Shown here: positions 1 through 64,000 of the stretch, piece by piece
How positions within the stretch are numbered: the first letter of the stretch is position 1
How the letters are laid out: the number at the start of each line of letters is the position of its first letter
Virus record (IMG/VR): IMGVR_UViG_3300035053_000267
Location: 1 to 64,000 of that record
Direction: 5' to 3' (one strand)
Source of the DNA: a virus
DNA: 64,000 bases
Program-made: the position numbers and the translations under genes
The notes under the pieces: generated by a model
Told to the model about the DNA's origin: nothing
What the model saw: only the letters and a program-made list of their open reading frames with translations
Databases searched by the model: none

Positions 1-141
1 GCTTTCTCCCACGTGTCGTAAGGGGAAGTATCGCTCCCGTCAGGAGAAACATAATATGTACCAGCCTGTACAGTGCCGCACAAAACCAGTAATATGTATA
101 AAAAATACACTCTATTCATAGTTATACCCTTGTATAGTGTG

Positions 142-816
142 TTAATACGCCAAATGCATATCAACAATAGTCTCAACATCAGGAGACGATGGAAACACAA
201 GACGTCCATATATGCTGCTGTTAGTGCTGCCATCCCAGACTCCGAAGCCTCCGAACTGGCTTACTCTGGAAATAAATGCGTTAGTAGTGTAGCTGAATCT
301 AGTGACCTCTTCCAGGTATACGTTAGGATCAAGGACATCCACTATTCCTGAATACTCCATGTTTGTACCATCAATAACTCTTACATAATCATTGGTCCAG
401 TATAGAGATACATCCACACCCATGTCGATCATAGTGTCCCCGGGAGCTATGGAATCTGCCGGATGAAGAGACAGAAGAGTAACGCTTGCACGCCATATAG
501 CAGAGGTTCTAGGACGGTCCGGAGAGCTGTAAAACGTAAGACTGACAGGAGTCATGGATGAGTATATATCATTTGTATCAGATATATACACGTCTCCCAT
601 AAGAACATCTACAACATCCGACAGATTGGTTACTGTAAAATCATTAGTAACTGCATCGCAGTCTATGACTATGGACATATTGGTCTTAGACGGAGTATAG
701 TCGCTAGTCCCAACTCCAGAGCCCTGAAGTACGCCATCATGATATATCTCATCAGAACTGCCTAAAAGAGCAAAGAATCCGATTAAAAAACCTATAATAA
801 TACATTTATATTTCAT
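142..816 (-). CDS. Hypothetical virion/exported protein with hydrophobic N-terminus
   Basis: ATG 816 (MKYKCIIIGFLIGFFALLG) overlaps the upstream stop (ATGA). Confidence 0.6.
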   Translation of the reverse strand: MKYKCIIIGFLIGFFALLGSSDEIYHDGVLQGSGVGTSDYTPSKTNMSIVIDCDAVTNDFTVTNLSDVVDVLMGDVYISDTNDIYSSMTPVSLTFYSSPDRPRTSAIWRASVTLLSLHPADSIAPGDTMIDMGVDVSLYWTNDYVRVIDGTNMEYSGIVDVLDPNVYLEEVTRFSYTTNAFISRVSQFGGFGVWDGSTNSSIYGRLVFPSSPDVETIVDMHLAY

Positions 817-1517
817 GCCAGTTTTCCAAGTTGAAGAAGTCCATCGCTGAACTTTGTTCCGTTTTTTCCATAGTGAGCAACAAATGTTACAGTGGGAAGA
901 TCCCTGGACCATGGGCTGCATTTGTCATGACAGTCAAAATGAGGCGGCAAAGCCACATTCCAATACACATAAGACATAGCCGGAAGATACATGTCTCCAT
1001 ATTTTTTATACGCATCTTCATGCTCTCCGATAATAAACGGAGTTCTTATTTTCCATGGATCATCCGGTCTTAAACCGGAAGTTAAAACAACTTTCCACTC
1101 TCCATCATCAAAATAAGCAGTCCAGTTGCCACGGGGCAAGCTGTCAGGCTCTCTGGCGTAGGCCACCCAGGCACCGGCATATATTAAAGCATGCTTATCA
1201 ACTTCCCAATCAGGCTGCGTAGTAAGTTCGATCCTGTCTGACGCTCCGGACGGGTATTCTTTATTGTCGTAACTGCCATTGCATGAAGGCACCGCTTTGG
1301 CTATAAGGTCACTTACATCAACAACCATAAGATTAAGACAATGCTCTTTAACAACAGTGAAAGAAACATTCCCAATAGATACAGTGTTGCCATCATCAGG
1401 AGGGCTGGTACCCTGGTCTGATGTATTTATATATTCTCTTATGTCCGCAGTTTTCTGCTGCATAGCACCAGTTAAAGCATCAAGTTCATCAAGTTTTTTA
1501 TTAAGTTCCTTATCCAT
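813..1517 (-). CDS. Hypothetical protein
   Basis: 234-aa ORF with RBS, tightly packed in operon. Confidence 0.7.
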   Translation of the reverse strand: MDKELNKKLDELDALTGAMQQKTADIREYINTSDQGTSPPDDGNTVSIGNVSFTVVKEHCLNLMVVDVSDLIAKAVPSCNGSYDNKEYPSGASDRIELTTQPDWEVDKHALIYAGAWVAYAREPDSLPRGNWTAYFDDGEWKVVLTSGLRPDDPWKIRTPFIIGEHEDAYKKYGDMYLPAMSYVYWNVALPPHFDCHDKCSPWSRDLPTVTFVAHYGKNGTKFSDGLLQLGKLA

Positions 1518-1526
1518 TACTTTCCT

Positions 1527-4250
1527 TTAATCATGAGTGCAGATTAATCCGTTGGTAACGTAATAGTTAGTTCCGTCAGCAAGAAAAGAACCTGTCCATG
1601 TTTTTGACGGAGAAATACTCTCAGGTGCTATGTTGGTTATGTTCTCACCGTTGCCTGCCCATCCAACTCGATTAGTGATGTCAGCATAAAACTCACCGCC
1701 GTTTTCATCCATACTGAAAATGGGGTTGCCACTTTTATCCGATATTACGAATCCTCCGTTATTGGGCAGCTGGATCTCGAAAGCAGAGGCATTTGCATAT
1801 ATATTTGAACCAAGTATAAATTTAATTGAACCACACACAGCGTCTGAAGTAAGAACGTCTGAGTTTCCATTAAATCCGGCAGTTTGAAAATACATATCAG
1901 GACCTGCAAAGGCTTCTCCCGTAGGCGGAATGCCGCCTACACTTGTTGTTTCAATTACAAACGGATCAGGAGATTCTTCATTGACTTCCTGCTCGGATTT
2001 TATCAAAGTGAACACACCGGTAGGACATGTTAAAGCACCTGACATTGTAAACCCACTGACAGAACTGACAGTAAGGCAGCCGGAAGTGGCGCTGATATTC
2101 AATATGGCATTAGAGCTCCCATCATACACTGTGAAGTCGGAACCTCCATCAGAATGATTATTTGTTCCCAAGTATAAATTAAAATCTCCAGCATAGTTTC
2201 CGGAGCCCATCCACATATTAACACCACCTCCACGCTGGGCTGTGGCCGCATCTCCACACATTATATCCAAATCAGGAGCGTCATAAGGAGTCTCTCCATT
2301 ATCGGTCTGAATGATGATATTCTTCTGCTGCAAGTCACTTATTTCGTTCTTAATTTTTATTTCCGGACCCTCTACAACCATACTTCCATTAACACGAAAT
2401 ACGCCGGCTGTACCCTTCCAGGAAGCATCATCTCCAGAGCCTCCTGAGCCCAGATTAAACTCTATATCCCCACCGTTTCCAGCCTTTCTGGATCCAGCGT
2501 ACATATCATCGCCACCGTCTCCGGTTGTTACCTTAAATCCCCCGCCTGAACCTCCCTGACCATTATACCAGGCGTCCCCGCCGTTACCTAAATTAACTCT
2601 GAACCACCCTCCCGTATGCGCTTCGCCAGCATTCTGTGAATCATCTCCTTTACACGTCTTAAGCTCTATTGACGGAGCGTTACTGCCGCTGTCAGCTGAT
2701 CCAGAAGCTATAAAAACAATATCAGTTATATTGCCGTGGAAATTGTTTGCGTACATGTCGTTGCTTTCCAAAGTAATATCATACTCATAGGTATAAGATG
2801 AGTAGACTTCTTTTGCTCCGCTTGTAACTCCCCAGCTTACATATTCTCCATAATATCCCTCCTTAAGCTGAATAACAGACACTTCACTGTACGCGCCTTG
2901 ATTAGTGCTTACAGGAACGTATAAATCGTATATTACGTTAGTTGCCGTGTTAGTGACATAGAGGCCTTCAGTAGGCATGCCGACATCAAACTTTGTAACA
3001 TTAAAACTGTCTGAAATCAACTTGGATACAGTTAAAAATGAACACACATTAATATGCTCAGTAGTAGTGTCTATACTGGCTCCGCCCCATAGAACCATAT
3101 ACGTGCCATAGCTCCCCCGGTTAAGCGTAGATGGCGGAAACACTGACATTCTAAGGCAGTTGTTAGACCCCAGTTCAACTGCTCCAGCTATATCGGCAAA
3201 AAACTCGGGAGCTTTAAAAGCGTATCTCCCACTGTAATTTGTCTGCATGGCATTAATGTTATCGGCATGAAGCTGATCACAATGTATGACACTATCAGAA
3301 TTAAGAGCACTGTTAAGATTAAGCCTGTAATTAAACGTTATATTGCTGTTAAAAGAATCAATATTTACAGACTCAACACCATCTGTATGCGTTATAGATA
3401 CTTCCCTCGGATTATTTACCTGGAACACGCCGCATGTGCCCAACTCGGAAGGAGGGCCTTCTACTGTACCGGCAAGACCTACATTGAGAATAATATCTCC
3501 ACCTCTGCCGCCTAACCCATCGGGCTGATAAGTAGTCGATTTATGCCCACCGGCTCCCGCACTAACAATAAAACTTCCACCAATGCCTCCAGTAAGCGCA
3601 TTGTAAGATGTTCCACGCCCATCAGCTAAATTAAAAACAACGTCTCCCGACTTAAAGCAATCGTCGGAACTATACATATGATCCCCTTCAGCTGTGGCTA
3701 TAACTATATCTGGAGCGTCAGATAAAGTTGCCGCACCCTTACCTATAATATTAGTTAAATTAAGTATCTGCTCTGCGTACAGATTAGAGTCTATAACTAA
3801 ATCATTATTAACTTCAGTTCTGCCATAGACTTTGTTTGTTTCGAGACAGTTAGTTAAAATAATGTGACTGAACACGCCTTCAGCAGCGTTGGTCAGATCT
3901 TTTTGATTGGCGTTTATATCAGCGATAGCCCCGTACAGTGCCCAGCCTTGAGCACTTATTACATTTGTATCAGGACCATAAACAAGCCACCCGGAATTTG
4001 TCTCATCCACTCTTAAAGACCTGAAAGCATCGGCTGATTCGTCCCACATCCACAAATTAGTGAACAGAGTGTTAAGATCACTCTCTCCAAGAACGGTAAA
4101 ATTATAGTTTACCTTTTCACGGGCTTTACGGAATGAGTCTGTTCTGCTGATCATCTTGTATGTGGGAGCCGCCCACACCAAAGCACAGAAACAGACCGTA
4201 AACGAAACGAACATTGCTGCTATTTTATTTCTCATATTATTCCTCGACAC
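1527..4250 (-). CDS. Gly-rich tail fibre/adhesin-like protein with signal-peptide-like N-terminus
   Basis: 907 aa; repeated GxGG beta motifs (GGRGGDIILNVG, GNGGDIEFNLG); C-terminal YVTNGLI. Confidence 0.55.
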   Translation of the reverse strand: MSRNNMRNKIAAMFVSFTVCFCALVWAAPTYKMISRTDSFRKAREKVNYNFTVLGESDLNTLFTNLWMWDESADAFRSLRVDETNSGWLVYGPDTNVISAQGWALYGAIADINANQKDLTNAAEGVFSHIILTNCLETNKVYGRTEVNNDLVIDSNLYAEQILNLTNIIGKGAATLSDAPDIVIATAEGDHMYSSDDCFKSGDVVFNLADGRGTSYNALTGGIGGSFIVSAGAGGHKSTTYQPDGLGGRGGDIILNVGLAGTVEGPPSELGTCGVFQVNNPREVSITHTDGVESVNIDSFNSNITFNYRLNLNSALNSDSVIHCDQLHADNINAMQTNYSGRYAFKAPEFFADIAGAVELGSNNCLRMSVFPPSTLNRGSYGTYMVLWGGASIDTTTEHINVCSFLTVSKLISDSFNVTKFDVGMPTEGLYVTNTATNVIYDLYVPVSTNQGAYSEVSVIQLKEGYYGEYVSWGVTSGAKEVYSSYTYEYDITLESNDMYANNFHGNITDIVFIASGSADSGSNAPSIELKTCKGDDSQNAGEAHTGGWFRVNLGNGGDAWYNGQGGSGGGFKVTTGDGGDDMYAGSRKAGNGGDIEFNLGSGGSGDDASWKGTAGVFRVNGSMVVEGPEIKIKNEISDLQQKNIIIQTDNGETPYDAPDLDIMCGDAATAQRGGGVNMWMGSGNYAGDFNLYLGTNNHSDGGSDFTVYDGSSNAILNISATSGCLTVSSVSGFTMSGALTCPTGVFTLIKSEQEVNEESPDPFVIETTSVGGIPPTGEAFAGPDMYFQTAGFNGNSDVLTSDAVCGSIKFILGSNIYANASAFEIQLPNNGGFVISDKSGNPIFSMDENGGEFYADITNRVGWAGNGENITNIAPESISPSKTWTGSFLADGTNYYVTNGLICTHD

Positions 4251-5091
4251 AAAAATCGTAAAGCTTCTCAGACGCTATCTGTATGAAATCTTCATACACC
4301 TCAACAATTTCATCGACTATGCCTGGATCGTCCATTCTCCAGCTGTCTTTTCTTGTAAAATCAATAAATGTAGTCCTGTTTTCTCCTAAAACAGCCTCGG
4401 CTTCGTATTGAGAAACAGAGGCGTAACTGCTTTCCAAGTATAACCCAAGAATGTATTTGAGCCAAGAAATATATCCTGTAGGTATTTCCGTTGTTTTATG
4501 AATATGCTCGGAATCCATGCCCGTGCCTATACTGAAGGTTTTGATATCCTCCAACGGAGCCAGTTTATGTTTGAGAATGCCTGATATACCTATCATTATA
4601 GGATTATTCTCTACCAGACCTCCATCGGCATATCCCTTCCACGGATCAAAGTATGTAGGAGCCGCACATGATGCTCTTACAGCTTCCCATACAGGGAATT
4701 TTTTATCTCCATCATCCATATTGGTGAATACTTTGGCTTTTCTCTTATGTATGTTCCAGGCCGGAATCCAGGTCGGCTTCTGTAAGCCTTCAAGATTAAA
4801 ATTAAAATACCTGTGCAGATTCTCGTTAAGACTACTGTCGGAATACCGTGGGGTCCACAGCTTATATTTTCTCCACCACCTGCCTGAAAATATATTATGA
4901 ACTCTACTGTCAAATACATCAAACAAAGTAGATGCATCGTATCCTGTTGCCAAATACGCGCCACATAAAGAGCCTACAGAACTGCCCACTATAGCATCTA
5001 CATTAAAAACATTATCAACCATTGACAGGACTTTAGCCTGAAAAGCTCCCAGACAGCCGCCTCCTGGAAGTACAAGTAGTTTGAAACTCAT
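4237..5091 (-). CDS. Patatin-like phospholipase
   Basis: GGGCLG oxyanion motif, GSSVG nucleophile elbow, ASCAAPTYF, DGG. Confidence 0.92.
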   Translation of the reverse strand: MSFKLLVLPGGGCLGAFQAKVLSMVDNVFNVDAIVGSSVGSLCGAYLATGYDASTLFDVFDSRVHNIFSGRWWRKYKLWTPRYSDSSLNENLHRYFNFNLEGLQKPTWIPAWNIHKRKAKVFTNMDDGDKKFPVWEAVRASCAAPTYFDPWKGYADGGLVENNPIMIGISGILKHKLAPLEDIKTFSIGTGMDSEHIHKTTEIPTGYISWLKYILGLYLESSYASVSQYEAEAVLGENRTTFIDFTRKDSWRMDDPGIVDEIVEVYEDFIQIASEKLYDFCVEE

Positions 5092-5903
5092 GACGAACTG
5101 CTCCCTGTTATATCAAACTGATAAATAATATCCGTTGTCGGAATAAGACGTAACTCAATACTGTCATAAATGACAGGAACTCCTCTATACGAAATAGTTT
5201 TAACTTTTTGAACCATATATCTTTCATCTGTCTGGCCGTTTACCCACACATCTTTAGTGTCCACACACGGGCACACTATGCCTCTGGCCACTGTAACGGC
5301 ATTTTCCGATGTGCCGCCGGCCTGGGACTGCTCTATTCTTTTAGGAGCATTTCCTGACTCGGATATATAATAGGACACCGGATCGAAATAGCCTCCTACA
5401 ACGCCTGTACCGTAACACACATCGCACTGTCCGGACGTTATGTCTCCTGTATCGAAGTCTAAGCACTCTGTACAGGCTGTCCCCCAATGCCTTCTTTTGA
5501 GAAGGCAGCCGCATATACCGGTGTAAGTCCGCATATACATATACTCTTTTCTCAATATCTCAGACACTATGGAACTGTCACGATTCGATAGATTGCCAAA
5601 AGCGTTTTTGACATTAGAGGCATACACGTTACCGTCTGTATCCGTCATTTTAACATAGTAATAAAGACGGGGAACAATGCCGTATATGCGTCTTACAGTA
5701 TCTTCCAGCAAATGCCCGTCGGTAACTGTTCCTACGGACTCCCAGGCACCTACACCGGATCTGGATCTGAAAACCTCAAATACACATGTACCGTTTACAG
5801 GGAACTGAGGATTAAGATCCCAAGTCACAATATTTACACCGCTGATAACATTATAAACACTGACTTTGGCAAATGGATTAATCATTTTTGGTATACATAT
5901 CAA
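5088..5903 (-). CDS. Putative head-closure/neck protein with Zn finger
   Basis: CTEC...CDVCYGTGVVGGY; lies downstream of the capsid genes. Confidence 0.55.
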   Translation of the reverse strand: MICIPKMINPFAKVSVYNVISGVNIVTWDLNPQFPVNGTCVFEVFRSRSGVGAWESVGTVTDGHLLEDTVRRIYGIVPRLYYYVKMTDTDGNVYASNVKNAFGNLSNRDSSIVSEILRKEYMYMRTYTGICGCLLKRRHWGTACTECLDFDTGDITSGQCDVCYGTGVVGGYFDPVSYYISESGNAPKRIEQSQAGGTSENAVTVARGIVCPCVDTKDVWVNGQTDERYMVQKVKTISYRGVPVIYDSIELRLIPTTDIIYQFDITGSSSS

Positions 5904-5906
5904 AAA

Positions 5907-6926
5907 TCAGCAGTAACCGGATCCTATATATCCAAATCCGTTGCCTATATTGATCTCCAATTTTGTATTTTTAATAAAATCCCGCCATTCCCCAAGATAC
6001 ATAGAAGACTGTGTTAAATACTCATTAGCTTTATTTTTGTCGTCTACAGAAATACCACCTGTGGAATATGGAAGATGATTCCTGCTGTATGACAGTGCCG
6101 CTATTCTCAGTAGATAACCTATAACAGCATTCATCCAGAAGAACCTCCACCGTCCCGGGAAACTGGATACTGTGTACGATGTCTTAGGCTGGTATAAAGC
6201 ATTAAATTCATCTACAGGCTTTTTAATGGCAGTTATGATTTCCTCATCACTGAACTCAAGAGCGTTTATAAGTATATTTTGCGTTATACAGACGTCCCTC
6301 ATGTTAAGACGTACTTCAGGTATGGTTAAAGCTCCATTGGAATCTGTGAAAAGACTTTTCTCTATACAGAACCAATAAGGCACGGCGAAATACAGTTTAT
6401 CCCCATTCGTATCCGTTATCATTACTTCTGAACGATAGACTCCGGCATCTTTAAGATACCCTGCCGGCAGTATGCAGCTTACAAGGCCTGGGTTCTGCTG
6501 CTCAACTTCGCATACCTTTACGAACTCGGCCGTGTTGGACATGTAAGTGTCTCTTACAATAAAGCCTGCATTGTATCCGGATATAAACTTAAGATCCGTG
6601 CTGGTAGAGCTACTGGAATCGTCCTCTCCCGTGTATACAGTGTCTTCTTCAGTTATTGACGTTATATCCACGGGAAAACCATTCAAATCCCGTAAAGGCA
6701 GGATAAGTTTAACATTAGTCTGATTTTGCAGTACCCTTATAACCGGAGTGCCGCTTTGACAGACGGACCTTCCTTTATCATACGTGATAGATTCAAACTC
6801 TGTGCTTCCTTTACTTATGTTAGAATCCGAGTCTGTGGGGTCTGTAATGTCCACAGCTCCCTCAGGCCATACAGTATTAAACGACGGGTAACAGCTCATT
6901 AATGCTCCAAAATAAAAAGAGTCCAA
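5907..6926 (-). CDS. Putative neck/head-tail adaptor protein
   Basis: C-terminal VRLNMRD...FSDEEI...YSTGGISVDDK pattern and position in head module; start uncertain. Confidence 0.5.
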   Translation of the reverse strand: MDSFYFGALMSCYPSFNTVWPEGAVDITDPTDSDSNISKGSTEFESITYDKGRSVCQSGTPVIRVLQNQTNVKLILPLRDLNGFPVDITSITEEDTVYTGEDDSSSSTSTDLKFISGYNAGFIVRDTYMSNTAEFVKVCEVEQQNPGLVSCILPAGYLKDAGVYRSEVMITDTNGDKLYFAVPYWFCIEKSLFTDSNGALTIPEVRLNMRDVCITQNILINALEFSDEEIITAIKKPVDEFNALYQPKTSYTVSSFPGRWRFFWMNAVIGYLLRIAALSYSRNHLPYSTGGISVDDKNKANEYLTQSSMYLGEWRDFIKNTKLEINIGNGFGYIGSGYC

Positions 6927-7008
6927 TATTTCTACTGGACTCTATTATATCGTTGTCAATACCTGTTTGACAAGCAAGTAAGCCTGACAATTAAATATTG
7001 CTACTATG

Positions 7009-7527
7009 TTATTCCGTATGCTGCTCAATAACAGTGACAGACGCACCATCCGTAACGAACCCTACCGTCACCCTGTATCTGGCCGCAGGCAGGTCTGTAA
7101 GATTAATTAGAGCATCACATGTCACGCTTCTTGCGTCTACAAGACACCAGCTACCCTGAATCGGATCGGGAGCCGTACCGGCATACGACGACAAATGAGG
7201 CCCACTCCAGACCCACACAAGAATATCCGCATGACATACATCCGAATTAGCGGCAATACGGGTAGAATAAGTTCTTACTTCGCCGAGACAACCATCCTCC
7301 GGAGGGTCAAACTCGATAAACAGCTTTAAATGCCCGTTATAACCCCTCGATGATGCTTCATAACTGACAGAGCCTGAGTTCTGCACCATTTTAGACGAGT
7401 CTATATCAAGCCTTATATCGTCTGATACAGCATCTGGACCTGCGTCAGCAGAAGTAATCCCAGACCTGTATACGCGCCTGCCAGTCAGAAAGGTTACGTC
7501 ATAATTCGATTTTCTTCCTACACTCAT
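7009..7527 (-). CDS. Hypothetical virion protein
   Basis: 172-aa ORF in structural operon. Confidence 0.6.
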   Translation of the reverse strand: MSVGRKSNYDVTFLTGRRVYRSGITSADAGPDAVSDDIRLDIDSSKMVQNSGSVSYEASSRGYNGHLKLFIEFDPPEDGCLGEVRTYSTRIAANSDVCHADILVWVWSGPHLSSYAGTAPDPIQGSWCLVDARSVTCDALINLTDLPAARYRVTVGFVTDGASVTVIEQHTE

Positions 7528-7535
7528 TTATAGCC

Positions 7536-7850
7536 TTAGTCAGCAATAAAGGCGTCACTTATTTCAGGGTCCTGCAAAATAGCTCCGGACAGCGAATAAG
7601 TGTCATCAGACGAACCGGCAACCAGAGCCGCAAGGCTCTTAGAAGCGGACTTAACAATGTCATTAGGAGCCTGAGCCGCAGACTTAACCTGGCCACCTTC
7701 CTGAAGCGAACTGAGAATAGCTGCAATCTTAAGCAGTTCTTCAGCATCTTCACGGGTGTTTACAGGTATACCGGCGGCTGCGCATTTATTCAAAAACACA
7801 GGAGCATACGCTTTATTAAACAAAACATTCTGAATCTTTTCTTCGTTCAT
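7536..7850 (-). CDS. Hypothetical K-x-A-motif protein
   Basis: 104 aa, RBS, two VKSA motifs. Confidence 0.65.
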   Translation of the reverse strand: MNEEKIQNVLFNKAYAPVFLNKCAAAGIPVNTREDAEELLKIAAILSSLQEGGQVKSAAQAPNDIVKSASKSLAALVAGSSDDTYSLSGAILQDPEISDAFIAD

Positions 7851-7870
7851 GTCGTATCCTTATCGTTATT

Positions 7871-7900
7871 GGCAGGAGGCCCGCTAAGGAGCCCCCTGCC
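7871..7900 (-). terminator. Stem-loop after capsid gene
   Basis: GGCAGGAGGC...GCCCCCTGCC imperfect inverted repeat. Confidence 0.4.
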
Positions 7901-7916
7901 CACCAGTACGTGTCCT

Positions 7917-8864
7917 TTACGAAGAGCTTGAACCGGAAGAGAAGTCGACGCGGGCGATGCCGGCGACGTTTCCGATAGATGCACCAAACTCCATATACGA
8001 GAAGAACTCGATCATATAAGCTTTGCGATCCACATACATGGTAATGTCTTCAAGAATGAAGTGCTTACCAAGATACTTAGGCTCAGCGAACATAAATATC
8101 GTGTTATCAGGAACGAGATCGCGCTTAATCGTCACAATCCATTTAACTCCGAGCAGAACCTGCTCGCCCCAACCGTTACGAGCCACTTCCTCAGAAAGGT
8201 CGCCACCGAGTTCATCGCGGCCCCACTTCTGGAGTTCTTTGACCGTCACGTTGTTGATCAGCGCAACTTTGGTTTCCAGATGAGCAGGCGTCTGAGGCAT
8301 AATTTTCAGAGCGTCATTGACCGTATCGCGTGTAATACCACCATAAATGGTCTTCCACTGAATGGTTTCCGTAAGGCTAACCTCAGTATCGGCACCGCCG
8401 AGAAGAGTATTGATAGTAGCGATAAACTTGCCGTCTTTTTCAGCGGCAATATCTTTAACACTGTTATCACTCAGAACCTGACGGATATCCATATCATACG
8501 TGCGCAGACGGGAAACGTCCTGTTCCCACTTTTCACTGGCTACACGACTGAACATAACCCGATACTTCGGACCCGCCATGAGGCGGCCTTTAGGCATGGT
8601 GCCATAAGGTATGGAAATGGCGCCCGGGCTTTCCGGTTCCTTTTCGACAATCTTGACGTTATTATCAGTATCAACCTGCTTATCCAGGTCGTCGTTGGTT
8701 ATCTTAATGCCGGGCAGGATAGGGTCCATGAAACTTTCTTCACGCAGCTTCATGCGCGTAAATTCAGTAGCCGCATCCTGGGCATTCTTTTTCAGGCCTT
8801 CGTCATCAGACATGATCTGATCCAGCCAGATTTTATTCATTGCTTTTCCGTAGTATTCACTCAT
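7917..8864 (-). CDS. Probable major capsid protein (HK97 fold)
   Basis: 315 aa; strong RBS (AGGAGA); follows scaffold and decoration genes; VPDNTIFMFAEPKYLG...IGNVAGIARVDF. Confidence 0.7.
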   Translation of the reverse strand: MSEYYGKAMNKIWLDQIMSDDEGLKKNAQDAATEFTRMKLREESFMDPILPGIKITNDDLDKQVDTDNNVKIVEKEPESPGAISIPYGTMPKGRLMAGPKYRVMFSRVASEKWEQDVSRLRTYDMDIRQVLSDNSVKDIAAEKDGKFIATINTLLGGADTEVSLTETIQWKTIYGGITRDTVNDALKIMPQTPAHLETKVALINNVTVKELQKWGRDELGGDLSEEVARNGWGEQVLLGVKWIVTIKRDLVPDNTIFMFAEPKYLGKHFILEDITMYVDRKAYMIEFFSYMEFGASIGNVAGIARVDFSSGSSSS

Positions 8865-8892
8865 TGTATTCTCCTATATATAAAAGCTTGAA

Positions 8893-9447
8893 TTACAGCG
8901 CAAGGCTGGAACTTGCTTCAGTACTGATGGCCGGAAGCCATACAGGCCAAAAACAAAGCACATTCTTGTTGTACTCGTTAGTGCGGCTTCCGTCACTGAC
9001 AACACCACAGATGTCGTCCACATAAGCCACACCAGGACCCAACTGGCCTTCGTCTGCATCGCCAGGAGCTCCGGCGGTCAGAAGAGTATTGGGTGCATAC
9101 GTTTCAGTCGTATCGAATTCAGTGGTTTCCAGTTCGTAACCACCAATGGCAACCAGGCCCGACATGCTCGCAGCGATTTCATCCGAGTCGTTACGCATAC
9201 CGGTAATATTGCCGTCATCACCAATCACATCGAAATCAGTGCTGCTGTTCATAGCAAAAATAGCCATTCCCTGAGAAGCGAGACCAAGCTGCATTTCTCC
9301 ACTGGCATTGAGCGAACAGACATCACCTTCGGTGATGGCGCTGGAAGTGGAGGACAGAGCTGCAACTTTATCAACTACGTTGATATCCGCGCCCCAACCC
9401 TTCACTGGATTAAGTTCGTGATCAAATATCTGAGCAGGAGTACTCAT
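8893..9447 (-). CDS. Putative capsid decoration/cement protein
   Basis: 184 aa, beta-rich, directly upstream of the capsid gene. Confidence 0.5.
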   Translation of the reverse strand: MSTPAQIFDHELNPVKGWGADINVVDKVAALSSTSSAITEGDVCSLNASGEMQLGLASQGMAIFAMNSSTDFDVIGDDGNITGMRNDSDEIAASMSGLVAIGGYELETTEFDTTETYAPNTLLTAGAPGDADEGQLGPGVAYVDDICGVVSDGSRTNEYNKNVLCFWPVWLPAISTEASSSLAL

Positions 9448-9475
9448 ATTTATTACCTTTCTTATTTACTTTTAT

Positions 9476-9823
9476 TTACGCTGTGTAACCAAGAAGACGA
9501 GCTTCAAAAACTTCATCTGAGGTCTGTTTAGCAGCGGTATGTCCCTGCTTATCAGTACTGCCAAGTTTTACAGGCTGAACAGATTCCGCAGTTTTCTTTA
9601 TAGTGTCAATAGCCGCCAGAGGGTCACTGGCCAGCTGTTCAGCTTTAGCCTGTTTCGTCTCTGATTCTATCACACCCTGATTCACCAGCAAATCAACCAG
9701 GTCATCGGCAGAATCCTTAAAAGCCTGCTTAATGCGGACATGATCCTGCACAATGGGGCTGACCTGACGGATATACTCAGCGACTTTCTTCAATGTATTT
9801 ACACTAATAGCTACTTGTTTCAT
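9476..9823 (-). CDS. Hypothetical head-assembly protein
   Basis: 115 aa, helical, K-x-A motifs. Confidence 0.6.
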   Translation of the reverse strand: MKQVAISVNTLKKVAEYIRQVSPIVQDHVRIKQAFKDSADDLVDLLVNQGVIESETKQAKAEQLASDPLAAIDTIKKTAESVQPVKLGSTDKQGHTAAKQTSDEVFEARLLGYTA

Positions 9824-9842
9824 AGTATTATTATACCTTTTC

Positions 9843-10910
9843 TTATTTTTTCTTGCTAGACTTATTAGCGAGTTTCTTTTGAAGAATAGACTTAACTGCG
9901 GATTTCAACGCGGCAGTCTTTTCCTCGCCTGGGACGGGCTCTTCCGCCAAATCTTCAGGGCTGACTCCAGAAGCTGCCAGAGCTTCAACAAGCTCATTAA
10001 TTTCATCTTCGGATACTTCAGCCTCGGCCTCTTCTTCAGCATCAGCCGATTCTACAGGTGCGCCAGCTTCTTCTACAGGAGCGCCAGCTTCTTCTACGGG
10101 AGCACCGGCAGCAGCAGCAGCTTCCGCAGCAATAGCTTCAGCTATAGCCGGATCCTGCATGGCAAGCTGTTCCAGCATAGCCGGATCAATGTCGCCCTGG
10201 GCCGCCTTGGCGAATCCAGTAATATACTCAATAACGTTAGCGGCATCGGCAGACGCCTTTTTCACAGTATTAATAACAGCGGCCTGTTTGACCTGCTCAA
10301 TGCTTTGAGAATCAAGAGCCTCAATAACATCTTTAGCTGCCTGACGCCCTGCTTCTTTAAGAGCAGCATCTTTTTCACTCAATTCTTCCTGAGACTCATT
10401 TTTGGATTCATCCTTATCATTTTTAGATTCGTCCTTATCATCCTTGGATTCGTCTCCGGATTTATCTTCGTTTTCTTCAGCTGTCTTAACAGAGGCAGTA
10501 GCTACAGCAATATCAGCCAGAATAGAATCTGCAAACTCTTCAAGAGAGCCGTATTTTTCAGTACCCGCTTCTGCCGGATGCGAAGTTCCGGGGTCGTCCT
10601 TTTTGTCTTTCGCAGAAGAAGTCTCATTAGCCGGATCTTCACCGGTGGCTTTTGCTTCCACTCCCTGATGAAGAGCAGGGGTATTTTCGCCGCCTGGGCC
10701 TTTTTCGCTGTTATTTTCAGCATCCTCAATAGACTGACCAGGACTCTGGTCTGAAACGTCCTTAGAGTTCTCGCTGGAGCGTGCTCCTTCAGGAGCCGGC
10801 TGGGTTCCATCATCCTCGCTACCGGAAGGGTGAGACGTCGAAGCTTCTTCAGCCGTCTTCTTAATGCCGGTTTCGAGCAGCCATTTATCCAAATTGTTAA
10901 GTATACTCAT
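9843..10910 (-). CDS. Acidic low-complexity scaffold-like protein
   Basis: Glu/Ala-rich; repeats DESKNDK and GAPVEEA; many K-x-A motifs; first gene of capsid operon. Confidence 0.55.
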   Translation of the reverse strand: MSILNNLDKWLLETGIKKTAEEASTSHPSGSEDDGTQPAPEGARSSENSKDVSDQSPGQSIEDAENNSEKGPGGENTPALHQGVEAKATGEDPANETSSAKDKKDDPGTSHPAEAGTEKYGSLEEFADSILADIAVATASVKTAEENEDKSGDESKDDKDESKNDKDESKNESQEELSEKDAALKEAGRQAAKDVIEALDSQSIEQVKQAAVINTVKKASADAANVIEYITGFAKAAQGDIDPAMLEQLAMQDPAIAEAIAAEAAAAAGAPVEEAGAPVEEAGAPVESADAEEEAEAEVSEDEINELVEALAASGVSPEDLAEEPVPGEEKTAALKSAVKSILQKKLANKSSKKK

Positions 10911-11125
10911 ACTTTGTTCTCCAATTCTACTTTTTCGTTGCCTGACAACAATATACTGTCACATTGCTCTAATAGTGTTACATTTTTAACTCTATAAGTC
11001 AATGACAATAACTGACATCCACTAAAACTTATTAAGAATATTATATTGTTTGATTCTCGTATGCAACCTTATTTTTTTGATACACATATCAAAAGCTCTG
11101 ATAGCTAAAAAAAAATAGAAATTAT

Positions 11126-11158
11126 GCAGTGGAAACGGCTTTAAACCATTTCCACTGC
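11126..11158 (-). terminator. Intrinsic terminator-like hairpin
   Basis: GCAGTGGAAA...TTTCCACTGC followed by a T-run on the - strand. Confidence 0.55.
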
Positions 11159-11165
11159 TTTACTG

Positions 11166-11495
11166 TCATTCTTTTAATTTCTTCTCCATAGCGTCTAGAT
11201 AGTCGAACAGAGCCTTATTGCTTCTGGAATCAATAGATTCAGAAGCAACAATATTATCAGGCAGCACGACTACATCCTCTATAGGTCTGGCCGTACCAAA
11301 TCTGTTACATGCGTCATAGTGCAACTCATTAAACAGATATCTGTCGCCAAGCTTATATCTTATTCCAATAAAGCCTTTTTCACCATTTTTTGTAACACAC
11401 ACGCCCAAGCTCAGATTTCTGCTTTTAAGGGTGTATACGTGTCGCTCTTTACAATCATCCAGAGCTATCATACGCTGTTCTCCTCTAATACACAC
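11166..11495 (-). CDS. Hypothetical protein
   Basis: ORF; true start possibly 11471. Confidence 0.6.
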   Translation of the reverse strand: MCIRGEQRMIALDDCKERHVYTLKSRNLSLGVCVTKNGEKGFIGIRYKLGDRYLFNELHYDACNRFGTARPIEDVVVLPDNIVASESIDSRSNKALFDYLDAMEKKLKE

Positions 11496-11842
11496 GGACC
11501 AGAAGGATATTCTCCTGCCCCAAGATCATGTTTAACATCGAGTCGAAAGATCTCCAGTTTTGTCTGAGCCATAATTTCCGAAAACCCGGCAGGTCCCGCA
11601 CAGAACGAATGCGGAACCTTATCTATATGAAACACATAGATCGAGTCACCCGGCAAAAAGGTTACAGGGGTTTCCTCGGACAATTTGACTCCAAAAAACT
11701 CATTGAAGAATTTCCTGGATTTACTGCACGGGTTAAACAGAACTGAATCTTTCGGAATACTGGAAGCATCACAGGGAGAAAGATTCAAATTAACCTCTCC
11801 CTTTATGTTTGCCAAGTCGAAACCAAGCGATATATAGTTCAT
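11468..11842 (-). CDS. Hypothetical protein
   Basis: ORF with AGGAGG RBS. Confidence 0.65.
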   Translation of the reverse strand: MNYISLGFDLANIKGEVNLNLSPCDASSIPKDSVLFNPCSKSRKFFNEFFGVKLSEETPVTFLPGDSIYVFHIDKVPHSFCAGPAGFSEIMAQTKLEIFRLDVKHDLGAGEYPSGPCVLEENSV

Positions 11843-11886
11843 TATACTCCTCCTGTTTTACTGCATTAAGTGTACAGCCTGTTATT

Positions 11887-12537
11887 TTATGGGCTCCATA
11901 TGGCGTTACCGTTAGGACTCCATGAACAATTATAGAACTGTATAAGATTACCGCCAAATGCCTTTTTTATTCTATCCAGAGCATCAGCAACACCTCCTAA
12001 GGCCGTATTGTCAAAAAACACCATGCCTTTAGCCGCACTGACGGACTCATGTATGATGGAGAACTCTTCAAAAACGTCTTCAGCGCGGTGTGATCCGTCC
12101 AGCAGAACGAAATCCATACACCGATAAATCTTATTCTCCGATACTAAGTCCTCCAAAACCTCCGTACTGTCTCCGTGTCTGAAGTCCACATAATCGCTCA
12201 GTCCTGCCTGAGCCACATTAGCAGCTGCTTTTTTCAGCAAGTCCTTGTCTATATCTATAGTGATAACCCTTGAAAGAGATTCAAGGTCTTTAAGAACCTG
12301 AGCCAACATTATTGTTGAAAACCCCAGATTAGTGCCAGTCTCTATGACTACAGCCGTAATGGGACGTGTCAAGTGACACAGTAAAGAGTAATAGAGCAGA
12401 TTCCACGATGGATAGCCCATACTCAGGCCTGTTTTGTCTTTCGCGTCGGATATGTCCCACACATCGACCTCCTGTGAGGAAACAAACCTATTAGGGATCA
12501 GGCTCTTTCTGTAGTTAAATATTCTTCGATTCGTCAT
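11887..12537 (-). CDS. Class I SAM-dependent methyltransferase (Methyltransf_24-like)
   Basis: VIETGTNLGFST, ITIDID, GDS, DFVLLDGSH, FFDN. Confidence 0.85.
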   Translation of the reverse strand: MTNRRIFNYRKSLIPNRFVSSQEVDVWDISDAKDKTGLSMGYPSWNLLYYSLLCHLTRPITAVVIETGTNLGFSTIMLAQVLKDLESLSRVITIDIDKDLLKKAAANVAQAGLSDYVDFRHGDSTEVLEDLVSENKIYRCMDFVLLDGSHRAEDVFEEFSIIHESVSAAKGMVFFDNTALGGVADALDRIKKAFGGNLIQFYNCSWSPNGNAIWSP

Positions 12538-12551
12538 ATTCTCTCCTTATT

Positions 12552-12740
12552 TTAATAGGCTGCTATTTTATACCTCAAACGGATAAGACTATATAGAGTG
12601 AAAACACTTACTACCAGCCCCATCATGATTAAACGCATGAATCTTTTTTCAGTAAACTGTGTATATTTTTTAAACAACACGTCATAAACCACATCAGCAA
12701 ACATATACGCTATCAGCATGCTTCCAAAGAACTCAATCAT
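12552..12740 (-). CDS. Small membrane protein
   Basis: ATG 12740 with GAGG RBS; two hydrophobic segments. Confidence 0.5.
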   Translation of the reverse strand: MIEFFGSMLIAYMFADVVYDVLFKKYTQFTEKRFMRLIMMGLVVSVFTLYSLIRLRYKIAAY

Positions 12741-12756
12741 AATTACCTCTCTCTCT

Positions 12757-13383
12757 CTACTGTGTTTTGAGCTTAGAAAGCAACTTCCGCGCTTCTTTTT
12801 TATACCTACTGGAAGCATAACACATAATGATTCGCAGATCTGCATTAGTGGGTCTCTGCTTAAGTAATTGCTGCCACGCTTTTTCTTTCCACTTATTTGG
12901 AGCAAAGCATACAATATATTGCAAATTTTCATCAGTAGGCTTTTGCTCAAGTAATTGCTGCCACGCTTTTTCTTGCCACTTGTCGGGGGCATAGCACACA
13001 ATATATTGCAGATCTTCATTAGTGGGGCTCTGCTCAAGTAACTTATGCCACGCTTTTTCTGCCCACTTACTGGGAGCGAAGCGCACAATAAGTCGCAGAT
13101 CATTATTTTGAAAATATCCTTTGCTCCACATTTTACCAAAGTTGGCATCAAAATCTTTTATAATATTTTTAAGCTCCTCTGGTAAATCATCTGCCCAAAA
13201 GTCACGTCTCTCATACTCAATGCCACCTTTAACGCCCCAGAACACTCTTATTGCTCCATGACCTAAGTAGTCGTTGTCACGACACCCTGAGAATTTTTCT
13301 CTGCCCTGGGCAGAGAAGACCTCTTTATCTGTTAAGTAAAAAAGTTTGTTATCTTTTTCAATCCAACTTATGAAATCGCACAT
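12757..13383 (-). CDS. 29-aa helical-repeat protein, paralog 1 (4 repeats)
   Basis: Shared N-domain MCDFISW...GHGAIR plus PTNxDLxYIVCYAPDKWxEKAWQQLLxQK repeats. Confidence 0.8.
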   Translation of the reverse strand: MCDFISWIEKDNKLFYLTDKEVFSAQGREKFSGCRDNDYLGHGAIRVFWGVKGGIEYERRDFWADDLPEELKNIIKDFDANFGKMWSKGYFQNNDLRLIVRFAPSKWAEKAWHKLLEQSPTNEDLQYIVCYAPDKWQEKAWQQLLEQKPTDENLQYIVCFAPNKWKEKAWQQLLKQRPTNADLRIIMCYASSRYKKEARKLLSKLKTQ

Positions 13384-13404
13384 GTTTACTCCTTAGTTGT
13401 CATC

Positions 13405-14373
13405 TTAGAGCTTAGAAAGCAACTTCTGCGCTTTTTCTCTAAACTTACAGGAAGTGTAGCGCACAATAAATCGCAGATCTTCATTAGTGGGCTTCTGCTT
13501 GAGTAATTGTTGCCATGCTTTTTCTTGCCACTCACCATGGGCATAGCACACAATATATTGCAAATATTCATTAGTGGGTCCCTGCATAAGCAGCTGCTGC
13601 CATGCTTTTTCTTTCCACTTACGGGGAGCATAGCACACAATATATTGCAGAGTATTATCAATGGGCTTCTGCTTGAGTAATTGTTGCCATGCTTTTTCTT
13701 GCCACTTGTCGGGGGCATGGCACACAATATATGGCAGGTCTATATTAATAGGCTTCTGCTTGAGTAATTGTTGCCATGCTTTTTCTGCCCACTTATCGGG
13801 AGCGCACAGTATGATATCTCGCAGATCGTTATTAGTGGGTCCCTGCGTAAGCAGCTGCTGCCATGCTTTTTCTGCCCACTTATCAGGAGCGTAGCACACA
13901 ATAAGTTGCAGATCCTCCTTAGTGGGTTTCTGTTTAAGTAATCGTTGCCATGCTTTTTCCGCCCATTCGTCAGCATAAACATAGTGCACAATATATCGCA
14001 AATCATCATTAGTAGGCTTTTGCTCAAACAATTGCTGCCATGCTTTTTCTGCCCACTTACTGGGAGCGAAACGCACAATACGCCGCAGATCATCATTTTG
14101 AAAATATCCTTTGCTCCACATTTTACCAAAGTTTGCATCAAAATCTTTTATAAGATTTTTTAACTCCTTTGGCAACTCCTCTGTCCAAAAGTCACGTCTC
14201 TCATATTCAGTGCCACCCTTAAACCCCCAGAACACTCTTATTGCTCCATGACCCAGAACATCATTGTCCTTGCACCCTGAGAGTCTTTCTCTGCCCTGAG
14301 AGGAAAAGACTTCTTTATCCGTCAGATAAAATAATTTATTGTCTTTTTTGATCCAACTTATGAAATCGCACAT
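13405..14373 (-). CDS. 29-aa helical-repeat protein, paralog 2 (8 repeats)
   Basis: Same architecture as paralog 1; AGGAGG RBS. Confidence 0.8.
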   Translation of the reverse strand: MCDFISWIKKDNKLFYLTDKEVFSSQGRERLSGCKDNDVLGHGAIRVFWGFKGGTEYERRDFWTEELPKELKNLIKDFDANFGKMWSKGYFQNDDLRRIVRFAPSKWAEKAWQQLFEQKPTNDDLRYIVHYVYADEWAEKAWQRLLKQKPTKEDLQLIVCYAPDKWAEKAWQQLLTQGPTNNDLRDIILCAPDKWAEKAWQQLLKQKPINIDLPYIVCHAPDKWQEKAWQQLLKQKPIDNTLQYIVCYAPRKWKEKAWQQLLMQGPTNEYLQYIVCYAHGEWQEKAWQQLLKQKPTNEDLRFIVRYTSCKFREKAQKLLSKL

Positions 14374-14542
14374 TTATTCCTCCTTAATTGTTTGAAATAC
14401 AGCCGACAGGGAGTTGCACCCTGCCGGCTGTAGTTAATTAAATCAGATCACCTCTGACGGTCGCCGTGTTAACGCAGGTCGGCTCTGCGGTAAGGATTGA
14501 TTAAATGTCTTACAAGTAAGTATGCCTGTTTTTTTGCGCTAT

Positions 14543-14956
14543 TTAAGCAAACAGGATTTTCCTTATCTTCATCAGCTCTTTCCTCTTATAGGAGGGATCC
14601 GATTCAAAAGAGTCAGGAACCAGAAAGATAGAGTCAGGACTGCGGCTCACTGATCCTTCACCGGTGAGCAGGTAGCGGAACAAATTCCACACGTCCTCCA
14701 GCCTCTCTCTCTGCATACTGCCTATAAGCCTTGAATTTTCCAGAATATCTTCTGGAAACGTATGGGTATTCCATACGCTCAACACCGAGCAACCCGGCAA
14801 CCCGGTGTCAGCAAGAAGCTCTCCCTCCTCGTAAGGAAGGTCACGAGAGCTGAATGGGACCATCATCCAGACGCCTTCGTCCCAGTGTTTCAGCACCAGG
14901 AAACTAACAGGCTCACTGGAGAATGTCCTTATTTCCCCTTCTAACATGGATATCAC
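14543..14956 (-). CDS. Hypothetical protein
   Basis: ORF with AGGAGG RBS. Confidence 0.6.
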   Translation of the reverse strand: MISMLEGEIRTFSSEPVSFLVLKHWDEGVWMMVPFSSRDLPYEEGELLADTGLPGCSVLSVWNTHTFPEDILENSRLIGSMQRERLEDVWNLFRYLLTGEGSVSRSPDSIFLVPDSFESDPSYKRKELMKIRKILFA

Positions 14957-14979
14957 CTCCTTACAACGATTTGAAATCG

Positions 14980-15345
14980 TTACTTACTGTTTATCTTTGC
15001 CACCAGTTCTCTGGCGGTCCACAAACCCCAGGATCCGGTTTTACACGTAGGACGGATTCTGCTCCTTATTTTGGTTACTACGTATGCAGTGGCCTTAGGG
15101 TTTGCAGCAGCAACATCGGTACATGTTAACTCTCTATCCAGCATTTCCGTAGAAAGAGTCAACTCTACCGACACGACGGCAGCAGCCGCCTCCGCCAAAT
15201 GGTAGGGCAATGTTCCTACAATTACATGCCCTAGCACATCTTCTCTTGTGGGATATGCCAGTCCTTGCCCCCTTATCCCACGGCGGGCAAGCCAATCCAC
15301 CAACCCCTGGTGTCTGGTGGATATTTTGACCTCATAGGTCTTCAT
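14980..15345 (-). CDS. Hypothetical protein, Csx16-like small alpha/beta fold
   Basis: STRHQGLVDWL...GHVIVGTLPYHLA resembles the Csx16/VVA1548 family; from recall only. Confidence 0.45.
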   Translation of the reverse strand: MKTYEVKISTRHQGLVDWLARRGIRGQGLAYPTREDVLGHVIVGTLPYHLAEAAAAVVSVELTLSTEMLDRELTCTDVAAANPKATAYVVTKIRSRIRPTCKTGSWGLWTARELVAKINSK

Positions 15346-15676
15346 GGTACCTCCTATTTTTTAATTCACAGATGGAACACCACTGCTTCTCGTGTGGGTC
15401 CCATAAGAATACGGGAATGGTTTTCCCTTCCCGTTCCTGTTTGCTGGCCCGGATCAGTTTGCTGAGCTCCGCCGGGCTGCAGTCTTTGAGCAGAATTGCA
15501 TCAAAGACACCTTTAAACCCTCTGGAGCACGTGTCCAGTATCACGGCCACGTACCCGTCGGGGTCTCGGGGACACAGGGTGCATGGGACAACATCAGAAA
15601 GTCCCATTTTTTTCGCCTCTGTGAGTTCCCTATCTGTGCGGCTCGAATTGAGCCTAGAAAAATGTGCTGCACGCAT
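15332..15676 (-). CDS. Hypothetical protein
   Basis: First gene after promoter motif; AGGAGG RBS. Confidence 0.6.
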   Translation of the reverse strand: MRAAHFSRLNSSRTDRELTEAKKMGLSDVVPCTLCPRDPDGYVAVILDTCSRGFKGVFDAILLKDCSPAELSKLIRASKQEREGKTIPVFLWDPHEKQWCSICELKNRRYHEDL

Positions 15677-15713
15677 GTCAACCTCCTTTTTTGGTTCGTA
15701 AACGTTTACTTTA

Positions 15714-15742
15714 TATTATTCCCATAAATCAGGAAGAATTAA
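15714..15742 (-). promoter_or_regulatory. Putative phage promoter TTAAWY-N16/17-(A/C)ATAAT
   Basis: TTAATT-16-AATAAT; related motif at 43129, 49922, 54433, 56677, 56744. Confidence 0.5.
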
Positions 15743-15746
15743 CCAG

Positions 15747-16418
15747 TCACAAACCTAAAAAAGAAAGAGTTCCAAGCGCATGTCCAAGAAAATGAGCGGA
15801 CTTACTGTTGATACCTAGTTTACTTTTTATCTCACGTATGTCCTGCATTTTCTGAAGAGCTCTGGCAGCCTCCGTCCTTTTCTCAAGAATATCTCTTGAT
15901 TCAGGAAAGAACACATTAGAGCCGTAGCCTCCTTGGCTGTACTTGTCCACTATGTGATCAACAGCCCGCCGAACCTGTTGATCATCGGTCATGGAGGGAA
16001 AGTGAGATTTACCATAATTGTAAGCACGTAAAATAGAATCATAAGGGTCTTTTTCAGCTGTTTTATCGGCGTCGCTCACTATTCTGGCAACTGTAGATTC
16101 AGGGCGCCCCGATGAAGCTCCATGCTCTCTTACTGCCTCTAAAAGAAGATTGAAATCTCTATTAGAAATCCTGTTTCTTATATCCTTGTCCTCTTTCAGC
16201 ATACTATAGCCGTGTTCAGGGTGATTATCGCGTCCTCTGGATATTCCTACATCGTGAAGAGCGGCTGCAAGATCAATAAGATCAGATTTATCGGGAGCAT
16301 ATTTGGACGAGAGTACTGAAGCGCGATCTCTAACTGATTTTATGTGGTTTAGATCATGCCCTTTATCAAACGTACGATATAAATCAGCATATCTGTCTGG
16401 TAAGTTAGGATCGGACAC
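15747..16418 (-). CDS. HD-domain phosphohydrolase
   Basis: GHDLNH...AALHDVG...HPEHG...REH...SDAD. Confidence 0.85.
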   Translation of the reverse strand: MSDPNLPDRYADLYRTFDKGHDLNHIKSVRDRASVLSSKYAPDKSDLIDLAAALHDVGISRGRDNHPEHGYSMLKEDKDIRNRISNRDFNLLLEAVREHGASSGRPESTVARIVSDADKTAEKDPYDSILRAYNYGKSHFPSMTDDQQVRRAVDHIVDKYSQGGYGSNVFFPESRDILEKRTEAARALQKMQDIREIKSKLGINSKSAHFLGHALGTLSFLGL

Positions 16419-16439
16419 AGCTAAACCACCTATCTTAAC

Positions 16440-17888
16440 TCATGCATAGTTCTGAACAACGCACATTAAATCAACAAAATCATCGTTAATACGGCTGCAT
16501 GCCGCTATTTTATACTTGGCATACGCACGGGCCATGAGCTCAGCTGTATTGTCCCCGGCAGAGGAAATTTTACGGATTCTGATGTCCGGCTTCCTGTTTT
16601 TGATGACCATAATAGACATCCTGCGCACTGCCGGCTCATTATCAAGAGAACAGCCCTCTACACATTCGTTGATAATGTCGTCTATACTGGGAGGAATAAG
16701 CTTGTTTCCAAACTCAAGAGAATCGGCAGGTGTCGGAATGTCGTTCTCCATTACTTTGCTGAATATACCCGGCATAAGTTGTTCCGCGCGGGCAAGAGAA
16801 GGACCGAACTTATCAATATCATTACCGGATATAAGCCTCATGAAATCCCTCAACGACAAAACTATCTTACGGTCAGCAAACCCGCCTAGAATATCCTCTA
16901 CAGGACAGGTGGAATTGACCAGTTTCTGCATTATTTTATCATGTATAGGCGTGTACACATCGTTATCAAACGAGAGCTTCAGCTTAAGTATAGGAGACTC
17001 AGGATCTGATATGCCCTCTATCTCTTTTTCAAGCTCTGAAAGTTTCCTTAATACAGATAGTTTACTGCTCTTATTCAATCCGTACACGTCATTTCCGGAT
17101 ATATCCAGAACAGATGCCAGTTCAGCCGCAGAAACCACGTTATCCAATGCTGCCACCTTCTGCAATCCAAAAGCAATACGGTCGGCCGGTGTTCCTACTT
17201 TGGATATATCAAAAAAAGTCATATGATCGTTAATAGCGTTAATAGAGTGTCCGTCTTTTGTAATAGAGGCCATATGATTTTTAAGATGATCACAGTATTC
17301 CGACTGTTTAACTGCTTTATTGCCGCATATGGAGCATATATCATATGGTACAGTACACGACATGGACCAGGCGACAGGCTCTCCAGATGCCATTTTATGC
17401 AGCTCTTCTCCCCATTCGCTGTCTGGGAGTTTGACTATAAGCTCTACACGTTCAGCTGCATCATGAAATGCTGATTTAACTACATCACCGTATATTTTGT
17501 CGCCTTTATTGTGTCTGTGGTCTTTATAGACGTGTGCATCAGTGACAAAAGTACTGTGTGTGTCCTTAAGACCTTTTTTAACATTATAGTTTTTTATGTC
17601 TTTTCCATCTGGAATAGAAACGTCACAGGCTGTTTTATAAAAAATATCACCATTGCGGTTGCCTGGAAGATTAGGCGCAGCCCCCATAGCAATTAAATGA
17701 ACAAAGGAGTGCCCTTTTTCAGGTTTGATGTCCGACAGGTCGCCGAAAACCCTGGTACCGGCTTTTTTCCTTATCCACGAACTGTCAACACCTTTTAAGC
17801 ACACATCAACAAGCGACGACAGAGGGTCCGAATGGTCGTACCTTGAGGGCAGCACTGTTTTAATAAATGTATTGTTACTCATAACCAC
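16440..17888 (-). CDS. Prohead/capsid maturation protease with inserted Zn finger
   Basis: NRNGDIF, VYKDH, WSMSC, CSICGN...CDHL, FFDISKVGTPADRIA. Confidence 0.7.
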   Translation of the reverse strand: MVMSNNTFIKTVLPSRYDHSDPLSSLVDVCLKGVDSSWIRKKAGTRVFGDLSDIKPEKGHSFVHLIAMGAAPNLPGNRNGDIFYKTACDVSIPDGKDIKNYNVKKGLKDTHSTFVTDAHVYKDHRHNKGDKIYGDVVKSAFHDAAERVELIVKLPDSEWGEELHKMASGEPVAWSMSCTVPYDICSICGNKAVKQSEYCDHLKNHMASITKDGHSINAINDHMTFFDISKVGTPADRIAFGLQKVAALDNVVSAAELASVLDISGNDVYGLNKSSKLSVLRKLSELEKEIEGISDPESPILKLKLSFDNDVYTPIHDKIMQKLVNSTCPVEDILGGFADRKIVLSLRDFMRLISGNDIDKFGPSLARAEQLMPGIFSKVMENDIPTPADSLEFGNKLIPPSIDDIINECVEGCSLDNEPAVRRMSIMVIKNRKPDIRIRKISSAGDNTAELMARAYAKYKIAACSRINDDFVDLMCVVQNYA

Positions 17889-20359
17889 TCTTCCTGTTCC
17901 CGGGCTTTGATAGCAAGGTCTCTAGCAAATTCTTTATATGTATCGGTATATTTCGGCCAAAGCAGCTCTACAGGTGGGTCAGCTGGATCATTGATATTGA
18001 CACTGGACGGATCATCAACCTTAATTAAATTTCCAATAGACTCAAAGAAACCAGGAGTATATGGAGCTGGTTCGTACTCCATTATAGGCTCAGGACCAAA
18101 ACCAGTCATCCGTCTGATCATATCCCATATAGTGGCACTACTCCCCTCACTGCGCTGATCTAGATCCAATCTTTTAGGAACCATTTTAATATTTCTTGGA
18201 TTTACTGTTTTGCGCGGCTGTGTAACCTCGTCGACATCGGTATGTACACTCACTGACGGCGACTCTTCAATGTCGTGGTTTTTGTCCTGAACAGCCAGAT
18301 GCTTATACAAATGGCCGCCGGCAGCACCGGCTGCGGAACCCATTAGAGCTTTTCTAACCGCCTCCATGAGTCTGTCCTTCCCTATCTTATCTGAAGACAT
18401 ATACCCATAGGTTCCAGCCCCTAAGCTGCCTATAGACGCTCCTGTAAGATAAGGAAGAACCTGTTCAGACATGAGCAGATCCTTAAATGTAACTGCCCGA
18501 CCCTTCAGATCTTCGGCCAGTTCTTCCAGTTTTTCTGTTACTTTGTTAGAGGATTTAATAAAACTTTCAGCCAGATTAGAGGCATCTTTACTTATGCCGA
18601 GATGTTCATTGGCAGACCCTTCTTTGCCCAGACCGGTCCATTCCATGAAATCCAGTATGTCCCTGTCAGTAGGCGCTCTATCAGATGAAGAAGCAGTACT
18701 GCTGCCACGATGCCATGTACCTGTGTTGCCGCTTAACGGAACATCAGTATCTGGAGCGGGGAGACCTAAAGGCTCACCATAAGTACCATAAACAGGAAGA
18801 CTTTTTGTATTGAGATCAGGCCTTACGAATATAGTCGACACAGGCCCAAAAGGTCCTTCTTTTGTCTTGTCGTCTGATTTGCCACCTGATTCATCTTCTG
18901 GTTTATCCTTTGGTGGTTTTTCTGATTTAGGAATATAATTATTGACGTCTATCTTCATAGGCTCTTTTTTAGGAATATAATTATTGACGTCTATCTTCAT
19001 AGGCTCTTTTTTGTCGTATACCTCTTTACGAACTTTAGCCTTCTCAATAATATTCCTTTCCTTGTCGCGTTCGGTCTTGGCTACATCGGAAGCCATACTG
19101 CCTACGCTGGAAAGATCATACATATCCAGACCACCGGATTCCACTGCTTTCCTGATAACAGATTTAACAACCATAGGAGCCTTTAAAAGATCAGGATACG
19201 ATTCCATCAGCTTATTAAAATAACGGACAACTTCTTCAGGAGGAGCAGCAGACAGAACCTCATCGTTACGCAGGAAATCATTTAAAAGCATAGTTGCTCT
19301 AATGTTGTTTTCAGTATCCCGTACCCCCGAAGTAACAGATGAGGCGAATACATCCTCTATGTCCTCACCAGATAGACTATATTTATCTGTCAAACCCTGG
19401 CCGATACTGCTTACCGCATTCAAAATTGGAAGGTTTTTATACACCCCTCCTACTATACTGGAAGGAATAAAAGCTTTTTTTTTAAGAAGTTTTTTGCTTT
19501 TCATATCAAAAACTTCCTCAAAATTACCAGCATCATTAGAGGCTACCGTGTCTACAGACGATATTTTACAGTATTGACGTGCAAGCTCAACAATACCTGC
19601 CAGCTTCTTAATACCCTCAGTCGGAGTATCTATCTCGTATTCAAAGGCTTCTGCAAGTTTCTCTATACCAACAGATTTGAACTTATCCGCTGCTTCCCAT
19701 GCCCGGCCCACTTCGCCGAGTTTAGACTCTTCATACACCTCATTAAGCAGAGGAAAAGCATTATTAGCTGTTTTACGCATGACGTAATCTGCGCACTTTG
19801 AAAAGCTCTCAGCATCAACAGGACGAAAATAGTCTACAGCGTCCTGTATCGCGTTAACAAGCTTATAGTGTATTTCAGCCTTTTTATCCTTTATTATGCC
19901 GGCCGCAGCCTTGATATGCTCAGTCTCTCTGAGAGCCTGGAACCAGTCGGCATCGGGAGTGTCTGTAAATGACTTAGCAGATAGATCCCCTTTAATAGTC
20001 TCAGGAGCCGGTTCGTCATAATATATTGTATCATGAGTGTCTGAAAACAGAGCAGACTTATGCGTCTCAACAGAAGGAGTCTTGACGGTAGAAGGATACA
20101 TAATAGAAAAAACAGACTCAGTATCCGCTAAATCCACTGATTCAGCTTTCTTTATGGCGGGAGCCGTTTTAAGATGATTAGCAGTCCTGGAAACGTTAAA
20201 GGCCTCTACAGCCCGTTTAGTCATTTCAGGAACCAGTTTATAGACTGTAGCGTATTTAGCAACCGCCTCCGAAGGATCAGTACCACTGCCTGCTTCCCTC
20301 AAAGCGGCCTGCGCTGCCTTGAATATACGAGTCTCGTCAGAATAGCTTAATAAATCCAT
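17879..20359 (-). CDS. Large K-x-A-rich putative internal head protein
   Basis: About 826 aa from MDLLSY; many K-x-A motifs; Gly-zipper segment; 14-aa tandem duplication. Confidence 0.6.
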   Translation of the reverse strand: MDLLSYSDETRIFKAAQAALREAGSGTDPSEAVAKYATVYKLVPEMTKRAVEAFNVSRTANHLKTAPAIKKAESVDLADTESVFSIMYPSTVKTPSVETHKSALFSDTHDTIYYDEPAPETIKGDLSAKSFTDTPDADWFQALRETEHIKAAAGIIKDKKAEIHYKLVNAIQDAVDYFRPVDAESFSKCADYVMRKTANNAFPLLNEVYEESKLGEVGRAWEAADKFKSVGIEKLAEAFEYEIDTPTEGIKKLAGIVELARQYCKISSVDTVASNDAGNFEEVFDMKSKKLLKKKAFIPSSIVGGVYKNLPILNAVSSIGQGLTDKYSLSGEDIEDVFASSVTSGVRDTENNIRATMLLNDFLRNDEVLSAAPPEEVVRYFNKLMESYPDLLKAPMVVKSVIRKAVESGGLDMYDLSSVGSMASDVAKTERDKERNIIEKAKVRKEVYDKKEPMKIDVNNYIPKKEPMKIDVNNYIPKSEKPPKDKPEDESGGKSDDKTKEGPFGPVSTIFVRPDLNTKSLPVYGTYGEPLGLPAPDTDVPLSGNTGTWHRGSSTASSSDRAPTDRDILDFMEWTGLGKEGSANEHLGISKDASNLAESFIKSSNKVTEKLEELAEDLKGRAVTFKDLLMSEQVLPYLTGASIGSLGAGTYGYMSSDKIGKDRLMEAVRKALMGSAAGAAGGHLYKHLAVQDKNHDIEESPSVSVHTDVDEVTQPRKTVNPRNIKMVPKRLDLDQRSEGSSATIWDMIRRMTGFGPEPIMEYEPAPYTPGFFESIGNLIKVDDPSSVNINDPADPPVELLWPKYTDTYKEFARDLAIKAREQEEWL

Positions 20360-20372
20360 AATCAACCTGTTT

Positions 20373-21197
20373 TTATAAAGAAACCTGTTTCTCAACTTTA
20401 CCTAGTTTACCAGTTTTATCTAACTGTGCCAATCCCAAAGATATACCATCCACCAGACTCTTAACCTGTTCATCCACACTTCCGGAAGCTGCACCCTCTT
20501 TATTACGCATTTTATCCGTAAATACAGCGTACTCTTCCACTATATCATGATGCGTATACTTAGACGGCAACCGGGTAAAGGCAGAAAGAAGAGCCTGACG
20601 GGTAATTTGACCTTCAAACAGCTCATATATTGTCTCTTTAACCTTTGTAGACAGAGGTGCATTACTTATAAACTCCTCTAAAACCGCTGTATCACAATAG
20701 TACGCTACAGTTTTCCACAGGAAATTATAGTCACCTCTGCTGGTATCATCACCGGCAACAGGCATTAGAACCTCCTGAATAACATAGAGAGGGTGTTTAA
20801 GCCTGTCACGTATATCATAGAACACATCCTCATAGAGAGACACACCGGCAACATCGCATCCGGTCTTTTCCGCTATTGTCTTTTTTGGAGCCCCGGCTAT
20901 TATATAGGCTTCAACGGCCCATTTCATATAGTTATCCGCAGTAAACAGAGTGTATGCCTGGTGCATGCTCGGATATTTGGTAAAAATAAAGGAACTGTCC
21001 ATATGCTTGTAGTTCCCTTGTTCCACCTTGGCCTTATACTCTTTTAAAAAGCGTATAAACTTAAAAGCCATTCCTGTACTCCGGTCGAGACCTCTGGAAT
21101 TAACATAGCCGTTAGCGGCATTTTTAGCAAGAACCCATCTCCAGTCAGGAGCTCTTAAAGGATTTTTATCTCGTCTGCGTATTCTTTCTCTTGCCAT
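20373..21197 (-). CDS. Hypothetical protein
   Basis: 274-aa ORF, start coupled to upstream stop. Confidence 0.7.
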   Translation of the reverse strand: MARERIRRRDKNPLRAPDWRWVLAKNAANGYVNSRGLDRSTGMAFKFIRFLKEYKAKVEQGNYKHMDSSFIFTKYPSMHQAYTLFTADNYMKWAVEAYIIAGAPKKTIAEKTGCDVAGVSLYEDVFYDIRDRLKHPLYVIQEVLMPVAGDDTSRGDYNFLWKTVAYYCDTAVLEEFISNAPLSTKVKETIYELFEGQITRQALLSAFTRLPSKYTHHDIVEEYAVFTDKMRNKEGAASGSVDEQVKSLVDGISLGLAQLDKTGKLGKVEKQVSL

Positions 21198-23638
21198 TAA
21201 AGATCTGCCTCCAGCCCTGATGAACCTCCAAGAATGTCAAAATCATTGTCTATTTCCTTCTTTTTAAGAAACAGTACAAGATTTCCAAGATTTGAAAAAC
21301 CGTCTTTAATAGAGGTTTCAAGCTCTGTAAGTTCCTCTTCACCATACGTTTCCGCAAATTTATCTATATGCCAATAAAACATAATCAGTATACGGCCCAG
21401 CCTGTCCAGGCCTACCATGAGATCCGATATATATTTGTTTATGGCGCTTGATATATCCATGGTCTTAATAAGACTGGCCATGATTCCGGTATCCATAACT
21501 TCTTTTTCACCGGTCTGAGCCAGCTGGAATATAGTCTGTACGTCCTTATCGTCCAACACGTTATAGTCGCTTGGGGTAGCCTTCATCTGGCCTGGAACCA
21601 TCATAGTCTTACTGGATGGACCCACGCCCATAACCCCGGGAGGGACCCCTACCATGGAATCAGCTGCCGACACAGGAATATTCGTGGAAGGTGCTATAGG
21701 AATACCTGCATCAGCGTATGGGACAGCAGTTTTAACAAACACGGAATGAAATTTATTGGAATCGGCCTCATTAAGTATACTTAGAGCCGCATTTTTACTG
21801 AGTCCGTAAGATGTCATAAGCTCTGAGACCATACTTTTACGACCGTATATGTCAGGACTGTCGGGAAACCTGTACTGCCTGTAGTCGGCCATGACAGTAA
21901 CAGGAACCAGACCTGCTGATTTTATCAGATGAGCCTCGAAACAGTCTATATCGCCCGGATACCAGTCTCTGGCACCTTCACAGCTTAGTACTTCATCTTT
22001 AGAAGGCTTGGCAATTTTGTATATTTCTACATCATCAGGGATAAAACATCCGGCGGAGTTAACTACAAATGACGCCGTCTTTCCCGGTATAAACACATGT
22101 TGATTAAGATATTTTAAAGACTCTGGAAGCTTCTCTGTATTAATATGAAGACGCTCGTGGGGAGGACTGTCGCTTACAGGATAAGAAACATTTAACCCGG
22201 ATCTTAAAACAGCTACAATATTGCCCTTCTTTTTTCCTATATAGTTAAACGGTAAACTGAATTTGTTTCCTTTCTTAAAAAAATAAACGTTTCCCGTAAC
22301 CATATTCTCTTTTTTAACTTTTGTAAATACCTTGCTCAGAGACAGATCCGGATAATCGTGTGTTGCAAGAACTGAACCCTGATCCACTATCATATCCTTT
22401 TTTGTATTAACATCTATAATACAAAGATTTTCAGTGGCACCGCTGTGAAAATCGAATCCACCATTTATAATAAAACAGTCGTGAAAAACCCCATCATCGC
22501 CAAACACTGAATAAAATCCGGTGTCTGTAGGAGTGGCCACTGCCGAGGATCCGTTTCTTGGAAGAACTGTAGACACATTAGAAGATGCCCGTTTGTCTAT
22601 AAAAGTGAAACCCTCTCTGACCAGATCCTCTCTGTGCTCTCTGGTAAGATCCCTGTTTACCAGATCGGCATTACTGTCTGTAACAACCGTTATCCTGCTG
22701 TTCGTGTCGTCTTTTGAGGAAACTTTTCTTAAAGCCGGATTCAAAGGAGCCACAGTAATCATGCTCAATCTGTTTCTCAGATCGTTGGCATTGTTTATTC
22801 CACGTGATTTGAGCAAGTCTATGACATCCCCTACAGGACGGGCTCCCCTGTAGAACCCCCTGGCAGCTATATTGCGTACATAATAGTTAAACAAAGCCCT
22901 GTCTATGTCCTTTTCTTTAAGCTCGTCATCAGATGGCGGCCGCAGTTCTTTCTTATTTTCAGACGATACATCGTCATAAACCAAATCATCGGCCTGTATG
23001 TGCTCTTTCATCAAATCAGCAAACTTTTTGTTCTCACGTATGGTGTTTGCGACTATTTTAAGAGGAAATTCGCCGTATTCCCTGACAACAGAGGCCAATT
23101 TAGTTCTTTCTGCGGATTTTTTATATATTTCAGAATTGGGAGACGCATAAAATAATGGCAGACAAGGTCTTATGTCAAATTTACTGCCTATCAGGCATTT
23201 CCCGTATACATTATCTGTACCGTCATATTCACAAAACGAGTTTTTTGAGAACGGACTGTCAAAATACTCATTAAAAGACGGCTCATATTTGGCTAGGTCG
23301 CTCATAGTGGTTTCGTCTGGGCCTCCCATGACCGAAGGTTTGCGGGATAAAATATAGTTTACCCAATTCTCCTCCAGGGGAACTACTGTGTTCTTGCTTT
23401 TAATATAGATACTGTCACAGCCTTTAAGCTCTCCCCTGATAAAGAAGGACACTACATACAGCCAGGTTTTTTCAATCTTTATACCAAATACCCCCGCTGC
23501 TTTAGTGTCATCTTCATTTTTATCTAACAACTGAAAACCAATAAGATAATCAAGAAGTTTAGGGGCTCTGTCCCGCAAATGTACATAGGCCAGATTAGAG
23601 AAAGTGGTCTCGAATTGAGCTTCATCAGCACTAGGCAT
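21197..23638 (-). CDS. Large putative virion structural protein
   Basis: 813 aa, first gene of operon, K-x-A motifs. Confidence 0.6.
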   Translation of the reverse strand: MPSADEAQFETTFSNLAYVHLRDRAPKLLDYLIGFQLLDKNEDDTKAAGVFGIKIEKTWLYVVSFFIRGELKGCDSIYIKSKNTVVPLEENWVNYILSRKPSVMGGPDETTMSDLAKYEPSFNEYFDSPFSKNSFCEYDGTDNVYGKCLIGSKFDIRPCLPLFYASPNSEIYKKSAERTKLASVVREYGEFPLKIVANTIRENKKFADLMKEHIQADDLVYDDVSSENKKELRPPSDDELKEKDIDRALFNYYVRNIAARGFYRGARPVGDVIDLLKSRGINNANDLRNRLSMITVAPLNPALRKVSSKDDTNSRITVVTDSNADLVNRDLTREHREDLVREGFTFIDKRASSNVSTVLPRNGSSAVATPTDTGFYSVFGDDGVFHDCFIINGGFDFHSGATENLCIIDVNTKKDMIVDQGSVLATHDYPDLSLSKVFTKVKKENMVTGNVYFFKKGNKFSLPFNYIGKKKGNIVAVLRSGLNVSYPVSDSPPHERLHINTEKLPESLKYLNQHVFIPGKTASFVVNSAGCFIPDDVEIYKIAKPSKDEVLSCEGARDWYPGDIDCFEAHLIKSAGLVPVTVMADYRQYRFPDSPDIYGRKSMVSELMTSYGLSKNAALSILNEADSNKFHSVFVKTAVPYADAGIPIAPSTNIPVSAADSMVGVPPGVMGVGPSSKTMMVPGQMKATPSDYNVLDDKDVQTIFQLAQTGEKEVMDTGIMASLIKTMDISSAINKYISDLMVGLDRLGRILIMFYWHIDKFAETYGEEELTELETSIKDGFSNLGNLVLFLKKKEIDNDFDILGGSSGLEADL

Positions 23639-23684
23639 AGCTTGATTCCTGTTTAAAATCTTCTAATATGTTGCAACTGTTAAT

Positions 23685-23714
23685 ACTATACCATATGTGT
23701 ATTTGTACAGTCAA
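23685..23714 (-). promoter_or_regulatory. Sigma70-like promoter
   Basis: TTGACT-18-TATAGT with TG extension, upstream of 23638. Confidence 0.45.
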
Positions 23715-23783
23715 ACCCTTATTAAAACACATTCTGATAGGCCCCGAATTCCAAAAATAGGCATAGTGCAGATCCTATTCGGC

Positions 23784-23801
23784 TTTGATATGCATATCAA
23801 A
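23784..23801. promoter_or_regulatory. 18-bp perfect palindrome (operator-like)
   Basis: TTTGATATGCATATCAAA; identical copy at 49704-49721, variants at 11076 and 5887. Confidence 0.5.
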
Positions 23802-23890
23802 ACTTTAAATAGGTAAAAAAAAACAAAACAGCAATAATGGCCATAAAGTACAGCGCCCCGCAATAAAGCAAGGCGCTGCGATCAATTAAA

Positions 23891-24127
23891 CTATTCCTGA
23901 TCTGTATCGGAATCTTCCAGCTGCCAATCGGGTGTCCATATAGGGTTCGGCTCTCTATCTATAAGTGTAAATGCTGTATCACAATACCGACATCTGAGAT
24001 TAGCCCCTATCTTAACTTCGTCATTATTGGCATGATTCTCATCATAGTCCTTTTTAATAGAGGCAAAACAACACCTCATAACCCCGCCTGTTTTAACTCT
24101 GGTATCAGTAAATTTTACTTTTTTCAT
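23891..24127 (-). CDS. Small Cys-rich hypothetical protein
   Basis: GGVMRCC...CRYC. Confidence 0.6.
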   Translation of the reverse strand: MKKVKFTDTRVKTGGVMRCCFASIKKDYDENHANNDEVKIGANLRCRYCDTAFTLIDREPNPIWTPDWQLEDSDTDQE

Positions 24128-24294
24128 TTTATTACCTTTGAGCAGGGCCTGCAACAGCAGTCATTAACCACAAAATCATGCACCATATCCAAGGCCTGCT
24201 TTGATTTATCCGGATCATCCGTCTCGTGCGAATACCTATTATACAGTTTATTGGCCATATTATAGACTATTTCCAACGCTTCTTCGGTTTCCAT
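24124..24294 (-). CDS. Small hypothetical protein
   Basis: METEEALEIVY with AGGA RBS. Confidence 0.5.
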   Translation of the reverse strand: METEEALEIVYNMANKLYNRYSHETDDPDKSKQALDMVHDFVVNDCCCRPCSKVIK

Positions 24295-24526
24295 GATTTC
24301 CTTTCTTTTTAAATAAACCAACAAAAAACTCGATAACACGACTATAGAGAGACTGTTTACTGTTTTTAGCTTGCTCTATAAGATCATGCTCATAAACACC
24401 GCAGTAAATGCATCTTCGCATGCCTGTACACGGAATTTGTCCCGACCATGCAAAAGAGTGTTCATTACAGGTAATTGTTTCTATTTTGCCCAGCCACATA
24501 ATAGTTCTAACACATCTAGTTATCAT
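24260..24526 (-). CDS. Small Zn-finger-like protein
   Basis: CNEH...PCTG.RRCIYCG. Confidence 0.55.
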   Translation of the reverse strand: MITRCVRTIMWLGKIETITCNEHSFAWSGQIPCTGMRRCIYCGVYEHDLIEQAKNSKQSLYSRVIEFFVGLFKKKGNHGNRRSVGNSL

Positions 24527-24582
24527 AAAAAAATAATCTCTCTGCCTGTTATTCGGAACCGTGACTCTTTTCGTTGAAGCGG

Positions 24583-24873
24583 CTACAGTTCCAGCCGATC
24601 AATCATATTGTTCACACGGTCGCCAGTCGCGGCAACCTTATCCGCAAACGACATGAGCCTCTCCGCAAGCGGTACGAGCTGCGGGCACTCGGAGCACGTG
24701 CCATGGTCGATCGGCGGCTCCTAGCGGAGCACGGCGTGAAGGCGATCCTCCAGCCGCCCCATGCTGCCGTCCACCTGGCTCATGGCTTTTTCGATCCCTT
24801 CCATCTGTTCGTTTACCTGCGACGTCCGTTGCTTCTCCGCATTATATACTGGTGTCATTTCATTGTTCGCCAT
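24583..24873 (-). pseudogene. Coiled-coil phage gene with internal in-frame TAG
   Basis: MANNEM...HAVLR*EPPID...RLEL*; TAG at 24721-24723; AGGAG RBS. Confidence 0.55.
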
Positions 24874-24953
24874 TGTTCATCTCCTTTTATTCATTTCCTC
24901 TGTGGCCTTACACAGCCTCATGCGCTGCGTACTTCGTTCTCATCGGACGATAG

Positions 24954-25256
24954 TTATCGCATCGCTTGCACTTCTAATTCATCTTTTTCCTTTACTGACG
25001 TTCTGTGCTCGTTGGAATATGTACAATAAGCCGAAATATGCTCCGGTTTATCAGTATATCCTCGCAGGATAATTACGTGCGCGGCAATCTCTTCTACCTT
25101 ACAGTCTTTGGCGACGAAACGGACAGCCTTTCCTTCCGAGTCCATCACGAGGAACGTCCCGTCCCTCCCAAGACAGATAGTAGATAAAGGAAACTTGTCC
25201 TGCTCCTTTCTGCCAAGATATTCAATCATTACATCGTAGAGTTTATTCATTGTCAT
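24954..25256 (-). CDS. Hypothetical protein
   Basis: ORF with AGGAG RBS. Confidence 0.55.
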   Translation of the reverse strand: MTMNKLYDVMIEYLGRKEQDKFPLSTICLGRDGTFLVMDSEGKAVRFVAKDCKVEEIAAHVIILRGYTDKPEHISAYCTYSNEHRTSVKEKDELEVQAMR

Positions 25257-25275
25257 CCGCTCCTTTTTTCAATGC

Positions 25276-25533
25276 TCAACTTATTGTTGACGAAGAAACA
25301 TCCTCTGCCGAAACGATCCGATACTGTGATGCCCCATATCCCATATAGCACATCAGCATCTCGACTGCTTGCACTGCGTTTGCTCGACAAACCGTAAAGA
25401 CAATTTCTTTCGCCTTAAATGGATATTTGCGCACTTTATATGGCCTTACCGTTACTTGACAATATCTTTTCACATTTTTCCCTCCTGCTTGCGCCCAACA
25501 AAAATTTACTTCATCTCGCTTAAAACCGTTCAA
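25276..25533 (-). CDS. Hypothetical protein
   Basis: ORF; start uncertain. Confidence 0.45.
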   Translation of the reverse strand: MNGFKRDEVNFCWAQAGGKNVKRYCQVTVRPYKVRKYPFKAKEIVFTVCRANAVQAVEMLMCYMGYGASQYRIVSAEDVSSSTIS

Positions 25534-26372
25534 GATGCGTACTGTTTGGTAGCCTGTTTATACTTTAATGTGATCCCAGCTAAGGTAAGCACCCGCTTCA
25601 ATAGATATAACAAGATATTACAGCAGGATCCGTCACAGTGCTTACGGTGGTCGTCAGCTAATCGGATCGCGTTCTCTTTGATTGCTTGTTTTTCTGTAAT
25701 ATGCTCTATTTCATTGTTTTTTATTTTAATCGAGCTGGTGACACTTGCCCCACATGAGCTGCATTCTCCGTGCTTAGTAGTCGTACAAAGATGCGTAGCA
25801 GGATCAAGATCATTAAATAACTCACGATAACATCTCTCGCATAAAATCTGATCACCATTCACAACAATCAGCTCGTAGACTTTCGGAAGAGGCAAATCAT
25901 CTATAGCCCTTCCACACTTGATGCATCGCGTTTTCATTCCGGTCCCTGTCCCGTCAGGCAGGCATGAGATTGTATTATCAAACCACGTCTCATTGTGCCC
26001 GCACCACGGGCAAGACCAGACCTCCGCAGGCTTATTGCCGTGTTCGGTGGCATTATGTCGCCCTTCGGTTTGCCCATCAGCAGGATGCTCACTGCCTTGC
26101 TGCTCAGCAGTAGCGCCGAGCAGATCAACATCCAGCGTGTCCACTCGCACCAGTTTGACCAGCGTTTGCGGGCATCCATAGTCACATCTCATCATCCACC
26201 GCAGGGCATCTTCATGCGTCCCCGCCTGATGAGCCACCGAAAACCCCTCGCAACCATAGTCAGCCAGCACAAGGTAGTCGCCTTCGTCATCCTTAATTTT
26301 GTCGCTTCCGTTAAAGATCATCATTCTCCTTTCATGCCCAAAAAGATGGATTATTTTAACTAGTTTCCACAA
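25530..26372 (-). CDS. Hypothetical mosaic protein with Zn ribbons
   Basis: CPWC...CIKC and CERC...CSSC; looks like several small genes fused. Confidence 0.5.
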   Translation of the reverse strand: MWKLVKIIHLFGHERRMMIFNGSDKIKDDEGDYLVLADYGCEGFSVAHQAGTHEDALRWMMRCDYGCPQTLVKLVRVDTLDVDLLGATAEQQGSEHPADGQTEGRHNATEHGNKPAEVWSCPWCGHNETWFDNTISCLPDGTGTGMKTRCIKCGRAIDDLPLPKVYELIVVNGDQILCERCYRELFNDLDPATHLCTTTKHGECSSCGASVTSSIKIKNNEIEHITEKQAIKENAIRLADDHRKHCDGSCCNILLYLLKRVLTLAGITLKYKQATKQYAS

Positions 26373-26656
26373 TCTTTCCGTGAGCCTATTTCAGTTTCCA
26401 GCGCGACTATAATGCTGCGTGCCATATAAACAAGATGCTCATCCTCATTTTCATATTGTGACACATATTTTATCTCGTCACGAACGCGCCTCAGATTATC
26501 TGCCGAAAACATATTTATTCCGGACATTAATGTGAGAAAAGCGTCGTACAACTTGAACGCATCCAGCTGCTCAAGCATGGTTCTATTAGAAACTATAGTT
26601 CTAATGTTATCTATTTTATCCTGTAGTTCTTTACAGTTTTTGCAATATTCGCTCAT
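26360..26656 (-). CDS. Hypothetical protein
   Basis: Start MSEYCKNC. Confidence 0.55.
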   Translation of the reverse strand: MSEYCKNCKELQDKIDNIRTIVSNRTMLEQLDAFKLYDAFLTLMSGINMFSADNLRRVRDEIKYVSQYENEDEHLVYMARSIIVALETEIGSRKDCGN

Positions 26657-26676
26657 TTTTCGCTCTTTTTTATTAA

Positions 26677-27234
26677 TTATCGCTGGTTGGCAACACGGCG
26701 AATCCCGAAGTCCTTGGCCTTGATCTTCACCTTTCGTCCATCGTCGTGCCACCATACCACGCCCTCGATATCGCTCCCCGGTCCCTTGAACCACTCCCGC
26801 AGTTTGTCGAAGGTGCGTGGTGCGGCAACGGGATGCTGACCGTGCGGAACGAGCGTATGCGAGTTAAATCCTTCTGGGTTGCCTTGCACCTTTGGCCCAA
26901 TCAGTTCATAAGTGCCGTCCGGTTCTTCCCCGGTAAACGCTTCACGGAACCAGCGGTCTTCCGGCCCGTCTCCAACCGGACGCCATCCCTGCTGCTTGCC
27001 CGTATTCGGGTCAATATCGCAAGCAGGCTCAAAGTCAGGCGGAAAGGCCTTACCTCGCTTCACTTCATATCGCTTGAACAGTTGTCCATTACGCACCATG
27101 CAGCACATCCCGTCCCACTTCCGAGTTGCGGTGCCTTCACCGTTCAGTACCCATTCAGCACCTGGTACGACTTCATCCCTCACGAGTCTATCCGTCTCAT
27201 AATTTCTCTGAAACAAGCTGATAATCTTCTGCAT
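26677..27234 (-). CDS. RNA ligase-like nucleotidyltransferase
   Basis: Motif I TRKWDG, YELIG, EGVVW, KIKAKDF; ATG 27234 with AGGAGA RBS. Confidence 0.7.
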   Translation of the reverse strand: MQKIISLFQRNYETDRLVRDEVVPGAEWVLNGEGTATRKWDGMCCMVRNGQLFKRYEVKRGKAFPPDFEPACDIDPNTGKQQGWRPVGDGPEDRWFREAFTGEEPDGTYELIGPKVQGNPEGFNSHTLVPHGQHPVAAPRTFDKLREWFKGPGSDIEGVVWWHDDGRKVKIKAKDFGIRRVANQR

Positions 27235-27565
27235 TACTGTTCTCCTTTTGTTCTTTCTTCTTATCGTTCGCAGTTTATACATGTACCGCACTGTTGGGCA
27301 GATAATGCCCGCGACACTCATCTTGCTGCGGAGCGCATAGCCTGCCATCAGTTACCATGAGCAACACGTCTCGACATGTTAATTTCAATCGCACACGGTA
27401 TGCGGTTGGATGCCAAACATACCAGGCCGCTGATTCATTGCGGTACTGCCGCAGGTCTGAGCCGGTTGACCGCATTGCGGACAGTGCCCGAGACTGACGG
27501 GCAAAGCGCTGGGCTGTTGCCTTTATTCGCTTTCTTTGCTCACTCACTCCTAAACCTCACTTTCA

Positions 27566-27694
27566 GAGACAAAGGGACGAGTCATGCCGCCCGGCATCGG
27601 TCAATCGTGTGCGCACACGCAGTGGCAAAGCTGCGAACGGCGTCCCGTTGCCCTTGTCCGGCAGGACTCGAACCTGCGACCCGATCCCTGTCTC
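27566..27694 (-). ncRNA. Candidate structured ncRNA with tRNA-like T-arm
   Basis: Closing stem GAGACA..GGGA/TCCCTGTCTC, four internal hairpins, GCAGG-TTCGAGT-CCTGC. Confidence 0.4.
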
Positions 27695-27712
27695 AAAGTT
27701 GTCAATATACGC

Positions 27713-27771
27713 CTCCAACAAGGCGCAGCAAGCGACTCCGCTTCGCTACGCGCTTGAGCTAGTTGTTCGCG
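27713..27771 (+). repeat. attC-like site
   Basis: CTCCAAC...GTTCGCG, 59 bp; near-identical to 30532 and 34333. Confidence 0.8.
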
Positions 27772-27965
27772 ATAAAGTTCTTTCCTTCAATACCGCAGTT
27801 CAGGCTTTTTGGCTTGATCGGGCGTTTGCGTTGCGTTTCACGACGTGCCAAAAACGGAGACGCAAAATGACATAGCTCGTCCCGCCAGTGCAGGCAGTCT
27901 TCGCATTTTGGATAACAAGTCAATTCAGGGGACATGTGCCCCGCTGTGCGTTTCGTGTTACTCAT
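27759..27965 (-). CDS. Cassette ORF, Cys-rich
   Basis: Starts inside site 27910; ends ANN* inside site 27713. Confidence 0.5.
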   Translation of the reverse strand: MSNTKRTAGHMSPELTCYPKCEDCLHWRDELCHFASPFLARRETQRKRPIKPKSLNCGIEGKNFIANN

Positions 27966-28010
27966 GATCGTTCTCCCTGGGGCACATGCCCCTGATTTCC
28001 GGCATTGGGC
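27910..28010 (+). repeat. attC-like site (degenerate R')
   Basis: GGATAAC...TCAGGGGACATGTGCCCC/GGGGCACATGCCCCTGA...ATTGGGC. Confidence 0.65.
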
Positions 28011-28192
28011 GGCACACGACAGCCACACCACGGGCAATACCGTATTGCTGGCAAACTGATGGCAACGCCATTCAGGGCCGCATGCTTACATGATGCGTGG
28101 AGTTTGCCCCAATTAGGAACAAACTTGCCACATTTACAGCGTCCAACCATGCGCCCAACAAGGCGCTGGACCGCTACAAAAAATCCGCTCAT
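27962..28192 (-). CDS. Cassette ORF, Zn-ribbon-like
   Basis: RBS and ATG inside site 28153; YCPWCG. Confidence 0.55.
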   Translation of the reverse strand: MSGFFVAVQRLVGRMVGRCKCGKFVPNWGKLHASCKHAALNGVAISLPAIRYCPWCGCRVPPNAGNQGHVPQGERS

Positions 28193-28231
28193 ACTTCGCT
28201 CCTTTTTTGATGGTCAGCTTGTGCGTTCGGC
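28153..28231 (+). repeat. attC-like site
   Basis: GCCCAAC AAGGC GCTGGACC...GGTCAGC TTGTGC GTTCGGC. Confidence 0.85.
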
Positions 28232-28322
28232 ATCAGGCACCCCGGCATGGGAACGGGCATCGGGGAATCGAACCCCAAGCAGCCAGCCATACGCCCGTCA
28301 GGTTTGCCTACCCGTGCCTGAT
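28232..28322 (-). ncRNA. Non-coding cassette with tRNA-like minihelix
   Basis: Terminal IR ATCAGGCAC/GTGCCTGAT; ACGGGCGT/ATGCCCGT stem; GGGG-TTCGATT-CCCC. Confidence 0.45.
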
Positions 28323-28384
28323 TCCGAACAAATCGTTTCACAAACTACCTCGCTTCGCTCGGAGTGTGAACTCCGGCGTTGGGG
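28323..28384 (+). repeat. attC-like site
   Basis: TCCGAAC AAATC GTTTCACA...TGTGAAC TCCGGC GTTGGGG. Confidence 0.85.
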
Positions 28385-28536
28385 CGACCAAGAATCTCGC
28401 GCACAAGGCGCATCCACTCGCCCTTGATTTCGTTCTGAATCTTCTCGTCGATCTGTTCCCACTCTTGCCGCAACCCGCGCCTGTCGGTGAAGTCGGTCAC
28501 TATCGCATCAACAATCAGTTCTGCCGTCTTGTCCAT
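28345..28536 (-). CDS. Cassette ORF, hypothetical
   Basis: MDKTAEL...DFTDRRGLRQEWEQID; GGAGGA RBS. Confidence 0.6.
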   Translation of the reverse strand: MDKTAELIVDAIVTDFTDRRGLRQEWEQIDEKIQNEIKGEWMRLVREILGRPNAGVHTPSEAR

Positions 28537-28553
28537 CCTGTCCTCCATTTTTG

Positions 28554-28613
28554 CCCCAACAAAGGGCTGCAATCTACCTCGCTTCGCTCGGAGCTTGAGC
28601 CCCGGCGTTGAAC
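28554..28613 (+). repeat. attC-like site
   Basis: CCCCAAC AAAGG GCTGCAAT...CTTGAGC CCCGGC GTTGAAC; same family as 31263 and 34798. Confidence 0.85.
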
Positions 28614-28643
28614 TTGACATCCGCCAGCCTCCTGTGGTATTCT
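28614..28643 (+). promoter_or_regulatory. Cassette-internal sigma70-like promoter
   Basis: TTGACA-18-TATTCT with TG extension. Confidence 0.55.
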
Positions 28644-28677
28644 TCGCTCGTGTTTGACCTTTAATAGGAGTCTCGTT

Positions 28678-29163
28678 ATGACACCATATGAACTTGGAAT
28701 TAAAGTTGCACAACAACGCAACGTGTCCGGACACCTGAAGCAGGCGTACGCCCAGGGGCTTGCGGAGGTGTTTGAGAAGAGGGCCTTTTTGGGACTCGGA
28801 CGCCCAAAACAGCGTCCCCAAGCGCCTACTTACACGCCGCCGGTGATGCCCGATTTTCGCCTGGATCCGAACTTTGAACAGAAGGTTCTAGCCGCCATGC
28901 GTAAGGAATGGGGCGAAAGTTTCAACCCAGGAAACTGGACTAACGTCGACGTCGCCGACGGTACTGACGAATTCGATACTATGGAATCCGCCTTGGCTCT
29001 GCAGGAGGCGCTCGGCCTCCCGGTAAGCCTGGACAACATACCGGACGAATTGATGCCGATTGGCGACGCCGCAGCAGACTGGCGCCCGCTCCTCTCTGAA
29101 TTGCAACGTGCTCTAAAAGCCCAACAAGGTGCTCCAGCTTACTCCGCTTCGCTCCGAAGCTGA
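28678..29163 (+). CDS. K-x-A-leader protein with acyl-carrier-protein-like C-domain
   Basis: AGGAG RBS 28666-70; GTDEFDTMESALALQEALG...IPDE versus ACP GADSLDTVELVMALEEEF..EIPDE. Confidence 0.6.
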   Translation: MTPYELGIKVAQQRNVSGHLKQAYAQGLAEVFEKRAFLGLGRPKQRPQAPTYTPPVMPDFRLDPNFEQKVLAAMRKEWGESFNPGNWTNVDVADGTDEFDTMESALALQEALGLPVSLDNIPDELMPIGDAAADWRPLLSELQRALKAQQGAPAYSASLRS

Positions 29164-29178
29164 GCTTGATCGTTGAGT
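29119..29178 (+). repeat. attC-like site (canonical architecture)
   Basis: GCCCAAC AAGGT GCTCCAGC...GCTGAGC TTGATC GTTGAGT. Confidence 0.9.
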
Positions 29179-29504
29179 TTCTTAGAAGATAAAACTCCGC
29201 AAAGCAGCACAGCTTTATCATCTTCGTTGCTGCATCCTTCTTCAATGAGACCGGCCGCTGTTTCAAGCCCGCTGTTGTACGCATGGCATTCTGCACAGGC
29301 GTATATTCGCAATCCGCACCTATCTCCTTTCCAATACGCTTTTTCATTTCCGCAGTCGCATGGTATATTCATCTCATTACTTTCCTCGTTAAAACCCAAC
29401 AAGGTGTCGGTGCGTATATCCGAAAGGGCACGTTCTGCATCCATATCCGGGTCCATGCTCATTAACTCAGTAATCAATTTCTTGACCGTCAGCCTGGCCG
29501 TCAT
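29139..29504 (-). CDS. Cassette ORF, hypothetical
   Basis: Ends LNDQAQLRSEAE* inside site 29119. Confidence 0.55.
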   Translation of the reverse strand: MTARLTVKKLITELMSMDPDMDAERALSDIRTDTLLGFNEESNEMNIPCDCGNEKAYWKGDRCGLRIYACAECHAYNSGLETAAGLIEEGCSNEDDKAVLLCGVLSSKKLNDQAQLRSEAE

Positions 29505-29683
29505 TTTGGCTCTCCTGTTTTATTGTTCATTAACGCTTGTTCTGCCGCCTTGACGTGCTCGCAACATTGTCCGGTGTTTGCTTCACAGCGACATTCAAGC
29601 AGCCCGCGTAACGCCGCTCGCAATACCGAACAGTCGCATTGAGTGGGTACTTGCGCCCCGCTCGCGTTTTCTACATCACTCAT
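29501..29683 (-). CDS. Small hypothetical protein
   Basis: AGGAG RBS; stop overlaps next start. Confidence 0.5.
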   Translation of the reverse strand: MSDVENASGAQVPTQCDCSVLRAALRGLLECRCEANTGQCCEHVKAAEQALMNNKTGEPK

Positions 29684-29995
29684 GGTTTACTCCTTAGGGC
29701 AACTGCCCTTGATTTGTGGCGCTCACAACATCCAAGATGCGCCCGATCACGGGATGGCTTTTAATTTTATACGGTTTTTAAAAGAATATAAAGCCATTGA
29801 AGCACATTAACCACCAGCCACACAGCGCCAGCGATAACTGCTACGTTAATAAGAAATGTGAGCGCGATCATAATTATACGCACGGCTATAAATTGTTTGG
29901 AATTTACCATTTTATCCCTTTCACTTCATTATTCATTTAAAAAATAATCCGCGTGACGATGTCTACTTCTTCTTAACTGCGCCCATATCTGAACC

Positions 29996-30268
29996 TCACA
30001 CTCGGCGTTGGTAATCTACCGTCAGGTCTTCCACGGTGTAGTCACCAATGCGATCAAACACCCCAATCACGCCACCACACTGGATGCCGATGTTTACGCA
30101 CAAGTCCGCGTCTACGCACTCTTCCAGCACGTCCTTCTGCTGCCTGCGCGTGAGGCGGGCTAATCGACGTATCGAAGGAGGCCCCTTCTCTGGGTCAAAC
30201 TGCTCGCGCCGAATGATGCCAACAAGACGATCGAGCATACTGTCAATTACGCTTAGCTCCACTGTCAT
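29996..30268 (-). CDS. Hypothetical protein
   Basis: GGAGGTG RBS. Confidence 0.55.
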   Translation of the reverse strand: MTVELSVIDSMLDRLVGIIRREQFDPEKGPPSIRRLARLTRRQQKDVLEECVDADLCVNIGIQCGGVIGVFDRIGDYTVEDLTVDYQRRV

Positions 30269-30511
30269 TCACTCACCTCCATAGCTGGGGCGGCATGCTT
30301 CCCGCAGCACTTCGTGTCCTTTGTCCGTCATACGGAAATACTCATCCGGCACGAACGACTTGCAGCCCGCCGACACCATCAGCCCAGCCTCGATCAGCTT
30401 TTGCATGTCGGGGCTGTCCCCGCAATACAGCCCACCAGCGGCCCGGTGTGCCGTGTGATCCAGTATCGCCAGTTGTTCCTTATTCAATCGCTTCCAATTC
30501 ATTTCACTCAT
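30269..30511 (-). CDS. Small winged-helix-like hypothetical protein
   Basis: MSEMNW...LIEAGLM...YFRMTDKGHEVL; AGGAG RBS. Confidence 0.55.
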   Translation of the reverse strand: MSEMNWKRLNKEQLAILDHTAHRAAGGLYCGDSPDMQKLIEAGLMVSAGCKSFVPDEYFRMTDKGHEVLREACRPSYGGE

Positions 30512-30531
30512 TCTTCTCTCCTTATTCAGAT

Positions 30532-30588
30532 TGCCAACAAAATGCAGCAAGCGACTCCGCTTCGCTACGCTTGAGCTAGTTGTTGTCT
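30532..30588 (+). repeat. attC-like site
   Basis: TGCCAAC...CTTGAGC TAGTT GTTGTCT. Confidence 0.8.
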
Positions 30589-30983
30589 GTACTGATGCCG
30601 CATGGCAGGTCTTCTGGCCCAAGTCCCTCGCAACAATCCACGCAGATGCGTCTACCTTCCCCAGCCTTGTCGAACGGCTCAGTGTAATGAACCTCGTACT
30701 CGTTGCCGCAGTTGGCACACGTCACAATGGTGTTGGACGGGACAGACAACAAAGCAGTGGATGCTATCGGCGAGTACGCCGAAGCGTCACCGCCAGCGTT
30801 GGGTTTACCAACGAGTTGCATCGTCTCAAACATCTGAACATAGTTGACGGTGCCATCGTCTTGCACAATCACCCACGAGTCACCTGTCGCTTGCGGCGTG
30901 TAGTCCACCACTCCGCGCAAACTCGATCCGTCGCTGGCGAAAACCACCAGCACCCTGTCGTCCTTCTCAATCCTGTTTTTCAT
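30576..30983 (-). CDS. Two-cassette fusion ORF (SH3-like part plus Zn ribbon)
   Basis: Reads in frame through site 30744. Confidence 0.6.
   Translation of the reverse strand: MKNRIEKDDRVLVVFASDGSSLRGVVDYTPQATGDSWVIVQDDGTVNYVQMFETMQLVGKPNAGGDASAYSPIASTALLSVPSNTIVTCANCGNEYEVHYTEPFDKAGEGRRICVDCCEGLGPEDLPCGISTDNN
30744..30804 (+). repeat. attC-like site (intragenic)
   Basis: AGACAAC AAAGC AGTGGATG...CGTCACC GCCAGC GTTGGGT. Confidence 0.8.
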
Positions 30984-31009
30984 CTTGTTCCTTCCCGCCT
31001 TGCTGGGAA

Positions 31010-31071
31010 ACCCAACAAGACAAATCGAGCCTACTTGCTACCGCTGCGAGACTGCTTTGCAGCGTTTGGGG
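31010..31071 (+). repeat. attC-like site (degenerate)
   Basis: ACCCAAC...TTTGGGG; both ends match neighbouring sites. Confidence 0.55.
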
Positions 31072-31245
31072 CTAGTAAAGTTCTTCCCATTCATTGTCGC
31101 CATTGCCCGTGTACTGGCTCACCGTCTCGCCGTCGATCCGCAGCAGCACGCCGCCATCCTCCAGCACGCCAGCCTTGTAGTCGTCCAGCAATTCCGCGTC
31201 GGCAATGTGCGCTCTGCCCTTGTAGTCAACACTCACGTATGTCAT
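31072..31245 (-). CDS. Cassette ORF, acidic
   Basis: MTYVSVD with GGAGGA RBS. Confidence 0.55.
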   Translation of the reverse strand: MTYVSVDYKGRAHIADAELLDDYKAGVLEDGGVLLRIDGETVSQYTGNGDNEWEELY

Positions 31246-31262
31246 CTTGTCCTCCAATCCAG

Positions 31263-31322
31263 CCCCAACAAAGGGCTTCAATCTACCTCGCTTCGCTCGG
31301 AGCTTGAGCCCCGACGGTGAGC
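31263..31322 (+). repeat. attC-like site
   Basis: Near-identical to 28554; R' changed to GGTGAGC. Confidence 0.75.
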
Positions 31323-31514
31323 GCTGCATTGGGCATATAATCTTAGCCAGCGTGATACGCTTTGATTTGCCCCGCGTCCTCTTCGTCCCAAGCAACACCA
31401 GTAAGGGCGTCTACGATGTCAGGAATGTCTGTGTTTGTCAGTTCGTGGATTTTCTCCACCGCGTCACCTATCAGAATCAAGTGGTTCAATTTCATCGTTT
31501 TCCTTCCCGTCCAT

Positions 31515-31587
31515 GCCCAACAAAAGCATGGACAACTGCGTCATTTTCGCTTCGCTTCAATGCCGAGTGTCATGCTCGGCGTTCGAC
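31515..31587 (+). repeat. attC-like site
   Basis: GCCCAAC...GCATGGACA/TGTCATGC...GTTCGAC. Confidence 0.85.
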
Positions 31588-31769
31588 AGACGAGCGAGTA
31601 TGCGGCGTGATTCCCTTCCCAGCGTAACGCCGGGGCGCACAATGCTGCGCTTGTCGATGTCTGCTTGTCCCTCGGTCATCTCGACGATTGCCCGCACCAG
31701 CTCCAGCGCGGGGCATGTCGAACAAGCGGATGGACAACTACCTTCATTCGTCGCGCTTCGCTTACTCAT
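31557..31769 (-). CDS. Cassette ORF
   Basis: Starts inside site 31717, stops inside site 31515. Confidence 0.45.
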   Translation of the reverse strand: MSKRSATNEGSCPSACSTCPALELVRAIVEMTEGQADIDKRSIVRPGVTLGRESRRILARLSNAEHDTRH

Positions 31770-31796
31770 TTCGGAGTGTCATCCTTTCCGTTAGCC
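31717..31796 (+). repeat. attC-like site
   Basis: GTCGAAC...GGATGGACA/TGTCATCC...GTTAGCC. Confidence 0.85.
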
Positions 31797-32002
31797 CTAC
31801 AGCCTTCGTTGCGGCATCCGTTCGGCGTGAGGCCGCACTTCTTGCAGTAGCCCGAGTGCAGCATGGCGTTCAGGTTGTTTGCCCAGTGCCACAGATCATC
31901 GTCTTGCGGACGGGCAAACTCCATCATCTCAATGCTCACCCCGGAAGGGCGAACAAGGCGTCCGACCGTACCCGAAACAGCCGCTTGCGGTGTTTGGTTC
32001 AT
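31766..32002 (-). CDS. Cassette ORF
   Basis: MNQTPQ start in an ATGA overlap inside site 31948. Confidence 0.5.
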   Translation of the reverse strand: MNQTPQAAVSGTVGRLVRPSGVSIEMMEFARPQDDDLWHWANNLNAMLHSGYCKKCGLTPNGCRNEGCRANGKDDTPK

Positions 32003-32050
32003 GCTGTGCCTTTCTCTGGCTGTTTCGATCCGGTCAACTCTGCGTTGGGC
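31948..32050 (+). repeat. attC-like site
   Basis: GGCGAAC...GACCG..CGAAACAGCC/GGCTGTTTCG..CGGTC...GTTGGGC. Confidence 0.85.
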
Positions 32051-32241
32051 ATATGAGGCTCTATCAGCGTAATCGTGCATCCCTCGCTGACCGCCCATTC
32101 TTTTTTTGTCTCCATGTCCTGAAAGTACCACGAGTCGCCCGTTGCCGAGGGCGTGTGTAGTACCTTGGCCCGACTGCAAAGCGTGTACTGTGCATTGTTG
32201 AAGTTAACACATACAATGTCGCCTTCCTGAATTGATCTCAT
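31999..32241 (-). CDS. Cassette ORF, related to N-half of 30576..30983
   Basis: Shared TPxATGDSW motif. Confidence 0.6.
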   Translation of the reverse strand: MRSIQEGDIVCVNFNNAQYTLCSRAKVLHTPSATGDSWYFQDMETKKEWAVSEGCTITLIEPHMPNAELTGSKQPEKGTA

Positions 32242-32268
32242 GTTGTCCTTTCCGGCCTTGCGGTACGT

Positions 32269-32326
32269 GCCCAACAAGGCCAATCGACGGTACGGCTATT
32301 CGCCGCCCGTCATTGCTGCGTTGGAC
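32269..32326 (+). repeat. attC-like site
   Basis: GCCCAAC AAGGC CAATCGAC...GTCATTG CTGC GTTGGAC. Confidence 0.85.
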
Positions 32327-32493
32327 GTATCGTGTTTATCGAGAATCATGTTCACAGACCCAAGGCAGGATGTGAACGCGGCGCGTCCATCCGGACCAGC
32401 CAGTTGACTGTTTTTCGCAACCTCAAGTTCGCGCTTCAAGTCGCGCAAATCGTCCAACAAAGAAGTGGACGCTACCTCATTTCGCTCGCTCAT
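32296..32493 (-). CDS. Cassette ORF
   Basis: Starts inside site 32452, stops inside site 32269. Confidence 0.55.
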   Translation of the reverse strand: MSERNEVASTSLLDDLRDLKRELEVAKNSQLAGPDGRAAFTSCLGSVNMILDKHDTSNAAMTGGE

Positions 32494-32535
32494 TCTTCGC
32501 TCCCTTCATTCTGATCGTCACTTCCGGCGTTGGGC
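32452..32535 (+). repeat. attC-like site
   Basis: GTCCAAC...GAAGTGGACG/CGTCACTTC...GTTGGGC. Confidence 0.85.
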
Positions 32536-32708
32536 GTATAATCAGGGTTGTGCCAGACCGAAAACCCGTTCCGCTGCAAAACATCTGCGGCCACGCTGGT
32601 CTGACAGAAGCCGTCCGACCCGTAATCCGTGTCCAGTTCCTTCGCCTTGCGAATGATGTCATTCGCGCTGGCCGGTTCGTCATCAATCATGTACTTTTTT
32701 TCGTTCAT
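32490..32708 (-). CDS. Cassette ORF
   Basis: AGGAG RBS; ends PNAGSDDQNEGSEE*. Confidence 0.6.
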   Translation of the reverse strand: MNEKKYMIDDEPASANDIIRKAKELDTDYGSDGFCQTSVAADVLQRNGFSVWHNPDYTPNAGSDDQNEGSEE

Positions 32709-32734
32709 CGCTTTTCTCCTTTATGTTACGGAAC

Positions 32735-32793
32735 GCCCAACAAGGCGCTCCAGCTTACTCCGCTTCGCTCCGAAGTTGAGCTAGTTATTGAGT
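32735..32793 (+). repeat. attC-like site
   Basis: Near-identical to 29119; R' ATTGAGT. Confidence 0.8.
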
Positions 32794-33302
32794 TTCCACG
32801 CAATAACACGAGTTTTGCTTTCGTCAAGTTCGCTGTTATTGGAGAAGCAAAACCGAGGATCGGTCGGTTCCTCTAGTGTCATCTTATCCTCGGTTATTCG
32901 ATCTGTGCGATAATGCAGAACCTTGCAAATCAAAGGTGCGCTGAATGGTGGGTGACTATCAGCGTGCCAGACATTAAAAGAAACCCAATGATCGCTTGGA
33001 ACAGACGCGGAAACCGCGCCGCTAAAGTGTGCGTTCGGCATACGTTCCCTTGCGGCATCCCACGCCTTTCGGACCATCGGATCGGCGTGACTTCCAATCC
33101 AATGTCCACCTTTCGTCCCGACCTCAACGACGTACCAGTGCCACCAATCGTATTCCGACTTCCAGCGCAGAACGCCGCCAGCCTGTTTCGTTGTCTCAAT
33201 CTCATCCGCCCACGCCCACGCAGACAGATGCCGAACAAGACGTTTAAATTTATCTTTCACTCGCTTCGCTCCTTTCAGAAAACTCAATTTAGGCGTTGGC
33301 AT
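32781..33302 (-). CDS. Two-cassette fusion ORF
   Basis: Reads in frame through site 32983; start uncertain. Confidence 0.5.
   Translation of the reverse strand: MPTPKLSFLKGAKRVKDKFKRLVRHLSAWAWADEIETTKQAGGVLRWKSEYDWWHWYVVEVGTKGGHWIGSHADPMVRKAWDAARERMPNAHFSGAVSASVPSDHWVSFNVWHADSHPPFSAPLICKVLHYRTDRITEDKMTLEEPTDPRFCFSNNSELDESKTRVIAWKLNN
32983..33039 (+). repeat. attC-like site (degenerate, intragenic)
   Basis: ACCCAAT...CGCGGAAACCGCG...GTTCGGC. Confidence 0.6.
33230..33301 (+). repeat. attC-like site
   Basis: GCCGAAC...CGTTTAAATT/AATTTAGGCG...GTTGGCA. Confidence 0.7.
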
Positions 33303-33603
33303 CTACCCCCCACACGTCCCAAATGAACGCATGGACGTTCTCTTTGTCCCAAGCCTGCCGCGTCGCCCATCCGTCCTCTGATTCAGCAGGGATTCCGTGG
33401 CTGTCGAGCCACGTCCGGTACTCTCTCAAAAAATCGTGGTACTGACGCGGGGCCTGTGTTACCGCATGGATATACTCGGCAAGCGCAAGGTGGTCATCAA
33501 GGCATGTTCGGCACCTGTCAATCCAACAGTCAAAGTGATGCCGAACCGGAAATACCAACAAATCAGTAGAGGCCGTATCCATTCGATCGCTTTGTTCATT
33601 CAT
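33289..33603 (-). CDS. Cassette ORF
   Basis: MNEQSD with GGAGG RBS; ends DANA*. Confidence 0.55.
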   Translation of the reverse strand: MNEQSDRMDTASTDLLVFPVRHHFDCWIDRCRTCLDDHLALAEYIHAVTQAPRQYHDFLREYRTWLDSHGIPAESEDGWATRQAWDKENVHAFIWDVWGVDANA

Positions 33604-33770
33604 GCTAAAACCTCCCTTACCTCTGCACCATCCCATGTCGCCGCATACAACCATACACCGCGAACACACCACCGGCTGCACCTGACCGGACGGACGCGCG
33701 GGTTTGTCGATGTTTGCTGTGTGTTAGTTTGTGTATGTTTCTTATCCATTATTTACTTCCATTTCGCTCG

Positions 33771-34001
33771 TCAGGTGAATCGGGAGGTAACAGACAACCA
33801 TTGCGGATGTATCCCGCACCCGTCTACGCCGGGCAGCGCGACCTCGTAGTGGCAATCGTCGCCCTTATACGCAGTATAATCATGGGTAATTTCGCCTATC
33901 ATGCCGTCAATGGATTCCGGCCAGTCATTTATCCAGTAGCCGCGATCCTTCATCCAAGTAGACGCCCCACTTTTCACCTTTACGAATGTTCCAACCTTCA
34001 T
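33771..34001 (-). CDS. Cassette ORF, SH3/KOW-like
   Basis: MKVGTFVKVK; AGGAG RBS. Confidence 0.6.
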   Translation of the reverse strand: MKVGTFVKVKSGASTWMKDRGYWINDWPESIDGMIGEITHDYTAYKGDDCHYEVALPGVDGCGIHPQWLSVTSRFT

Positions 34002-34012
34002 ATTATCTCCTG

Positions 34013-34072
34013 CGCCAACAAGGCGTTCCAGATTATTTCACTTTGCTCAAAATCTGAGATTTGTCGTTAACT
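34013..34072 (+). repeat. attC-like site
   Basis: CGCCAAC AAGGC GTTCCAGATT...AATCTGAGA...GTTAACT. Confidence 0.75.
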
Positions 34073-34323
34073 GACGCCGCTGGTCCCATACTTTGCTGGG
34101 CTGTGCGTAACATCCGTTTCGCTGTTTCGTGACGGGATTCGTCGGAGTACTTCATTTCGACCTGATGCAGCAACTCGCAGTACAGGCCGTTCAGGCGTTT
34201 GTTTTCCAGTTCAAACCGCAAGACCTCTTTATGCAGGGCTTCGTTCTCTTGCTCAAGGTCCGTTATATATGCCGCGCTGGTTTCCGGCAACTCGCCCCGT
34301 TCTATATCGCTTGGTTCTATCAT
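34033..34323 (-). CDS. Cassette ORF, coiled-coil
   Basis: LYCELLHQVEMKYSDESRHETAKR; AGGAG RBS. Confidence 0.6.
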   Translation of the reverse strand: MIEPSDIERGELPETSAAYITDLEQENEALHKEVLRFELENKRLNGLYCELLHQVEMKYSDESRHETAKRMLRTAQQSMGPAASVNDKSQILSKVK

Positions 34324-34332
34324 TATATACTC

Positions 34333-34391
34333 CTTCAACAAGGCGCAGCAAGTGACTCCGCTTAGCTACGCGCTTGAGCTAGTTGTTGGGC
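34333..34391 (+). repeat. attC-like site
   Basis: Near-identical to 27713. Confidence 0.8.
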
Positions 34392-34392
34392 A

Positions 34393-34569
34393 TCACAACC
34401 GTACCCCGTCCCAGTTGACGCTGCTGAACCACACAGGCATGTGGTCAATGCTCTCGCGGTCTTCCTTGCGCCTCACGGCGTCTTCGAGGTCTTCCTCGGT
34501 CAGAACGCCGTGCGTGATCCGCGTTGTGTCCTTGTCCGTCTTCCAATATGCGTCATAATTGATTTCCAT
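34393..34569 (-). CDS. Cassette ORF
   Basis: MEINYD; has its own stop codon. Confidence 0.5.
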   Translation of the reverse strand: MEINYDAYWKTDKDTTRITHGVLTEEDLEDAVRRKEDRESIDHMPVWFSSVNWDGVRL

Positions 34570-34596
34570 CGTTCCCTTTCCGGCCTTGCGGGACAT

Positions 34597-34654
34597 GCCC
34601 AACAAGGCCAATAGAGCGCACGTCTAACGCCGCCGCTCATTGCTGTCGTTGGGC
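34597..34654 (+). repeat. attC-like site
   Basis: GCCCAAC AAGGC CAATAGAGCG...CGCTCATTG CTGTC GTTGGGC. Confidence 0.85.
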
Positions 34655-34785
34655 GTATACTTCTGTGTCCAGTCCGTCACTTGATGCTCTGCTGGCATCT
34701 TGTCTCCGCACTTTGGACACTTAGCCATGTCCTTCCGTTTTGGTACATTCACTGTTCCGCACCACTGACAATGCATCTGTTCCAT
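34624..34785 (-). CDS. Cassette ORF, Zn ribbon
   Basis: CQWC...CPKC; GGAGG RBS. Confidence 0.55.
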   Translation of the reverse strand: MEQMHCQWCGTVNVPKRKDMAKCPKCGDKMPAEHQVTDWTQKYTPNDSNERRR

Positions 34786-34797
34786 GGTCGTCCTCCC

Positions 34798-34857
34798 GCC
34801 CAACAAAGGGCTGCAATCTACCTCTCTTCGCTCGGAGCTTGAGCCCTGGCGTTCGGT
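34798..34857 (+). repeat. attC-like site
   Basis: Same family as 28554; R' GTTCGGT. Confidence 0.85.
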
Positions 34858-34935
34858 GCCAATTCATTGCACCGCCAGCACTCCATGTCGTAATCGTTGT
34901 TCAGTTGCCCACAGTGATCGCATGTTCACGTCGGC

Positions 34936-35017
34936 ACCGAACAAAACGCTGGAAAACTATCTCCGCTTCGCTCCGAAGTCTCCGCTTCGCTCCGAAGTCT
35001 CAGCTTCTGCATTGGCT
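34936..35017 (+). repeat. attC-like site with 19-bp internal tandem duplication
   Basis: ACCGAAC...(TCTCCGCTTCGCTCCGAAG)x2...ATTGGCT. Confidence 0.75.
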
Positions 35018-35199
35018 GCAAGGTCGCGCAATACCTTAGCCGCCCACTCACAGCGTGCCCGAATGTTCTCCCGCTCGCTCATCATGGCCAAGCTGACGCG
35101 CTCGTGTCGCATGAACCATTCCTGGTGCTTGCGGAAGATGTCGTCAAAAACGTCGGCAGCAGCCAACAAGGCGCTGGAGTCTATCGTCTGTCCGCTCAT
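34957..35199 (-). CDS. Cassette ORF
   Basis: Starts inside site 35161. Confidence 0.55.
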   Translation of the reverse strand: MSGQTIDSSALLAAADVFDDIFRKHQEWFMRHERVSLAMMSERENIRARCEWAAKVLRDLAANAEAETSERSGDFGAKRR

Positions 35200-35238
35200 T
35201 CTTCGCTCCCTTCTTGACCGTCAAGACGGTCGTTCGGT
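35161..35238 (+). repeat. attC-like site
   Basis: AGCCAAC AAGGC GCTGGAG...GTTCGGT. Confidence 0.7.
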
Positions 35239-35399
35239 TTCCAAAGCCCAAACGTGAACAGCCGTCCCCAGTCTATGAGTAGTGACTTCCAAAGAGGAAC
35301 TCGCATGTCTGGCATAAATGATGGCGTATCAAGCCGATTGAAAAACCGAACAAGGCACTTCAGCGCACCAATGAAGCCGCGCCAACCTTTCTGTTTCAT
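35196..35399 (-). CDS. Cassette ORF
   Basis: MKQKGW start inside site 35345. Confidence 0.5.
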   Translation of the reverse strand: MKQKGWRGFIGALKCLVRFFNRLDTPSFMPDMRVPLWKSLLIDWGRLFTFGLWKPNDRLDGQEGSEE

Positions 35400-35450
35400 T
35401 CTCCACGTCCTTCCTGCGGCTTCATTGGCCGCTGAGTTTCGGCGTTCGGC
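35345..35450 (+). repeat. attC-like site
   Basis: ACCGAAC...CAGCG..CCAATGAAGCCGC/GCGGCTTCATTGG.CGCTG...GTTCGGC. Confidence 0.88.
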
Positions 35451-35674
35451 TCGTATCCACAAGCGCGGCATGGGTATGGCCGTGAGCCAGAAATTTCTGC
35501 GCCGCATGATACGCAGTGATACGAGGCTGTCTGATTACGGGCATGGTGAGCCGCTAAAGCGGCGCCGGTCAGCCGCGTGCCCGCAAGGTCGATGAACGGC
35601 TCAGCCGAACCACTGGATGCAGGCTGACCGCCTGCGGTTTCTGTGGTTGCGGTGTTCGTAGATTCATCTTTCAT
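35396..35674 (-). CDS. Cassette ORF, Zn ribbon
   Basis: CVSC...CRAC; starts inside site 35604. Confidence 0.55.
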   Translation of the reverse strand: MKDESTNTATTETAGGQPASSGSAEPFIDLAGTRLTGAALAAHHARNQTASYHCVSCGAEISGSRPYPCRACGYEPNAETQRPMKPQEGRGE

Positions 35675-35733
35675 CGTCTGTGTCTCCTTCGGTTTCTGAT
35701 TGTTCCCGGCGGCAGCTGATCCTGCCGTTCGAC
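35604..35733 (+). repeat. attC-like site
   Basis: GCCGAAC...GGATGCAG/CTGATCC...GTTCGAC. Confidence 0.8.
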
Positions 35734-35930
35734 ACCATACACCGTATGCTGGAATAGAATCCGGTCAAGTGTCGCCTCCACTTCATCGGCCTGTGCTCAA
35801 ATGTGTGAGGCTTACACTTTCCGTCCGGCTTCATCAGCCCATCCCATCGGCATTTCCATGTTTCAGGGTGCTGATGCGGGCAGGGTGTCGAACCAGGCGC
35901 TGGAGAACTATCGTCAATCCGCTCGTTCAT
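35664..35930 (-). CDS. Cassette ORF
   Basis: Starts inside site 35887, stops inside site 35604. Confidence 0.5.
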   Translation of the reverse strand: MNERIDDSSPAPGSTPCPHQHPETWKCRWDGLMKPDGKCKPHTFEHRPMKWRRHLTGFYSSIRCMVSNGRISCRREQSETEGDTDDER

Positions 35931-35973
35931 TCTTCACTCACTCCTTTCCGAAGTCTCAGCTTCGACGTTGGCC
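35887..35973 (+). repeat. attC-like site
   Basis: GTCGAAC CAGGC GCTGGAGA...TCTCAGC TTCGAC GTTGGCC. Confidence 0.88.
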
Positions 35974-36221
35974 TCAAAGACGTGGAACACGAGCCCGCCG
36001 CCGTGAAGCTGAAACGTGCCGATGTAGTCACCGGGATCAGTAGCGCAGCAATGGCCGGTGCCGTACACGCGGAACGTCCGACGTTCCTGCGGGGCGTTCG
36101 AGTCCACCAGCGCCCACAGTTGCGGTTCGCCGTGCTGTTCTTGCACTGTCAGGATCTTCGCGCCTTGCGGCATGTCCAACGTGCATTCGGTGGTCAGTGT
36201 CCATTTCCAGATTGTTCTCAT
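35934..36221 (-). CDS. Cassette ORF, conserved-looking small phage protein
   Basis: MRTIWKW...MPQGAKILTV...LWALVD...YGTGH...YIGTFQ...FHVFE. Confidence 0.75.
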   Translation of the reverse strand: MRTIWKWTLTTECTLDMPQGAKILTVQEQHGEPQLWALVDSNAPQERRTFRVYGTGHCCATDPGDYIGTFQLHGGGLVFHVFEANVEAETSERSE

Positions 36222-36249
36222 GCTGTCCTTTCTGCTCGGTCAACCGTGA

Positions 36250-36307
36250 GGCCAACCAGGCGTTGGAGAATACGGCTTACAGCCGATTCTCAACTTTATC
36301 GTTCGGT
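36250..36307 (+). repeat. attC-like site
   Basis: GGCCAAC CAGGC GTTGGAGA...TCTCAAC TTTATC GTTCGGT. Confidence 0.9.
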
Positions 36308-36894
36308 TGAACTTCCGCAGGCCAGCGCCACTTGCCACGATCAAGGCATTCCACAATGGCGAGCGCCACGGCGGCTACCTGCACGGCTTCCTCTCGGATG
36401 TGCTCGGCGGCTGGCCCTCCAAACCGATCATGGAGTGCGCACTGGCACAGCTCGCCGTATTCCTCGCCGAGCACTGTTAGGTAGGCAAACGGGTCATGGT
36501 TTTGCTCGCCCCACTTCTCATCCTGCCGCCGCCGTTCTTCGAGCACGTCAACCAGTGCAACCGAACAAGGCGCTTCACTCGTACCGACAAAGGCCGGTTT
36601 TGCGTTGTCTGTCATGTCATTTCCTTTCTCCGGCTTTTGCTGGCCGGTCAGCTTGTCGTTGGGCTCCTCTGGTCCAAGGCCACAGCAGCCCTCCTCGGGG
36701 TACTCATGGAACCACGCCACGTGATCGTAGAAACGGCGCGTCTTCCCGTCGTCGTCGAGAACACCCTGCTCTGGTCCGTCAGCAATCTGGATTTCAGACT
36801 CTTCTTCTTCAGGGTCGTCCTTCGGGCCAAGAGGCGCGACGATCAACCCACAGAACTCAGCCAGCGTCCGAATCTCCTTGATCGTCAGTATCAT
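36277..36894 (-). CDS. Two-cassette fusion; C-part is a MazG-like nucleotide pyrophosphohydrolase
   Basis: ERRRQDEKWGEQNH...GEEYGE...EEAVQVAAVA; reads through site 36560, which also holds an internal ATG. Confidence 0.7.
   Translation of the reverse strand: MILTIKEIRTLAEFCGLIVAPLGPKDDPEEEESEIQIADGPEQGVLDDDGKTRRFYDHVAWFHEYPEEGCCGLGPEEPNDKLTGQQKPEKGNDMTDNAKPAFVGTSEAPCSVALVDVLEERRRQDEKWGEQNHDPFAYLTVLGEEYGELCQCALHDRFGGPAAEHIREEAVQVAAVALAIVECLDRGKWRWPAEVQPNDKVENRL
36560..36664 (+). repeat. attC-like site (intragenic)
   Basis: ACCGAAC AAGGC GCTTCAC...GGTCAGC TTGTC GTTGGGC. Confidence 0.75.
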
Positions 36895-36920
36895 TGCTTT
36901 CCTTTCTGCTGGCCGGGTAA

Positions 36921-36978
36921 GCCCAACCAGCATTTCGAGCGTACCGGCTACCGCCGTCCGCTCAAATCGTTGTTGGCA
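36921..36978 (+). repeat. attC-like site (last clear site)
   Basis: GCCCAAC CAGCA TTTCGAGCG...CGCTCAAA TCGTT GTTGGCA. Confidence 0.85.
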
Positions 36979-37123
36979 TCTTCAATGATGGTCGATCTCG
37001 ATCCAATTGGCGTCCATGTCACAATCCGCAAGCGGGTTTCCTGCGCTAATGTCGTGACGGTAGCCAGTCTTGTACTCGATCCATTCTTCAATTTCGCGTT
37101 CTGTTGCCCCCGTCTCGGGCACT

Positions 37124-37396
37124 TCAATGACGAGCGACACATTGTATTGCTTCATCTCGTTCCTTATTATTTATAAGATTTATCAGCTCCTCTGGTAAAT
37201 CATCTGTCCAGAAGTCGTTTTCTTCACACTCAAAACCATATTTAAGACCCCAAAATTCTCTTATTGCTCCATGGCCCAGAACATCGTTGTCACGCCACCC
37301 TGAGAGTTTTTCTCTGCCATGGGCAGAGAATACCTCTTTATCAGTTAAGTAAAATAGTTTGTTATCTTTTTCAATCCAGCTTATAAAATTGCACAT
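37124..37396 (-). pseudogene. Truncated copy of the helical-repeat protein N-domain
   Basis: Near-identical to the paralogs for about 70 aa; no repeats. Confidence 0.6.
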
Positions 37397-37462
37397 GTTT
37401 ACTCCTTAATTGTTTGAAATGCAGCCGACAGGATGCAGCTCCCTGTCGGCTGTACGCTGTTA

Positions 37463-38347
37463 TTATGTTTCAAGCTTAGAAAGCAACTTTTGTGCTTCTT
37501 TTTTATACTTGCTGGGAGCGCGGCACACAATATATTGCAAATCCTCCTCAATGGGTTTCTGCTTAAGTAATTGTTGCCACGCTTCTTCTCTCCACTTATC
37601 GGGAGCGCGGCACACGGCATATCGCAGATCCTCCCTAGTGTGTTTCTGCTTGAGTAATTGTTGCCATGCTTCTTCTCTCCACTTGTCGGGAGCATAACAC
37701 ACAATATATTGCAAATCTGCATTAGTAGGCTTTTGCTCAAGTAATCGTTGCCATGCTTTTTCTTTCCACTTACAGAGAACGTGGCACACAGCATATCGCA
37801 GATCTTCATTAGTGGGGCTCTGCTCAAGTAGCTGTTTCCATGCCTTTTCTGCCCGCTTACTGGGAGCGAAGCGCATGATATATCGCAGATCCATATTAGT
37901 GGGCCTCTGTTTGAGTAATTGCTGCCACGCTTCTTCTGCCCGTTTGTCAGTAGAACGACATATAATCAGTCGCAGATCGTTATTAGTGGGTCCCTGCGCA
38001 AGCAGCTGCTGCCATGCTTTTTCTGCCCACTTACTGGGAGCGAAACGCACAATACGTCGCAGATCATCATTTTGAGAATGGCCGTTTCTCCACATTTTAC
38101 CAAAGTTTGCATCAAAATCTTTTATGAGATTCTTTAACTCCTTTGGCAACTCCTCTGCCCAAAAGTCACGTCTCTCATACTCAGTGCCACCTTTAACGCC
38201 CCAGAATTCTCTTATTGCTCCGTGGCCCAGAACATCGTTGTCACGGCATCCTGAGAGTTTTTCTCTGCCATGGGCAGAGAATACCTCTTTATCCGTCAGA
38301 TAAAATAATTTATTGTCCTTTTCAATCCAACTAATAAAATTACACAT
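37463..38347 (-). CDS. 29-aa helical-repeat protein, paralog 3 (7 repeats)
   Basis: Same architecture as 12757 and 13405. Confidence 0.8.
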   Translation of the reverse strand: MCNFISWIEKDNKLFYLTDKEVFSAHGREKLSGCRDNDVLGHGAIREFWGVKGGTEYERRDFWAEELPKELKNLIKDFDANFGKMWRNGHSQNDDLRRIVRFAPSKWAEKAWQQLLAQGPTNNDLRLIICRSTDKRAEEAWQQLLKQRPTNMDLRYIMRFAPSKRAEKAWKQLLEQSPTNEDLRYAVCHVLCKWKEKAWQRLLEQKPTNADLQYIVCYAPDKWREEAWQQLLKQKHTREDLRYAVCRAPDKWREEAWQQLLKQKPIEEDLQYIVCRAPSKYKKEAQKLLSKLET

Positions 38348-38363
38348 TTATTCCTCCTTAGTT

Positions 38364-38645
38364 TTATCTTTCAAAAATCAGAGAATCAGCACTTACAGTG
38401 TGCCACCCACACATATCAGCGGCCATTCTCCTTACTTCTCGATTAATTCTATCTTGTGCGTCGCTATAAGTTAGATAGTCAACCCGAGGCAGTGAAAATA
38501 ACTTTTTAGGAAAAGGCACCCACTTTAACTTACGCCACCATAAGTACCCACACCATTCACGATGCTCAATGCGAAATATTATTCCATTAGTAATGACGCG
38601 AAACTCTTTAGCGAGCTCTTTAGCTATCTCATCTATTTCTGGCAT
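38364..38645 (-). CDS. Hypothetical protein
   Basis: AGGAG RBS. Confidence 0.6.
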   Translation of the reverse strand: MPEIDEIAKELAKEFRVITNGIIFRIEHREWCGYLWWRKLKWVPFPKKLFSLPRVDYLTYSDAQDRINREVRRMAADMCGWHTVSADSLIFER

Positions 38646-39097
38646 ATGCTGTTTGCTCCTTTATTTTTCTGATTCCGAAGATGCCAACGCCACCAGGTCT
38701 TAGCTCGTCTGTCTGAGCGACCATCGTTCTCCCATACAGCAGGGATCAGCACATCCACCTGCCCGGCCTCCACCGACAGCAAACCGACCTGAGCCTGCTT
38801 AAACTTATCCAATGTTCTTAAACGCATCTTATCACAGCGCTCCCGGGGCATTGCAGCAAAACTGGCATTGACAAATGCACGATTACCTTGCGCCTGCATT
38901 ATTACCTGCCTGACATTGGACATCTTCAATTCAACAGCTACTGCACAATCCAGTGGCGGCACCGACCTCCCTGTGCGAGGATGGAACCGAAAGCCAATAA
39001 CATCACAGTAGCCGCTCAACAGGCATTCATGGGCATCCTCCAGACCATCGGCTGCCAGCCAGTCAACAATTGGCTTCCTCATATCGTTCTCAACCAT
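38633..39097 (-). CDS. PD-(D/E)xK nuclease-fold protein
   Basis: E...CDVIG...AVELK...QA. Confidence 0.55.
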   Translation of the reverse strand: MVENDMRKPIVDWLAADGLEDAHECLLSGYCDVIGFRFHPRTGRSVPPLDCAVAVELKMSNVRQVIMQAQGNRAFVNASFAAMPRERCDKMRLRTLDKFKQAQVGLLSVEAGQVDVLIPAVWENDGRSDRRAKTWWRWHLRNQKNKGANSICQK

Positions 39098-39137
39098 TAT
39101 CCGCTCCCTTTTAGAGGATTATTATATTTTCTACAAT

Positions 39138-39395
39138 CTACCAGCATTTAAATTGAGGCAGAAACCCGCTGCCCCCGCACGCGCAGCAGGTTTCCATGCT
39201 ATCAGCCTCTTTGCCCGAACCATGACATTCAGGGCATGCCTCTACATCTCCTGAACCTAAACATACTGGACAGACCTCTGTACAGGCAATATCTCCAGCC
39301 AGGTCGGCTGCTTTATCATTAGGATAAACCTGTATATTAGTTTGTGAGTACAGAACATCTACAGTTCCATCCCCTTCGCATTTAGGGCAGATCAC
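39138..39395 (-). CDS. DnaJ-type Cys-rich Zn-finger protein
   Basis: Four CxxCxGxG motifs. Confidence 0.75.
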   Translation of the reverse strand: MICPKCEGDGTVDVLYSQTNIQVYPNDKAADLAGDIACTEVCPVCLGSGDVEACPECHGSGKEADSMETCCACGGSGFLPQFKCW

Positions 39396-39572
39396 AGCTT
39401 CTCAACCCCTTTACGAATCAGATCAATAAGATTAAGAGCCTTATTCTTACAGCCACACACATTAGACGTTCCTACATCTTCGCCTCTATTTTCTTTAAAA
39501 GGACAATTAACCGATGTACATCCCAATGTAATAACTACAAGCTTTGCAGCGTATCTAACCAGTCTCAATCCA

Positions 39573-40589
39573 CTAGCCACCGAAAACCTCCTTAAAAGCT
39601 CTAAGCTGATTTGGAGCAAAGTTCTCATTAAACAAAGCCCATTCCCAGAATGAAAATATGACATTGATGTTCTTGTTCACAGCCTTTTTAAGAAAATCAA
39701 CGTATCTGTAGTACGCGGCCTCTCCTCCCAGCATTCCATCCACTTTTTCCTCATTCATAATAGGAACAGTATATCCACTGTAGTTCAGATTGTTGTGAAT
39801 ATGCATATAGTCAGCTTTAAAAGGAAGCTTATCATACAGAGAAACTTTAAAACCCTTATCACTGAAATACTTATAAAACTCCTTGCACCACCTTACAGAG
39901 GGGCCTCCATCTACAGTATATTCATTAGCACCGATAATAATCCAGTCTTCCATTCCCGCACACCTCTCCACTATGCTGTCAAAATAATACAGCAATGAGG
40001 AATTCATAGATGTCACATCCAAAGGTGACAAATGTGTGGTATTAAAGTCCAGGACATCGAGAAGCAAAGTCAATTTAAGATCTTTACACTCACCTATAAA
40101 ATACTCGAAATAATTCCACCATTTACGAGGCTGATTCCAAGGCTGAAATTCAGATCGCTTAAACAGGCGTCCAGCCTTATCAGTAAAATCAGAGCATGTC
40201 GTCAGTCTAAGCTGAGTAGCATTGATAGTATTGGTGTTTTCTATAGTATCAAACACCTCGGCCAGTCTGCCAGCTATAAGGGAACAGGACCCTCCAGTGT
40301 ACCATGTCAGGATAAACGGGTCTCCAATGCCGTTAAAACACCCTATACTAGGTGGCGTAGGCTCTTCTATAGAATAGTCACTGATTATTCTATAAAGATC
40401 CATTCCAGCTGCCTGCATCTCAAAAAACCTGGACAAAAGACGATTATCATCAATTCCGCTAATATGTCGGTACAGATGAGAGCCATATCTGTACATTTCA
40501 TTTAAAATACTTAACATTTCATTTTTAGTGTGCAAATCCATATCGTTCCTCCAATAAATTACATCATTTTTAATGTATACCTCTTCCAA
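39573..40589 (-). CDS. Putative glycoside-hydrolase-like TIM barrel (clan GH-A-like)
   Basis: GANE candidate acid/base motif, HIH, PIMNEE, FW. Confidence 0.4.
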   Translation of the reverse strand: MEEVYIKNDVIYWRNDMDLHTKNEMLSILNEMYRYGSHLYRHISGIDDNRLLSRFFEMQAAGMDLYRIISDYSIEEPTPPSIGCFNGIGDPFILTWYTGGSCSLIAGRLAEVFDTIENTNTINATQLRLTTCSDFTDKAGRLFKRSEFQPWNQPRKWWNYFEYFIGECKDLKLTLLLDVLDFNTTHLSPLDVTSMNSSLLYYFDSIVERCAGMEDWIIIGANEYTVDGGPSVRWCKEFYKYFSDKGFKVSLYDKLPFKADYMHIHNNLNYSGYTVPIMNEEKVDGMLGGEAAYYRYVDFLKKAVNKNINVIFSFWEWALFNENFAPNQLRAFKEVFGG

Positions 40590-40594
40590 TTATT

Positions 40595-41173
40595 TCAATT
40601 AAGCAGTGTCTTAAAATCTTCATTTTTTCCGATAAAATCACTATTAGCTCTATAAACGTTTTCCCAGTTAGTATCGTCGACTATAATAATGCATTTATCC
40701 GACAGGTAAGGAAGCATACATGTAAGCCCATTAAGCTGACTTTCATATGAATGGTTCCCGTCATAAAAATAAACATCTACAGAGTCTTTAAGATTACGTA
40801 TCACAGAGCGAAAATCTTTTTCAAAATTGGCGTCTATGATTTCGCACTTCCACTCCTGATTAAATGCTTTTATATTTTTAAACGCAATATCCTTGTTTGT
40901 TGTATTTCTATTAAACTGAGAAAAATTATCAACACCCAGGCCGTAAACGTCATTAAATAGAACAGCACTTAATAAGCTGCAGCCACAATATACTCCTACT
41001 TCAAAATATGTACCTCCTTTAGCATACACTGCCACTAATTCATTTATAAGAAAGCGTATATTCTCCGTACTCATGCCTCTGACACCATTGTCTCTAAGAC
41101 ACTTCATTCTCCTGTTTAAAGGATGTGGGTCCTTCTCAACGTCTTTCCAGTTATCTAAAATATCATCAAACAT
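40595..41173 (-). CDS. Class I SAM-dependent methyltransferase (Methyltransf_24-like)
   Basis: FEVGVYCGCS, VDNFS, FYDGNHSY, IVDD. Confidence 0.85.
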   Translation of the reverse strand: MFDDILDNWKDVEKDPHPLNRRMKCLRDNGVRGMSTENIRFLINELVAVYAKGGTYFEVGVYCGCSLLSAVLFNDVYGLGVDNFSQFNRNTTNKDIAFKNIKAFNQEWKCEIIDANFEKDFRSVIRNLKDSVDVYFYDGNHSYESQLNGLTCMLPYLSDKCIIIVDDTNWENVYRANSDFIGKNEDFKTLLN

Positions 41174-41456
41174 TTTACCTCCAATCAGATGTAAAAAAAG
41201 CAAACGCAGTTCATTATATTATTCCATTTTATAAAGATGTAATGAAGCAATATATAAAAAAAAAGCACACCACCACTGCCATCAGCACCAACCATTCGGC
41301 CGTCTTCGCGAATCGCGAATCGCATATATATATATTGTTCCATATTGTAATGCAGAAGAGTCTCGCTAAGGAGGTCGGACAGGGGTTGCCCTATGAAAAA
41401 ACGAGAACTCTTCTGCTGCAAATAGTACACTGTTCAGGACCTATTGCTCCTTAAAC

Positions 41457-41705
41457 TTATTCTTGAATATCACATACCGGCCTTATCTTTTGCCAGCAGA
41501 CCGCACCTGATCCGGGCAATGTGACTTCTTCATACCCGTTTTCAGCCATTGTCTTTCTGTGATAACACACACCCGCAGTGACGATAGCTGCCACCAATAC
41601 AATCACCATCGCCACAAGAGTCCAGAATGTGATCCAGTACCTTTCGTCAGACGATAACGCACACATCGAGTCCATTATATTTCCTTTCTTCATTGGAACC
41701 GGCAA
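41457..41705 (-). CDS. Small membrane protein
   Basis: Single hydrophobic segment. Confidence 0.55.
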   Translation of the reverse strand: MPVPMKKGNIMDSMCALSSDERYWITFWTLVAMVIVLVAAIVTAGVCYHRKTMAENGYEEVTLPGSGAVCWQKIRPVCDIQE

Positions 41706-41856
41706 TCAGTTTACCGTCTCTCTATGTTCTTTTCGGCAATATTCACAATAAAAGGAATATCCACTGTCCTGAGCCAGGAGATTTTAACACCTAACCTGGC
41801 TCTTGCCAGACGTACCTCCTCTCCTTATTACAGCTGTTTAAGCCTATTCCGCCAGT

Positions 41857-42231
41857 CTACCTGGCCGGCCTTTGTTTTTTACGCAGTACCGTGCCTTTAC
41901 CCTTACATACCGGACACGACTCATTACTGTTAACAACAACATGAGCACCTAAATTCTTAAACTCATTTTCGATGCTCCTTGTATTACCGGCTCCTCCACA
42001 CACAGGACAAGTAAAAAACACAGGCTTCTCATCCACACACGTGTCTTTAACAACGTAATAGGACTTTGAATTTCCACACACTGTAAACAAGAGTGAACTG
42101 GAAATTGTAGTCTTCATATCAGACACAATAGCGTCGGGGACCCCCAGAGTATTAGTCCCAACAATCTGAGCACCATAATTAACTAATGAAGAGAAAACCT
42201 GTTTGTTTCTAGCAACCACCTTTATCATCAC
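41857..42231 (-). CDS. Protein with DnaJ-type Zn finger
   Basis: CPVCGGAG...CPVCKGKG. Confidence 0.65.
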   Translation of the reverse strand: MMIKVVARNKQVFSSLVNYGAQIVGTNTLGVPDAIVSDMKTTISSSLLFTVCGNSKSYYVVKDTCVDEKPVFFTCPVCGGAGNTRSIENEFKNLGAHVVVNSNESCPVCKGKGTVLRKKQRPAR

Positions 42232-42271
42232 ACCACCTGACTAGTTTGAACACAATAGTTTACACGATAAA

Positions 42272-42300
42272 AAAGAGCGCAGCTTTTAAACTGCGCTCTT
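42272..42300 (-). terminator. Intrinsic terminator
   Basis: AAGAGCGCAG...CTGCGCTCTT plus T-run. Confidence 0.65.
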
Positions 42301-42306
42301 ATTGAT

Positions 42307-43026
42307 TTACTTCTTCTTGAATTTTCTCTTTATTTTCTGCCAATATTCACTTATTGTGTTCTTGACAGTCTCCTCCTCCTCGTCCAGTTCTTCCGGTGTT
42401 TCGGTTAGATCGGCCCCACAGCCTGGACACCATTTCCACGCCCCACTGCAAAGATACCCACACTCGGGACACGGTATAGTTGCATAGAGCGGCTCATACG
42501 GGAGCTGAATAGTCCTTTCCATGTCGCCGACTTTAAGAACCAGAACTCCTTTCGACGTAAAGTCAATTTCTCCGGAATTCTTGGTTTCGCAGACTAGCGT
42601 CATGCCTGCGTTCTTACCCGTTATGAGAGACTTGGTGATAAGGGCCATAACCGACTCAGATTCCACCAGCTCAACACGCTTACCGTTATACGTCAAGCTG
42701 ATCTCTGGGATGTACTCAACTTCTCTGAGTACATCCTGGCAGCTCACAACCACCAGAACTTTTCCCTGCAATTCATCATCGGAAATGAGCTCCTCTACAT
42801 CTCCTGGATCCACTTCCGGATCATTGCTTATAAAGCGCAGGGCTTCTTCGGGAAGAAGCAACGTAGTCGTCGCTTTAAATTCCCCTGCTTTGACATTCAG
42901 AGCTTTCTCAATAAAGCCCCCAAACGTCTGGTCGGGTTGCCCCGCATATGCCAGGGCCATTACGACCATCATAACCAGTGTTGTAATTATTGCCAGTGCT
43001 CTCATGTATTCCTCCTTATTTTGCAC
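42307..43026 (-). CDS. Exported protein with C-terminal Zn ribbon
   Basis: Signal-like N-terminus; CPECG...CPGCG. Confidence 0.65.
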   Translation of the reverse strand: MQNKEEYMRALAIITTLVMMVVMALAYAGQPDQTFGGFIEKALNVKAGEFKATTTLLLPEEALRFISNDPEVDPGDVEELISDDELQGKVLVVVSCQDVLREVEYIPEISLTYNGKRVELVESESVMALITKSLITGKNAGMTLVCETKNSGEIDFTSKGVLVLKVGDMERTIQLPYEPLYATIPCPECGYLCSGAWKWCPGCGADLTETPEELDEEEETVKNTISEYWQKIKRKFKKK

Positions 43027-43035
43027 TAACTGAAT

Positions 43036-43066
43036 AAAAAAGCTACGACACTTGCCGTAGCTTTTT
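43036..43066. terminator. Bidirectional terminator-like hairpin
   Basis: AAAAAGCTACG...CGTAGCTTTTT. Confidence 0.5.
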
Positions 43067-43128
43067 CACTATAATTCCTCAGCACCTGCCAAAGAATATA
43101 AAGCATATTTATATAATGCTTTACATCA

Positions 43129-43157
43129 TATTATGCCACTCGTTATGCCCAATTTAA
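43129..43157 (-). promoter_or_regulatory. Putative phage promoter at the head of the 43-24 kb accessory region
   Basis: TTAAAT-16-CATAAT, with AGTGG before the -10. Confidence 0.5.
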
Positions 43158-43268
43158 GCTCAACACCAAAAGCGGTTCAGCCTCGCATATTAAACCGCTC
43201 GGACAATACTGGATAAGCTCTTACAACAACAAGCTAGAAAGCACACGGCTTAAGCCGTGGGTCACTAA

Positions 43269-45116
43269 CTAGTACTCACCTTTTGTGTATAGTTTTTTTC
43301 CAAAATCCTTACCCTGAACCAGAGAAGGAATATATGATTCGCTGTGAATCTTAGACTCTCTGCCTCTATGGGCGGCTTCAAGAAGATTATCTTTTAAATA
43401 AAAACCACCAAGTCTGGCCTGCCAGTCTGGAGTTTTAGCAAGATTTTCCAAAGCTCTAAGCATAAAAGAATTGAACGGCGGTGGATCGTCATGGGCTTCC
43501 ACATATTTAACATTATGTTTTTTAAGTTTATCCAATACAGGTTTAGTAATGCGAGTACCTATAGAGTAGTGCAATACAGGCTTTTCAAGATACTTATTAG
43601 AGGCCGTACTTACAGGCAAGTGTCTGGTACCATACCTGGGCTTATATTTTCTCTCTACCGACGAGTATTCCAATATGTCGCCAGGTAAACCCGGAACTCC
43701 ATCAATATCATTTACATGAACATGATTAACCAGACCCCTGGCTACCAGCTCTACATTGCGCCTGTTTATGTTAATGCCCTGATCTGTATACGCTTTTTTA
43801 AATAAACGTATAAATTCCCTTCTGCCTTCACCAAGCCCCTTGTACTTAACAAGATCCGACGGATTAGGAATGCCGGTTGACAGAACATCTCCGGAGTAAA
43901 CCCTGTCACCTTCTTTTACCACAGGATCAAAACCCTGATTAATATGGTGCTTTTGACCGCTTACATAAATATACTTGCCCCCCTGAGGAGAATCTTCAAT
44001 TTTAGTCACTGTACCGTCTTTTGATGAGACAGCAGCAGCTCCCCTGAAAGATTTAGGAACCTGTATAAGCTGATTAACAAGCTCAAATCCACTTGGCTCG
44101 TCCCCTTTTTTCTCCTTATCTATGCGTCCACCCTGGTGCTTAACATTAAGAGCCATCTGAGTCGTGGGCTCAGCAACTGCCTGTGCAGCTGACATACCTA
44201 CGTTCTCACCGATATCAGGAAATCCTCCTTTTTCCCGTATTCCGGCACACCTGGAACAGACTCCTGCGGCTGCATTGCATGTCACAGGGGATCTTACGAC
44301 TATCTCATCATCCTCTATACTGTCCAACACTTCAGGAGTTATAACAGTACCGGCAGGATAGTCGCCATATTGTTTAGCAAGAAGAGCTCCTAAATTGTCT
44401 TTGTCCTCTCTATCGACCACCATACCCCTGTCGGTCTTACAGTCGTTCTCAGTGACAACCAGTCTATGTGCAGCCTGCTTTAACTGTTTTCCATAAAATC
44501 CTGTATCAGCTGTTGCTATTTTTGTAGATAGAAGTCCTTTTCTGGCTCCATACGCCCCGGCCCAGTACTCAGCAGGATCCAGACCCTCGCTATAACTCCT
44601 CAACATAGGTATAGGCACTACCCTGTCTTTATTGTCAGCCACTAAAAGATTTCCAACAATAATGCTCCGCATATCAGAAAGCTTTCCCCTTGCTTTAGAC
44701 ATGACCTGCTCGGCAAAAGAGTTACCACTGGCTGCTGACTCGTCAAACATGGTTTTCTGAATGGCATCCTGGTTCTTAAGAATGAGACCGACAATGGCTT
44801 TATTTTTTTGATCGTCAGTCAGCCTGGGAGACTCTGACACTTTTTTAATATCTCTTTTGAGCCTGTCTATCAGCATCCTGGTTTTAGGGGGCTTGGCCAG
44901 ATCGTCTATAGACAGACTGACACCTGTCTCGTACGCTACCTTTGCACCTAGACGATGAAGGTCCTTGGTGGCCTTACGGTACGCGTCCTGACTCATTTCT
45001 CTTTCCATACGGTCGAGAACATCTTTTAAATCATCTGAAGTAAGAGAAGTATAGTCTCTGTACTCAGAGGGTAAGGCCTGATTGAATATAACTTTTCCAA
45101 CAGTAGTTTTAATCAT
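43269..45116 (-). CDS. rpoC: RNA polymerase beta' subunit, C-terminal half
   Basis: TTVGKVIFN, bridge helix GARKGLLSTKIATADTG, RSPVTC..GVCSRC, trigger loop GMSAAQAVAEPTTQMALNVKHQGG. Confidence 0.93.
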   Translation of the reverse strand: MIKTTVGKVIFNQALPSEYRDYTSLTSDDLKDVLDRMEREMSQDAYRKATKDLHRLGAKVAYETGVSLSIDDLAKPPKTRMLIDRLKRDIKKVSESPRLTDDQKNKAIVGLILKNQDAIQKTMFDESAASGNSFAEQVMSKARGKLSDMRSIIVGNLLVADNKDRVVPIPMLRSYSEGLDPAEYWAGAYGARKGLLSTKIATADTGFYGKQLKQAAHRLVVTENDCKTDRGMVVDREDKDNLGALLAKQYGDYPAGTVITPEVLDSIEDDEIVVRSPVTCNAAAGVCSRCAGIREKGGFPDIGENVGMSAAQAVAEPTTQMALNVKHQGGRIDKEKKGDEPSGFELVNQLIQVPKSFRGAAAVSSKDGTVTKIEDSPQGGKYIYVSGQKHHINQGFDPVVKEGDRVYSGDVLSTGIPNPSDLVKYKGLGEGRREFIRLFKKAYTDQGININRRNVELVARGLVNHVHVNDIDGVPGLPGDILEYSSVERKYKPRYGTRHLPVSTASNKYLEKPVLHYSIGTRITKPVLDKLKKHNVKYVEAHDDPPPFNSFMLRALENLAKTPDWQARLGGFYLKDNLLEAAHRGRESKIHSESYIPSLVQGKDFGKKLYTKGEY

Positions 45117-45807
45117 GCTGTTCAGCCCCCAGGGTTCCCAGAATCCCACCGCTGATAGCACTGTACAAAAGCTCAGGCCACATATATGTGTGTTTGGCTC
45201 TATTAAGAGTTTTTCTGTACTTTACTCTATCTTTAGGCGGCAGATTCATTTTACGAAGTTTATCAATAGCTATTTGAGTAGCTTGACTTTCATTTATGTA
45301 TCCCGGAGTATTAACCAGAGCCTGTACGGCAACGGAAGCAAGAGGTCCGGTCCAAGGCTTGCCGGTAATCCTGCCGGCCGCATAGCCGGCAATAGGACTA
45401 AGACCCGTTAATAGCGAAAAAAAAGGCTTAAGTTTTTTCTGATTAAACCTGGATAAGCCTGGAGTTTTCTCTATAGACTGATGCCCAAGCTCATGAGCAA
45501 TAACGCCTAAATTACGAAAGGAAGGATCATAGGCCACTATGCCGCTATTATGATAGTTTTCAGGCAGCCCAATCTGTTTGGCGCGATTAGGAGCAACATA
45601 CATGGCATTATTCAGGCCGGGAATAGAGACAGCCTCCATCCCCGACCCTTCCATCAATTTGTCAATATCTTTTAAACTGGCTTTAGGCAAATCCCTCATC
45701 GCTGAGTCTACATACGCTTTAGACGCAGTATTAATGCCGTATCCAGCAGCCATAAGAGCAGCAAGAGTTCCGACATCTTTCAGAGTGATTTTAGCCTTTT
45801 TACGCAT
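45109..45807 (-). CDS. Zn-metallopeptidase-like membrane/virion protein
   Basis: AHELGH...NESQA. Confidence 0.65.
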   Translation of the reverse strand: MRKKAKITLKDVGTLAALMAAGYGINTASKAYVDSAMRDLPKASLKDIDKLMEGSGMEAVSIPGLNNAMYVAPNRAKQIGLPENYHNSGIVAYDPSFRNLGVIAHELGHQSIEKTPGLSRFNQKKLKPFFSLLTGLSPIAGYAAGRITGKPWTGPLASVAVQALVNTPGYINESQATQIAIDKLRKMNLPPKDRVKYRKTLNRAKHTYMWPELLYSAISGGILGTLGAEQHD

Positions 45808-45808
45808 T

Positions 45809-46084
45809 TTATTTTCCTAGAATGACGTCAGCAAGATCCACTTTAAGCTTAACAATTTTACGATCAATCTCTGAAAGTATATTATCACACTTATCAGCTT
45901 CATTAAGATACCTGACCTGAACATCTAGAACATTGCTCTTGCGCTCTAATAGATTATTGATCTCAACATAATAATAGGTTAAATCTTTAACATCGTTGCA
46001 CTGTGCTGGTTCTTTGTCTTTACGCCCACAGGTCTTTTCAATTTCCAGCAACGTTTGCTCTAATTCGTCTAGGTTTAAAAACAC
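45809..46084 (-). CDS. Hypothetical coiled-coil protein
   Basis: GTG start with GAGG RBS. Confidence 0.55.
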   Translation of the reverse strand: MFLNLDELEQTLLEIEKTCGRKDKEPAQCNDVKDLTYYYVEINNLLERKSNVLDVQVRYLNEADKCDNILSEIDRKIVKLKVDLADVILGK

Positions 46085-46098
46085 TGTAATCTGCTCCT

Positions 46099-46746
46099 CT
46101 AATTTAGTTGTTTTTTTAACTTGTTCTGAATCTTCTTCGTCTCTTTTTGAAACCTGGAAAGCATATTGCTTCCTGTCTCTGTACCTTTATAGTGATTATA
46201 CCATTTCATAAACTTGCCAGGTTCTTTTCCTCCATTTATATTTAAAGCATGCTGTTTAAATACCGGCTCAGCTCCTTCGGCATACTGTCTGACCCTATTA
46301 ACATAGTTTAACGTCTCATCAGGCAGTTTTCTGTATTCAGGACTTGTCTTAAAGGCCTTTTGAAAAGGACCGTAATTATACTTTTGCAAGGCTACTTCAG
46401 ACGTATTCTGTTTATCTATGTTAAAAGGAGACTCAGCAGTAAGCCCTCTAAGCCTGTCCACGTACTGAAGTGCTGCTCTGGCCGTCGTAGCGGCATCCCT
46501 GTTATTAGTGACACCATACTGATTTAAAAGCGGATTGCTCATTTGAAACATACCATACCGATTACCTGCTTCATTTAAAGCATTAGTATTCCAGCTACTC
46601 TCAGCTCCACCCATGCCGCCAGCAATAAGTTTAATATCGGAAACAGGGGCATTAGACAGGCCGCGTATCGCGTTATTAATGGCAGCGGTCTGCCCAAGAG
46701 TACGCGGCGTATACTTACTAGAGCCTCTGAATATATTAGTCGGCAT
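46099..46746 (-). CDS. Lytic transglycosylase (SLT-like)
   Basis: AESSWN, YGMFQM, KYNYGP, ETLNYV. Confidence 0.8.
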   Translation of the reverse strand: MPTNIFRGSSKYTPRTLGQTAAINNAIRGLSNAPVSDIKLIAGGMGGAESSWNTNALNEAGNRYGMFQMSNPLLNQYGVTNNRDAATTARAALQYVDRLRGLTAESPFNIDKQNTSEVALQKYNYGPFQKAFKTSPEYRKLPDETLNYVNRVRQYAEGAEPVFKQHALNINGGKEPGKFMKWYNHYKGTETGSNMLSRFQKETKKIQNKLKKQLN

Positions 46747-47111
46747 TATTTATTGAAAAGTTTATTAGCACCGGCCGCCCCTAAAAAAGCACCAAGACTT
46801 GCCGGAGCCCAACCATATCTGACTGGAACAGCCGCACCAAGACCGGCACCGGCAACCGCCCCTAAAAGCGGAGCTACTTTATTATCAGGTTTTTCCTCTA
46901 CCTCTTTTTCCCTGGCATCCATAAGAGCCTTAGCCGCCAGCAACCTGCTGATGCCAGCCGGCTCATGGGGCTCATCAATATACCTACCATAAGGAACAGT
47001 TCTGTTGGAGTCGGTATAACCAGTTACGCGAGGGTACCCATATGAAAAATTTATAACGGGCTGAGGGTGGGCCGTGCCTATATTATTCTGTATGTACGCT
47101 TTCTTATTCAT
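46746..47111 (-). CDS. Gly-zipper putative virion protein
   Basis: GAVAGAGLGA...GAFLGAAG. Confidence 0.55.
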   Translation of the reverse strand: MNKKAYIQNNIGTAHPQPVINFSYGYPRVTGYTDSNRTVPYGRYIDEPHEPAGISRLLAAKALMDAREKEVEEKPDNKVAPLLGAVAGAGLGAAVPVRYGWAPASLGAFLGAAGANKLFNK

Positions 47112-47135
47112 AATTAACCTTTTACCTTATTCCTA

Positions 47136-48497
47136 TTATTCTTCATGCAGCGATATAAAAGACGGAGCTCTCAGCGCCCCGCTGTTAAACACATCCTGAT
47201 AATTAACTCTGGCCTTTCTTCCAATATATGCACTAGGATCGTTGGTCATCATTTCTCTGTCTTCATCAGAAAATCCAGTTCCAACTATGCCCTTTACGGG
47301 TCCTCCCGGCTGAGTACTGTACGCAAATCTGCTGTTCATATCCTTAAATTTACCACTTCCAGTAAGAAGATCTTTTATATATACGTCCATCTCCGGACGG
47401 ATCTTTACCTTAATGGGTTTACCTCCTGAAAAAGGATAAGATATCACACCTTCTCTAGTTCGTAAATTACTTTTATCCAGTATCTTATTCCACAAATTAC
47501 GTTTTTCTTCCCGAGTATATGCATATTCAGGCTCATGTAGCTGATTCCCCATGCCTATGGCTTTAATAAAGTCCTGTATAATGGCTCTGCGCTTATTAAC
47601 CGGCATATCATACCATTTATCGGTATTGGTTATTTCCCCGAAAAGAGCCATGTGAGGCTTTATGCTCTCGACAGCCATTCTTTTTCGTGCGTTTTCCGGC
47701 GTAGAGTTCAGCAAGGCAGATAAAGTACTATGAGGTACAGCTTTATTGTTCTTTGAGGCCCATAATTCACCTACAAACTGTCTGTTCCTGTATTCCGCAG
47801 GAACAGTATCCGGCTGTTTAAACCTGAGACGATCCGTATGAACTATAGGTTTTCCTGACTTATCAGTTCTATAACTCATAATTCTTACACTATCGTTCAT
47901 AACGGATAGAAGAGCCTGTGCTCCATCTATTTTTTCACTTAAAACCGAGTCATTATTAAACAGTTTGTCTATTTCAGCGGCAGAAACCTGTTTATATTTA
48001 GGTTTTTTATAGTCCACGGGCTTATTAGGAGTCGTGTTAACTACAAGCCACGATCCCCCTTGAGTCTGTTTGTCCCTTTTTGACCCACTACCGGCCGTAT
48101 CTTTCATTCTCAGCATAATAAAATACTCGGGGTTCTTTTTATCAGCTGTAAGAAACCTTATATAGTTATTACTGGCATCAGTAATGATAATCTTGCCATC
48201 ACGCTCTTTTTTTACTGTACCTTTACCGTATCCGGACGGTATTTTGCCTTCAAAGTCCTTATACGAATACCCGTGGACTGGTTGCTGATACCAGACTCTT
48301 TTGTCTCCCGGTGCAGGTATCTCCTTCTTTGTAGCGAAGGAATACAGCCCTGTACTTGGCGTACCGAACCTTACATCTCTGTGTTTACCGGCTCGCTGGG
48401 CATCATGTTGCTGCACAACGAAATCAACAGGATTACCTGTAGGTAAATCAGAAAATCTTCCAAACCGTCTATAATTATAAGAAGTCTTAGAAAGCAT
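47136..48497 (-). CDS. LigD 3'-phosphoesterase domain fused to ATP-dependent DNA ligase
   Basis: QQHDA..HRDVRF, H.YSYKDFEGKIPSGYGKGTV; EKIDG, EGVI, VGTGFS, LRAPSF. Confidence 0.85.
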   Translation of the reverse strand: MLSKTSYNYRRFGRFSDLPTGNPVDFVVQQHDAQRAGKHRDVRFGTPSTGLYSFATKKEIPAPGDKRVWYQQPVHGYSYKDFEGKIPSGYGKGTVKKERDGKIIITDASNNYIRFLTADKKNPEYFIMLRMKDTAGSGSKRDKQTQGGSWLVVNTTPNKPVDYKKPKYKQVSAAEIDKLFNNDSVLSEKIDGAQALLSVMNDSVRIMSYRTDKSGKPIVHTDRLRFKQPDTVPAEYRNRQFVGELWASKNNKAVPHSTLSALLNSTPENARKRMAVESIKPHMALFGEITNTDKWYDMPVNKRRAIIQDFIKAIGMGNQLHEPEYAYTREEKRNLWNKILDKSNLRTREGVISYPFSGGKPIKVKIRPEMDVYIKDLLTGSGKFKDMNSRFAYSTQPGGPVKGIVGTGFSDEDREMMTNDPSAYIGRKARVNYQDVFNSGALRAPSFISLHEE

Positions 48498-48553
48498 AAA
48501 AAACCTAGATTTATGCTTTATTATACGTCACCACCGGGATTAAATAAAGGATA

Positions 48554-48769
48554 TTATTTCCTGGATTTTTTTAACTCCTTCTTTAATCTGCATTTAATCA
48601 CCTCAGTAAGAGAAAAACGGCTTTGCATCCATTGATTCCACGTTATCTCTAAAGAAAGGCGCTCATCTGTATCTAAAAAATCAGCGAAGACACATATAAC
48701 CTCGCCTACCAGGCTGACACCTATATTAGATGCACCTAAATCATGTTTTAATTTAAATAGATCTTCCAT
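48554..48769 (-). CDS. Hypothetical protein
   Basis: Packed ORF. Confidence 0.5.
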   Translation of the reverse strand: MEDLFKLKHDLGASNIGVSLVGEVICVFADFLDTDERLSLEITWNQWMQSRFSLTEVIKCRLKKELKKSRK

Positions 48770-49076
48770 GTCTAAACAAGTGTCTCGATTTGAAAAACGA
48801 TATCCATTGGTTGCGTGACAAGCAGGCCGTTAATAGAGCTCCATTTTTGTACACTCTACAGACTGCTTCTCCATAAACAGTATCGCGCTCTTTCATAATA
48901 TAATAGATATTGCCAAACGGATCAGCCCACATCCCATGCTGCTCAACATTAGTGCCTCTAGAAAACAGATGAGCCACATGACCTGCACATATATTAAAAA
49001 AATTCACAACCATAAAAGAACAACATAAGCCTATCATAACAAGACAGGGAACACACAGCAAATAATACATATTCAT
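48753..49076 (-). CDS. Hypothetical membrane protein
   Basis: Hydrophobic N-terminus. Confidence 0.5.
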   Translation of the reverse strand: MNMYYLLCVPCLVMIGLCCSFMVVNFFNICAGHVAHLFSRGTNVEQHGMWADPFGNIYYIMKERDTVYGEAVCRVYKNGALLTACLSRNQWISFFKSRHLFRHGRSI

Positions 49077-49086
49077 TACAATCTCG

Positions 49087-49464
49087 TTAAAGCATTATAG
49101 TTGACTTCTTCTTTTTAGAGTATTTTTTTCTAGATGCTTTTTTTCTTAAAACCTTGTCGGCTGCTTTTACTGACTTAGTACTCTCTTTATCTTTAGTGTT
49201 CTCAGTTTTTACAGGCTTACTCTTTTTAACTTTAAACTTAATGGCCGCTCCATCGCCGTACACTATATCCTTTTTCAAAAGGGAATACCTGAGATCCCCT
49301 CTCCTGTCATAGGGCTTAACATTAGCTCTTATAGGCATCCCATTGCGTACAGCAATATCAGCTTCAATATCTTTAAGAAGTTCACCAAACTGATAGGCAA
49401 CATCGCAGTCTGTAAAAGGACACGTTGGGTTCATTTCAATTACTAAATTCAAAAAATGTTTCAT
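49087..49464 (-). CDS. Hypothetical protein with Lys-rich tail
   Basis: Basic C-terminus. Confidence 0.55.
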   Translation of the reverse strand: MKHFLNLVIEMNPTCPFTDCDVAYQFGELLKDIEADIAVRNGMPIRANVKPYDRRGDLRYSLLKKDIVYGDGAAIKFKVKKSKPVKTENTKDKESTKSVKAADKVLRKKASRKKYSKKKKSTIML

Positions 49465-49715
49465 AGGTCAAACTCATAAATCCTTTCAGAATTAAGCAGT
49501 AAACTTTTAACTCCATCTTCCGTAATATTATTAAAATAAAAAACCGTAGTCTTCCTGGATATGTTAGTAGTGGAAAGAACATCATACAGTTTGTCTATTT
49601 TTTCATTCTGTTTTTTTATGTGATCCATTATATACAGGGTACTGACCGATGCGCTTGGCGTAGTACACCCGAAACATAAAATAAAAATCAATACTATAAA
49701 GTTTTTGATATGCAT
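49461..49715 (-). CDS. Putative lipoprotein
   Basis: LILCFGC lipobox-like segment; AGGAG RBS. Confidence 0.5.
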   Translation of the reverse strand: MHIKNFIVLIFILCFGCTTPSASVSTLYIMDHIKKQNEKIDKLYDVLSTTNISRKTTVFYFNNITEDGVKSLLLNSERIYEFDL

Positions 49716-49736
49716 ATCAAACTCCTTTTTTAAGTG

Positions 49737-49813
49737 TGGTCGGAGAGGCAGGATTTGAACCTGCGACTTCGTGGTCCCAAACCACGCGTACTGCCAAACT
49801 GTACTACTCTCCG
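49737..49813 (-). tRNA. tRNA-Pro(TGG)
   Basis: Full cloverleaf; CGTGG-TTTGGGA-CCACG anticodon arm; GTTCAAATC; encoded CCA. Confidence 0.93.
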
Positions 49814-49821
49814 ATTCATAG

Positions 49822-49895
49822 TGGGCCCGGCAGGATTTGAACCTGCGACCAGAGAATTATGAGTTCCCTGCTCTAACCAGCTGAGCTACAGGCCC
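49822..49895 (-). tRNA. tRNA with CAT anticodon (Ile2 or Met)
   Basis: GGGCCTGTAGCTCAGCTGGTTAGAGC, loop CTCATAA, GTTCAAATC; no encoded CCA. Confidence 0.9.
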
Positions 49896-49921
49896 GAACA
49901 AATAACAAACTGAGTTCATTA

Positions 49922-49951
49922 TATTATGCCACTAGCATCCTTTTGGTTTAA
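49922..49951 (-). promoter_or_regulatory. Putative phage promoter for the tRNAs
   Basis: TTAAAC-17-CATAAT, with AGTGG. Confidence 0.55.
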
Positions 49952-50682
49952 GATTAACCTTTTTTTCCATCCTGGAAAGATCAGGACGCATACCAATAAA
50001 ACGACCAATATACTCTAAACACCTGGCATCTGTCAACTCAGCAAAAGCTACTTCTAATGTATTATCAGGATAAAGCTTTTTGAATCTCTCCCACTGGCTT
50101 CTGGTTTCCTCCCAATAAAACTCCAGAAAAAATCTAAGTTTATCGAAATCCGGTCTGCCATCAGTGTACAATGAAAAACCATCTATATTTATTCTATTCA
50201 AAACACACCGATCAGTAGGATCAAAAAATGACCGCTGACGCAGCCCTTTTAAAAAAAGACCTGAAATGCTTTGATCCCCTTCTTTTAAGACGGAGCCTGT
50301 GCCTTTTAAGAAAAGAATTAACTGTATCTTCTTTAGGCCTTTCTATATAAATCACTTTATAATCCATATCAGACATTTTAGGCAGAGCCCAGCATGTCCA
50401 CTTCATTTTAAGATCAGTTACAAAAACCCTACCAGCCTCTCCAACTCTAGATACAATCGAGTTAACAGTACGTCTCTGTAAATCAAAAGCCTCATTAGAA
50501 TCAAGATCATTAAGTTTTTTCAGCTTAGAAATATAAAACAGTTTAGACCTCATATTCTCGTGAAAAGTGACCCCATCTTCTGTTTTAAATACTCTGGTTT
50601 TACTCCACGCGCCGTGACCAAAACAGGACGACAGAAACGCAGTCCCCGTTCTTCCAGTTGTGAACAAACAATTAATCTGCAT
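49932..50682 (-). pseudogene. Sulfotransferase-like P-loop gene split by a 1-nt frameshift
   Basis: TTGRTGT, FHE, IYIER..DTVNSF; removing one base from the run at 50247-50257 joins both ORFs. Confidence 0.55.
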
Positions 50683-50807
50683 AAAACACCTCACATATAG
50701 TTTAAAGCACCACAAAAAAAAAGAGCAAGGACGCTTCATCCCTACTCTTTAATGCCAATAGCTTGTCTGCCTACAGCCAACGAGCAGACAGCAAAAAGCG
50801 AAATTTA

Positions 50808-51479
50808 TTAAATACGAGGCCCGTACTCAGGCTGAGGAGCGCCCAGATTTGACCTCCGTCTCCCAACGGGACCAACAGGAGCCGTACGAACCCCATACTC
50901 ACGCTGCGGGTTAATCAAGTTTGCCGCCCGACTCCCAATAGTCTCGAAAAGAGGATCATTAAGATAATTATGCCAAAAGCTCGTAGGCAAACCGGGCTCG
51001 TCCGACCTCCAATCTATTCTTTTAAACAGATTAGCAGCAGAATACGGATTAAGCTTTGGATCGTTCACAATCTGTGAGAACGCAGATACATCATTGTTAT
51101 CTTTTTTAACTGGAGTGTCATCTTTTTTAACTGGAGTGCCATACTCATTAAAACCATAACCAGCTATAGCTCCAAGAGCGGCCCCAGGCCCAACTCCTTC
51201 ACTAAATCTACCCTTAAGCAGTCCCTGATTAAACAGACCTCCGCCTACACCCCCTATGCCGGCACCAACAGTCGTAGAGAGTAGCTTTCTTTGAACTTCA
51301 GGATCACTAAAATACTCTTTAATAGACTGAACTATACTTTTAGTACTCTCTTTAATGCCATCTGCATTCTCAGCTACACCAGCAGCTTTAAACATATCTA
51401 CAATATCATTAGAAGCGGATTTAGACAGTCCAGCTTCTTTACAGTACCCTATTAATCCTTGTTCAAATGGTGTGCTCAT
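50808..51479 (-). CDS. Gly-zipper K-x-A putative virion protein
   Basis: Paralogous to 51486..51971 (FEQG..YCKEAGL, YFSDPE). Confidence 0.65.
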   Translation of the reverse strand: MSTPFEQGLIGYCKEAGLSKSASNDIVDMFKAAGVAENADGIKESTKSIVQSIKEYFSDPEVQRKLLSTTVGAGIGGVGGGLFNQGLLKGRFSEGVGPGAALGAIAGYGFNEYGTPVKKDDTPVKKDNNDVSAFSQIVNDPKLNPYSAANLFKRIDWRSDEPGLPTSFWHNYLNDPLFETIGSRAANLINPQREYGVRTAPVGPVGRRRSNLGAPQPEYGPRI

Positions 51480-51485
51480 GACTAT

Positions 51486-51971
51486 TTAATTCCAATCTAT
51501 TCTATTATACAAATTTTCAGAAGAATACGGATAGTAAGGAATCCATGGATTAGATTTAGCCGCACTTTGATAAGTCGGCACTTTAGGGCGGCTATACGTA
51601 TCCAATATCTCTTCCTGACGATCAATATTTTCTACTCTATCTTTTGACCCAGTGCTTTTTCCAGCCTGCATTATTTTCGGCCAGTAATAACCACCAAGAC
51701 CACCAAGGCCTCCACCTAAAGCTGCGCCACGCCAGAAAGAGCCACCACGTAGCATATTAGCTAAACCCATTCCACCGCCACCTAAGGCTACACCTGTAAG
51801 TGTTCTGGAAAGCATTTTCTGATTCTCTGGATCGTTAAGATAATTCGATACAGAGTTTAAAAACCCACCTTCTTCAGCTTGTTTTACTAATTGAACGACT
51901 AGCTCAGAGTCTTGTTCGTTTAAATTAGCTTCTTTACAAAACTCTCTAGCACCTTTTTCAATAGCATTCAT
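51486..51971 (-). CDS. Gly-zipper K-x-A putative virion protein
   Basis: GAALGGGLGGLGG; VKQAE. Confidence 0.65.
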   Translation of the reverse strand: MNAIEKGAREFCKEANLNEQDSELVVQLVKQAEEGGFLNSVSNYLNDPENQKMLSRTLTGVALGGGGMGLANMLRGGSFWRGAALGGGLGGLGGYYWPKIMQAGKSTGSKDRVENIDRQEEILDTYSRPKVPTYQSAAKSNPWIPYYPYSSENLYNRIDWN

Positions 51972-52001
51972 TGGATCGCCTTTTTTACATGTACTGTACT
52001 G

Positions 52002-52220
52002 CTACAGTTTAATACTTTGAACTTCAGGAATTTTATTATACCCTAAAATGTTTAAAATGTCATTAAATCCTTTTTCTCCAGCAGTTTTAAACCAGACGGC
52101 GTCATTTACTTTCATTCCAACCGCAATAGGTTCTCCACTATCTAGTGCCACTATCACATTATTAGCTCCACTTAAAACTACAGGCTCCTTATTACCGCTA
52201 GTTTGAGAAAAAATAATCAT
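52002..52220 (-). CDS. Hypothetical protein
   Basis: Coupled ORF. Confidence 0.6.
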   Translation of the reverse strand: MIIFSQTSGNKEPVVLSGANNVIVALDSGEPIAVGMKVNDAVWFKTAGEKGFNDILNILGYNKIPEVQSIKL

Positions 52221-52885
52221 TGTGACAGCTTCTTAAGAGCATTCGCCAGTTTATATGCCGCAGGCTTTATATTCTGACCTTGCGAAGCTCCATAAATAGC
52301 CTGATTGGCCCCTGGACCAAGCGGGCCGGCAGTTGCCGGCATCCCCGCAGAGGGGTCTCCAACTGAACCAGCACCCATGCCAAACCCCTGAGCGGCACCA
52401 GGCACTGCGCCAGCCTGTTCGGAAGGAGAAGGAGTCATCTCAGTCAACAAAGCTTCAAACATACCAGCGATATCAGATACAGCCTGCTCAAGAGACTGCA
52501 GTCTCTGTTCAATCTGTTTATCACCTTCAGATCCTGAAGAATTATTCTGTTTTTTGTCTTCATCCTTGTTTCCGGACTCGGACATAACTTCACGCACCGC
52601 ACTGACAACATCATCATATGTCAACGCAGAAGAGGGAGGCTCCGGAGAGGGACCAGGCCCCGGAGGCAAGGGCTCGGCAGAGGGGGTGGAGCCTCCCATA
52701 GCACCAAAAGAATCAACAGGCATTGCAGCAGGATCAGCAGACATCATAGCAGCCTCCGGTGGGACGGGGCCAGCAGGTGACGCCATAGGCGGCGCTCCCT
52801 GAGCTTCTGGAAGCATAGGTACAAAAGAATGCTTATCCATACCTTGCAAAGAATCAATAACTAAATCAAAAAGTTGTTTATTCAT
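52217..52885 (-). CDS. Pro/Ala/Met-rich hypothetical protein
   Basis: Low-complexity ORF. Confidence 0.65.
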   Translation of the reverse strand: MNKQLFDLVIDSLQGMDKHSFVPMLPEAQGAPPMASPAGPVPPEAAMMSADPAAMPVDSFGAMGGSTPSAEPLPPGPGPSPEPPSSALTYDDVVSAVREVMSESGNKDEDKKQNNSSGSEGDKQIEQRLQSLEQAVSDIAGMFEALLTEMTPSPSEQAGAVPGAAQGFGMGAGSVGDPSAGMPATAGPLGPGANQAIYGASQGQNIKPAAYKLANALKKLSQ

Positions 52886-52922
52886 ACCATTTATTTTACG
52901 AAAATCGAACGGGCTCCTCTCT

Positions 52923-53324
52923 TTAACCCAGTGAGTTGGCCAACTTGTTAAAGGCCTTAACTGCTTTCTTTTTTAATACAAACTTTGTAATGAGTTTATC
53001 AGCAACAGCCTTCTTATCGACACTGTTTTCCTCCTGATCGCCGTCATCTTCTTCATCAGATTCTTTAGACTGAGCCTGATCACACTCAGCTTTCTTTTCT
53101 ACATCCTCATCATCAGTTGATTGGGTGTCCGGATCGCTGCGCTCTTCTTCCTTGGGGGTCTCAGTATTTTCAACGCTGCCTTCAGAGTTTTCAACGGTTT
53201 TGTCAATTTTAATGCCCTCATCTTCAGCAGCCTGTATTACCTCTTTTTTCAGGTCATCACCTTCAGCTGCCGACTTATGGACAGTATCATTACTAGGATT
53301 CTCATACACATAAATAGAAGTCAT
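52923..53324 (-). CDS. Acidic K-x-A protein
   Basis: HKSA, EKKA, DKKA. Confidence 0.65.
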   Translation of the reverse strand: MTSIYVYENPSNDTVHKSAAEGDDLKKEVIQAAEDEGIKIDKTVENSEGSVENTETPKEEERSDPDTQSTDDEDVEKKAECDQAQSKESDEEDDGDQEENSVDKKAVADKLITKFVLKKKAVKAFNKLANSLG

Positions 53325-53366
53325 AACATGATCCGTTAGCTAGAGTTAGATTCAAATTATGGTAAT

Positions 53367-53396
53367 AATTATCACACATTAGAAGGGCGTAGTCAA
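53367..53396 (-). promoter_or_regulatory. Sigma70-like promoter
   Basis: TTGACT-17-GATAAT. Confidence 0.45.
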
Positions 53397-53408
53397 CCAC
53401 TAAAACAT

Positions 53409-53438
53409 AAAAAGAGGGCCAATTTACGCCCTCTTTTT
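53409..53438. terminator. Intrinsic terminator
   Basis: AAAAAGAGGGC...GCCCTCTTTTT. Confidence 0.6.
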
Positions 53439-53443
53439 AACGT

Positions 53444-54328
53444 TCACTGAATTACTGCTTTATTTATAAGGTCCATAATGTCAGACTCTTTGAGCATTTT
53501 AGTAGTTTTGGCCAAAGATCCATCATCGGACACCCAACTTACAGCGTCTTGTTGCCTCACTTGTGTAAAGTTTAAAACATCTGTTCCGTCGTTAAAGTCT
53601 ACACAAAACAAACTTAAACCAGAACCACGCGGATCAGGTGCCACCGTTATGGCAACGCTCGGATGGTTATAACAGTACACCCTCAGGCCCCGCTCTACGC
53701 GGTTAGCCATTGTAATGACTGCTTTAAACTTACCAGACGGAGTGTCAAACGTCCGCAGACTGGAGAACTCCTCGACTTCATTCGATTCCACGCCAGCCTG
53801 CACTATAGTCTTAACAATAGTGCCCCCTATTTCTTTCATAAGTTCCAATAAAGGAACCTTGGAGGTACCTAAAGTCGCGTCAGTCCGTATACTTGTAAGC
53901 TCCCCAAACCTGTGTATTAAGGCCTCCGCTATGGGGTCACTATAAACCAGGTGCCTGGGAATCCCCAGATATTCAGATCCGGACCATACTCCTTTATTGT
54001 CCAAAACAGCACAAAATTTTACCCAGTTGAACGCCGCCTTAGCTGTACCCAGTAAGTGATAATAATTCAGAACCAGAGAAAATGCAGAGATCTCAGGGCT
54101 ATTCAGCTGGTGATGATCAAAATTATGAGTCAGCGGGCAATGTACGCCCCCAACATCGACAACCCATTTGTCTCTGTCATCAAGCATATGAGTAGTTACT
54201 CCATTGGAAGAAACTCTCTGTACCTGTTCAACATTCTCCTGAGATGCTATAATGCAGCATGCCAGAAACTCGTCAAAATGCGCACCACCAGTGTGTGTTA
54301 TAATTTTCATAATAAGTATTTTTTGCAA
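53444..54328 (-). CDS. MYG1-family (DHH-like) exonuclease
   Basis: ITHTGGAHFDEFLAC, VDVGG, FDHHQ. Confidence 0.8.
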   Translation of the reverse strand: MQKILIMKIITHTGGAHFDEFLACCIIASQENVEQVQRVSSNGVTTHMLDDRDKWVVDVGGVHCPLTHNFDHHQLNSPEISAFSLVLNYYHLLGTAKAAFNWVKFCAVLDNKGVWSGSEYLGIPRHLVYSDPIAEALIHRFGELTSIRTDATLGTSKVPLLELMKEIGGTIVKTIVQAGVESNEVEEFSSLRTFDTPSGKFKAVITMANRVERGLRVYCYNHPSVAITVAPDPRGSGLSLFCVDFNDGTDVLNFTQVRQQDAVSWVSDDGSLAKTTKMLKESDIMDLINKAVIQ

Positions 54329-54444
54329 TCTTTATAAACTGCAAGGACGCCTCTCTTCGCCCGTTTAGTGCCGACCTTCCTCTTAACAAAAAACAGCAAA
54401 CCGCAGCTGAATAAAATTAAGAGCGTACAATATATTATTCCTAT

Positions 54445-55101
54445 TTACTGGAAATAATGAAGCTTAAATATATCGTATTTTCTGGTAAGATACGGCACTC
54501 CATCACTATTAGAATACAGCCATGCCAGAACAATCTGTTTAGACTTCTTACCAACACACAATGAATCTGTGTACTCCCCGACAGACCTTATCTTAAAATC
54601 TGAAGCAACGTCCGCAGACGTAAACTCATTAAACACAGCCATGACCTCTTTGATAAATAAAGGCCGGCCCAATAAAGACATGTAATACCTATTTACACTT
54701 CCATCTCCGTCCATATATCCTAGAATAAACTTTTTACAGGGATCGGCGTAGGTCCTTATGTGCTCAGGAAAAGTATAATTATACGTTTTTCTAGGAATTA
54801 TATTAAATTTTCTTAAATCCTTAGAGATCTGATAAGAAGTAAATCTCAATCGGCATACATGGCACTCAGTGCCTTTAACTGTACGACAATAATCCTCCAC
54901 CTCATTTTCAGCCTGCACAAAATCTCTGAATTTAAGAAGATGATCAAAATCAGCATAAGCCAGCTCAAGACCGATCCTGGACTTTTTGGATACAGTCCCG
55001 TCGGCCGCTAAAAACCCGGCCCAATATAACGCCTCTTCAGTATAAGGATAACTGAAGACGTTTTCTTTTACGTAACCTCTTTTTGACATTCTTTGATGCA
55101 A
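54445..55101 (-). CDS. Free-standing LAGLIDADG homing endonuclease
   Basis: YWAGFLAADG and FILGYMDGDG. Confidence 0.85.
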   Translation of the reverse strand: MHQRMSKRGYVKENVFSYPYTEEALYWAGFLAADGTVSKKSRIGLELAYADFDHLLKFRDFVQAENEVEDYCRTVKGTECHVCRLRFTSYQISKDLRKFNIIPRKTYNYTFPEHIRTYADPCKKFILGYMDGDGSVNRYYMSLLGRPLFIKEVMAVFNEFTSADVASDFKIRSVGEYTDSLCVGKKSKQIVLAWLYSNSDGVPYLTRKYDIFKLHYFQ

Positions 55102-55298
55102 TCCATGAGGTTTCTAGCCAGACGTTGCTGCTGCGTAACATGCTCCTCTATGGCTTTGATAAACAGAGAAGACCTGGAATCCAAATTAACATCATGATCA
55201 TGAATAATATCAGCCATATGACGAAGCATATAAGCCACATTAAACATATCTACATATATGGTTACCAGGTCGCGATAGTTACAAGCCATAATCCACAC
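55068..55298 (-). CDS. Small hypothetical protein
   Basis: ORF; likely start MACNY. Confidence 0.45.
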   Translation of the reverse strand: MWIMACNYRDLVTIYVDMFNVAYMLRHMADIIHDHDVNLDSRSSLFIKAIEEHVTQQQRLARNLMDCIKECQKEVT

Positions 55299-55305
55299 CT
55301 ATTAG

Positions 55306-56477
55306 TTGACTTATTATTCATAGTTGCATATTATATAAAAATGATTAGAACGGTGTCAATAACGGTTCCTGTAAAAGCAGAGGAGTACTTACCTCTGCTT
55401 AAAGAGGCGTCTGCTATTTTCAATCAACACGTTGAGTGGGCGTTCACTGAAGGAACATATAATAAAAACAAAGCCCACCATGCACTGTACCGTACTATTC
55501 GTGAAGAGTATCCTGAGTTCCCGTCAGCACTAATTCAGTGCGTGCGCGACACCGCAATGGAGGCGATTAAACGAGACAAGTTCAGACACAGACCCTCAAA
55601 GAAGGAAACTTCCGGTATCCGACTCAATAAACTCCTAATTTCAGTTAAAGGGGCTTGGGTATCTTTAGTACATCCAGGAAAGCGTTTTAGGTTTAAAGCC
55701 TCATTTCCTGATTTCTTCAGAGAAGTAATTGAGAATGGAGAGTTCAGGTCCGCTACGCTATGTTACTTGAAGAAAGGTAACAGGATTGTTTTAAATCTAT
55801 CTTACCAGTTAAACAACCCTGAATCCTCTAAAGGCTCCAAGGTATTGGGAGTAGACCGTGGAATTTACAACTTAGCTTCTACTTCAGATGGAAAACACTA
55901 TTCTGGATCTGAGGTAAGAGCACAGCAACGAAAGCACTTATACAAGAAGAGACAGCTCCAAGCAAAAGGTACGAAGTCTGCAAAGAGAAAACTTAAGAAG
56001 ATCTCTGGTAGATACGCACGGTTCAGCAAGGACGTCAACCACTGTATAAGCAAGAGCATTGTATCCGAAGAAGGTCTAAAGACGATAGTTCTAGAGGATC
56101 TAAAAGGGATACGGTCTCAGAGAAGAGGCAAGAAGTTAAACAAGTGGTTGAGCTCGTGGAGCTTTTACCAACTTCAAACCTTTCTTAAGTACAAAGCAGA
56201 GGCCCTAGGAATCAGCGTGGATTACGTAGACGCCAGGTACACCTCTCAAAAATGTAGCTCTTGTGGTTACACAAGCAAGGACAACAGAAATAAACACTCG
56301 TTTACCTGTATATCCTGTGGCCACTCTGAAAATGCCGATACGAATGCTGCTAAAAACATTAAACAGAATTATCTTATCTCCTTACTTGATAAGGAGCAGG
56401 CTGCTGTCAATCAGCCAAATGTCTCACAGGATCTCCTGTAGGGACAAGCTCACCAGCTTGTCTAGTGAGCAGTTGAC
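55306..56477 (+). mobile_element. IS200/IS605-family TnpB-only element
   Basis: TTGAC at the left boundary; right-end hairpin GCTCAC...GTGAGC ending AGTTGAC; no tnpA. Confidence 0.75.
55341..56441 (+). CDS. tnpB: RNA-guided endonuclease TnpB
   Basis: RuvC GVDRG, VLEDL, ADTNAA; Zn finger CSSC..CISC; promoter TTGACT-17-TATTAT before a leaderless ATG. Confidence 0.92.
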   Translation: MIRTVSITVPVKAEEYLPLLKEASAIFNQHVEWAFTEGTYNKNKAHHALYRTIREEYPEFPSALIQCVRDTAMEAIKRDKFRHRPSKKETSGIRLNKLLISVKGAWVSLVHPGKRFRFKASFPDFFREVIENGEFRSATLCYLKKGNRIVLNLSYQLNNPESSKGSKVLGVDRGIYNLASTSDGKHYSGSEVRAQQRKHLYKKRQLQAKGTKSAKRKLKKISGRYARFSKDVNHCISKSIVSEEGLKTIVLEDLKGIRSQRRGKKLNKWLSSWSFYQLQTFLKYKAEALGISVDYVDARYTSQKCSSCGYTSKDNRNKHSFTCISCGHSENADTNAAKNIKQNYLISLLDKEQAAVNQPNVSQDLL

Positions 56478-56676
56478 TGTATCATTCATAAAACCAAGGT
56501 CAAGCCAATAGCTAAAAAGAAGCAGCCTAGCAGGCGAATCTATTCAGCTGCTTCTTAGTGTCTACAGGGTGCACTGTAAAACAAACGGGCAGGAGAGAAT
56601 TCCATAGTGGATGCCTCACTCCCCTGCCCGTCAAAGCGCCTGTGTGTATTGTCCTCATGGATATAGGGGCGCATAT

Positions 56677-56773
56677 TATTATTCCACTCCAACACACCTG
56701 ATTTAACCTCAATTATAATTCTTTCGCTCTTAAATCAGCACATTATTATTCCACTTAACTGCGGCATAATTAA
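56677..56773 (-). promoter_or_regulatory. Two tandem copies of the phage promoter motif
   Basis: TTAAAT or TTAATT -17- AATAAT, both preceded by AGTGG. Confidence 0.5.
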
Positions 56774-57045
56774 TCAGGAGGCTTGACACATCGCCACCCA
56801 TTTCTCCACAAAAAACGAGCTACATCGTATGTGGTATAGTCCCCGTTTTTATTATGAATGAACGTATCAGGCACCCCTATACCGTGTAACGCTTCATGTA
56901 GCTGAGAATGAAGAGCTTTTATAGAATTACCTTTAAGAACCAGCATGTTTACAGGCTCATCGCTTGTTCTATCGTCAGTGAGCCCTTCTATGGGCTCCAC
57001 AAAACATATATTATACTTAACCCCATTAAATGTGTGCGTCTTCAT
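56770..57045 (-). CDS. Small HExxH protein
   Basis: LHEALH. Confidence 0.55.
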   Translation of the reverse strand: MKTHTFNGVKYNICFVEPIEGLTDDRTSDEPVNMLVLKGNSIKALHSQLHEALHGIGVPDTFIHNKNGDYTTYDVARFLWRNGWRCVKPPD

Positions 57046-57358
57046 AGCCTGCTCTTAAAGTGACAGGAAGATAATGCAGTAAAAACAACCTGACCGAAGC
57101 TTCACCTATTTTTTCAGTTAAACGCTTTAAAATAGCTTTTATAGGTGCAGTATTCATAAATACTTCTTCAACTTCTTCAGTCCATGCAAAATCGGACGCA
57201 CGTATATTCTTCTTATTTTCCGGAAGATCAAACTGATCCCATACGGCCCGGTTAAGCATGGAAAAGAGCTGGTCTGTACTTTTATTCCTGACGGACCTGC
57301 GATCAGGCAGTTTAGACAGGTCCACTGTATCAATAACTTGAGAAAATCTACTGCTCAT
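57026..57358 (-). CDS. Hypothetical protein
   Basis: Coupled ORF. Confidence 0.6.
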   Translation of the reverse strand: MSSRFSQVIDTVDLSKLPDRRSVRNKSTDQLFSMLNRAVWDQFDLPENKKNIRASDFAWTEEVEEVFMNTAPIKAILKRLTEKIGEASVRLFLLHYLPVTLRAGYEDAHI

Positions 57359-57639
57359 AAATGCATCCCCTTTGTAGTAAAATCATCTTTATGAACCAGT
57401 TTAAACCCGGAAAACTGCGCACTGTCATTATACACAGGAACCAACAGAATCTCAGCCCCACTCCTGTCTTCCAAATGACCAGTAAGAGAGGAATTATAAT
57501 CTGTTAAGAACACACTGGCATGTTTATCATACTCTATATCGCAAACGCTTTTAAGATTTATCACACGATATATTTTAAAAATAAATATCTCCGGCGGAAA
57601 CGGAGAATACACTTTGCCACATTCCGCAATAATACTCAT
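57355..57639 (-). CDS. Hypothetical protein
   Basis: Coupled ORF. Confidence 0.55.
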   Translation of the reverse strand: MSIIAECGKVYSPFPPEIFIFKIYRVINLKSVCDIEYDKHASVFLTDYNSSLTGHLEDRSGAEILLVPVYNDSAQFSGFKLVHKDDFTTKGMHL

Positions 57640-57647
57640 GATGCCCT

Positions 57648-59045
57648 CTAAATTTTTACACTGGGAACAGCAAATCCATCAGAAGATATGAAAGTATCAG
57701 CCCCCTCCACAGATAAACCATATCCACACTCCGTTTTACCCGAACTCTCAACAGAATATACTTCAGACCAAAAAATCCTATCATTCATAACTATATCTTT
57801 CCACCACGATAAGACAATACCTTTGTGCTTATTTATGTGCTTTATAATTTTAACAGCAGAGTCCCTGTTAATGAGACCGCTATAGCTGTTTAAAAGAACA
57901 ATACGATAAAGATCACTGTAACCCTTTTCATGCATGGACCCCGTTGCAGCTTCAAGAACTTCAAAAGGCAGCGGAACGCTGTCGTGTTTAACAGCTGTGT
58001 TTGCATAACTACAGGACCCGAAAGCATAGTCAGACTGTAAAAAACCTTTATTAACACATATGTCGCACTTATTTATTGCTATACGCCATCCTGACCGTCT
58101 GGACCCGGCCTCAACGTAAAACATATTGTTTTTAATACCAAGGTGGTCCAGAAAAGTACGAAAAGATCTGGCGAATCTAAAGTGACGGGTAAACATAATA
58201 AAATTATCTGTATTCAGCTTATGAGAATCCATCATTCCTGAAACGAATCCCCACTTAAAGTCTGAACCGGCCGTTACGGCAATGCTGGGTATACTTCTTT
58301 TAGCAAAAGAACTTTTAATCTTATCCAGAATCCAACGTATAAACTCTCCTTCAGAAACAGATATGCCGCGTCGTTTGAGATAGGTTTCACATTTATAATT
58401 AAGGATACTGGTGTTTATTTTAGTTGAGTCTATGTTATTATCGACATACCCTGAAAGAAACCCAAAGATATATCCAAGCTCAGAATCCAAATCAAGATTA
58501 GTTCCTACATACAGCATATCACAGTAAATATGAGTATTAACCGGCTCTGCTACATGTCCAACTATAGGAACATAAAGACCAACTGCCTTGTCTGGAGACA
58601 CAGTACAGAAATTGGCCGCATCAGAGTTAAACCCATAAACAGCTTTACTATTGTCTGTTGTAAGTATTTGGTGACCGGTAGACAGATTCACCAGAAAAAC
58701 ATTCTGCTCAGAATACCTTCTGAAATAAGACACTTTATGAAGGCTTAAACCAGAAGCCCCGGAGTATGAACCGACATACAACTCAGGACAGGCACTATAT
58801 GCCTCTACATTTCTTAAAACTCTACAATCATCTTTTGCTCTGGGAAAATCAGCTAGATCAATTATAAACTTCCTATATGCAGGAACGTCGGACACACACT
58901 CACGCAGTTTCCAATGATCCTCATCCCCCCACCAATACTGGCTCCACTTACTGTTATTAAAATAGTGCCCGACAAGATCAGCAGGCTTTACATACACTGC
59001 TGCATCTGAAAAGTGGCAACCATAAGCTTTATCTTTGTTTGTCAT
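57648..59045 (-). CDS. Orphan degenerate intein-like (Hint plus LAGLIDADG) protein
   Basis: CHFSDAAVYV (block A), STGHQILTTDN (block B), GYIFGFLSG and GFVSGMMDS, YGLSVEGADTFISSDG (blocks F/G) lacking the terminal HN. Confidence 0.7.
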   Translation of the reverse strand: MTNKDKAYGCHFSDAAVYVKPADLVGHYFNNSKWSQYWWGDEDHWKLRECVSDVPAYRKFIIDLADFPRAKDDCRVLRNVEAYSACPELYVGSYSGASGLSLHKVSYFRRYSEQNVFLVNLSTGHQILTTDNSKAVYGFNSDAANFCTVSPDKAVGLYVPIVGHVAEPVNTHIYCDMLYVGTNLDLDSELGYIFGFLSGYVDNNIDSTKINTSILNYKCETYLKRRGISVSEGEFIRWILDKIKSSFAKRSIPSIAVTAGSDFKWGFVSGMMDSHKLNTDNFIMFTRHFRFARSFRTFLDHLGIKNNMFYVEAGSRRSGWRIAINKCDICVNKGFLQSDYAFGSCSYANTAVKHDSVPLPFEVLEAATGSMHEKGYSDLYRIVLLNSYSGLINRDSAVKIIKHINKHKGIVLSWWKDIVMNDRIFWSEVYSVESSGKTECGYGLSVEGADTFISSDGFAVPSVKI

Positions 59046-62000
59046 TTAATTATAACAGGCTGGTCTACTTCAACTTCGCCTCTGTTATACGCATTAACGG
59101 CTTGCTGAACTGTATCAAACACTATAGGTTTCTTAGTTAAATCTTCTTTATGCGTGGCCCTGTGAAGACCTATGAGAAATTCGTGACTTGGAGCGTATTG
59201 TACTTGAAAATCAGACATTTTACGTATGTTCTTAGATGGAAGCATTTTTTCCTTTGCTTCCTCAATAGCCTCATCAGACACTGTAACATGAAAATTCATG
59301 GTATCCCCATCAAAATCGGCGTTCATGCCTTTGCATATCTGCGGGGGGACCTTGAATGAGTGACCGCGAGTCAATACGGGCTTGGCGGCCAATATGCTGT
59401 ACTTATGAAGAGCTGGAGCCCTGGAATACAGTAAAGGCCTATGTTCCATTTCTTTTAAAAGAGCCCTCTCGGCCTCAGGGGTTTTATTCATATACATTCT
59501 GATTGCATCGGCTTTAGATCCTTTACTGCCTATATCACGAATAAGACGCCGTATAACAAAAGGCTTGTACAGCTCCCACGCTTTTTCCTCCGGAAGCCCA
59601 ACCTCGTCTATGTCGAGATTAGGATCAGGGGAGATCACAGCTCTACCGGATAAATCCGTAGTAGTCGATATAAGTGTACGTTGAAACGTACCGGACTTGG
59701 GAGACGCTCCGAACACTTCTTTTAAAAGACCTTTAATACCTTGCGCTTTTCTTTCTTTTTTAACCGGGGTTCCGAGCCCTGTCACAGCTTTAAAGTTATC
59801 ATATACATTAAGAGCAGCTTCTCCTCTCATATCCGGAGTCAGCTTATCCTTCATCTCAGAGTAGTTCTGATTGGCATGCATTAAATCTTTATACAGAAGA
59901 TTCGAACCAGCTACCATCTCAAACTTGTTAGTAGCTGTAATAGGTCTGTATACAGGAGGAAGAACAGCCACTTTAGATACAACCAAGTCTTCCGGCTGTA
60001 CGCCCATTCTCCTTAAACCATCTAGATATTTCATTTTTTTAGCTGCAAGATTTTTGGCAGTTTTACTGCTGGTTGTATTAAACAGATGCTCCTGCGCCCT
60101 ATACATTTTATCAATATCTATATGTGACAAAGCTTTTTTAATCGCAGCAGATCCAGTGCCGACATCAGGAATAGACTCCTTCTCGGCAATAACATTTCTA
60201 TACTGCTTTTGAGTCAGTCCCAGAAGGTACCGTATAGGGTCTTCAAATACCGGCTGGGGCATAGGCACACTCAAAGTTATGTGCCCAAACCTGTTTCCTC
60301 CGTGGCCCCCGGTAATGCCCCTGTCAAATAGACCGCCTTTTACCGGCTCCATGGACTGCTCACCCATAAGGCCTTTAGCGTAATTCTGCTTCCACTTTAC
60401 TGTTTCAGGACTCTTTATTTCTCCGCTGCTTATAGCCTCCACATCTCTATCTGTCATGGCAGCCAAGTGAAGATTATTACCTTCTCCCTTTACATTTATT
60501 CCGGAAGCCTGAAGAGTTGCTATAAACTTTTTATACGTTCCCGGTACCTTGGGGGGAGGAGGATTTATGCCCAGCATTACAGCATTCCAATAATCCTGAT
60601 TCTGCTGTCCTTTTATGTTGCGTATATCTTTAATGTTTTTAACAGCCCCGTGAGCGAGCAGGGCCTCCATCTCAAGCATACCAATTCTTTTTGGATTATC
60701 CTCGTCTATCCCTTTAGATGGAGACCCTTCTGATGTGTAAGAACCAAACGCCCTTCCAGACTCTTTCGATTCTGAAGTATGTTGAAGTTTGAGCATATAA
60801 GGAAACCCAACAAAAACATCTTTAATATTCTTATCTGTAGCCGGATCATATATCGTTTCTTTATCTTTAACACCGTGCTTACTCATTTCACTCTTAACAA
60901 AGTCTATGAGACTGTCGTCATTAAAGCCGCGTACATAATAGGGCTTGCCTCTTTTTCGAGCTATTTTAGCCAAAACAGCTTCATACAGCTGGGCAGGATT
61001 GTGCCTTGATATCACACCAAGAGGATTAAGGAGCATCTCCAATGTTTCACCGGACTCATCCTTAGGCATCTGATCATCCGGTATTATTTTACTCACGGTA
61101 CCTTTATTGCCAAAAAATCCACTAAACTTATCACCAACCTGAACCGGCATATATGTCTTAACAGAGATTTTAGTGCCGCCATCATCATTCCAGGTATCAG
61201 TGACAATGCCGGGAGTGTCGTGTTCCCATTCCACTGAAGAATCAGAGAAATCTCTACTCTTACCCCTATACAGCATGCCAGATCCTTTGGACGTCTTCTG
61301 CTTCACAGCCAGAATGAGAGGATCACCTTTCTCAACTACGGAACCAGGCGCAACAACTCCTGATTTATCTATTTTATCCAGCTGCTTTTTTGAATAGACA
61401 CTGGGGAAAACAGACATATGCTTAAGCTTGCTTTGAGTAGTAAACTTATCCCTGTCCAGTTTATCTGTGTACATGTGCTCAGAAGCAAATTTCTTAGCAA
61501 GTCCCTCCGATATGACTATACCATCTTCGTATGAATAGCCTTTATAAGGCAAATACCCGGCACGAACATGAGCTCCAAGAGCAAGATCACCAGACTTGTC
61601 CGTATAGTTACTCGATGCAATAATCTGCCCCGGCTTAAGAACATCCCCCGGCTGAACTAAAGGCTCATTACTTATATAGGATTTTCTGTTGTACGGCATG
61701 TTATTGTACAGCTCAATGGTTTTAGTTTTACCATCAGAAGTCTGTATGACCACTTCATCGTCAGTTACCGACCTGACAACCCCTTCAGTATCCGACCTAA
61801 CCACTCCTGCGTATTTTCCAGAAAAATTAAAGAAATCAACCCCATCTTCGTCAACAGGTCTCACCAGTGGTGCTTCTCTGTTTTTAACAGAAAGAGCCTG
61901 ATTAATGTATTTACTCCCCATAAGCAGTCGACCGCCTTCAATAGCTGAAAGCATGGGAACAAGGTTTGAATTAAGATTGAATTGTCCAGAGGCACTGTAC

Positions 62001-63454
62001 AGCTCGTATGGTACTTTTTCCGGATCCATCATCTTCATTTGACCATTACTTATGCATTTTACTTTTTTGCCAGTTTTAGCTGCCTTTTCGTGTTCGCCCG
62101 GAAAAGCAATAGGCATGCGGGAGACTACCTGGGGCGGCAAATAAATGCTCTTTCCGCTTTTAGAGTCTTTCAACCTGGTGTAAAGCTCACGATCTACGCC
62201 TTTATACGTGTTCCAGGCGATACGCCCATCTACCCCGGGATTAGAGGACTCAGGAGACCTTATAGGGTCTATAAACCCAAAATGCGACGGCTGCAAAGCT
62301 CTGGCCTCATCAGGAACCGCTTCAGCACTGGGCAGGCCTCCGACTCCCATTCTGGTTATCCTAAGGTTTTGATCAATGGCATCCATAGGATTAATCTCTT
62401 CCAGTGGAGAGGCAACTCCGGAAAGATAAAACACACTGTCAACATGAGAATCCAGAGCGCTGGGAGAGATTTTTTTCAAACTTTTATTCAGAGTAGCCTT
62501 CCACAGCAACTTCCGGGCAAGCATGCCACTGTCTTTAGATATTCTCTCTGCAAAAAAATCCTCTGGTCCCCATGTCTCCTGAAAAGCCAGAGAGTCCCTA
62601 TCATCGGTGTCTGCTTTACCTTTGGATATATTGACAAGTTTTTCAGACGTCTTGAGAAGAACTTCAGGAGTCACATTAGTATACGGACTGCCGAGAGTTA
62701 CCCCGACAACCTCAGGATCCAGTTTAAGCTTAGAAAAAACTTCCAACCAGTCCTTATCCGTAACGTCCTCCCCAACAGACTTCTTAGCTCTGGACTGAGT
62801 AAATTTGTTCCACGCTTTATTTAGAGTTTTTACATCCTCATTCTCAACAAGATTTACCCTTAAAAGCTCAGGACCCCAGTGTTTCTCCATATCCCTGTCT
62901 TTAATACCCATCGCTTTAAGTATCGGGTAAGCTTTTAAATTCGCCTGACCCACTTTTAGTTTAAATACACCGCTTGAAGGCTCCATAAACATTCTAAAGG
63001 ACGGTCCGCCTGACAGGATATTGAAATGAGCCTCTATATCCCCGTTATTTTTCTTACGAGTGAATATACCAGAACGAAGTCGCATCTGATTGGCTATGGT
63101 ATACTCATTGCCTCCTACTATGTAAGTGCCTCTCTGGGTAAGATATGGGACGTTTATAACTGTGGTTCTTTTCTGGTCTATAGGTTTATTGGTAGCCTTA
63201 TCCACCAGGGTCCAGGTCCCTTTAAGAGGCCTGTGAAGAGAAGACCTGTTAAACAGTGCCTTCTTCTGCTCCTTTAAAGAAAAATCACGAGTATTACCAT
63301 ACTCTAAATCATTAAGCTCCAGCCTGTATTTGGAATTCTCAAGAGGAAACCTCTCCTTCAATGCCTGTAGAGTGCCACCATACACGGCCTTTCTAGTAGT
63401 GTCAAAATCCAGAAAATCCCTGACACCGACTGGTAAGTTAACTCCACCACGCAT
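59042..63454 (-). CDS. rpoBC: RNA polymerase beta fused to the N-terminal half of beta'
   Basis: beta motifs SPES.NPG, GYSYEDG, GDKFSG..GNKG, YMLKLQH; beta' motifs GHITL, LPPVYRP, SGRAVI, RAPALH, NADFDGD. Confidence 0.95.
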   Translation of the reverse strand: MRGGVNLPVGVRDFLDFDTTRKAVYGGTLQALKERFPLENSKYRLELNDLEYGNTRDFSLKEQKKALFNRSSLHRPLKGTWTLVDKATNKPIDQKRTTVINVPYLTQRGTYIVGGNEYTIANQMRLRSGIFTRKKNNGDIEAHFNILSGGPSFRMFMEPSSGVFKLKVGQANLKAYPILKAMGIKDRDMEKHWGPELLRVNLVENEDVKTLNKAWNKFTQSRAKKSVGEDVTDKDWLEVFSKLKLDPEVVGVTLGSPYTNVTPEVLLKTSEKLVNISKGKADTDDRDSLAFQETWGPEDFFAERISKDSGMLARKLLWKATLNKSLKKISPSALDSHVDSVFYLSGVASPLEEINPMDAIDQNLRITRMGVGGLPSAEAVPDEARALQPSHFGFIDPIRSPESSNPGVDGRIAWNTYKGVDRELYTRLKDSKSGKSIYLPPQVVSRMPIAFPGEHEKAAKTGKKVKCISNGQMKMMDPEKVPYELYSASGQFNLNSNLVPMLSAIEGGRLLMGSKYINQALSVKNREAPLVRPVDEDGVDFFNFSGKYAGVVRSDTEGVVRSVTDDEVVIQTSDGKTKTIELYNNMPYNRKSYISNEPLVQPGDVLKPGQIIASSNYTDKSGDLALGAHVRAGYLPYKGYSYEDGIVISEGLAKKFASEHMYTDKLDRDKFTTQSKLKHMSVFPSVYSKKQLDKIDKSGVVAPGSVVEKGDPLILAVKQKTSKGSGMLYRGKSRDFSDSSVEWEHDTPGIVTDTWNDDGGTKISVKTYMPVQVGDKFSGFFGNKGTVSKIIPDDQMPKDESGETLEMLLNPLGVISRHNPAQLYEAVLAKIARKRGKPYYVRGFNDDSLIDFVKSEMSKHGVKDKETIYDPATDKNIKDVFVGFPYMLKLQHTSESKESGRAFGSYTSEGSPSKGIDEDNPKRIGMLEMEALLAHGAVKNIKDIRNIKGQQNQDYWNAVMLGINPPPPKVPGTYKKFIATLQASGINVKGEGNNLHLAAMTDRDVEAISSGEIKSPETVKWKQNYAKGLMGEQSMEPVKGGLFDRGITGGHGGNRFGHITLSVPMPQPVFEDPIRYLLGLTQKQYRNVIAEKESIPDVGTGSAAIKKALSHIDIDKMYRAQEHLFNTTSSKTAKNLAAKKMKYLDGLRRMGVQPEDLVVSKVAVLPPVYRPITATNKFEMVAGSNLLYKDLMHANQNYSEMKDKLTPDMRGEAALNVYDNFKAVTGLGTPVKKERKAQGIKGLLKEVFGASPKSGTFQRTLISTTTDLSGRAVISPDPNLDIDEVGLPEEKAWELYKPFVIRRLIRDIGSKGSKADAIRMYMNKTPEAERALLKEMEHRPLLYSRAPALHKYSILAAKPVLTRGHSFKVPPQICKGMNADFDGDTMNFHVTVSDEAIEEAKEKMLPSKNIRKMSDFQVQYAPSHEFLIGLHRATHKEDLTKKPIVFDTVQQAVNAYNRGEVEVDQPVIIK

Positions 63455-63462
63455 ACTGCCCC

Positions 63463-63999
63463 CTATTTATAACCAGAAGATTGCGGCTTTACATTTCCAA
63501 CAGTATCGCGCTCAAGCTTATTGAGATAGCCATTTTGATTTTTAATGCCACCCAGACTGCCCTTAAAAGCAGACCCCAAATAGCCACCCAATTGCCCAAA
63601 ATTAGAAAAGACACTTTTACCAATATCTAAAAGACCAGAACCAATACCTTTAAACTTATCGAAAGTACTGAATATCTCTTCCATTTTTTTAACCTTCTGA
63701 GGAAGAGTACGCACCGTGTTGGATATGGCCCCCCAATCGGCGTTATCATTGAACTCTGAATTAAGTGCCTTTAAATTACGCAAAGTTTTACCAAATTCCG
63801 GGTCAGACAACAGGGACTTAACTTCTTTTACGTTATTAGAAAAGTTACCAGACGGGTTCTTAATATTTGCATACCACTCGCCGGGTGCCCCCAAAGTGTT
63901 AAATACTTTACGACCTACACCGCTGTCATCCCAACCTCCTGAAGCTCCCCCCGCACTTTTAATTCCACCTAATTTAGCTATATCCAGTGTTTTAGGCTG
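63463..63999 (-). CDS. Hypothetical putative virion protein (5' partial)
   Basis: Frame open to the window edge; IKSAG motif. Confidence 0.55.
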   Translation of the reverse strand, partial: QPKTLDIAKLGGIKSAGGASGGWDDSGVGRKVFNTLGAPGEWYANIKNPSGNFSNNVKEVKSLLSDPEFGKTLRNLKALNSEFNDNADWGAISNTVRTLPQKVKKMEEIFSTFDKFKGIGSGLLDIGKSVFSNFGQLGGYLGSAFKGSLGGIKNQNGYLNKLERDTVGNVKPQSSGYK

Positions 64000-64000
64000 T

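Follow-up and report, generated by a model that had tools for sequence, protein, structure and literature searches.

A probable integron-type cassette array with reversed genes in a jumbo-type phage genome

Clusters of attC sites lacking an integrase (CALINs) have been described in phages, virulent ones included, each phage having 2-3 predicted attC sites (Qi, Rajabal, Ghaly, Tetu and Gillings 2023, Front Microbiol, PMC9892861, Table S1), and the integrase IntI1 recombined five of the six phage attC sites tested (Qi et al. 2023, PMC9892861). The folding of attC is favoured on the template for the lagging strand, and in sedentary chromosomal integrons (SCIs) the leading-strand template usually carries the attC bottom strands (25 of 30 SCIs; Loot et al. 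2017, PMC5371416). The window analysed here is a stretch of 64,000 nucleotides (IMG/VR record IMGVR_UViG_3300035053_000267, positions 1 to 64,000) from a 112-kb contig covering about 57% of a phage genome. It contains a tract that is likely to be a genuine integron-type cassette array, a CALIN, in the genome of a jumbo-type phage; as in the published phage CALINs, attC sites occur in a phage genome with no nearby integron integrase.

Extent and architecture of the array

A sequence-only reading of the window had reported about 30 imperfect palindromes in this tract; these are present, and curation set their number at 29 attC-type sites of 57-130 nt (median 61), running from the first R'' at 27713 to the last R' at 36978, all with the top strand on the plus strand. 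The crossover-to-crossover distance between consecutive sites has a median of 256 bp, and the sites bound about 28 cassettes with about 30 tiny genes; the number of sites is some ten times that of any published phage case. The features are listed below, with scores from a covariance model (R2) trained solely on the phage sites of the array; "chain 4/4" marks a junction with a neighbouring site that is perfect over its four variable R-box bases.

27713-27771 (+), attC site 1, family A, 59 nt, 67.5 bits
27910-28010 (+), attC site 2, 101 nt, R' ATT, 23.4 bits, chain 4/4 with next site; loop contains the Shine-Dalgarno (SD) sequence and ATG of ORF 27759-27965 as well as the stop codon of ORF 27962-28192
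28153-28231 (+), attC site 3, 79 nt, loop with start codon, 36.6 bits
28323-28384 (+), attC site 4, 62 nt, 64.8 bits, chain 4/4
28554-28613 (+), attC site 5, family B, 60 nt, 73.8 bits
28678-29163 (+), sole sense-oriented cassette ORF, 161 aa, SD AGGAG and ATG, ending within its own attC (29119); antisense frame open for just 54 nt; no family match in the searches
29119-29178 (+), attC site 6, family C, 60 nt, 73.3 bits; 96% identical to an attC in a sister phage contig (L036/G009)
29179-30531 (-), long interval of lower GC with five ORFs (29139-29372/29504, 29501-29683, 29767-29910, 29996-30268, 30269-30511) as well as two attC-like remnants, both degenerate (29394; 30217-30290); chain complementarity broken across it
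30532-30588 (+), attC site 7, family A, 57 nt, 58.1 bits, chain 4/4
30576-30983 (-), two-cassette fusion ORF, 135 aa, running through site 8; C-terminal half a zinc ribbon
30744-30804 (+), attC site 8, 61 nt, lacking an in-frame stop, 35.5 bits, chain 4/4 at both its junctions
31010-31070 (+), attC site 9, 61 nt, under the R2 threshold, from an ad hoc scan; R'' matches R' of site 8 at 7/7
31263-31322 (+), attC site 10, family B, R' GGT, 66.1 bits
31515-31587 (+), attC site 11, 73 nt, 38.1 bits, chain 4/4
31717-31796 (+), attC site 12, 80 nt, loop ATGA stop/start overlap, 29.9 bits
31948-32050 (+), attC site 13, 103 nt, loop ATGA overlap, 19.4 bits, chain 4/4
32269-32326 (+), attC site 14, family D, 58 nt, 20.4 bits, textbook predicted bottom-strand fold with one bulge
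32452-32535 (+), attC site 15, 84 nt, loop ATGA overlap, 57.2 bits, chain 4/4
32735-32793 (+), attC site 16, family C, R' ATT, 64.8 bits
33230-33301 (+), attC site 17, 72 nt, 43.3 bits
34013-34072 (+), attC site 18, 60 nt, AT-rich, 59.4 bits
34333-34391 (+), attC site 19, family A, 61.4 bits, chain 4/4
34597-34654 (+), attC site 20, family D, own R pairing perfect, 26.7 bits; predicted fold of -15.5 kcal/mol with R stem, 4x4 spacer and bulged L stem
34798-34857 (+), attC site 21, family B, 74.1 bits
34936-35017 (+), attC site 22, 82 nt, R' ATT, 39.6 bits; 19-nt loop motif in tandem duplicate at 34960-34997 (repeat D2)
35161-35238 (+), attC site 23, 78 nt, loop ATGA overlap, 18.9 bits, chain 4/4
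35345-35450 (+), attC site 24, 106 nt, loop ATGA overlap, 30.7 bits, predicted fold -25 kcal/mol
35604-35733 (+), attC site 25, 130 nt, under the R2 threshold, from the ad hoc scan, chain 4/4 on both sides
35887-35973 (+), attC site 26, 87 nt, loop with start codon, 34.6 bits, chain 4/4
35934-36221 (-), DUF7352 cassette ORF, 95 aa; Pfam PF24043 E 5.9e-27, phrog_3848 E 1e-20, 222 homologues
36250-36307 (+), attC site 27, 58 nt, 40.2 bits, chain 4/4
36277-36615 (-), cassette ORF, 112 aa, phage family phrog_24212 E 2.4e-22, start in the loop of site 28
36560-36664 (+), attC site 28, 105 nt, 19.4 bits; no in-frame stop, so that the ORF from 36894 continues to 36277 (205 aa)
36921-36978 (+), attC site 29, right end of the array, 58 nt, 15.0 bits, predicted fold -14.7 kcal/mol
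27759-36894 (-), string of about 30 cassette ORFs of 47-159 aa with SD and ATG starts and coding-type composition
Further cassette ORFs (-): 27759-27965, 27962-28192, 28189-28341, 28345-28536, 31072-31245, 31343-31495, 31557-31769, 31766-32002, 31999-32241, 32296-32493, 32490-32708, 32781-33260, 33289-33603, 33600-33749, 33771-34001, 34033-34323, 34393-34569, 34624-34785, 34957-35199, 35196-35399, 35396-35674, 35664-35930

The R2 model was run over both strands of 284 kb, comprising the whole contig and 12 other loci, and gave 26 matches at E<=0.11, every one on the plus strand and within 27713-36664; the sole further match at E<=1 was weak and lay just left of the array (25493, E 0.95), and the remaining 47.7 kb of the contig yielded none at E<=1 on either strand. 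A check by covariance model had been proposed for this contig; with the self-trained R2 the matches on it were confined almost wholly to the array, and a region-limited run with filters off returned 28 matches. The motif [CG][CG]AAC[AC]A occurs 33 times on the plus strand of 27000-37500 and 7 times on its minus strand, compared with 42 times in the other 101 kb.

The attC grammar recognised in the sequence-only reading held on curation, and its transcription of the example at 29119-29178 matches letter for letter. The sites consist of R'' (RYYYAAC), a spacer (5 nt in 27/28 sites), an L'' arm with one extra base (27/28), a variable loop, L', a second spacer (6 nt at 18 sites and 5 nt at 10) and R' (GTTRRRY). 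When R2 was applied to 6 kb of In2 from plasmid R100, the aadA1 attC was the only match, aligned over its full length (1-60) on the aadA1 sense strand with 47.3 bits and E 2.8e-10. The L helix is 92% paired with compensatory changes at seven of its nine pairs, and its covariation score is 0.417, against 0.127 for shuffled and no more than 0.087 for slid alignments. The bottom strands are predicted to fold with extrahelical bases, as had been expected, into a bulged L stem and an R stem with an unpaired spacer between them; the extra base is mostly G on the top strand (C on the bottom), unlike the bottom-strand G of the aadA7 paradigm. A crossover in R' and not R'' is supported by the homology to canonical attC and, modestly, by the within-family identities of the R'' (about 0.86) and R' boxes (about 0.63). 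The invariant G or T of GTT is lost at 4 of the 29 sites (three ATT, one GGT). Since much of each site is coding or translation-signal sequence, some of the site conservation may stem from that role.

Complementary cassette ends and reversed genes

The variable bases of each R' are the reverse complement of those in the R'' of the next site, perfectly so at 18 of the 28 junctions and at 3.32 of 4 positions on average, while at other offsets, the site's own R'' included, the match is 1.7-2.1 of 4 (own 2.03, the chance level); the observed sum was reached in none of 100,000 permutations (P<1e-5). Such complementary cassette ends are the footprint of a crossover inside the R' box. Where gaps are shorter than 700 nt, the mean chain match in 12 other phage arrays is 3.67 of 4. 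With GTT mutated at 4 of the 29 sites and imperfect matches at 10 of the 28 junctions, the present array may be decaying in part.

The same pairing makes it very improbable that the sites are purely regulatory hairpins (terminators, RNase III-type processing sites or PeSL-like repeats) without site-specific recombination. The sites lie between genes or at their junctions, would be transcribed, are predicted to form a stem, an internal loop and a stem, and include translation signals, all of which would suit regulation; a function in place would nevertheless need a site's own two R arms to be paired, and these pair at chance (2.03/4) while the arms of neighbouring sites pair nearly perfectly. 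The preference for the neighbour recurs in the 12 other arrays, and a search of Rfam yielded two tRNAs and nothing else.

The main oddity of the tract had been overlooked in the sequence-only reading: with one exception, the cassette genes are antisense to the canonical attC orientation. The ORFs lie on the attC bottom strand in 27 of 28 cassettes, so transcription passes each attC before its gene. With the crossover AAC read as an Asn codon, the minus-strand frame is open across the cassette at about 23 (22-24) of the 29 sites, and the minus-strand stop falls inside the next attC in 27 of 29. In the long attCs lie the SD sequence and the start codon of the attC's own gene, in many cases within an ATGA stop/start overlap, and at the two sites without an in-frame stop (8 and 28) the adjoining ORFs are fused. 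Codon-position composition is coding-like on the minus strand only (G1 0.367, GC2 0.44, GC3 0.61), the strand on which the DUF7352 and phrog_24212 matches both lie, and no individual promoters for the cassette genes could be seen. Only three weak pairwise matches were found among 32 minus-strand ORFs (the cassette ORFs and the flanking gene 36982-37155); the cassette ORFs are mutually unrelated and are not duplications.

Phage context, relatives and source of the recombinase

The array had been placed between capsid and RNA polymerase genes. RNA polymerase subunit genes do lie to its right; its immediate left neighbour is a phage-type RNA ligase gene, and as to a capsid neighbour nothing beyond a weak prohead-protease-like match, at 16.4-17.9 kb, was found. 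The host replicon is a jumbo-type phage encoding its own multisubunit RNA polymerase. The tract is GC-richer than its flanks, as had been noted, with 0.542 in the array against 0.417 in the rest of the contig, and GC3 is 0.61 in the cassette ORFs against 0.39 in the phage core genes. This contrast (54% vs 42%) and the abrupt GC step at about 37.0 kb could be read as a bacterial integron fragment misjoined into a phage contig during assembly, which is scarcely credible given that the tract's genes share the orientation of the phage genes and fall into phage families, the reversed layout is of phage and not bacterial type, the GC-rich tract continues leftwards across the RNA ligase gene, the DUF7352 protein is recorded from 21 contigs (the longest 111,747 bp, the length of the present contig), and the 96%-identical attC belongs to a similar array in a sister phage.

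No IntI or other tyrosine recombinase was found on the 112-kb contig, which extends the reported absence of an integrase from the window to about 57% of the genome. In IMG/VR, 48 contigs carry this type of attC (81 model-confirmed sites), and IntI is absent from 47 of them, several of which are rated complete. At 19 loci ORFs of at least 120 aa favour one strand by more than 2:1, and at every one of these the genes are encoded opposite to the attC strand, with strong PHROG matches on that coding strand, and the reversed layout was found in 12 further phage arrays. One of these (L038/G033) adjoins a true IntI (385 bits, above the TIGR02249 cut-off) with canonical geometry to the attCs and antisense genes; in the controls, R100 and a Kiritimatiellia MAG with true IntI, the cassettes are sense-oriented. 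At least four attC sites occur on the syntenic sister contig (G009), at a different genomic position, and no close sister phage covering the array locus was found.

The general lack of IntI on these phage contigs, and the presence of a small serine recombinase of the resolvase family at contig positions 69816-70184, would suit a recombinase other than IntI (that enzyme, a Xer-like one or another phage enzyme), with the likeness to attC arising by convergence. This is quite unlikely: the sites can be matched to the aadA1 attC column by column, bulge position and 5/6 spacers included, the single phage contig with a linked recombinase has a true IntI, no serine recombinase is known to use folded single-stranded hairpins, and there is no Y1/HUH transposase.

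It is also rather doubtful, if less so, that the array is a fossil, built by past integron recombination in an ancestor or another replicon, whose sites have lost recombination and persist solely as translation junctions (SD, start and stop) of a phage operon. The lack of an integrase on the contig, the four mutated GTTs, the 10 imperfect junctions, the SD sequences, ATGs and stops carried in loops and the two fused ORF pairs are all compatible with it. Against this, 18 of the 28 junctions are perfect over four variable bases, which points to recent events or continued selection for R-box pairing; L-helix pairing has been kept through compensatory changes, the GC3 difference argues for recent arrival, and the sister phage's array lies at another position.

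The sites behaved like attC in every test run, including the column-for-column retrieval of the aadA1 attC, the L-helix compensation and the complementary cassette ends, and integron-type recombination, as first suggested, probably built the array. An IntI-family integrase would insert cassettes singly, acting on the folded bottom strand, and could be supplied in trans by a host integron or by the unsequenced 43% or so of the phage genome. Some jumbo phages enclose their DNA, and if this phage does so its DNA might be out of reach of a host IntI. The whole array would be transcribed as a single phage operon, in which the uniform frame and the stops within attCs would allow a cassette to be translated correctly whatever the order. 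In the reversed build the recombinogenic bottom strand would be the non-template strand and probably also the lagging-strand template, which would favour folding and shuffling. The cargo may be phage accessory or host-takeover genes from a GC-richer pool common to phages.

Comparison with known systems

Compared with the published phage CALINs (PMC9892861), 29 sites are present here against 2-3 there; DNA methyltransferase cargo occurs there and in related IMG/VR arrays here. The reversed orientation, the crossover frame lock, the stops in the next attC and the start codons in loops are not described there, and jumbo phages that encode a multisubunit RNA polymerase of their own are absent from the published cases. 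The sites share with the class 1 integron aadA1 attC (In2, R100) the 7-nt R boxes, 5- and 6-nt spacers, 8/7-nt L pair, one extra base, 60-nt total length and a similar GCTTCGC loop core. The aadA1 ORF, however, lies on the top strand before its attC, with intI1, attI1 and Pc adjacent, whereas in 27 of 28 phage cassettes the ORF lies on the bottom strand after the attC, and intI, attI and Pc are lacking.

Like the Vibrio cholerae superintegron, the array is long and has small and mostly orphan cassettes, recurring attC families and complementary ends. SCIs have an adjacent intI and mainly sense-oriented ORFs, and the phage array has neither; its crossover spacing is short (median 256 bp), and its GC skew suggests, by inference, the opposite replication strand. 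Inverted cassettes are a minority in bacterial chromosomal integrons and are typically of the toxin-antitoxin kind, each with a promoter of its own; they too have an ORF antisense to its attC, whereas in the phage array reversal is the rule and the genes are translationally coupled via the attC sites. The PeSLs of T4-type phages, reportedly described by Arbiol, Comeau and Krisch in 2010 as mobile regulatory cassettes with a proposed role in gene shuffling, are likewise repeated stem-loops, found around small accessory genes where the phage genome is hyperplastic. They are promoter-plus-stem-loop repeats presumed to work by homologous recombination and show no R/L box grammar, no extrahelical bases and no complementarity of cassette ends, whereas the phage array has all three.

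The attC-type sites and their architecture

Imperfect palindromes with attC grammar, as claimed in the sequence-only reading, were seen on direct reading of the sequence at 27.6-37.4 kb, and the example that had been quoted there (29119-29178) was exact in sequence. An ad hoc grammar scan, which alone is too permissive, concentrated its perfect L-box matches with an extra base on the 5' arm in the array tract, and the motif [CG][CG]AAC[AC]A had 33 occurrences on the + strand of the array region, compared with seven on the region's - strand and 42 over the 101 kb outside it. A MAFFT alignment of 16 sites gave no usable consensus fold. A covariance model (R1) was built from five gapless 60-nt sites and rebuilt from its 18 best matches as R2, which is self-trained on phage sites, contains no bacterial sequence and is distinct from the curated attC model. 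In a search of 284 kb on both strands (the contig and 12 other loci), R2 gave 26 matches with E <= 0.11, all on the + strand and all in 27713-36664. Relaxing the threshold to E <= 1 added a single weak match, at 25493 (E 0.95) and thus close to the left side of the array, and none across the other 47.7 kb of the contig. With the filters off, and over the array region only, 28 matches were returned. Sites 31010 and 35604 (sites are named by their start coordinate) were added on the support of the core sequences of their neighbours, giving 29 curated sites of 57-130 nt.

All 29 sites carry AAC in the R'' box and 25 carry GTT in the R' box (the remainder being ATT in three and GGT in one), with spacers of 5 nt and 5-6 nt. 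An extra base is present in 27 of the 28 aligned sites, without exception on the L'' arm (5' on the top strand), and the bulged base is mostly C, not G, on the bottom strand. The L helix is 92 % paired, and seven of its nine pairs are changed on both sides, in a model-fitted alignment of 28 sites. Its covariation score was 0.417, versus 0.127 after shuffling (0 of 500 reaching 0.417) and at most 0.087 for slid partners, the slid controls being the fairer comparison because the alignment was fitted to the structure and so favours pairing. At least six sequence families of sites have this single common structure. The bottom strands, for which folding with extrahelical bases had been anticipated, fold into an R stem, an unpaired spacer and a bulged L stem, which is the same fold as that described by Nivina et al. 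2016 (PMC5027507). Within site 34936-35017, a 19-nt attC loop motif, TCTCCGCTTCGCTCCGAAG, is duplicated exactly and in tandem (34960-34997).

Comparison with a bacterial site used the 60-nt aadA1/aadA7 attC, which was present in 1962 plasmid records at 99 % identity or above. In R100 this attC immediately follows aadA1 on the sense strand of that gene, and intI1 is located upstream. The aadA1 attC was the sole R2 match in the 6-kb R100 locus, over its full length and on the sense strand (47.3 bits, E 2.8e-10), and R2 also retrieved the attCs of a bacterial genome having IntI. Because a model without bacterial sequence retrieves the aadA1 attC, the phage sites have attC architecture, common to both column for column, and because the match is on the sense strand, the + strand of the window is the attC top strand.

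Cassette junctions and coding strand

Crossover in integrons takes place at G|TT of R', so that the last six R' bases belong to the next cassette and the R'' box of a site should pair with the R' box of the preceding site, not with its own. The four variable bases of R' are the reverse complement of R'' of the following site in 18 of the 28 junctions (mean 3.32 of 4), whereas every other offset gave 1.7-2.1, and the observed junction sum was reached by none of 100,000 permutations (P<1e-5). Conservation of the R boxes through function of each hairpin in place was ruled out, as pairing between a site's own R' and R'' is 2.03 of 4 versus 3.32 with the neighbour. Strong pairing with the neighbour, with own pairing at chance, instead marks the ORF-plus-site units as discrete recombination products, and it is concluded with high confidence that the sites are attC-type and that the array was assembled cassette by cassette via R-box crossover. 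The footprint is symmetric and is silent on which box is cut. Crossover in R' would follow from homology to the canonical attC, with modest extra support; within site families the R'' boxes are better conserved than the R' boxes (about 0.86 versus 0.63). With 29 sites in 9.3 kb, a largest gap of 1353 nt and no intI on the contig, the array is a CALIN.

The cassette ORFs lie on the attC bottom (-) strand in 27 of 28 cassettes, which are in this respect not canonical integron cassettes, and the exception is:

28678-29163, + strand: sole canonical cassette ORF, sense-oriented and ending in its own attC

Matches to DUF7352 (E 5.9e-27) and phrog_24212 (E 2.4e-22) are both on the - strand, and Shine-Dalgarno (SD) sequences with ATG starts were found inside each site or just left of it. 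The minus-strand ORFs, when concatenated, had the composition of coding sequence (G at first codon positions 0.367, GC2 0.44, GC3 0.61), with position 1 resembling that of the phage core genes, and no such composition was seen in the long plus-strand ORFs. The majority of cassette ORFs had no family match. Pairwise comparison of 32 minus-strand ORFs, comprising those of the cassettes and the flanking gene 36982-37155, showed them to be mutually unrelated apart from three weak pairs, one of them explained by a tail that an attC encodes. A strongly hydrophobic 47-aa ORF (29767-29910, - strand), probably a single-pass or double-pass membrane peptide, lies in the array interval that has lower GC and several genes.

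Reading frames were tested on the - strand, with the reverse complement of the R' GTT read as an AAC codon. The AAC frame is open across the upstream cassette at 22-24 of the 29 sites (~23), with the other two frames soon closed, and its stop lies inside the site in 27 of the 29, so that most proteins take their last 2-21 residues from the attC of the neighbouring cassette, and attC-encoded protein tails recur (for example ...PNAG...). At sites 30744 and 36560, which have no stop, the neighbouring ORFs are fused, with products of 135 and 205 aa. Tandem duplication was ruled out as the source of this frame lock, the cassette ORFs being unrelated to one another. Among the 12 sites of at least 72 nt, ten have the start codon and SD for their own gene in the loop, with an ATGA stop/start overlap in seven of those ten.

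The carrier phage, integrases and related arrays

The array is carried by a large, jumbo-type phage, and the completeness of its 111,747-bp IMG/VR contig, of which the window covers the first 64 kb, was estimated by CheckV at 57 %. The long ORFs of the window are all on the - strand.

Features of the contig around the array
26677-27348, - strand: phage-type RNA ligase (phrog_14301, E 1e-67)
27652-27677, - strand: tRNA-like 3' fragment, with T-arm GCAGGTTCGAGTCCTGC and an acceptor-like tail, 36 nt left of the first attC
43.3-45.2 kb and 59.0-63.5 kb, - strand: split multisubunit RNA polymerase subunits
47136-48497, - strand: ATP-dependent DNA ligase with an N-terminal LigD-type 3'-phosphoesterase domain
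49737-49895: tRNA-Pro and tRNA-Met
69816-70184 of the contig, outside the window, - strand: small serine recombinase (Resolvase PF00239, 66 bits, 192-aa frame)

The GC content is 0.50-0.585 across 26-37 kb versus about 0.42 elsewhere, and that of the array proper is 0.542 versus 0.417 in the remaining contig, which bears out the earlier observation of a tract GC-richer than its flanks. The RNA ligase gene is within the GC-rich tract, yet outside the attC array. An Rfam gathering-threshold scan of the window returned the two tRNAs and nothing else. The tRNA-like fragment, single-copy in the window, received no tRNA call by ARAGORN or Rfam, and an Rfam E-value scan of 27300-27800 was empty; it may be what is left of an attachment site at the edge of the array. 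A GTTGGAG partner of the first R'' was not found within 3.7 kb leftward, in a search with the core sequence.

The window had been described as lacking an integrase, and this holds for the 111,747-bp contig (about 57 % of the genome), on which neither TIGR02249 nor PF00589 gave a match and no Y1 transposase was found. Apart from the resolvase-family gene, nothing on the 112-kb contig matched a recombinase family.

Megablast and blastn searches with the array, a flank and one attC gave no match in 50,697 GenBank phage records. No arrays were found at 11 IMG/VR loci with RNA ligase relatives, the 294-aa right-flank protein led to one weak IMG/VR locus and 19 metagenome loci with no attC site in any, and no relatives were found for the 338-aa protein and an RNA polymerase subunit. 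An identical DUF7352 protein is held by 21 contigs, and the DUF7352 homologues in IMG/VR had no flanking attC. A full-text literature search for attC sites in phages found Qi et al. 2023 as the sole report.

A pattern composed of the loop and left box matched 48 IMG/VR contigs, in which R2 confirmed 81 sites, often several on one strand. Cassette bodies matched none of the other IMG/VR loci by blastn, attC sequence alone being common to both, and no cassette protein was held in common with other attC-bearing loci. The favoured ORF strand was opposite to the attC strand in 19 of 19 loci (those with ORFs of at least 120 aa biased more than 2:1), and in three attC-bearing loci (L022, L047 and L048) the antisense strand is backed by strong PHROG matches beside the sites, the genes there being PAPS reductase, DNA methyltransferases, hydrolase, RecT-like, SbcC-like and helicase. 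Antisense ORFs in the other IMG/VR arrays use the AAC frame or end exactly at the crossover, where TAA is the reverse complement of an R' beginning GTTA. Chain complementarity in 12 further arrays, over gaps of less than 700 nt, averaged 3.67 of 4 (19 of 27 perfect), with own boxes at 2.31.

One attC of a sister jumbo phage (contig G009) has 96 % identity to site 29119, and G009 and the 94-111 kb part of this phage are collinear, with 35-52 % identity at the amino-acid level. G009 has at least four antisense attC sites in an 8-kb insertion (10500-18600), and the matching interval in this phage, of about 760 bp, has no site, so that the position of the array differs between related phages. One of the 48 attC-bearing phage contigs, G033, which has direct terminal repeats, encodes an IntI that exceeds the curated cut-off (385 bits). 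In the interval 279-5340 of this contig, three attCs are in canonical geometry to intI, and the methylase gene, the cassette ORF and the primase gene run in the same direction as intI and antisense to the attCs, making G033 a candidate complete phage integron. No IntI was found on several attC-bearing contigs rated 100 % complete.

Similar sites also occurred in assemblies assigned to prokaryotes. A Planctomycetota MAG contig, DATLAR010000344.1 (L088), has nine sites at 570-2804 (up to 77 bits) that are very similar to those of the window and antisense to small ORFs, with a phage-type helicase and a DUF2800 nuclease downstream. L088 probably derives from a phage or prophage and was binned together with the MAG, which weakly hints at Planctomycetota as the host phylum. 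In a Kiritimatiellia MAG that encodes a true IntI (419 bits), the two Pfam-attributed attC-linked genes, RelA/SpoT and WG-repeat, have the sense orientation and finish at the site or within it; three of the MAG's four other sites likewise contain the end of a sense ORF, one without a family match in each case. The contig with the IntI of this MAG, just 4.6 kb long, had no R2 match.

Assembly of the array and comparison with known integrons

We infer that an IntI acting in trans built the array, and it may still act on it, on the grounds that IntI1 has been shown to recombine other phage attCs (Qi et al. 2023, PMC9892861) and that one phage contig bears IntI. Integrase-mediated insertion outside att sites has been described (Loot et al., bioRxiv 10.1101/2022.09.11.507474) and could provide the first step by which a phage genome acquires an array. 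The - strand is the direction of the genes and, judging from GC skew, probably of replication too; the bottom strand would then be both the non-template strand and the lagging-strand template, which is where folding and excision are favoured (Loot et al. 2017, PMC5371416). Strand exposure might, speculatively, be the reason for the reversed build.

The case is about evenly balanced for a broader reading, in which phages keep a reversed cassette class of their own, with a dual-purpose attC before the gene, that circulates via integrases and has this phage as its largest holder. In such a class the attC bottom strand would be the sense strand and each attC would precede its gene, serving both as recombination site and as universal translation junction. 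The junction would give the upstream gene its stop and its own gene its ribosome site and start, so that any cassette order would yield a working operon. The recombinogenic strand would be placed where replication and transcription expose it, and cassettes would pass among unrelated phages via host integrases and occasionally phage-encoded ones. If true, this would be the phage counterpart of the bacterial cassette pool, with this jumbo phage as the largest holder so far.

Surveys that presume sense-oriented cassettes may mis-annotate phage arrays. To our knowledge, the attachment of attC sites to genes is an unsolved question, for which the array, with the site in front of the gene, offers a concrete system, and it also permits a test of whether strand placement tunes the recombination rate. 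Anti-phage cassettes have recently been found in bacterial integrons, and the question is raised whether the small orphan proteins act as counter-defence or host-takeover factors that mirror them.

Integrons have been viewed as bacterial devices, and the phage cases hitherto had two or three sites and an uncertain meaning. A 29-site array in a jumbo phage, with genes that are reversed and frame-locked to the crossover and a layout found again in dozens of other phage contigs, points to a parallel phage cassette economy with different design rules. The published phage CALINs have 2-3 sites each (Qi et al. 2023, PMC9892861), whereas this array, with 29 sites in a jumbo phage, is much larger, and its reversed layout is absent from their description of phage CALINs. 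Sedentary bacterial integrons differ as well, most of them having the opposite strand placement (Loot et al. 2017, PMC5371416).

Follow-up and report, generated by a model that had tools for sequence, protein, structure and literature searches.

Chain pairing between successive attC-type sites in a cassette array on a large-phage fragment

Our analysis supports the view that the row of small genes on a large-phage fragment consists of real, precisely cut, swappable cassettes and not merely of repeated terminators. The internal proof is a chain of pairing: in 17 of the 28 junctions, the sequence that follows G|TT at one site is perfectly complementary, in reverse, to the sequence that precedes AAC at the next site. 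The array, in record IMGVR_UViG_3300035053_000267, is very probably a cluster of attC sites lacking an integrase (CALIN) made of integron-type gene cassettes. A CALIN is defined by at least two attC sites in the same orientation with no integron integrase nearby (Cury et al. 2016, PMC4889954), and here 28 sites share the + strand with an integrase absent nearby. The pairing lets cassette boundaries be placed to the single base and the same cassettes be followed across other phages and metagenomes, and it makes the array sites directly testable with IntI. The principle is not new, and phage CALINs were already published in 2023; the novelty lies in how large the array is and in its backwards gene layout.

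The array and its sites

The host of the array is a 111-kb record, a fragment of a large phage that is about 57% complete, with about 43% missing (CheckV estimate); the fragment comes from oil-field metagenomes. Positions refer to the window, the 64,000-nt stretch analysed. Sites were called with R1, an alignment-based covariance model built in this analysis and not the curated IntegronFinder/HattCI attC model; it replaced a generic scan for AAC...GTT pairs ranked by folding energy, which was unspecific across the 64-kb window. An Rfam scan of 25-40 kb returned chance hits only; the curated attC model is absent from Rfam. R1 identified 28 attC-type sites at 27713-36978, all 28 on the + strand, and none outside the array in the whole 111-kb record. 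A 29th site (38677-38732), missed by R1, was recognised by eye. The GC content of the array is 52-60%, versus about 42% in both flanks. By eye, a tRNA 3'-half-like fragment adjoins the first attC site. In the following list, TT+n denotes TT and n further bases matched to the next R''.

27713-27771, + strand: attC A; R1 57.3 bits; R' tail without match to the next R''; the homologous cassette in contig L077 keeps a 7-bp match
27910-28010, + strand: attC B, R' = ATT; R1 28.9 bits; TT+5 to the next R''
28153-28231, + strand: attC C, long type; R1 49 bits; next R'' matched with 1 mismatch in 12
28323-28384, + strand: attC D; R1 56.9 bits; TT+5
28554-28613, + strand: attC E; R1 64.5 bits; next R'' unmatched; followed by the sole cassette with a + strand gene
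29119-29178, + strand: attC F; R1 66 bits; 1 mismatch to the half-site R'' ending at 29400; 96% identical to a site in phage contig G001
30007-30016, + strand: orphan R' half-site; 1 mismatch in 10 against the R'' of site I (read off the sequence)
30532-30588, + strand: attC I; R1 47.4 bits; TT+6
30744-30804, + strand: attC J; R1 39.1 bits; TT+6
31010-31070, + strand: attC K; R1 42.5 bits; next R'' matched with a 1-nt indel
31263-31322, + strand: attC L, R' degenerate (GGT); R1 51.5 bits; not a seed
31331-31339, + strand: orphan R' (ATT form) after site L; perfect 8-nt complement of the site M R'' (read off the sequence)
31515-31587, + strand: attC M; R1 49.1 bits; TT+5; in L078 a site 92% identical to it is joined to another cassette
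31717-31796, + strand: attC N; R1 43.9 bits; next R'' matched with 1 mismatch in 9
31948-32050, + strand: attC O; R1 28.1 bits; not a seed; TT+5
32269-32326, + strand: attC P; R1 47 bits; TT+5
32452-32535, + strand: attC Q, long type; R1 59.1 bits; TT+6
32735-32793, + strand: attC R, R' = ATT; R1 59.2 bits; next R'' unmatched
33230-33301, + strand: attC S; R1 41.2 bits; TT+3; followed by a two-gene unit
34013-34072, + strand: attC U; R1 51.8 bits; unmatched
34333-34391, + strand: attC V; R1 51.2 bits; TT+6
34597-34654, + strand: attC W; R1 45.1 bits; TT+5
34798-34857, + strand: attC X; R1 68.7 bits; TT+7; the following cassette is only 91 nt between repeats
34936-35017, + strand: attC Y, R' = ATT; R1 51.3 bits; TT+6
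35161-35238, + strand: attC Z; R1 41.2 bits; TT+6
35345-35450, + strand: attC AA; R1 35.8 bits; not a seed; pairs TT+2 with AD, but over 8 nt with an R''-like word that ends at 35610
35727-35736, + strand: orphan R' half-site; perfect 10-nt complement of the site AD R''
35887-35973, + strand: attC AD; R1 54.2 bits; TT+7; homology with L076, L077 and L079 starts exactly at its G|TT (35967/35968)
35968-36301, + strand: cassette 25, DUF7352 gene (35934-36221, - strand) with attC AE; PF24043, E 5.9e-27; homologous cassettes in other arrays
36250-36307, + strand: attC AE; R1 55.6 bits; TT+6
36560-36664, + strand: attC AF; R1 23.9 bits; TT+5; 90% identical to a site in MAG contig L252
36921-36978, + strand: attC AG; R1 37.4 bits; perfect 12-nt match to a word ending at 38688
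38677-38732, + strand: probable last attC, AH; complements the AG R' over 12 nt; short bulged hairpin with GTT at 38726 (by eye); closes a 1.75-kb low-GC cassette (36973-38726; GC 0.44, backbone-like)

Among the aligned sites AAC is invariant (23/23), as is TT, and G is present in 21/23; A or T replaces the crossover G in four or five sites. The sites are imperfect palindromes bounded by AAC and GTT (RYYYAAC ... GTTRRRY), R'' pairs with the R' of the reconstituted site, and lengths of 57-106 nt with a variable terminal structure fall within the 57-141 bp of attC. The stem covaries, with 87.7% of cells pairing versus 27-40% in slid controls and 57 compensatory cells, and contains a 1-nt bulge on the + strand AAC arm and spacers of 5/5-6 nt; on the bottom strand this bulged base is either C or G, where G is usual. 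The terminal loop reads GAA on the - strand. Because the AAC-arm bulge and the - strand GAA loop fit the rule that tells attC top from bottom strand (PMC5027507), the + strand is the attC top strand. Comparison by eye of paralogous attC families within the array did not settle polarity; this was settled by external homologues (see below) and a Mantel test, in which similarity of attC bodies tracked the R'' flank (rho 0.23, p=0.003) and not the R' tail (p=0.78). Chain pairing fixes the crossover point and, together with this other evidence, the polarity of the sites.

Pairing between successive sites

The 28 junctions are formed by the 28 R1 sites and the by-eye site at 38677-38732, and in the 17 perfect ones the pairing covers TT and 5-9 further bases (7-11 nt beyond the G). 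Between 28378 and 36927, 15 perfect GTT.../...AAC pairs of 8-10 nt each flank a single cassette, and two further perfect pairs have ATT instead of GTT (31331/31521 and 35011/35167). The 17 exact pairs counted in a first-pass annotation of the sequence are thus correct in number (15 GTT and 2 ATT, single-cassette), and its four quoted examples are exact (34851/34942, 35727/35893 and 35967/36256, each 10 nt; 32529/32741, 9 nt). Two other exact pairs use half-sites inside ORFs (33033/33236 and 35444/35610). Near matches occur at C>D (1 mismatch in 12), at K>L (a 1-nt indel) and, with 1 mismatch each, at N>O, F>29400 and 30007>I; in all, about seven additional junctions have one mismatch or indel or are resolved via orphan half-sites. 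Pairing is lost at five junctions (A>B, E>F, R>S, S>U and U>V). The longest perfect pairing, 12 nt, joins the site AG R' to the word ending at 38688, and pairing partners lie 90-1700 nt apart, spanning whole genes.

The summed perfect match between R' of one site and R'' of the next was 98, versus 29.8 +/- 6.8 in shuffled site order, where the maximum was 64 and the observed score was reached in 0/100,000 shuffles. The mean R' match was 0.68 nt to the site's own R'' and 1.04 nt to all other sites, indicating that own-site pairing is at background. These results confirm the earlier observation that R' matches the next site, often not its own, and does so far better than in random order. Short-range pairs (<300 nt apart, at least 8 nt) numbered 16 in the 9.3 kb of the array versus 3 in about 52 kb outside it.

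In the mechanism that we propose, each attC would form an imperfect hairpin composed of R'' (...AAC), a spacer, a bulged L box, a variable loop and R' (G|TT...), and a tyrosine recombinase of the integron-integrase type would cut the bottom strand, in its folded form, between A and C, a position that reads G|TT on the top strand. Because the cut would fall between A and C, the excised cassette circle would carry a self-complementary R box. On insertion the upstream cassette would keep the G and the TT tail would move to the cassette start, so that every R' in the array would be chimeric, with a tail that pairs with the next R'' and not its own. Integron cassettes classically bear this mark, the pairing of a chimeric R' with the next site; it has been in textbooks since the 1990s, and Hall, Stokes and colleagues reportedly defined cassette boundaries by the same logic in 1991 and 1997.

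Further support for true cassettes that open at G|TT is provided by folding. On the bottom strand, reconstituted attC sites reached -15.6 kcal/mol versus -12.2 in-array and -12.4 with random tails; the stability gained by reconstitution is 3.4 kcal/mol (p about 1e-5), and in-array versus random-tail folding gave p=0.25. In reconstituted site AE, the bottom strand forms a 10-bp R box and an unpaired spacer, and two bases bulge out of its 3' arm. Reconstituted circular sites thus fold better than in-array chimeras or random pairings. The proposal that the units were inserted as true cassettes holds in part: cassettes that open at G|TT are backed by the refolding and by external homology that starts at G|TT with cassettes in another order, but insertion one by one at this place is not, as an array of 52-60% GC in a 42% GC phage may be a block capture. 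The idea that the right half is young was not borne out, with perfect junctions at 7/14 on the left and 10/14 on the right (Fisher p=0.44); R-box pairing is under functional selection and is therefore not a clock. The junctions without pairing fall at orphan half-sites and at units that are fused or hold several genes, an indication of local deletions and not of age. In a canonical integron of this polarity (+ strand as top), new cassettes would enter on the left.

Cassette genes and related cassettes elsewhere

In 27/28 cassettes the gene lies on the - strand, the attC bottom strand, with its ATG adjoining R''; this departs from the canonical layout of a top-strand ORF followed by its attC. 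Family matches (PF24043 and phrog_24212) indicate that the genes are real. Most ORFs terminate inside the site at their 3' end, after reading 25-55 nt of it, and some sites carry a ribosome-binding site and ATG in the loop; sites are transcribed with the genes. Close homologues of the DUF7352 protein share ...EAN followed by unrelated tails, indicating that the site at the 3' end does not travel with the gene.

The DUF7352 cassette is also present in three other contigs (L076, L077 and L079), in all of which unrelated upstream DNA gives way to homology exactly at the TT of G|TT. L076 and L077 have in common the attC body on the R'' side, which is the gene's 5' side. L077 carries two window cassettes in an order different from that of the window, and L078 has a 92% copy of site M joined to another cassette. 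These homology breakpoints, and the shared attC joined to a different cassette in L078, are indirect evidence that an integron integrase would recombine the sites at G|TT. Sites of this attC family are also found in two phage-like contigs of 52-59% GC, G001 and L183; in the latter, an independent array, chain pairing recurs. In bacterial genomes, most of 120 pattern hits were not attC by R1, and a search for a complete integron with the array's attC family found none; the one true IntI (419 bits, Kiritimatiellia MAG) is on a 4.6-kb contig without R1 sites. For the flanking proteins at 39573-40589 and 43269-45161, related phage loci were not found among viral contigs.

Chain pairing is symmetric under strand inversion and so cannot by itself exclude the opposite polarity, in which the - strand would be the attC top strand, each gene would precede its 3' site in canonical fashion and crossover would fall at the other site end. 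We consider this very unlikely. It would suit the ORFs that end 25-55 nt inside their 3' site, as in many canonical cassettes, but the bulged base would be on the wrong arm and the purine-rich GAA loop is on the - strand, attC bodies co-vary only with the flank at the gene's 5' side, the site common to L076 and L077 is on that same side, and the DUF7352 homologues, diverging after ...EAN, do not carry the 3' site along. It is harder still to believe that the repeats are gene-flanking stems or terminators with an RNA or transcription role, as in mobile regulatory cassettes of T4-type phages, rather than a footprint of recombination. Although transcription of the sites with the genes and loops bearing a ribosome-binding site and ATG are consistent with such a role, partners 90-1700 nt apart across whole genes, homology breakpoints exactly at G|TT, variable cassette order between arrays and a complete attC architecture argue for recombined cassettes. 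The T4-type elements (PeSL), reportedly described by Arbiol et al. in 2010 and proposed to mediate gene shuffling, are similar in that stem-loops recur between small accessory genes, within a hyperplastic region of the phage. Unlike the array, they are promoter and stem-loop repeats that act via homologous recombination, without an AAC/GTT core, bulged L box or chain pairing.

Recombinase and origin of the array

The 111-kb record (about 57% complete) contains no TIGR02249 integron integrase and no PF00589 tyrosine recombinase, and no recognisable attI or Pc was found, which sets the array apart from a complete integron. No tyrosine recombinase was found in six other phage contigs with R1 sites. 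One phage that CheckV rates 100% complete has three such sites and lacks a tyrosine recombinase. The first R'' and the last R' have no partner within 20-45 kb. The array matched contigs of four oil-field metagenome runs without differences, and no excision joint at an attC was present in these assembled contigs, where rare events are invisible. We infer the enzyme and also the place and time of array assembly; because a recombinase is absent from the 111-kb record, probably either the host supplies it or its gene lies in the missing portion of the genome.

There is nearly an even chance that the array was built in another replicon, a phage or bacterium of higher GC that had an integrase, and captured as one block, in which case the pairing would be inherited and no part would be young. 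Consistent with capture, the array is 52-60% GC against flanks of about 42%, the recombinase is absent from the record, the contigs of the four oil-field runs are identical over the array and lack an attC joint, several R' are degenerate and several units fused, the same attC family is found in phage-like contigs of 52-59% GC (G001 and L183), and a tRNA 3'-half-like fragment was seen by eye beside the first site. However, the GC of 0.44 in the last cassette (36973-38726) and its 12-nt pairing suggest that one or more exchanges followed arrival, the record covers only about 57% of the genome, and rare excision is undetectable in assembled contigs. A rather doubtful proposal, which we make tentatively, is a phage-associated cassette pool distinct from bacterial integron cassettes, with attC on the coding strand at the gene's 5' side, often with a conserved leader, ribosome-binding site and even start codon, exchanged at G|TT between unrelated phages (42% and 52-59% GC; oil-field, marine and other samples) by a recombinase in trans.

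The array resembles integron arrays and CALINs (PMC4889954) in its AAC/GTT, R and L boxes, unpaired spacer, bulge, variable loop and lengths of 57-106 nt, and in its single site orientation, cassettes of 150-570 nt, chimeric R' and G|TT crossover. It differs in lying on a large phage without intI, attI or Pc, and in having 27/28 genes on the bottom strand with attC at the gene's 5' side and some loops with a ribosome-binding site and start codon. Qi et al. 2023 (PMC9892861) reported 17 CALINs, with at least two attC each, in temperate and virulent phages; IntI1 recombined 5/6 tested phage attC sites at G|TT, and two CALINs were described with the gene direction typical of bacterial arrays. The likeness to our array is a phage-borne attC cluster without integrase; our array differs in its number of sites (about 28), its backwards genes and a GC content that exceeds the backbone's by 10-15 points. 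The Vibrio cholerae superintegron is similarly a long sedentary array of small genes of unknown function, with attC sites that fall into families of near-identical copies and cassette limits set by such pairing, but VCRs follow genes on the coding strand and adjoin intIA/attIA, whereas the array here has mixed attC families and no integrase nearby.

Chain pairing along the array of attC sites

The stem analysis and the covariance model of the array's attC sites (R1) were both based on an alignment of 23 repeats picked by eye as obvious. These repeats share a common plan, in which four variable bases, AAC and a 5-nt spacer are followed by a 5' stem arm with one extra base, a loop of varying length in which a CGCTTCGCT core is frequent, a second stem arm, a 5-6-nt spacer, GTT and variable bases. 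Stem positions pair in 87.7% of alignment cells, compared with 27-40% in controls with the partner shifted 1-3 columns. Compensatory changes are found in 57 stem cells, and the pairing and covariation values were matched by no shuffle. Searching with R1 identified 28 sites at E < 1e-3, five of them non-seeds, all within 27713-36978 of the window on the + strand and none elsewhere in the 111-kb record. One more was seen by eye only:

38677-38732, 29th site

The first-pass annotation had listed 17 junctions at which the bases from G|TT of one site (R') are the reverse complement of the bases ending in AAC at the next site (R''), and often not of the same site. We recovered every one of its quoted pairs in an unbiased inverted-repeat search (pattern GTTxxxxx...xxxxxAAC), which found 16 perfect short-range pairs (8-10 nt) within the array and only 3 in the remaining 52 kb. 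With sites defined by the model, 17 of 28 junctions indeed pair perfectly over TT and the next 5-9 bases, and three further junctions are off by one mismatch or one-base indel. Four junctions resolve via orphan half-sites (29400, 30007, 31331 and 35727), and no R'/R'' pairing was detected at five. The summed match between R' and the following R'' is 98, against 29.8 +/- 6.8 (maximum 64) in 100,000 shuffles of site order, and a site matches itself over 0.68 nt on average, no more than it matches unrelated sites (1.04 nt). Given this permutation score and same-site matching at background, pairing with the next site, and not with its own, is clearly above random. Chain pairing is also found in an independent eight-site array on L183, a contig assigned to a Planctomycetota MAG by binning yet carrying phage-type genes (helicase, DUF2800).

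The pattern had been read as that expected if each unit was once a circle with a self-complementary attC. When each site was joined to the TT tail from the start of its own cassette, mimicking the excised circle, mean bottom-strand folding energy changed from -12.2 to -15.6 kcal/mol (Wilcoxon p about 1e-5), while tails taken from other sites gave -12.4 kcal/mol; the reconstituted sites are more stable than either version, in line with that reading. In their chimeric array form, the sites fold no better than random (p=0.25). In its predicted fold, reconstituted site AE has an R box of 10 bp and an L box whose 3' arm bulges at two bases, with the spacers left unpaired.

Polarity of the sites and exchange of cassettes

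Chain pairing alone cannot tell the cut end because it is symmetric under strand inversion. Three independent lines agree that the + strand is the attC top strand. The bulge lies on the arm bearing 5'-AAC (+ strand) and the GAA loop reads on the - strand, exactly the top/bottom distinction by bulge arm and loop described by Nivina et al. 2016 (PMC5027507). Over all pairs of sites, similarity of the bodies tracks the flank to the left of AAC (rho 0.23, p=0.003) and is uncorrelated with the bases to the right of GTT (rho -0.06, p=0.78). Comparison with external cassettes also agrees with this polarity. One cassette found in other contigs carries the following gene:

35934-36221, - strand, DUF7352 protein gene (PF24043, E 5.9e-27)

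The closest DUF7352 homologues all finish in ...HVFEAN, followed by unrelated tails; reverse-complementing the codons for AN gives the core of R'. Three metagenome contigs (L076, L077 and L079) have the cassette in common with the window from the TT of G|TT onward, and the DNA directly before that G is unrelated among all four copies; the attC body on the R'' side is also common to L076 and L077. Directly after the DUF7352 cassette, L077 carries a homologue of cassette 27766-28004, which in the window stands 24 cassettes away. A 7-bp R'/R'' match survives in the L077 copy and has disappeared from the one in the window, which explains why the junction between sites A and B fails. A marine contig (L078) has a 92% identical copy of site M joined to the DUF7352 cassette and not to the window's cassette 11. 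Together, the shared G|TT breakpoints, the differing order and joins and the recurrence in L183 indicate that G|TT is where cassettes are cut and that they have moved into new combinations between arrays.

A contig from an oil-field run (X19) matches the window from 35970 rightwards; its preceding 255 nt differ and GTT is missing. It is another context of the DUF7352 gene, not ending at a canonical junction. R1-type sites were also observed on MAG contigs of Dehalococcoidia (L252), Kiritimatiellia (L186) and Lentisphaeria (L172 and L203), for which short-contig binning is uncertain, and one of these sites is 90% identical to window site AF. Among these MAGs a true integron integrase is present only in the Kiritimatiellia genome, on another contig than the R1-type sites.

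Orientation of cassette genes and a conserved leader

In 27 of 28 units the gene is encoded by the attC bottom strand and starts adjacent to R'', and the 3' ends of these genes extend 25-55 nt into the neighbouring site. The sole + strand gene of the array is:

28678-29163, + strand, cassette 28608-29172, 161 aa, no family hit

R'/R'' pairing is missing at the junction of this cassette, one of five such junctions. Long-type sites hold a ribosome-binding site and ATG in the loop (GGAG, spacer and ATG on the - strand):

28153-28231, long-type attC site, motif on - strand
32452-32535, long-type attC site, motif on - strand
35161-35238, long-type attC site, motif on - strand
35887-35973, long-type attC site, motif on - strand

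Because of these start signals, several ORFs begin inside the site and continue through R'' to the cassette. A conserved leader of roughly 22 nt, from ATG to R'', is nearly identical in the window phage, an unrelated phage contig (G001) and L183:

Window, 32708-32741, leader copy
L004/G001, 13.8 kb, leader copy
L183, 0.5-2.9 kb, leader copies

The genes behind the leader differ among the three, and the leader behaves as a single conserved unit together with R'' and the attC body. All 11 R1 sites near DUF7352 homologues in metagenome contigs are antisense to the gene, and at 69 phage loci with more distant homologues no nearby R1 site was detected.

Missing recombinase and history of the array

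The record is 111,747 bases long, the window being its first 64 kb, with completeness of 57% (CheckV). The array's flanks have a GC content of ~42%, with nearly all long ORFs on the - strand, and their split multisubunit RNA polymerase genes and DNA ligase identify a large phage. All sequencing runs containing the window stretch come from oil-field metagenomes.

The array has the classical structure of integron cassette arrays, where G|TT points bound integrated cassettes and array sites are chimeras of neighbouring cassettes (PMC3053210; PMC4889954). Neither an integron integrase (TIGR02249) nor any tyrosine recombinase (PF00589) is encoded in the 111-kb record, and none was found in G001 or five other site-bearing phage contigs, one of them 100% complete by CheckV. 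With no integrase, the array qualifies as a CALIN; phage CALINs were described by Qi et al. 2023 (PMC9892861), who also showed their recombination by IntI1 in experiments. Chain pairing is real and diagnostic, yet not new in principle, because it belongs to the classical integron structure and phage CALINs are already published. It was from pairing of this type that Hall, Stokes and colleagues reportedly first inferred the crossover point. The phage genome L293 (IMGVR_UViG_3300031873_000003, 93.8 kb, 100% complete by CheckV) carries R1-type attC sites, three in number, and no tyrosine recombinase was found in it.

The suggestion that the right half of the array is young was not upheld. Perfect junctions number 7 of 14 on the left and 10 of 14 on the right (p=0.44), the failed ones fall at fused units of several genes and at orphan half-sites, the crossover G is lost at four or five sites, and contigs from four oil-field runs match the array without differences, with no joint at attC. 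GC climbs to 52-56% between ~26 and 38 kb of the window, and block capture of the array would be compatible with this difference from the backbone. The terminal 1.75-kb cassette, which combines backbone-like GC with the longest pairing (12 nt), speaks against a purely fossil array.

A stretch at ~27640-27690 (- strand), ~25 nt from the first attC, resembles a tRNA T arm plus 3' acceptor half; called by neither ARAGORN nor Rfam, it may be the scar of an old attachment site at the edge of the array. Within the last cassette lies an element of ~952 nt (37402-38353) with a 294-aa ORF (37463-38347) and a depth 3-5 times that of its surroundings. Contigs of two runs join 38353 back to 37402, suggesting a circle or tandem copy, several runs' contigs diverge at both ends of the element, and a related word pattern is found near 13075. 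The element is probably a multi-copy mobile gene.

Follow-up and report, generated by a model that had tools for sequence, protein, structure and literature searches.

A gene cassette in a phage attC array whose product joins a shared 36-residue leader to a putative acyl carrier protein-like domain with glutamate in place of the carrier serine

In polymorphic toxin and effector systems, a conserved N-terminal trafficking domain is combined with variable C-terminal domains. In phage T4, the internal proteins IPI, IPII and IPIII, together with the polymorphic IP locus, place diverse payloads behind a conserved capsid-targeting propeptide, the CTS (PMC3012670; Repoila et al. 1994 as cited there), and one product, IPI*, is an injected inhibitor of host defence (PMC3012670). 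Modular gene exchange of another kind is represented by integron cassettes, some of which have internal promoters, toxin-antitoxin cassettes being an example, and by integrase-less clusters of attC sites (CALINs), which have been described in phages (PMC9892861; PMC4889954). Finally, the fold of the type II acyl carrier proteins (ACPs; AcpP, PF00550) can be put to use without its prosthetic group: ATPTT11, a subunit of the Tetrahymena ATP synthase (PDB 6YNX chain q), has an ACP fold but no phosphopantetheine (PMC7583250). The locus described here resembles each of these systems in some respects and departs from each in others.

The window, by which we mean the whole 64,000-nucleotide stretch of DNA that was analysed, spans positions 1-64000 in an IMG/VR virus record of 111,747 bp, whose completeness CheckV puts at 57%. 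Its source is a large uncultured phage, and scans with single proteins found no related phages. From ~27.7 to 36.6 kb the window contains an array of repeats, each 60-70 nt long and with the termini RYYYAAC...GTTRRRY, that all lie in plus orientation, and the GC content of this stretch is 54%, as against 42.6% in the rest of the window. No match to PF00589, and hence neither IntI nor another tyrosine recombinase, was found in the 111.7-kb record, incomplete as it is, a result more in keeping with a CALIN than with a complete integron; the pairing of IntI with attI is likewise missing from what the record covers. Single sites of the same attC class occur in three other IMG/VR viral contigs (43-68% GC), all three of which lack the leader described below.

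One cassette in this array has what we call the sense, or textbook integron, orientation, that is, the gene is followed by its own attC, while the integrase-less array is otherwise mirror-oriented. Its features, all on the plus strand, are as follows.

28549..28616, plus strand: upstream attC (nhmmer E 7e-20; repeat families D4/D5/D7/D8)
28608..29172, plus strand: gene cassette of 565 bp, bounded by the G|TT of the two R' boxes
28614..28643, plus strand: predicted sigma-70-type promoter (TTGACA, 18-nt spacer, TG-extended TATTCT)
28644..28677, plus strand: 5' UTR, with ribosome-binding site AGGAG at 28666-28670
28678..29163, plus strand: coding sequence P0001, 161 aa plus TGA (relatives use the same Met)
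28678..28785, plus strand: leader, residues 1-36 (pI 9.4; two predicted helices)
28786..28851, plus strand: Pro-rich basic linker by composition, residues 37-58 (modelled as coil, pLDDT <50)
28852..29118, plus strand: acidic, helical, ACP-like domain, residues 59-147 (pI 4.05)
28966..28977, plus strand: D97-E98-F99-D100, replacing the D-S-L-D phosphopantetheine motif in alignments (Glu98 codon 28969-28971)
29119..29160, plus strand: C-terminal 14 residues (AQQGAPAYSASLRS), coded by the R''/L'' half of the downstream attC
29113..29181, plus strand: downstream attC, the cassette's own (nhmmer E 1.8e-18)

Both attC sites were located with an nhmmer model built from 8 repeats of the array. The upstream R' box, GTTGAAC, occupies 28607-28613, and crossover at its G|TT gives the cassette start; in the downstream site the R'' box is GCCCAAC and the R' box, GTTGAGT, lies at 29172-29178. 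As in described integron cassettes and CALINs, a single ORF stands upstream of its attC, the flanking sites have R'' RYYYAAC and R' GTTRRRY cores, and there is no tyrosine recombinase. When single attC sites were folded alone, their energies were unremarkable (z about -1). The locus differs from described cassettes in that its promoter abuts the R' box and its ORF runs into the attC: the TGA stop at 29161-29163 sits within the downstream site, so that the last 14 residues of the protein, like the stop itself, are attC-encoded. A further difference is that this gene is the only one of textbook orientation in a mirror-oriented array. The ORF takes up 86% of the cassette, in which antisense ORFs reach 72 aa at most, and the cassette has a GC content of 55.4%, compared with 42.6% in the phage backbone.

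That this is the only sense-oriented cassette had been proposed in an earlier note on this DNA, and for plus-strand ORFs of at least 90 aa the proposal holds when they are judged by composition. The combined fraction of R, S, P and C is 0.20 in the cassette's ORF and 0.16-0.25 in the minus-strand genes, as against 0.28-0.46 in the other plus-strand ORFs of the array. Only the cassette's ORF therefore has a protein-like composition, and the others are R/S/P/C-rich shadow frames of minus-strand genes. A borderline plus-strand ORF at 32550-32876 overlaps a better minus-strand gene.

The predicted promoter has its -35 element (TTGACA) at 28614-28619, the TG extension at 28635-28636 and the -10 element (TATTCT) at 28638-28643, and the start codon, ATG 28678, lies seven bases past the AGGAG; these signals are where the earlier note had placed them. 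With agreement to the consensus at 10/12 positions, it is the top promoter-like site in 27500-30500, a region that contains 6 such sites against 2.0 +/- 1.5 in shuffled sequence. The best available argument that it would function is its conservation across independent samples. Two metagenome loci encoding relatives of the protein were read at the DNA level, L002 (2.5 kb) and L003 (1.7 kb), and homology between the window and L003 begins upstream of the gene, taking in a GTTGGGC box that abuts TTGACA, the -10 region, a UTR of ~35 nt and the AGGAG. The UTR is ~80% identical to those of the two L003 copies, and at the position of the window's TATTCT L003 has the consensus TATAAT, also with TG. 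Taken together, L003 and L002 show promoter, UTR and leader to be conserved in the DNA. Its own sigma-70-type promoter and ribosome-binding site would allow transcription of the cassette in the direction opposite to that of the minus-strand genes around it, and on this basis we infer that it could be expressed in the phage; the sigma-70 promoter may nevertheless be irrelevant in a phage encoding its own RNA polymerase.

The product begins with a leader whose family had not been foreseen in the earlier note. Residues 1-36 are common to ~30 metagenomic proteins at 60-85% identity, with DNA differences falling mostly at third codon positions, and by this recurrence the gene is real. A word-indexed search returned two proteins that share only residues 1-38 (78-79% identity), exhaustive comparison with 1.84 billion representatives by HMMER gave 18 matches, 15 of them covering at most query residues 1-84, and when 5.8 billion clusters were searched with a profile of the leader alone, derived from DNA references, 31 proteins were returned. 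In the consensus, M-T-x-Y-E-L-G-I-x-A-A-Q-x-x-N-V-P-G-H-L-K-Q-A-Y-A-x-G-F-A-G-A-x-E-K-R-A, positions K21 and A23 never vary, and past residue 36, exactly at the end of E33-K34-R-A36, conservation breaks off sharply. In the full-length AF2 model, which is poor as a whole (pLDDT 44), the leader forms helices at 3-13 and 18-37 with pLDDT of about 66. By codon position, the leader differences between the window and L002a are 5/5/15, and those of another pair 6/6/15; synonymous codons occur at V16, G18, L20, K21 and A23. Such a third-position excess in the 36 leader codons indicates that the leader has been selected as protein, not merely as DNA.

Behind the leader, the 31 members carry payloads that form 25 BLASTP clusters. 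The cluster that holds the window protein is probably joined through its attC-coded tail alone, and, as far as the sequences tell, one leader is found on at least 24 unrelated payloads. The payload of P0004 has a LysM domain and matches endolysin and transglycosylase PHROGs, six family proteins have an HExxH motif, and about fifteen have glycine-zipper segments. Three members (P0025, P0018 and P0035) end in ...QGAP(A/T)YS..., near-identical to the tail of the window protein, which also matches a second attC of the phage at 32657-32776. Thus, at least part of the family is cassette-borne, with the same attC class and orientation. In three other members (P0005, P0006 and P0033) there is a second leader, internal or truncated and in frame, suggesting recombination between leader copies.

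All leader relatives come from metagenome assemblies (ENA, JGI, Logan), and none has a functional name. The leader has no Pfam or PHROG match and on its own finds nothing in the ESM Atlas, and the whole protein has no match in Pfam, PHROGs or NCBIfam, nor any by tblastn among 50,697 phage records. Besides the window protein, which is the only member from a viral record, no leader relative was found in IMG/VR, nor was any found among INPHARED phages, in PLSDB or in 185,579 GTDB species genomes. On its sequences, then, this is a small, previously unannotated and at least partly cassette-borne family. These distributions do not support the suggestion of the earlier note that the cassette pool is phage-specific, nor does the occurrence of relatives in replicons of differing GC content (55-65% throughout L002, 41-54% in L003) or that of the attC class, as single sites and without the leader, in the three other viral contigs.

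A family of this shape has much in common with polymorphic toxin systems: one N-terminal module is combined with many unrelated C-terminal modules, the payloads include a peptidoglycan hydrolase and proteins that look metallopeptidase-like or membrane-active, and tandem and truncated copies occur. It could be, then, that the cassette is a passenger from the bacterial integron pool and that the leader proteins form a polymorphic set, effector- or bacteriocin-like, with an N-terminal trafficking handle and exchangeable toxic or accessory C-domains, of which the phage captured one member; the gene would be expressed in bacteria from its own promoter and may have no role in infection. This would account for the textbook orientation, unlike that of the remaining phage array, for a strong host-type promoter that reaches full consensus in L003, for the restriction of relatives to metagenome contigs that are not classified as viral, one of them GC-rich throughout, and for payloads (the LysM peptidoglycan hydrolase, HExxH proteins and glycine-zipper membrane segments) that resemble polymorphic toxin sets. 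It would also explain the tandem leader genes of L002 and L003, the truncated copy in L003 and the extra leaders of P0005, P0006 and P0033, which look like displaced or orphan modules. However, the family is absent from the GTDB species genomes and PLSDB, the two short loci read at the DNA level showed neither secretion-system nor immunity genes alongside, ACP-like domains are not typical of toxins, and by reading of its sequence the leader lacks signal-peptide and double-glycine features. At only 36 residues, the leader also differs from the trafficking domains of polymorphic toxins, none of which was identified here. The genes adjoining the L002 and L003 leaders gave no informative match, and a full attC of the window's class is absent from both loci. 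On balance, we regard a bacterial origin of this kind as doubtful.

A second alternative looks to the virion. The family shares with the T4 internal proteins a short conserved N-terminal leader and highly diverse payloads, a likeness that suggests modular payload exchange, and by analogy the leader could be a CTS-type capsid-targeting propeptide that loads the protein into the prohead, is cut by the prohead protease after E-K-R-A and leaves a serine-less ACP mimic to be injected with the DNA as an anti-defence decoy; the earlier note, too, had inferred a capsid-packaged ACP mimic. The point at which family conservation stops would suit such a cut. The earlier note had likened the N-terminus, with its K-x-A motifs, to the head proteins of this phage, and the motifs do exist in a discrete leader: K9-V-A11, K21-Q-A23 and K34-R-A36 are 3 occurrences against 0.41 expected in leader shuffles (P = 0.0014), and among 115 phage ORFs ordered by K-x-A excess this one comes 6th, after ORFs 21200-23638, 17882-20395, 51489-51971, 52926-53324 and 7539-7850, which fall in blocks at 7.5-23.6 kb and 50.8-53.3 kb. 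In two of the phage's proteins, 50811-51479 and 51489-51971, the first 33 residues likewise contain three K-x-A motifs, and glycine zippers, which many family members have too, come after them; muralytic, metalloprotease-like and membrane-inserting payloads are typical of ejection proteins.

The likeness does not extend to a profile match, however, since hhalign of the leader profile against these two proteins was not significant (P 0.23 and 0.077), and K-x-A is a motif of low information. In a search of all phage ORFs the leader HMM found its target only, and the leader occurs just once in the phage; the next match, an internal GHLKQA with E 0.33, was set aside as chance. The identification of the K-x-A-enriched proteins as head proteins depends on one weak PHROGs match to a protease (16440-17888, E 8e-4), Pfam giving nothing, and the other family members are absent from IMG/VR and INPHARED. 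A consensus host-type sigma-70 promoter on the opposite strand would moreover be unusual for a late virion gene. Whereas the T4 CTS comprises ~10 residues and its cleavage and packaging have been demonstrated, the present leader has 36 residues, is known from sequence alone and belongs to attC-bounded modules. A T4-like role for the leader, as a propeptide that targets capsids, therefore seems unlikely to us. Still less probable is the broader proposition that the leader is a virion-loading, ejection-protein signal and that integron-type recombination provides phages with a swappable library of injected payloads; if true, it would amount to a counterpart of the T4 internal-protein locus that is driven by attC sites, supplying lysins, proteases, pieces of membrane channels and a non-modifiable ACP decoy.

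The C-terminal domain bears a remote resemblance to ACPs. It has the domain length and helix order of type II ACPs and ATPTT11, the same G-x-D-x-[LF]-D-T-x-E start of helix II, an acidic helix II and an IPDE turn. When the protein was compared by phmmer with 177,635 distinct PDB sequences, the best three matches were ATPTT11 (E 0.026-0.047), mitochondrial SDAP1 and a bacterial ACP. The alignments share G-T-D-E-F-D-T-M-E...L-Q-E-A-L-G...I-P-D-E, that with ATPTT11 extends to helix I, and ATPTT11 reads D-E-F-D just as the window protein does. BLASTP against E. coli AcpP (NC_000913) gave a pairwise E of 0.001, aligning G39-T-D-E-F-D with G34-A-D-S36-L-D and IPDE with IPDE. By HMMER and BLASTP, G95-T-D-E-F-D100 falls on the ACP G-x-D-S-L-D, and in four alignments the place of the serine that receives 4'-phosphopantetheine in the D-S-L motif is taken by Glu98. 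The domain thus reads as one that is unable to carry acyl groups, and the record contains no PPTase gene. The acidic recognition helix II is present, D97, D100, E103 and E110 aligning with D35, D38, E41 and E48 of AcpP, so that 4/6 of the acidic positions are retained. Past helix II, the likeness takes in helix I (the F-E-Q-K-V...W-G pattern) and the IPDE turn, which in the window domain is preceded by a 5-residue insertion relative to ACPs. Also unlike ACPs, the domain follows a 36-residue leader and a Pro-rich linker within a single polypeptide, and its gene lies on a phage integron cassette.

Predicted structures point in the same direction. The structures nearest to an ESM Atlas model (pLDDT 0.61) were PP-binding clusters, with TM 0.58-0.59 over residues 59-156 and 82-90 residues aligned. 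For a single-sequence AF2 model of the domain (pLDDT 57), compared with 48,161 PDB representatives by VIA-align, without Foldseek, carrier proteins made up ~40 of the top 50 entries, including complex-I ACP, AcpM and ATPTT11; the best Z was 5.4, and Z below 8 may reflect a generic helical bundle, the tool itself warning that this range is common for helical proteins. The Foldseek comparison that the earlier note had called for gave a divided answer, in that nothing in the PDB was significant, yet the best row was an ACP (E 4.2). There was no match to PF00550 at E up to 10 either in Pfam or in a six-frame search of the genome, and none in NCBIfam or PHROGs. Alignment by hhalign with an AcpP profile gave a probability of 12% (P 0.0023), the profile being too narrow, as the AcpP homologues collected for it were all close relatives of 87-100% identity. 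No homologue of the C-domain was found in any protein collection searched; P0007 and P0020, which matched the C-terminal half, are long, internally repetitive proteins whose matches, added up from 8 and 3 stretches with 29-31% identity, were judged spurious.

Such remoteness leaves room for the C-terminal part to be an unrelated small helical or partly disordered domain, with the D-E-F-D...IPDE match a chance motif. The absence of a significant profile match, low-confidence models with Z values in a range common for helical proteins, and the lack of C-domain homologues on which conservation could be tested all speak for this. Against it, the ranking of PDB sequences, the ESM model and the AF2 model converge on one family and one register, and the likeness is not confined to helix II. 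Carrier proteins make up only a minor share of PDB entries, by our estimate well under 1%, and it is improbable that they would by chance fill both the top three sequence matches and ~40 of 50 structure matches. We consider chance resemblance unlikely. As four lines of evidence, each weak alone, are independent and agree in register, residues 59-147 probably adopt a four-helix fold of ACP type, for which the evidence, with both models of low confidence, is of moderate strength. The ACP-like C-domain with Ser replaced by Glu, as read by eye in the earlier note, is supported in this remote form.

Our preferred reading, to which we assign a probability of about 0.5, is that the cassette encodes a two-module product, a shared targeting or docking leader joined to a serine-less ACP-type binding domain, and that it brings its own promoter with it in the phage attC array. 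The basic, two-helix leader would act as a targeting or docking handle that takes every payload to one common destination or partner, while the leader DNA, along with the promoter and UTR conserved upstream of it, would serve as a homology handle for payload swapping. The ACP-like protein most likely acts by binding other proteins: a serine-less domain of this type would work through protein-protein binding, either as an adaptor or as a decoy for an ACP-docking protein.

Promoter-bearing cassettes and families of leaders with payloads are known kinds of element; what is new is this leader-plus-payload family, whose one 36-residue tag travels on integron cassettes with its promoter and UTR and precedes dozens of unrelated domains. 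The locus also indicates that an integrase-less, mirror-oriented phage array can hold a textbook-oriented and, by its sequence signals, self-expressed cassette that is shared with environmental cassette pools. Once the destination of the tag is found, be it the capsid, the envelope, an export route or a partner protein, it would assign a cellular address to ~25 orphan protein types, and the leader could yield a portable targeting tag.

In some relatives, all that parts successive leader genes is the stub CCCAACAAAAGAATGCAGGCTATAAT (2245–2296 of L002, a metagenome locus with tandem leader genes, and the tails of the relatives P0006, P0012 and P0022), which also encodes the recurrent tail ..QQKNAGY... 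The stub resembles the beginning of an attC (R''/L''), with the -10 and RBS of the following leader gene directly fused to it. In a second tandem-leader locus, L003, a sequence of ~58 nt occurs twice in direct orientation (1–130), upstream of the leader gene's GTTGGGC-TTGACA; the arrangement is reminiscent of an attI region, with its integrase-binding sites as direct repeats, but the contig stops at this point.

Sites of the same attC sequence class as those of the array are present in three other IMG/VR contigs, with one or two sites in each:

L005, 7710–7776, attC-class site(s), contig GC 68%
L006, 815–880, attC-class site(s), contig GC 54%
L007, 7009–7053, attC-class site(s), contig GC 43%

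Just to the left of the first strong attC of the array (27706), the 27 nt at 27658–27684 match the tRNA gene at 49822–49895 over its 3' end region with 89% identity (repeat family D19 of the window). They could be a piece of a tRNA gene that marks an ancient boundary at which the GC-rich array was inserted. The cassette-array region also lies between direct repeats spaced ~23 kb apart, blocks 12704–14432 and 37170–38364, which share 80–88% identity (repeat families D1–D3, D9 and D16 of the window) and each contain 87-bp tandem repeats. The blocks appear to be a duplicated repeat-domain gene:

13405–14373, minus strand, copy 1, within block 12704–14432
37463–38347, minus strand, copy 2, within block 37170–38364

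Two long, repetitive metagenomic proteins, P0007 and P0020, scored against the C-terminal half of the cassette protein, and a repeated ..RALQKSQGAP.. segment of P0020 resembles its attC-coded ..RALKAQQGAP.. junction. We judged the likeness to be chance or low complexity.

Two adjacent, paralog-like proteins share one layout, namely, in this order, a ~33-residue N-terminal segment with three K-x-A motifs, glycine-zipper stretches and a C-terminal ..RIDW.. motif common to both; neither has a match in Pfam, PHROG or GenBank phages:

50811–51479, minus strand, paralog-like protein 1
51489–51971, minus strand, paralog-like protein 2

Across the whole phage record, 207 K-x-A tripeptides were observed versus 168 expected from shuffles, with the highest excess (z 2.8–3.7) in ORFs 21200–23638, 17882–20395, 51489–51971, 52926–53324 and 7539–7850. 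The excess in these five ORFs is consistent with a separate earlier note, which recorded a recurring K-x-A motif in the phage's putative head module.
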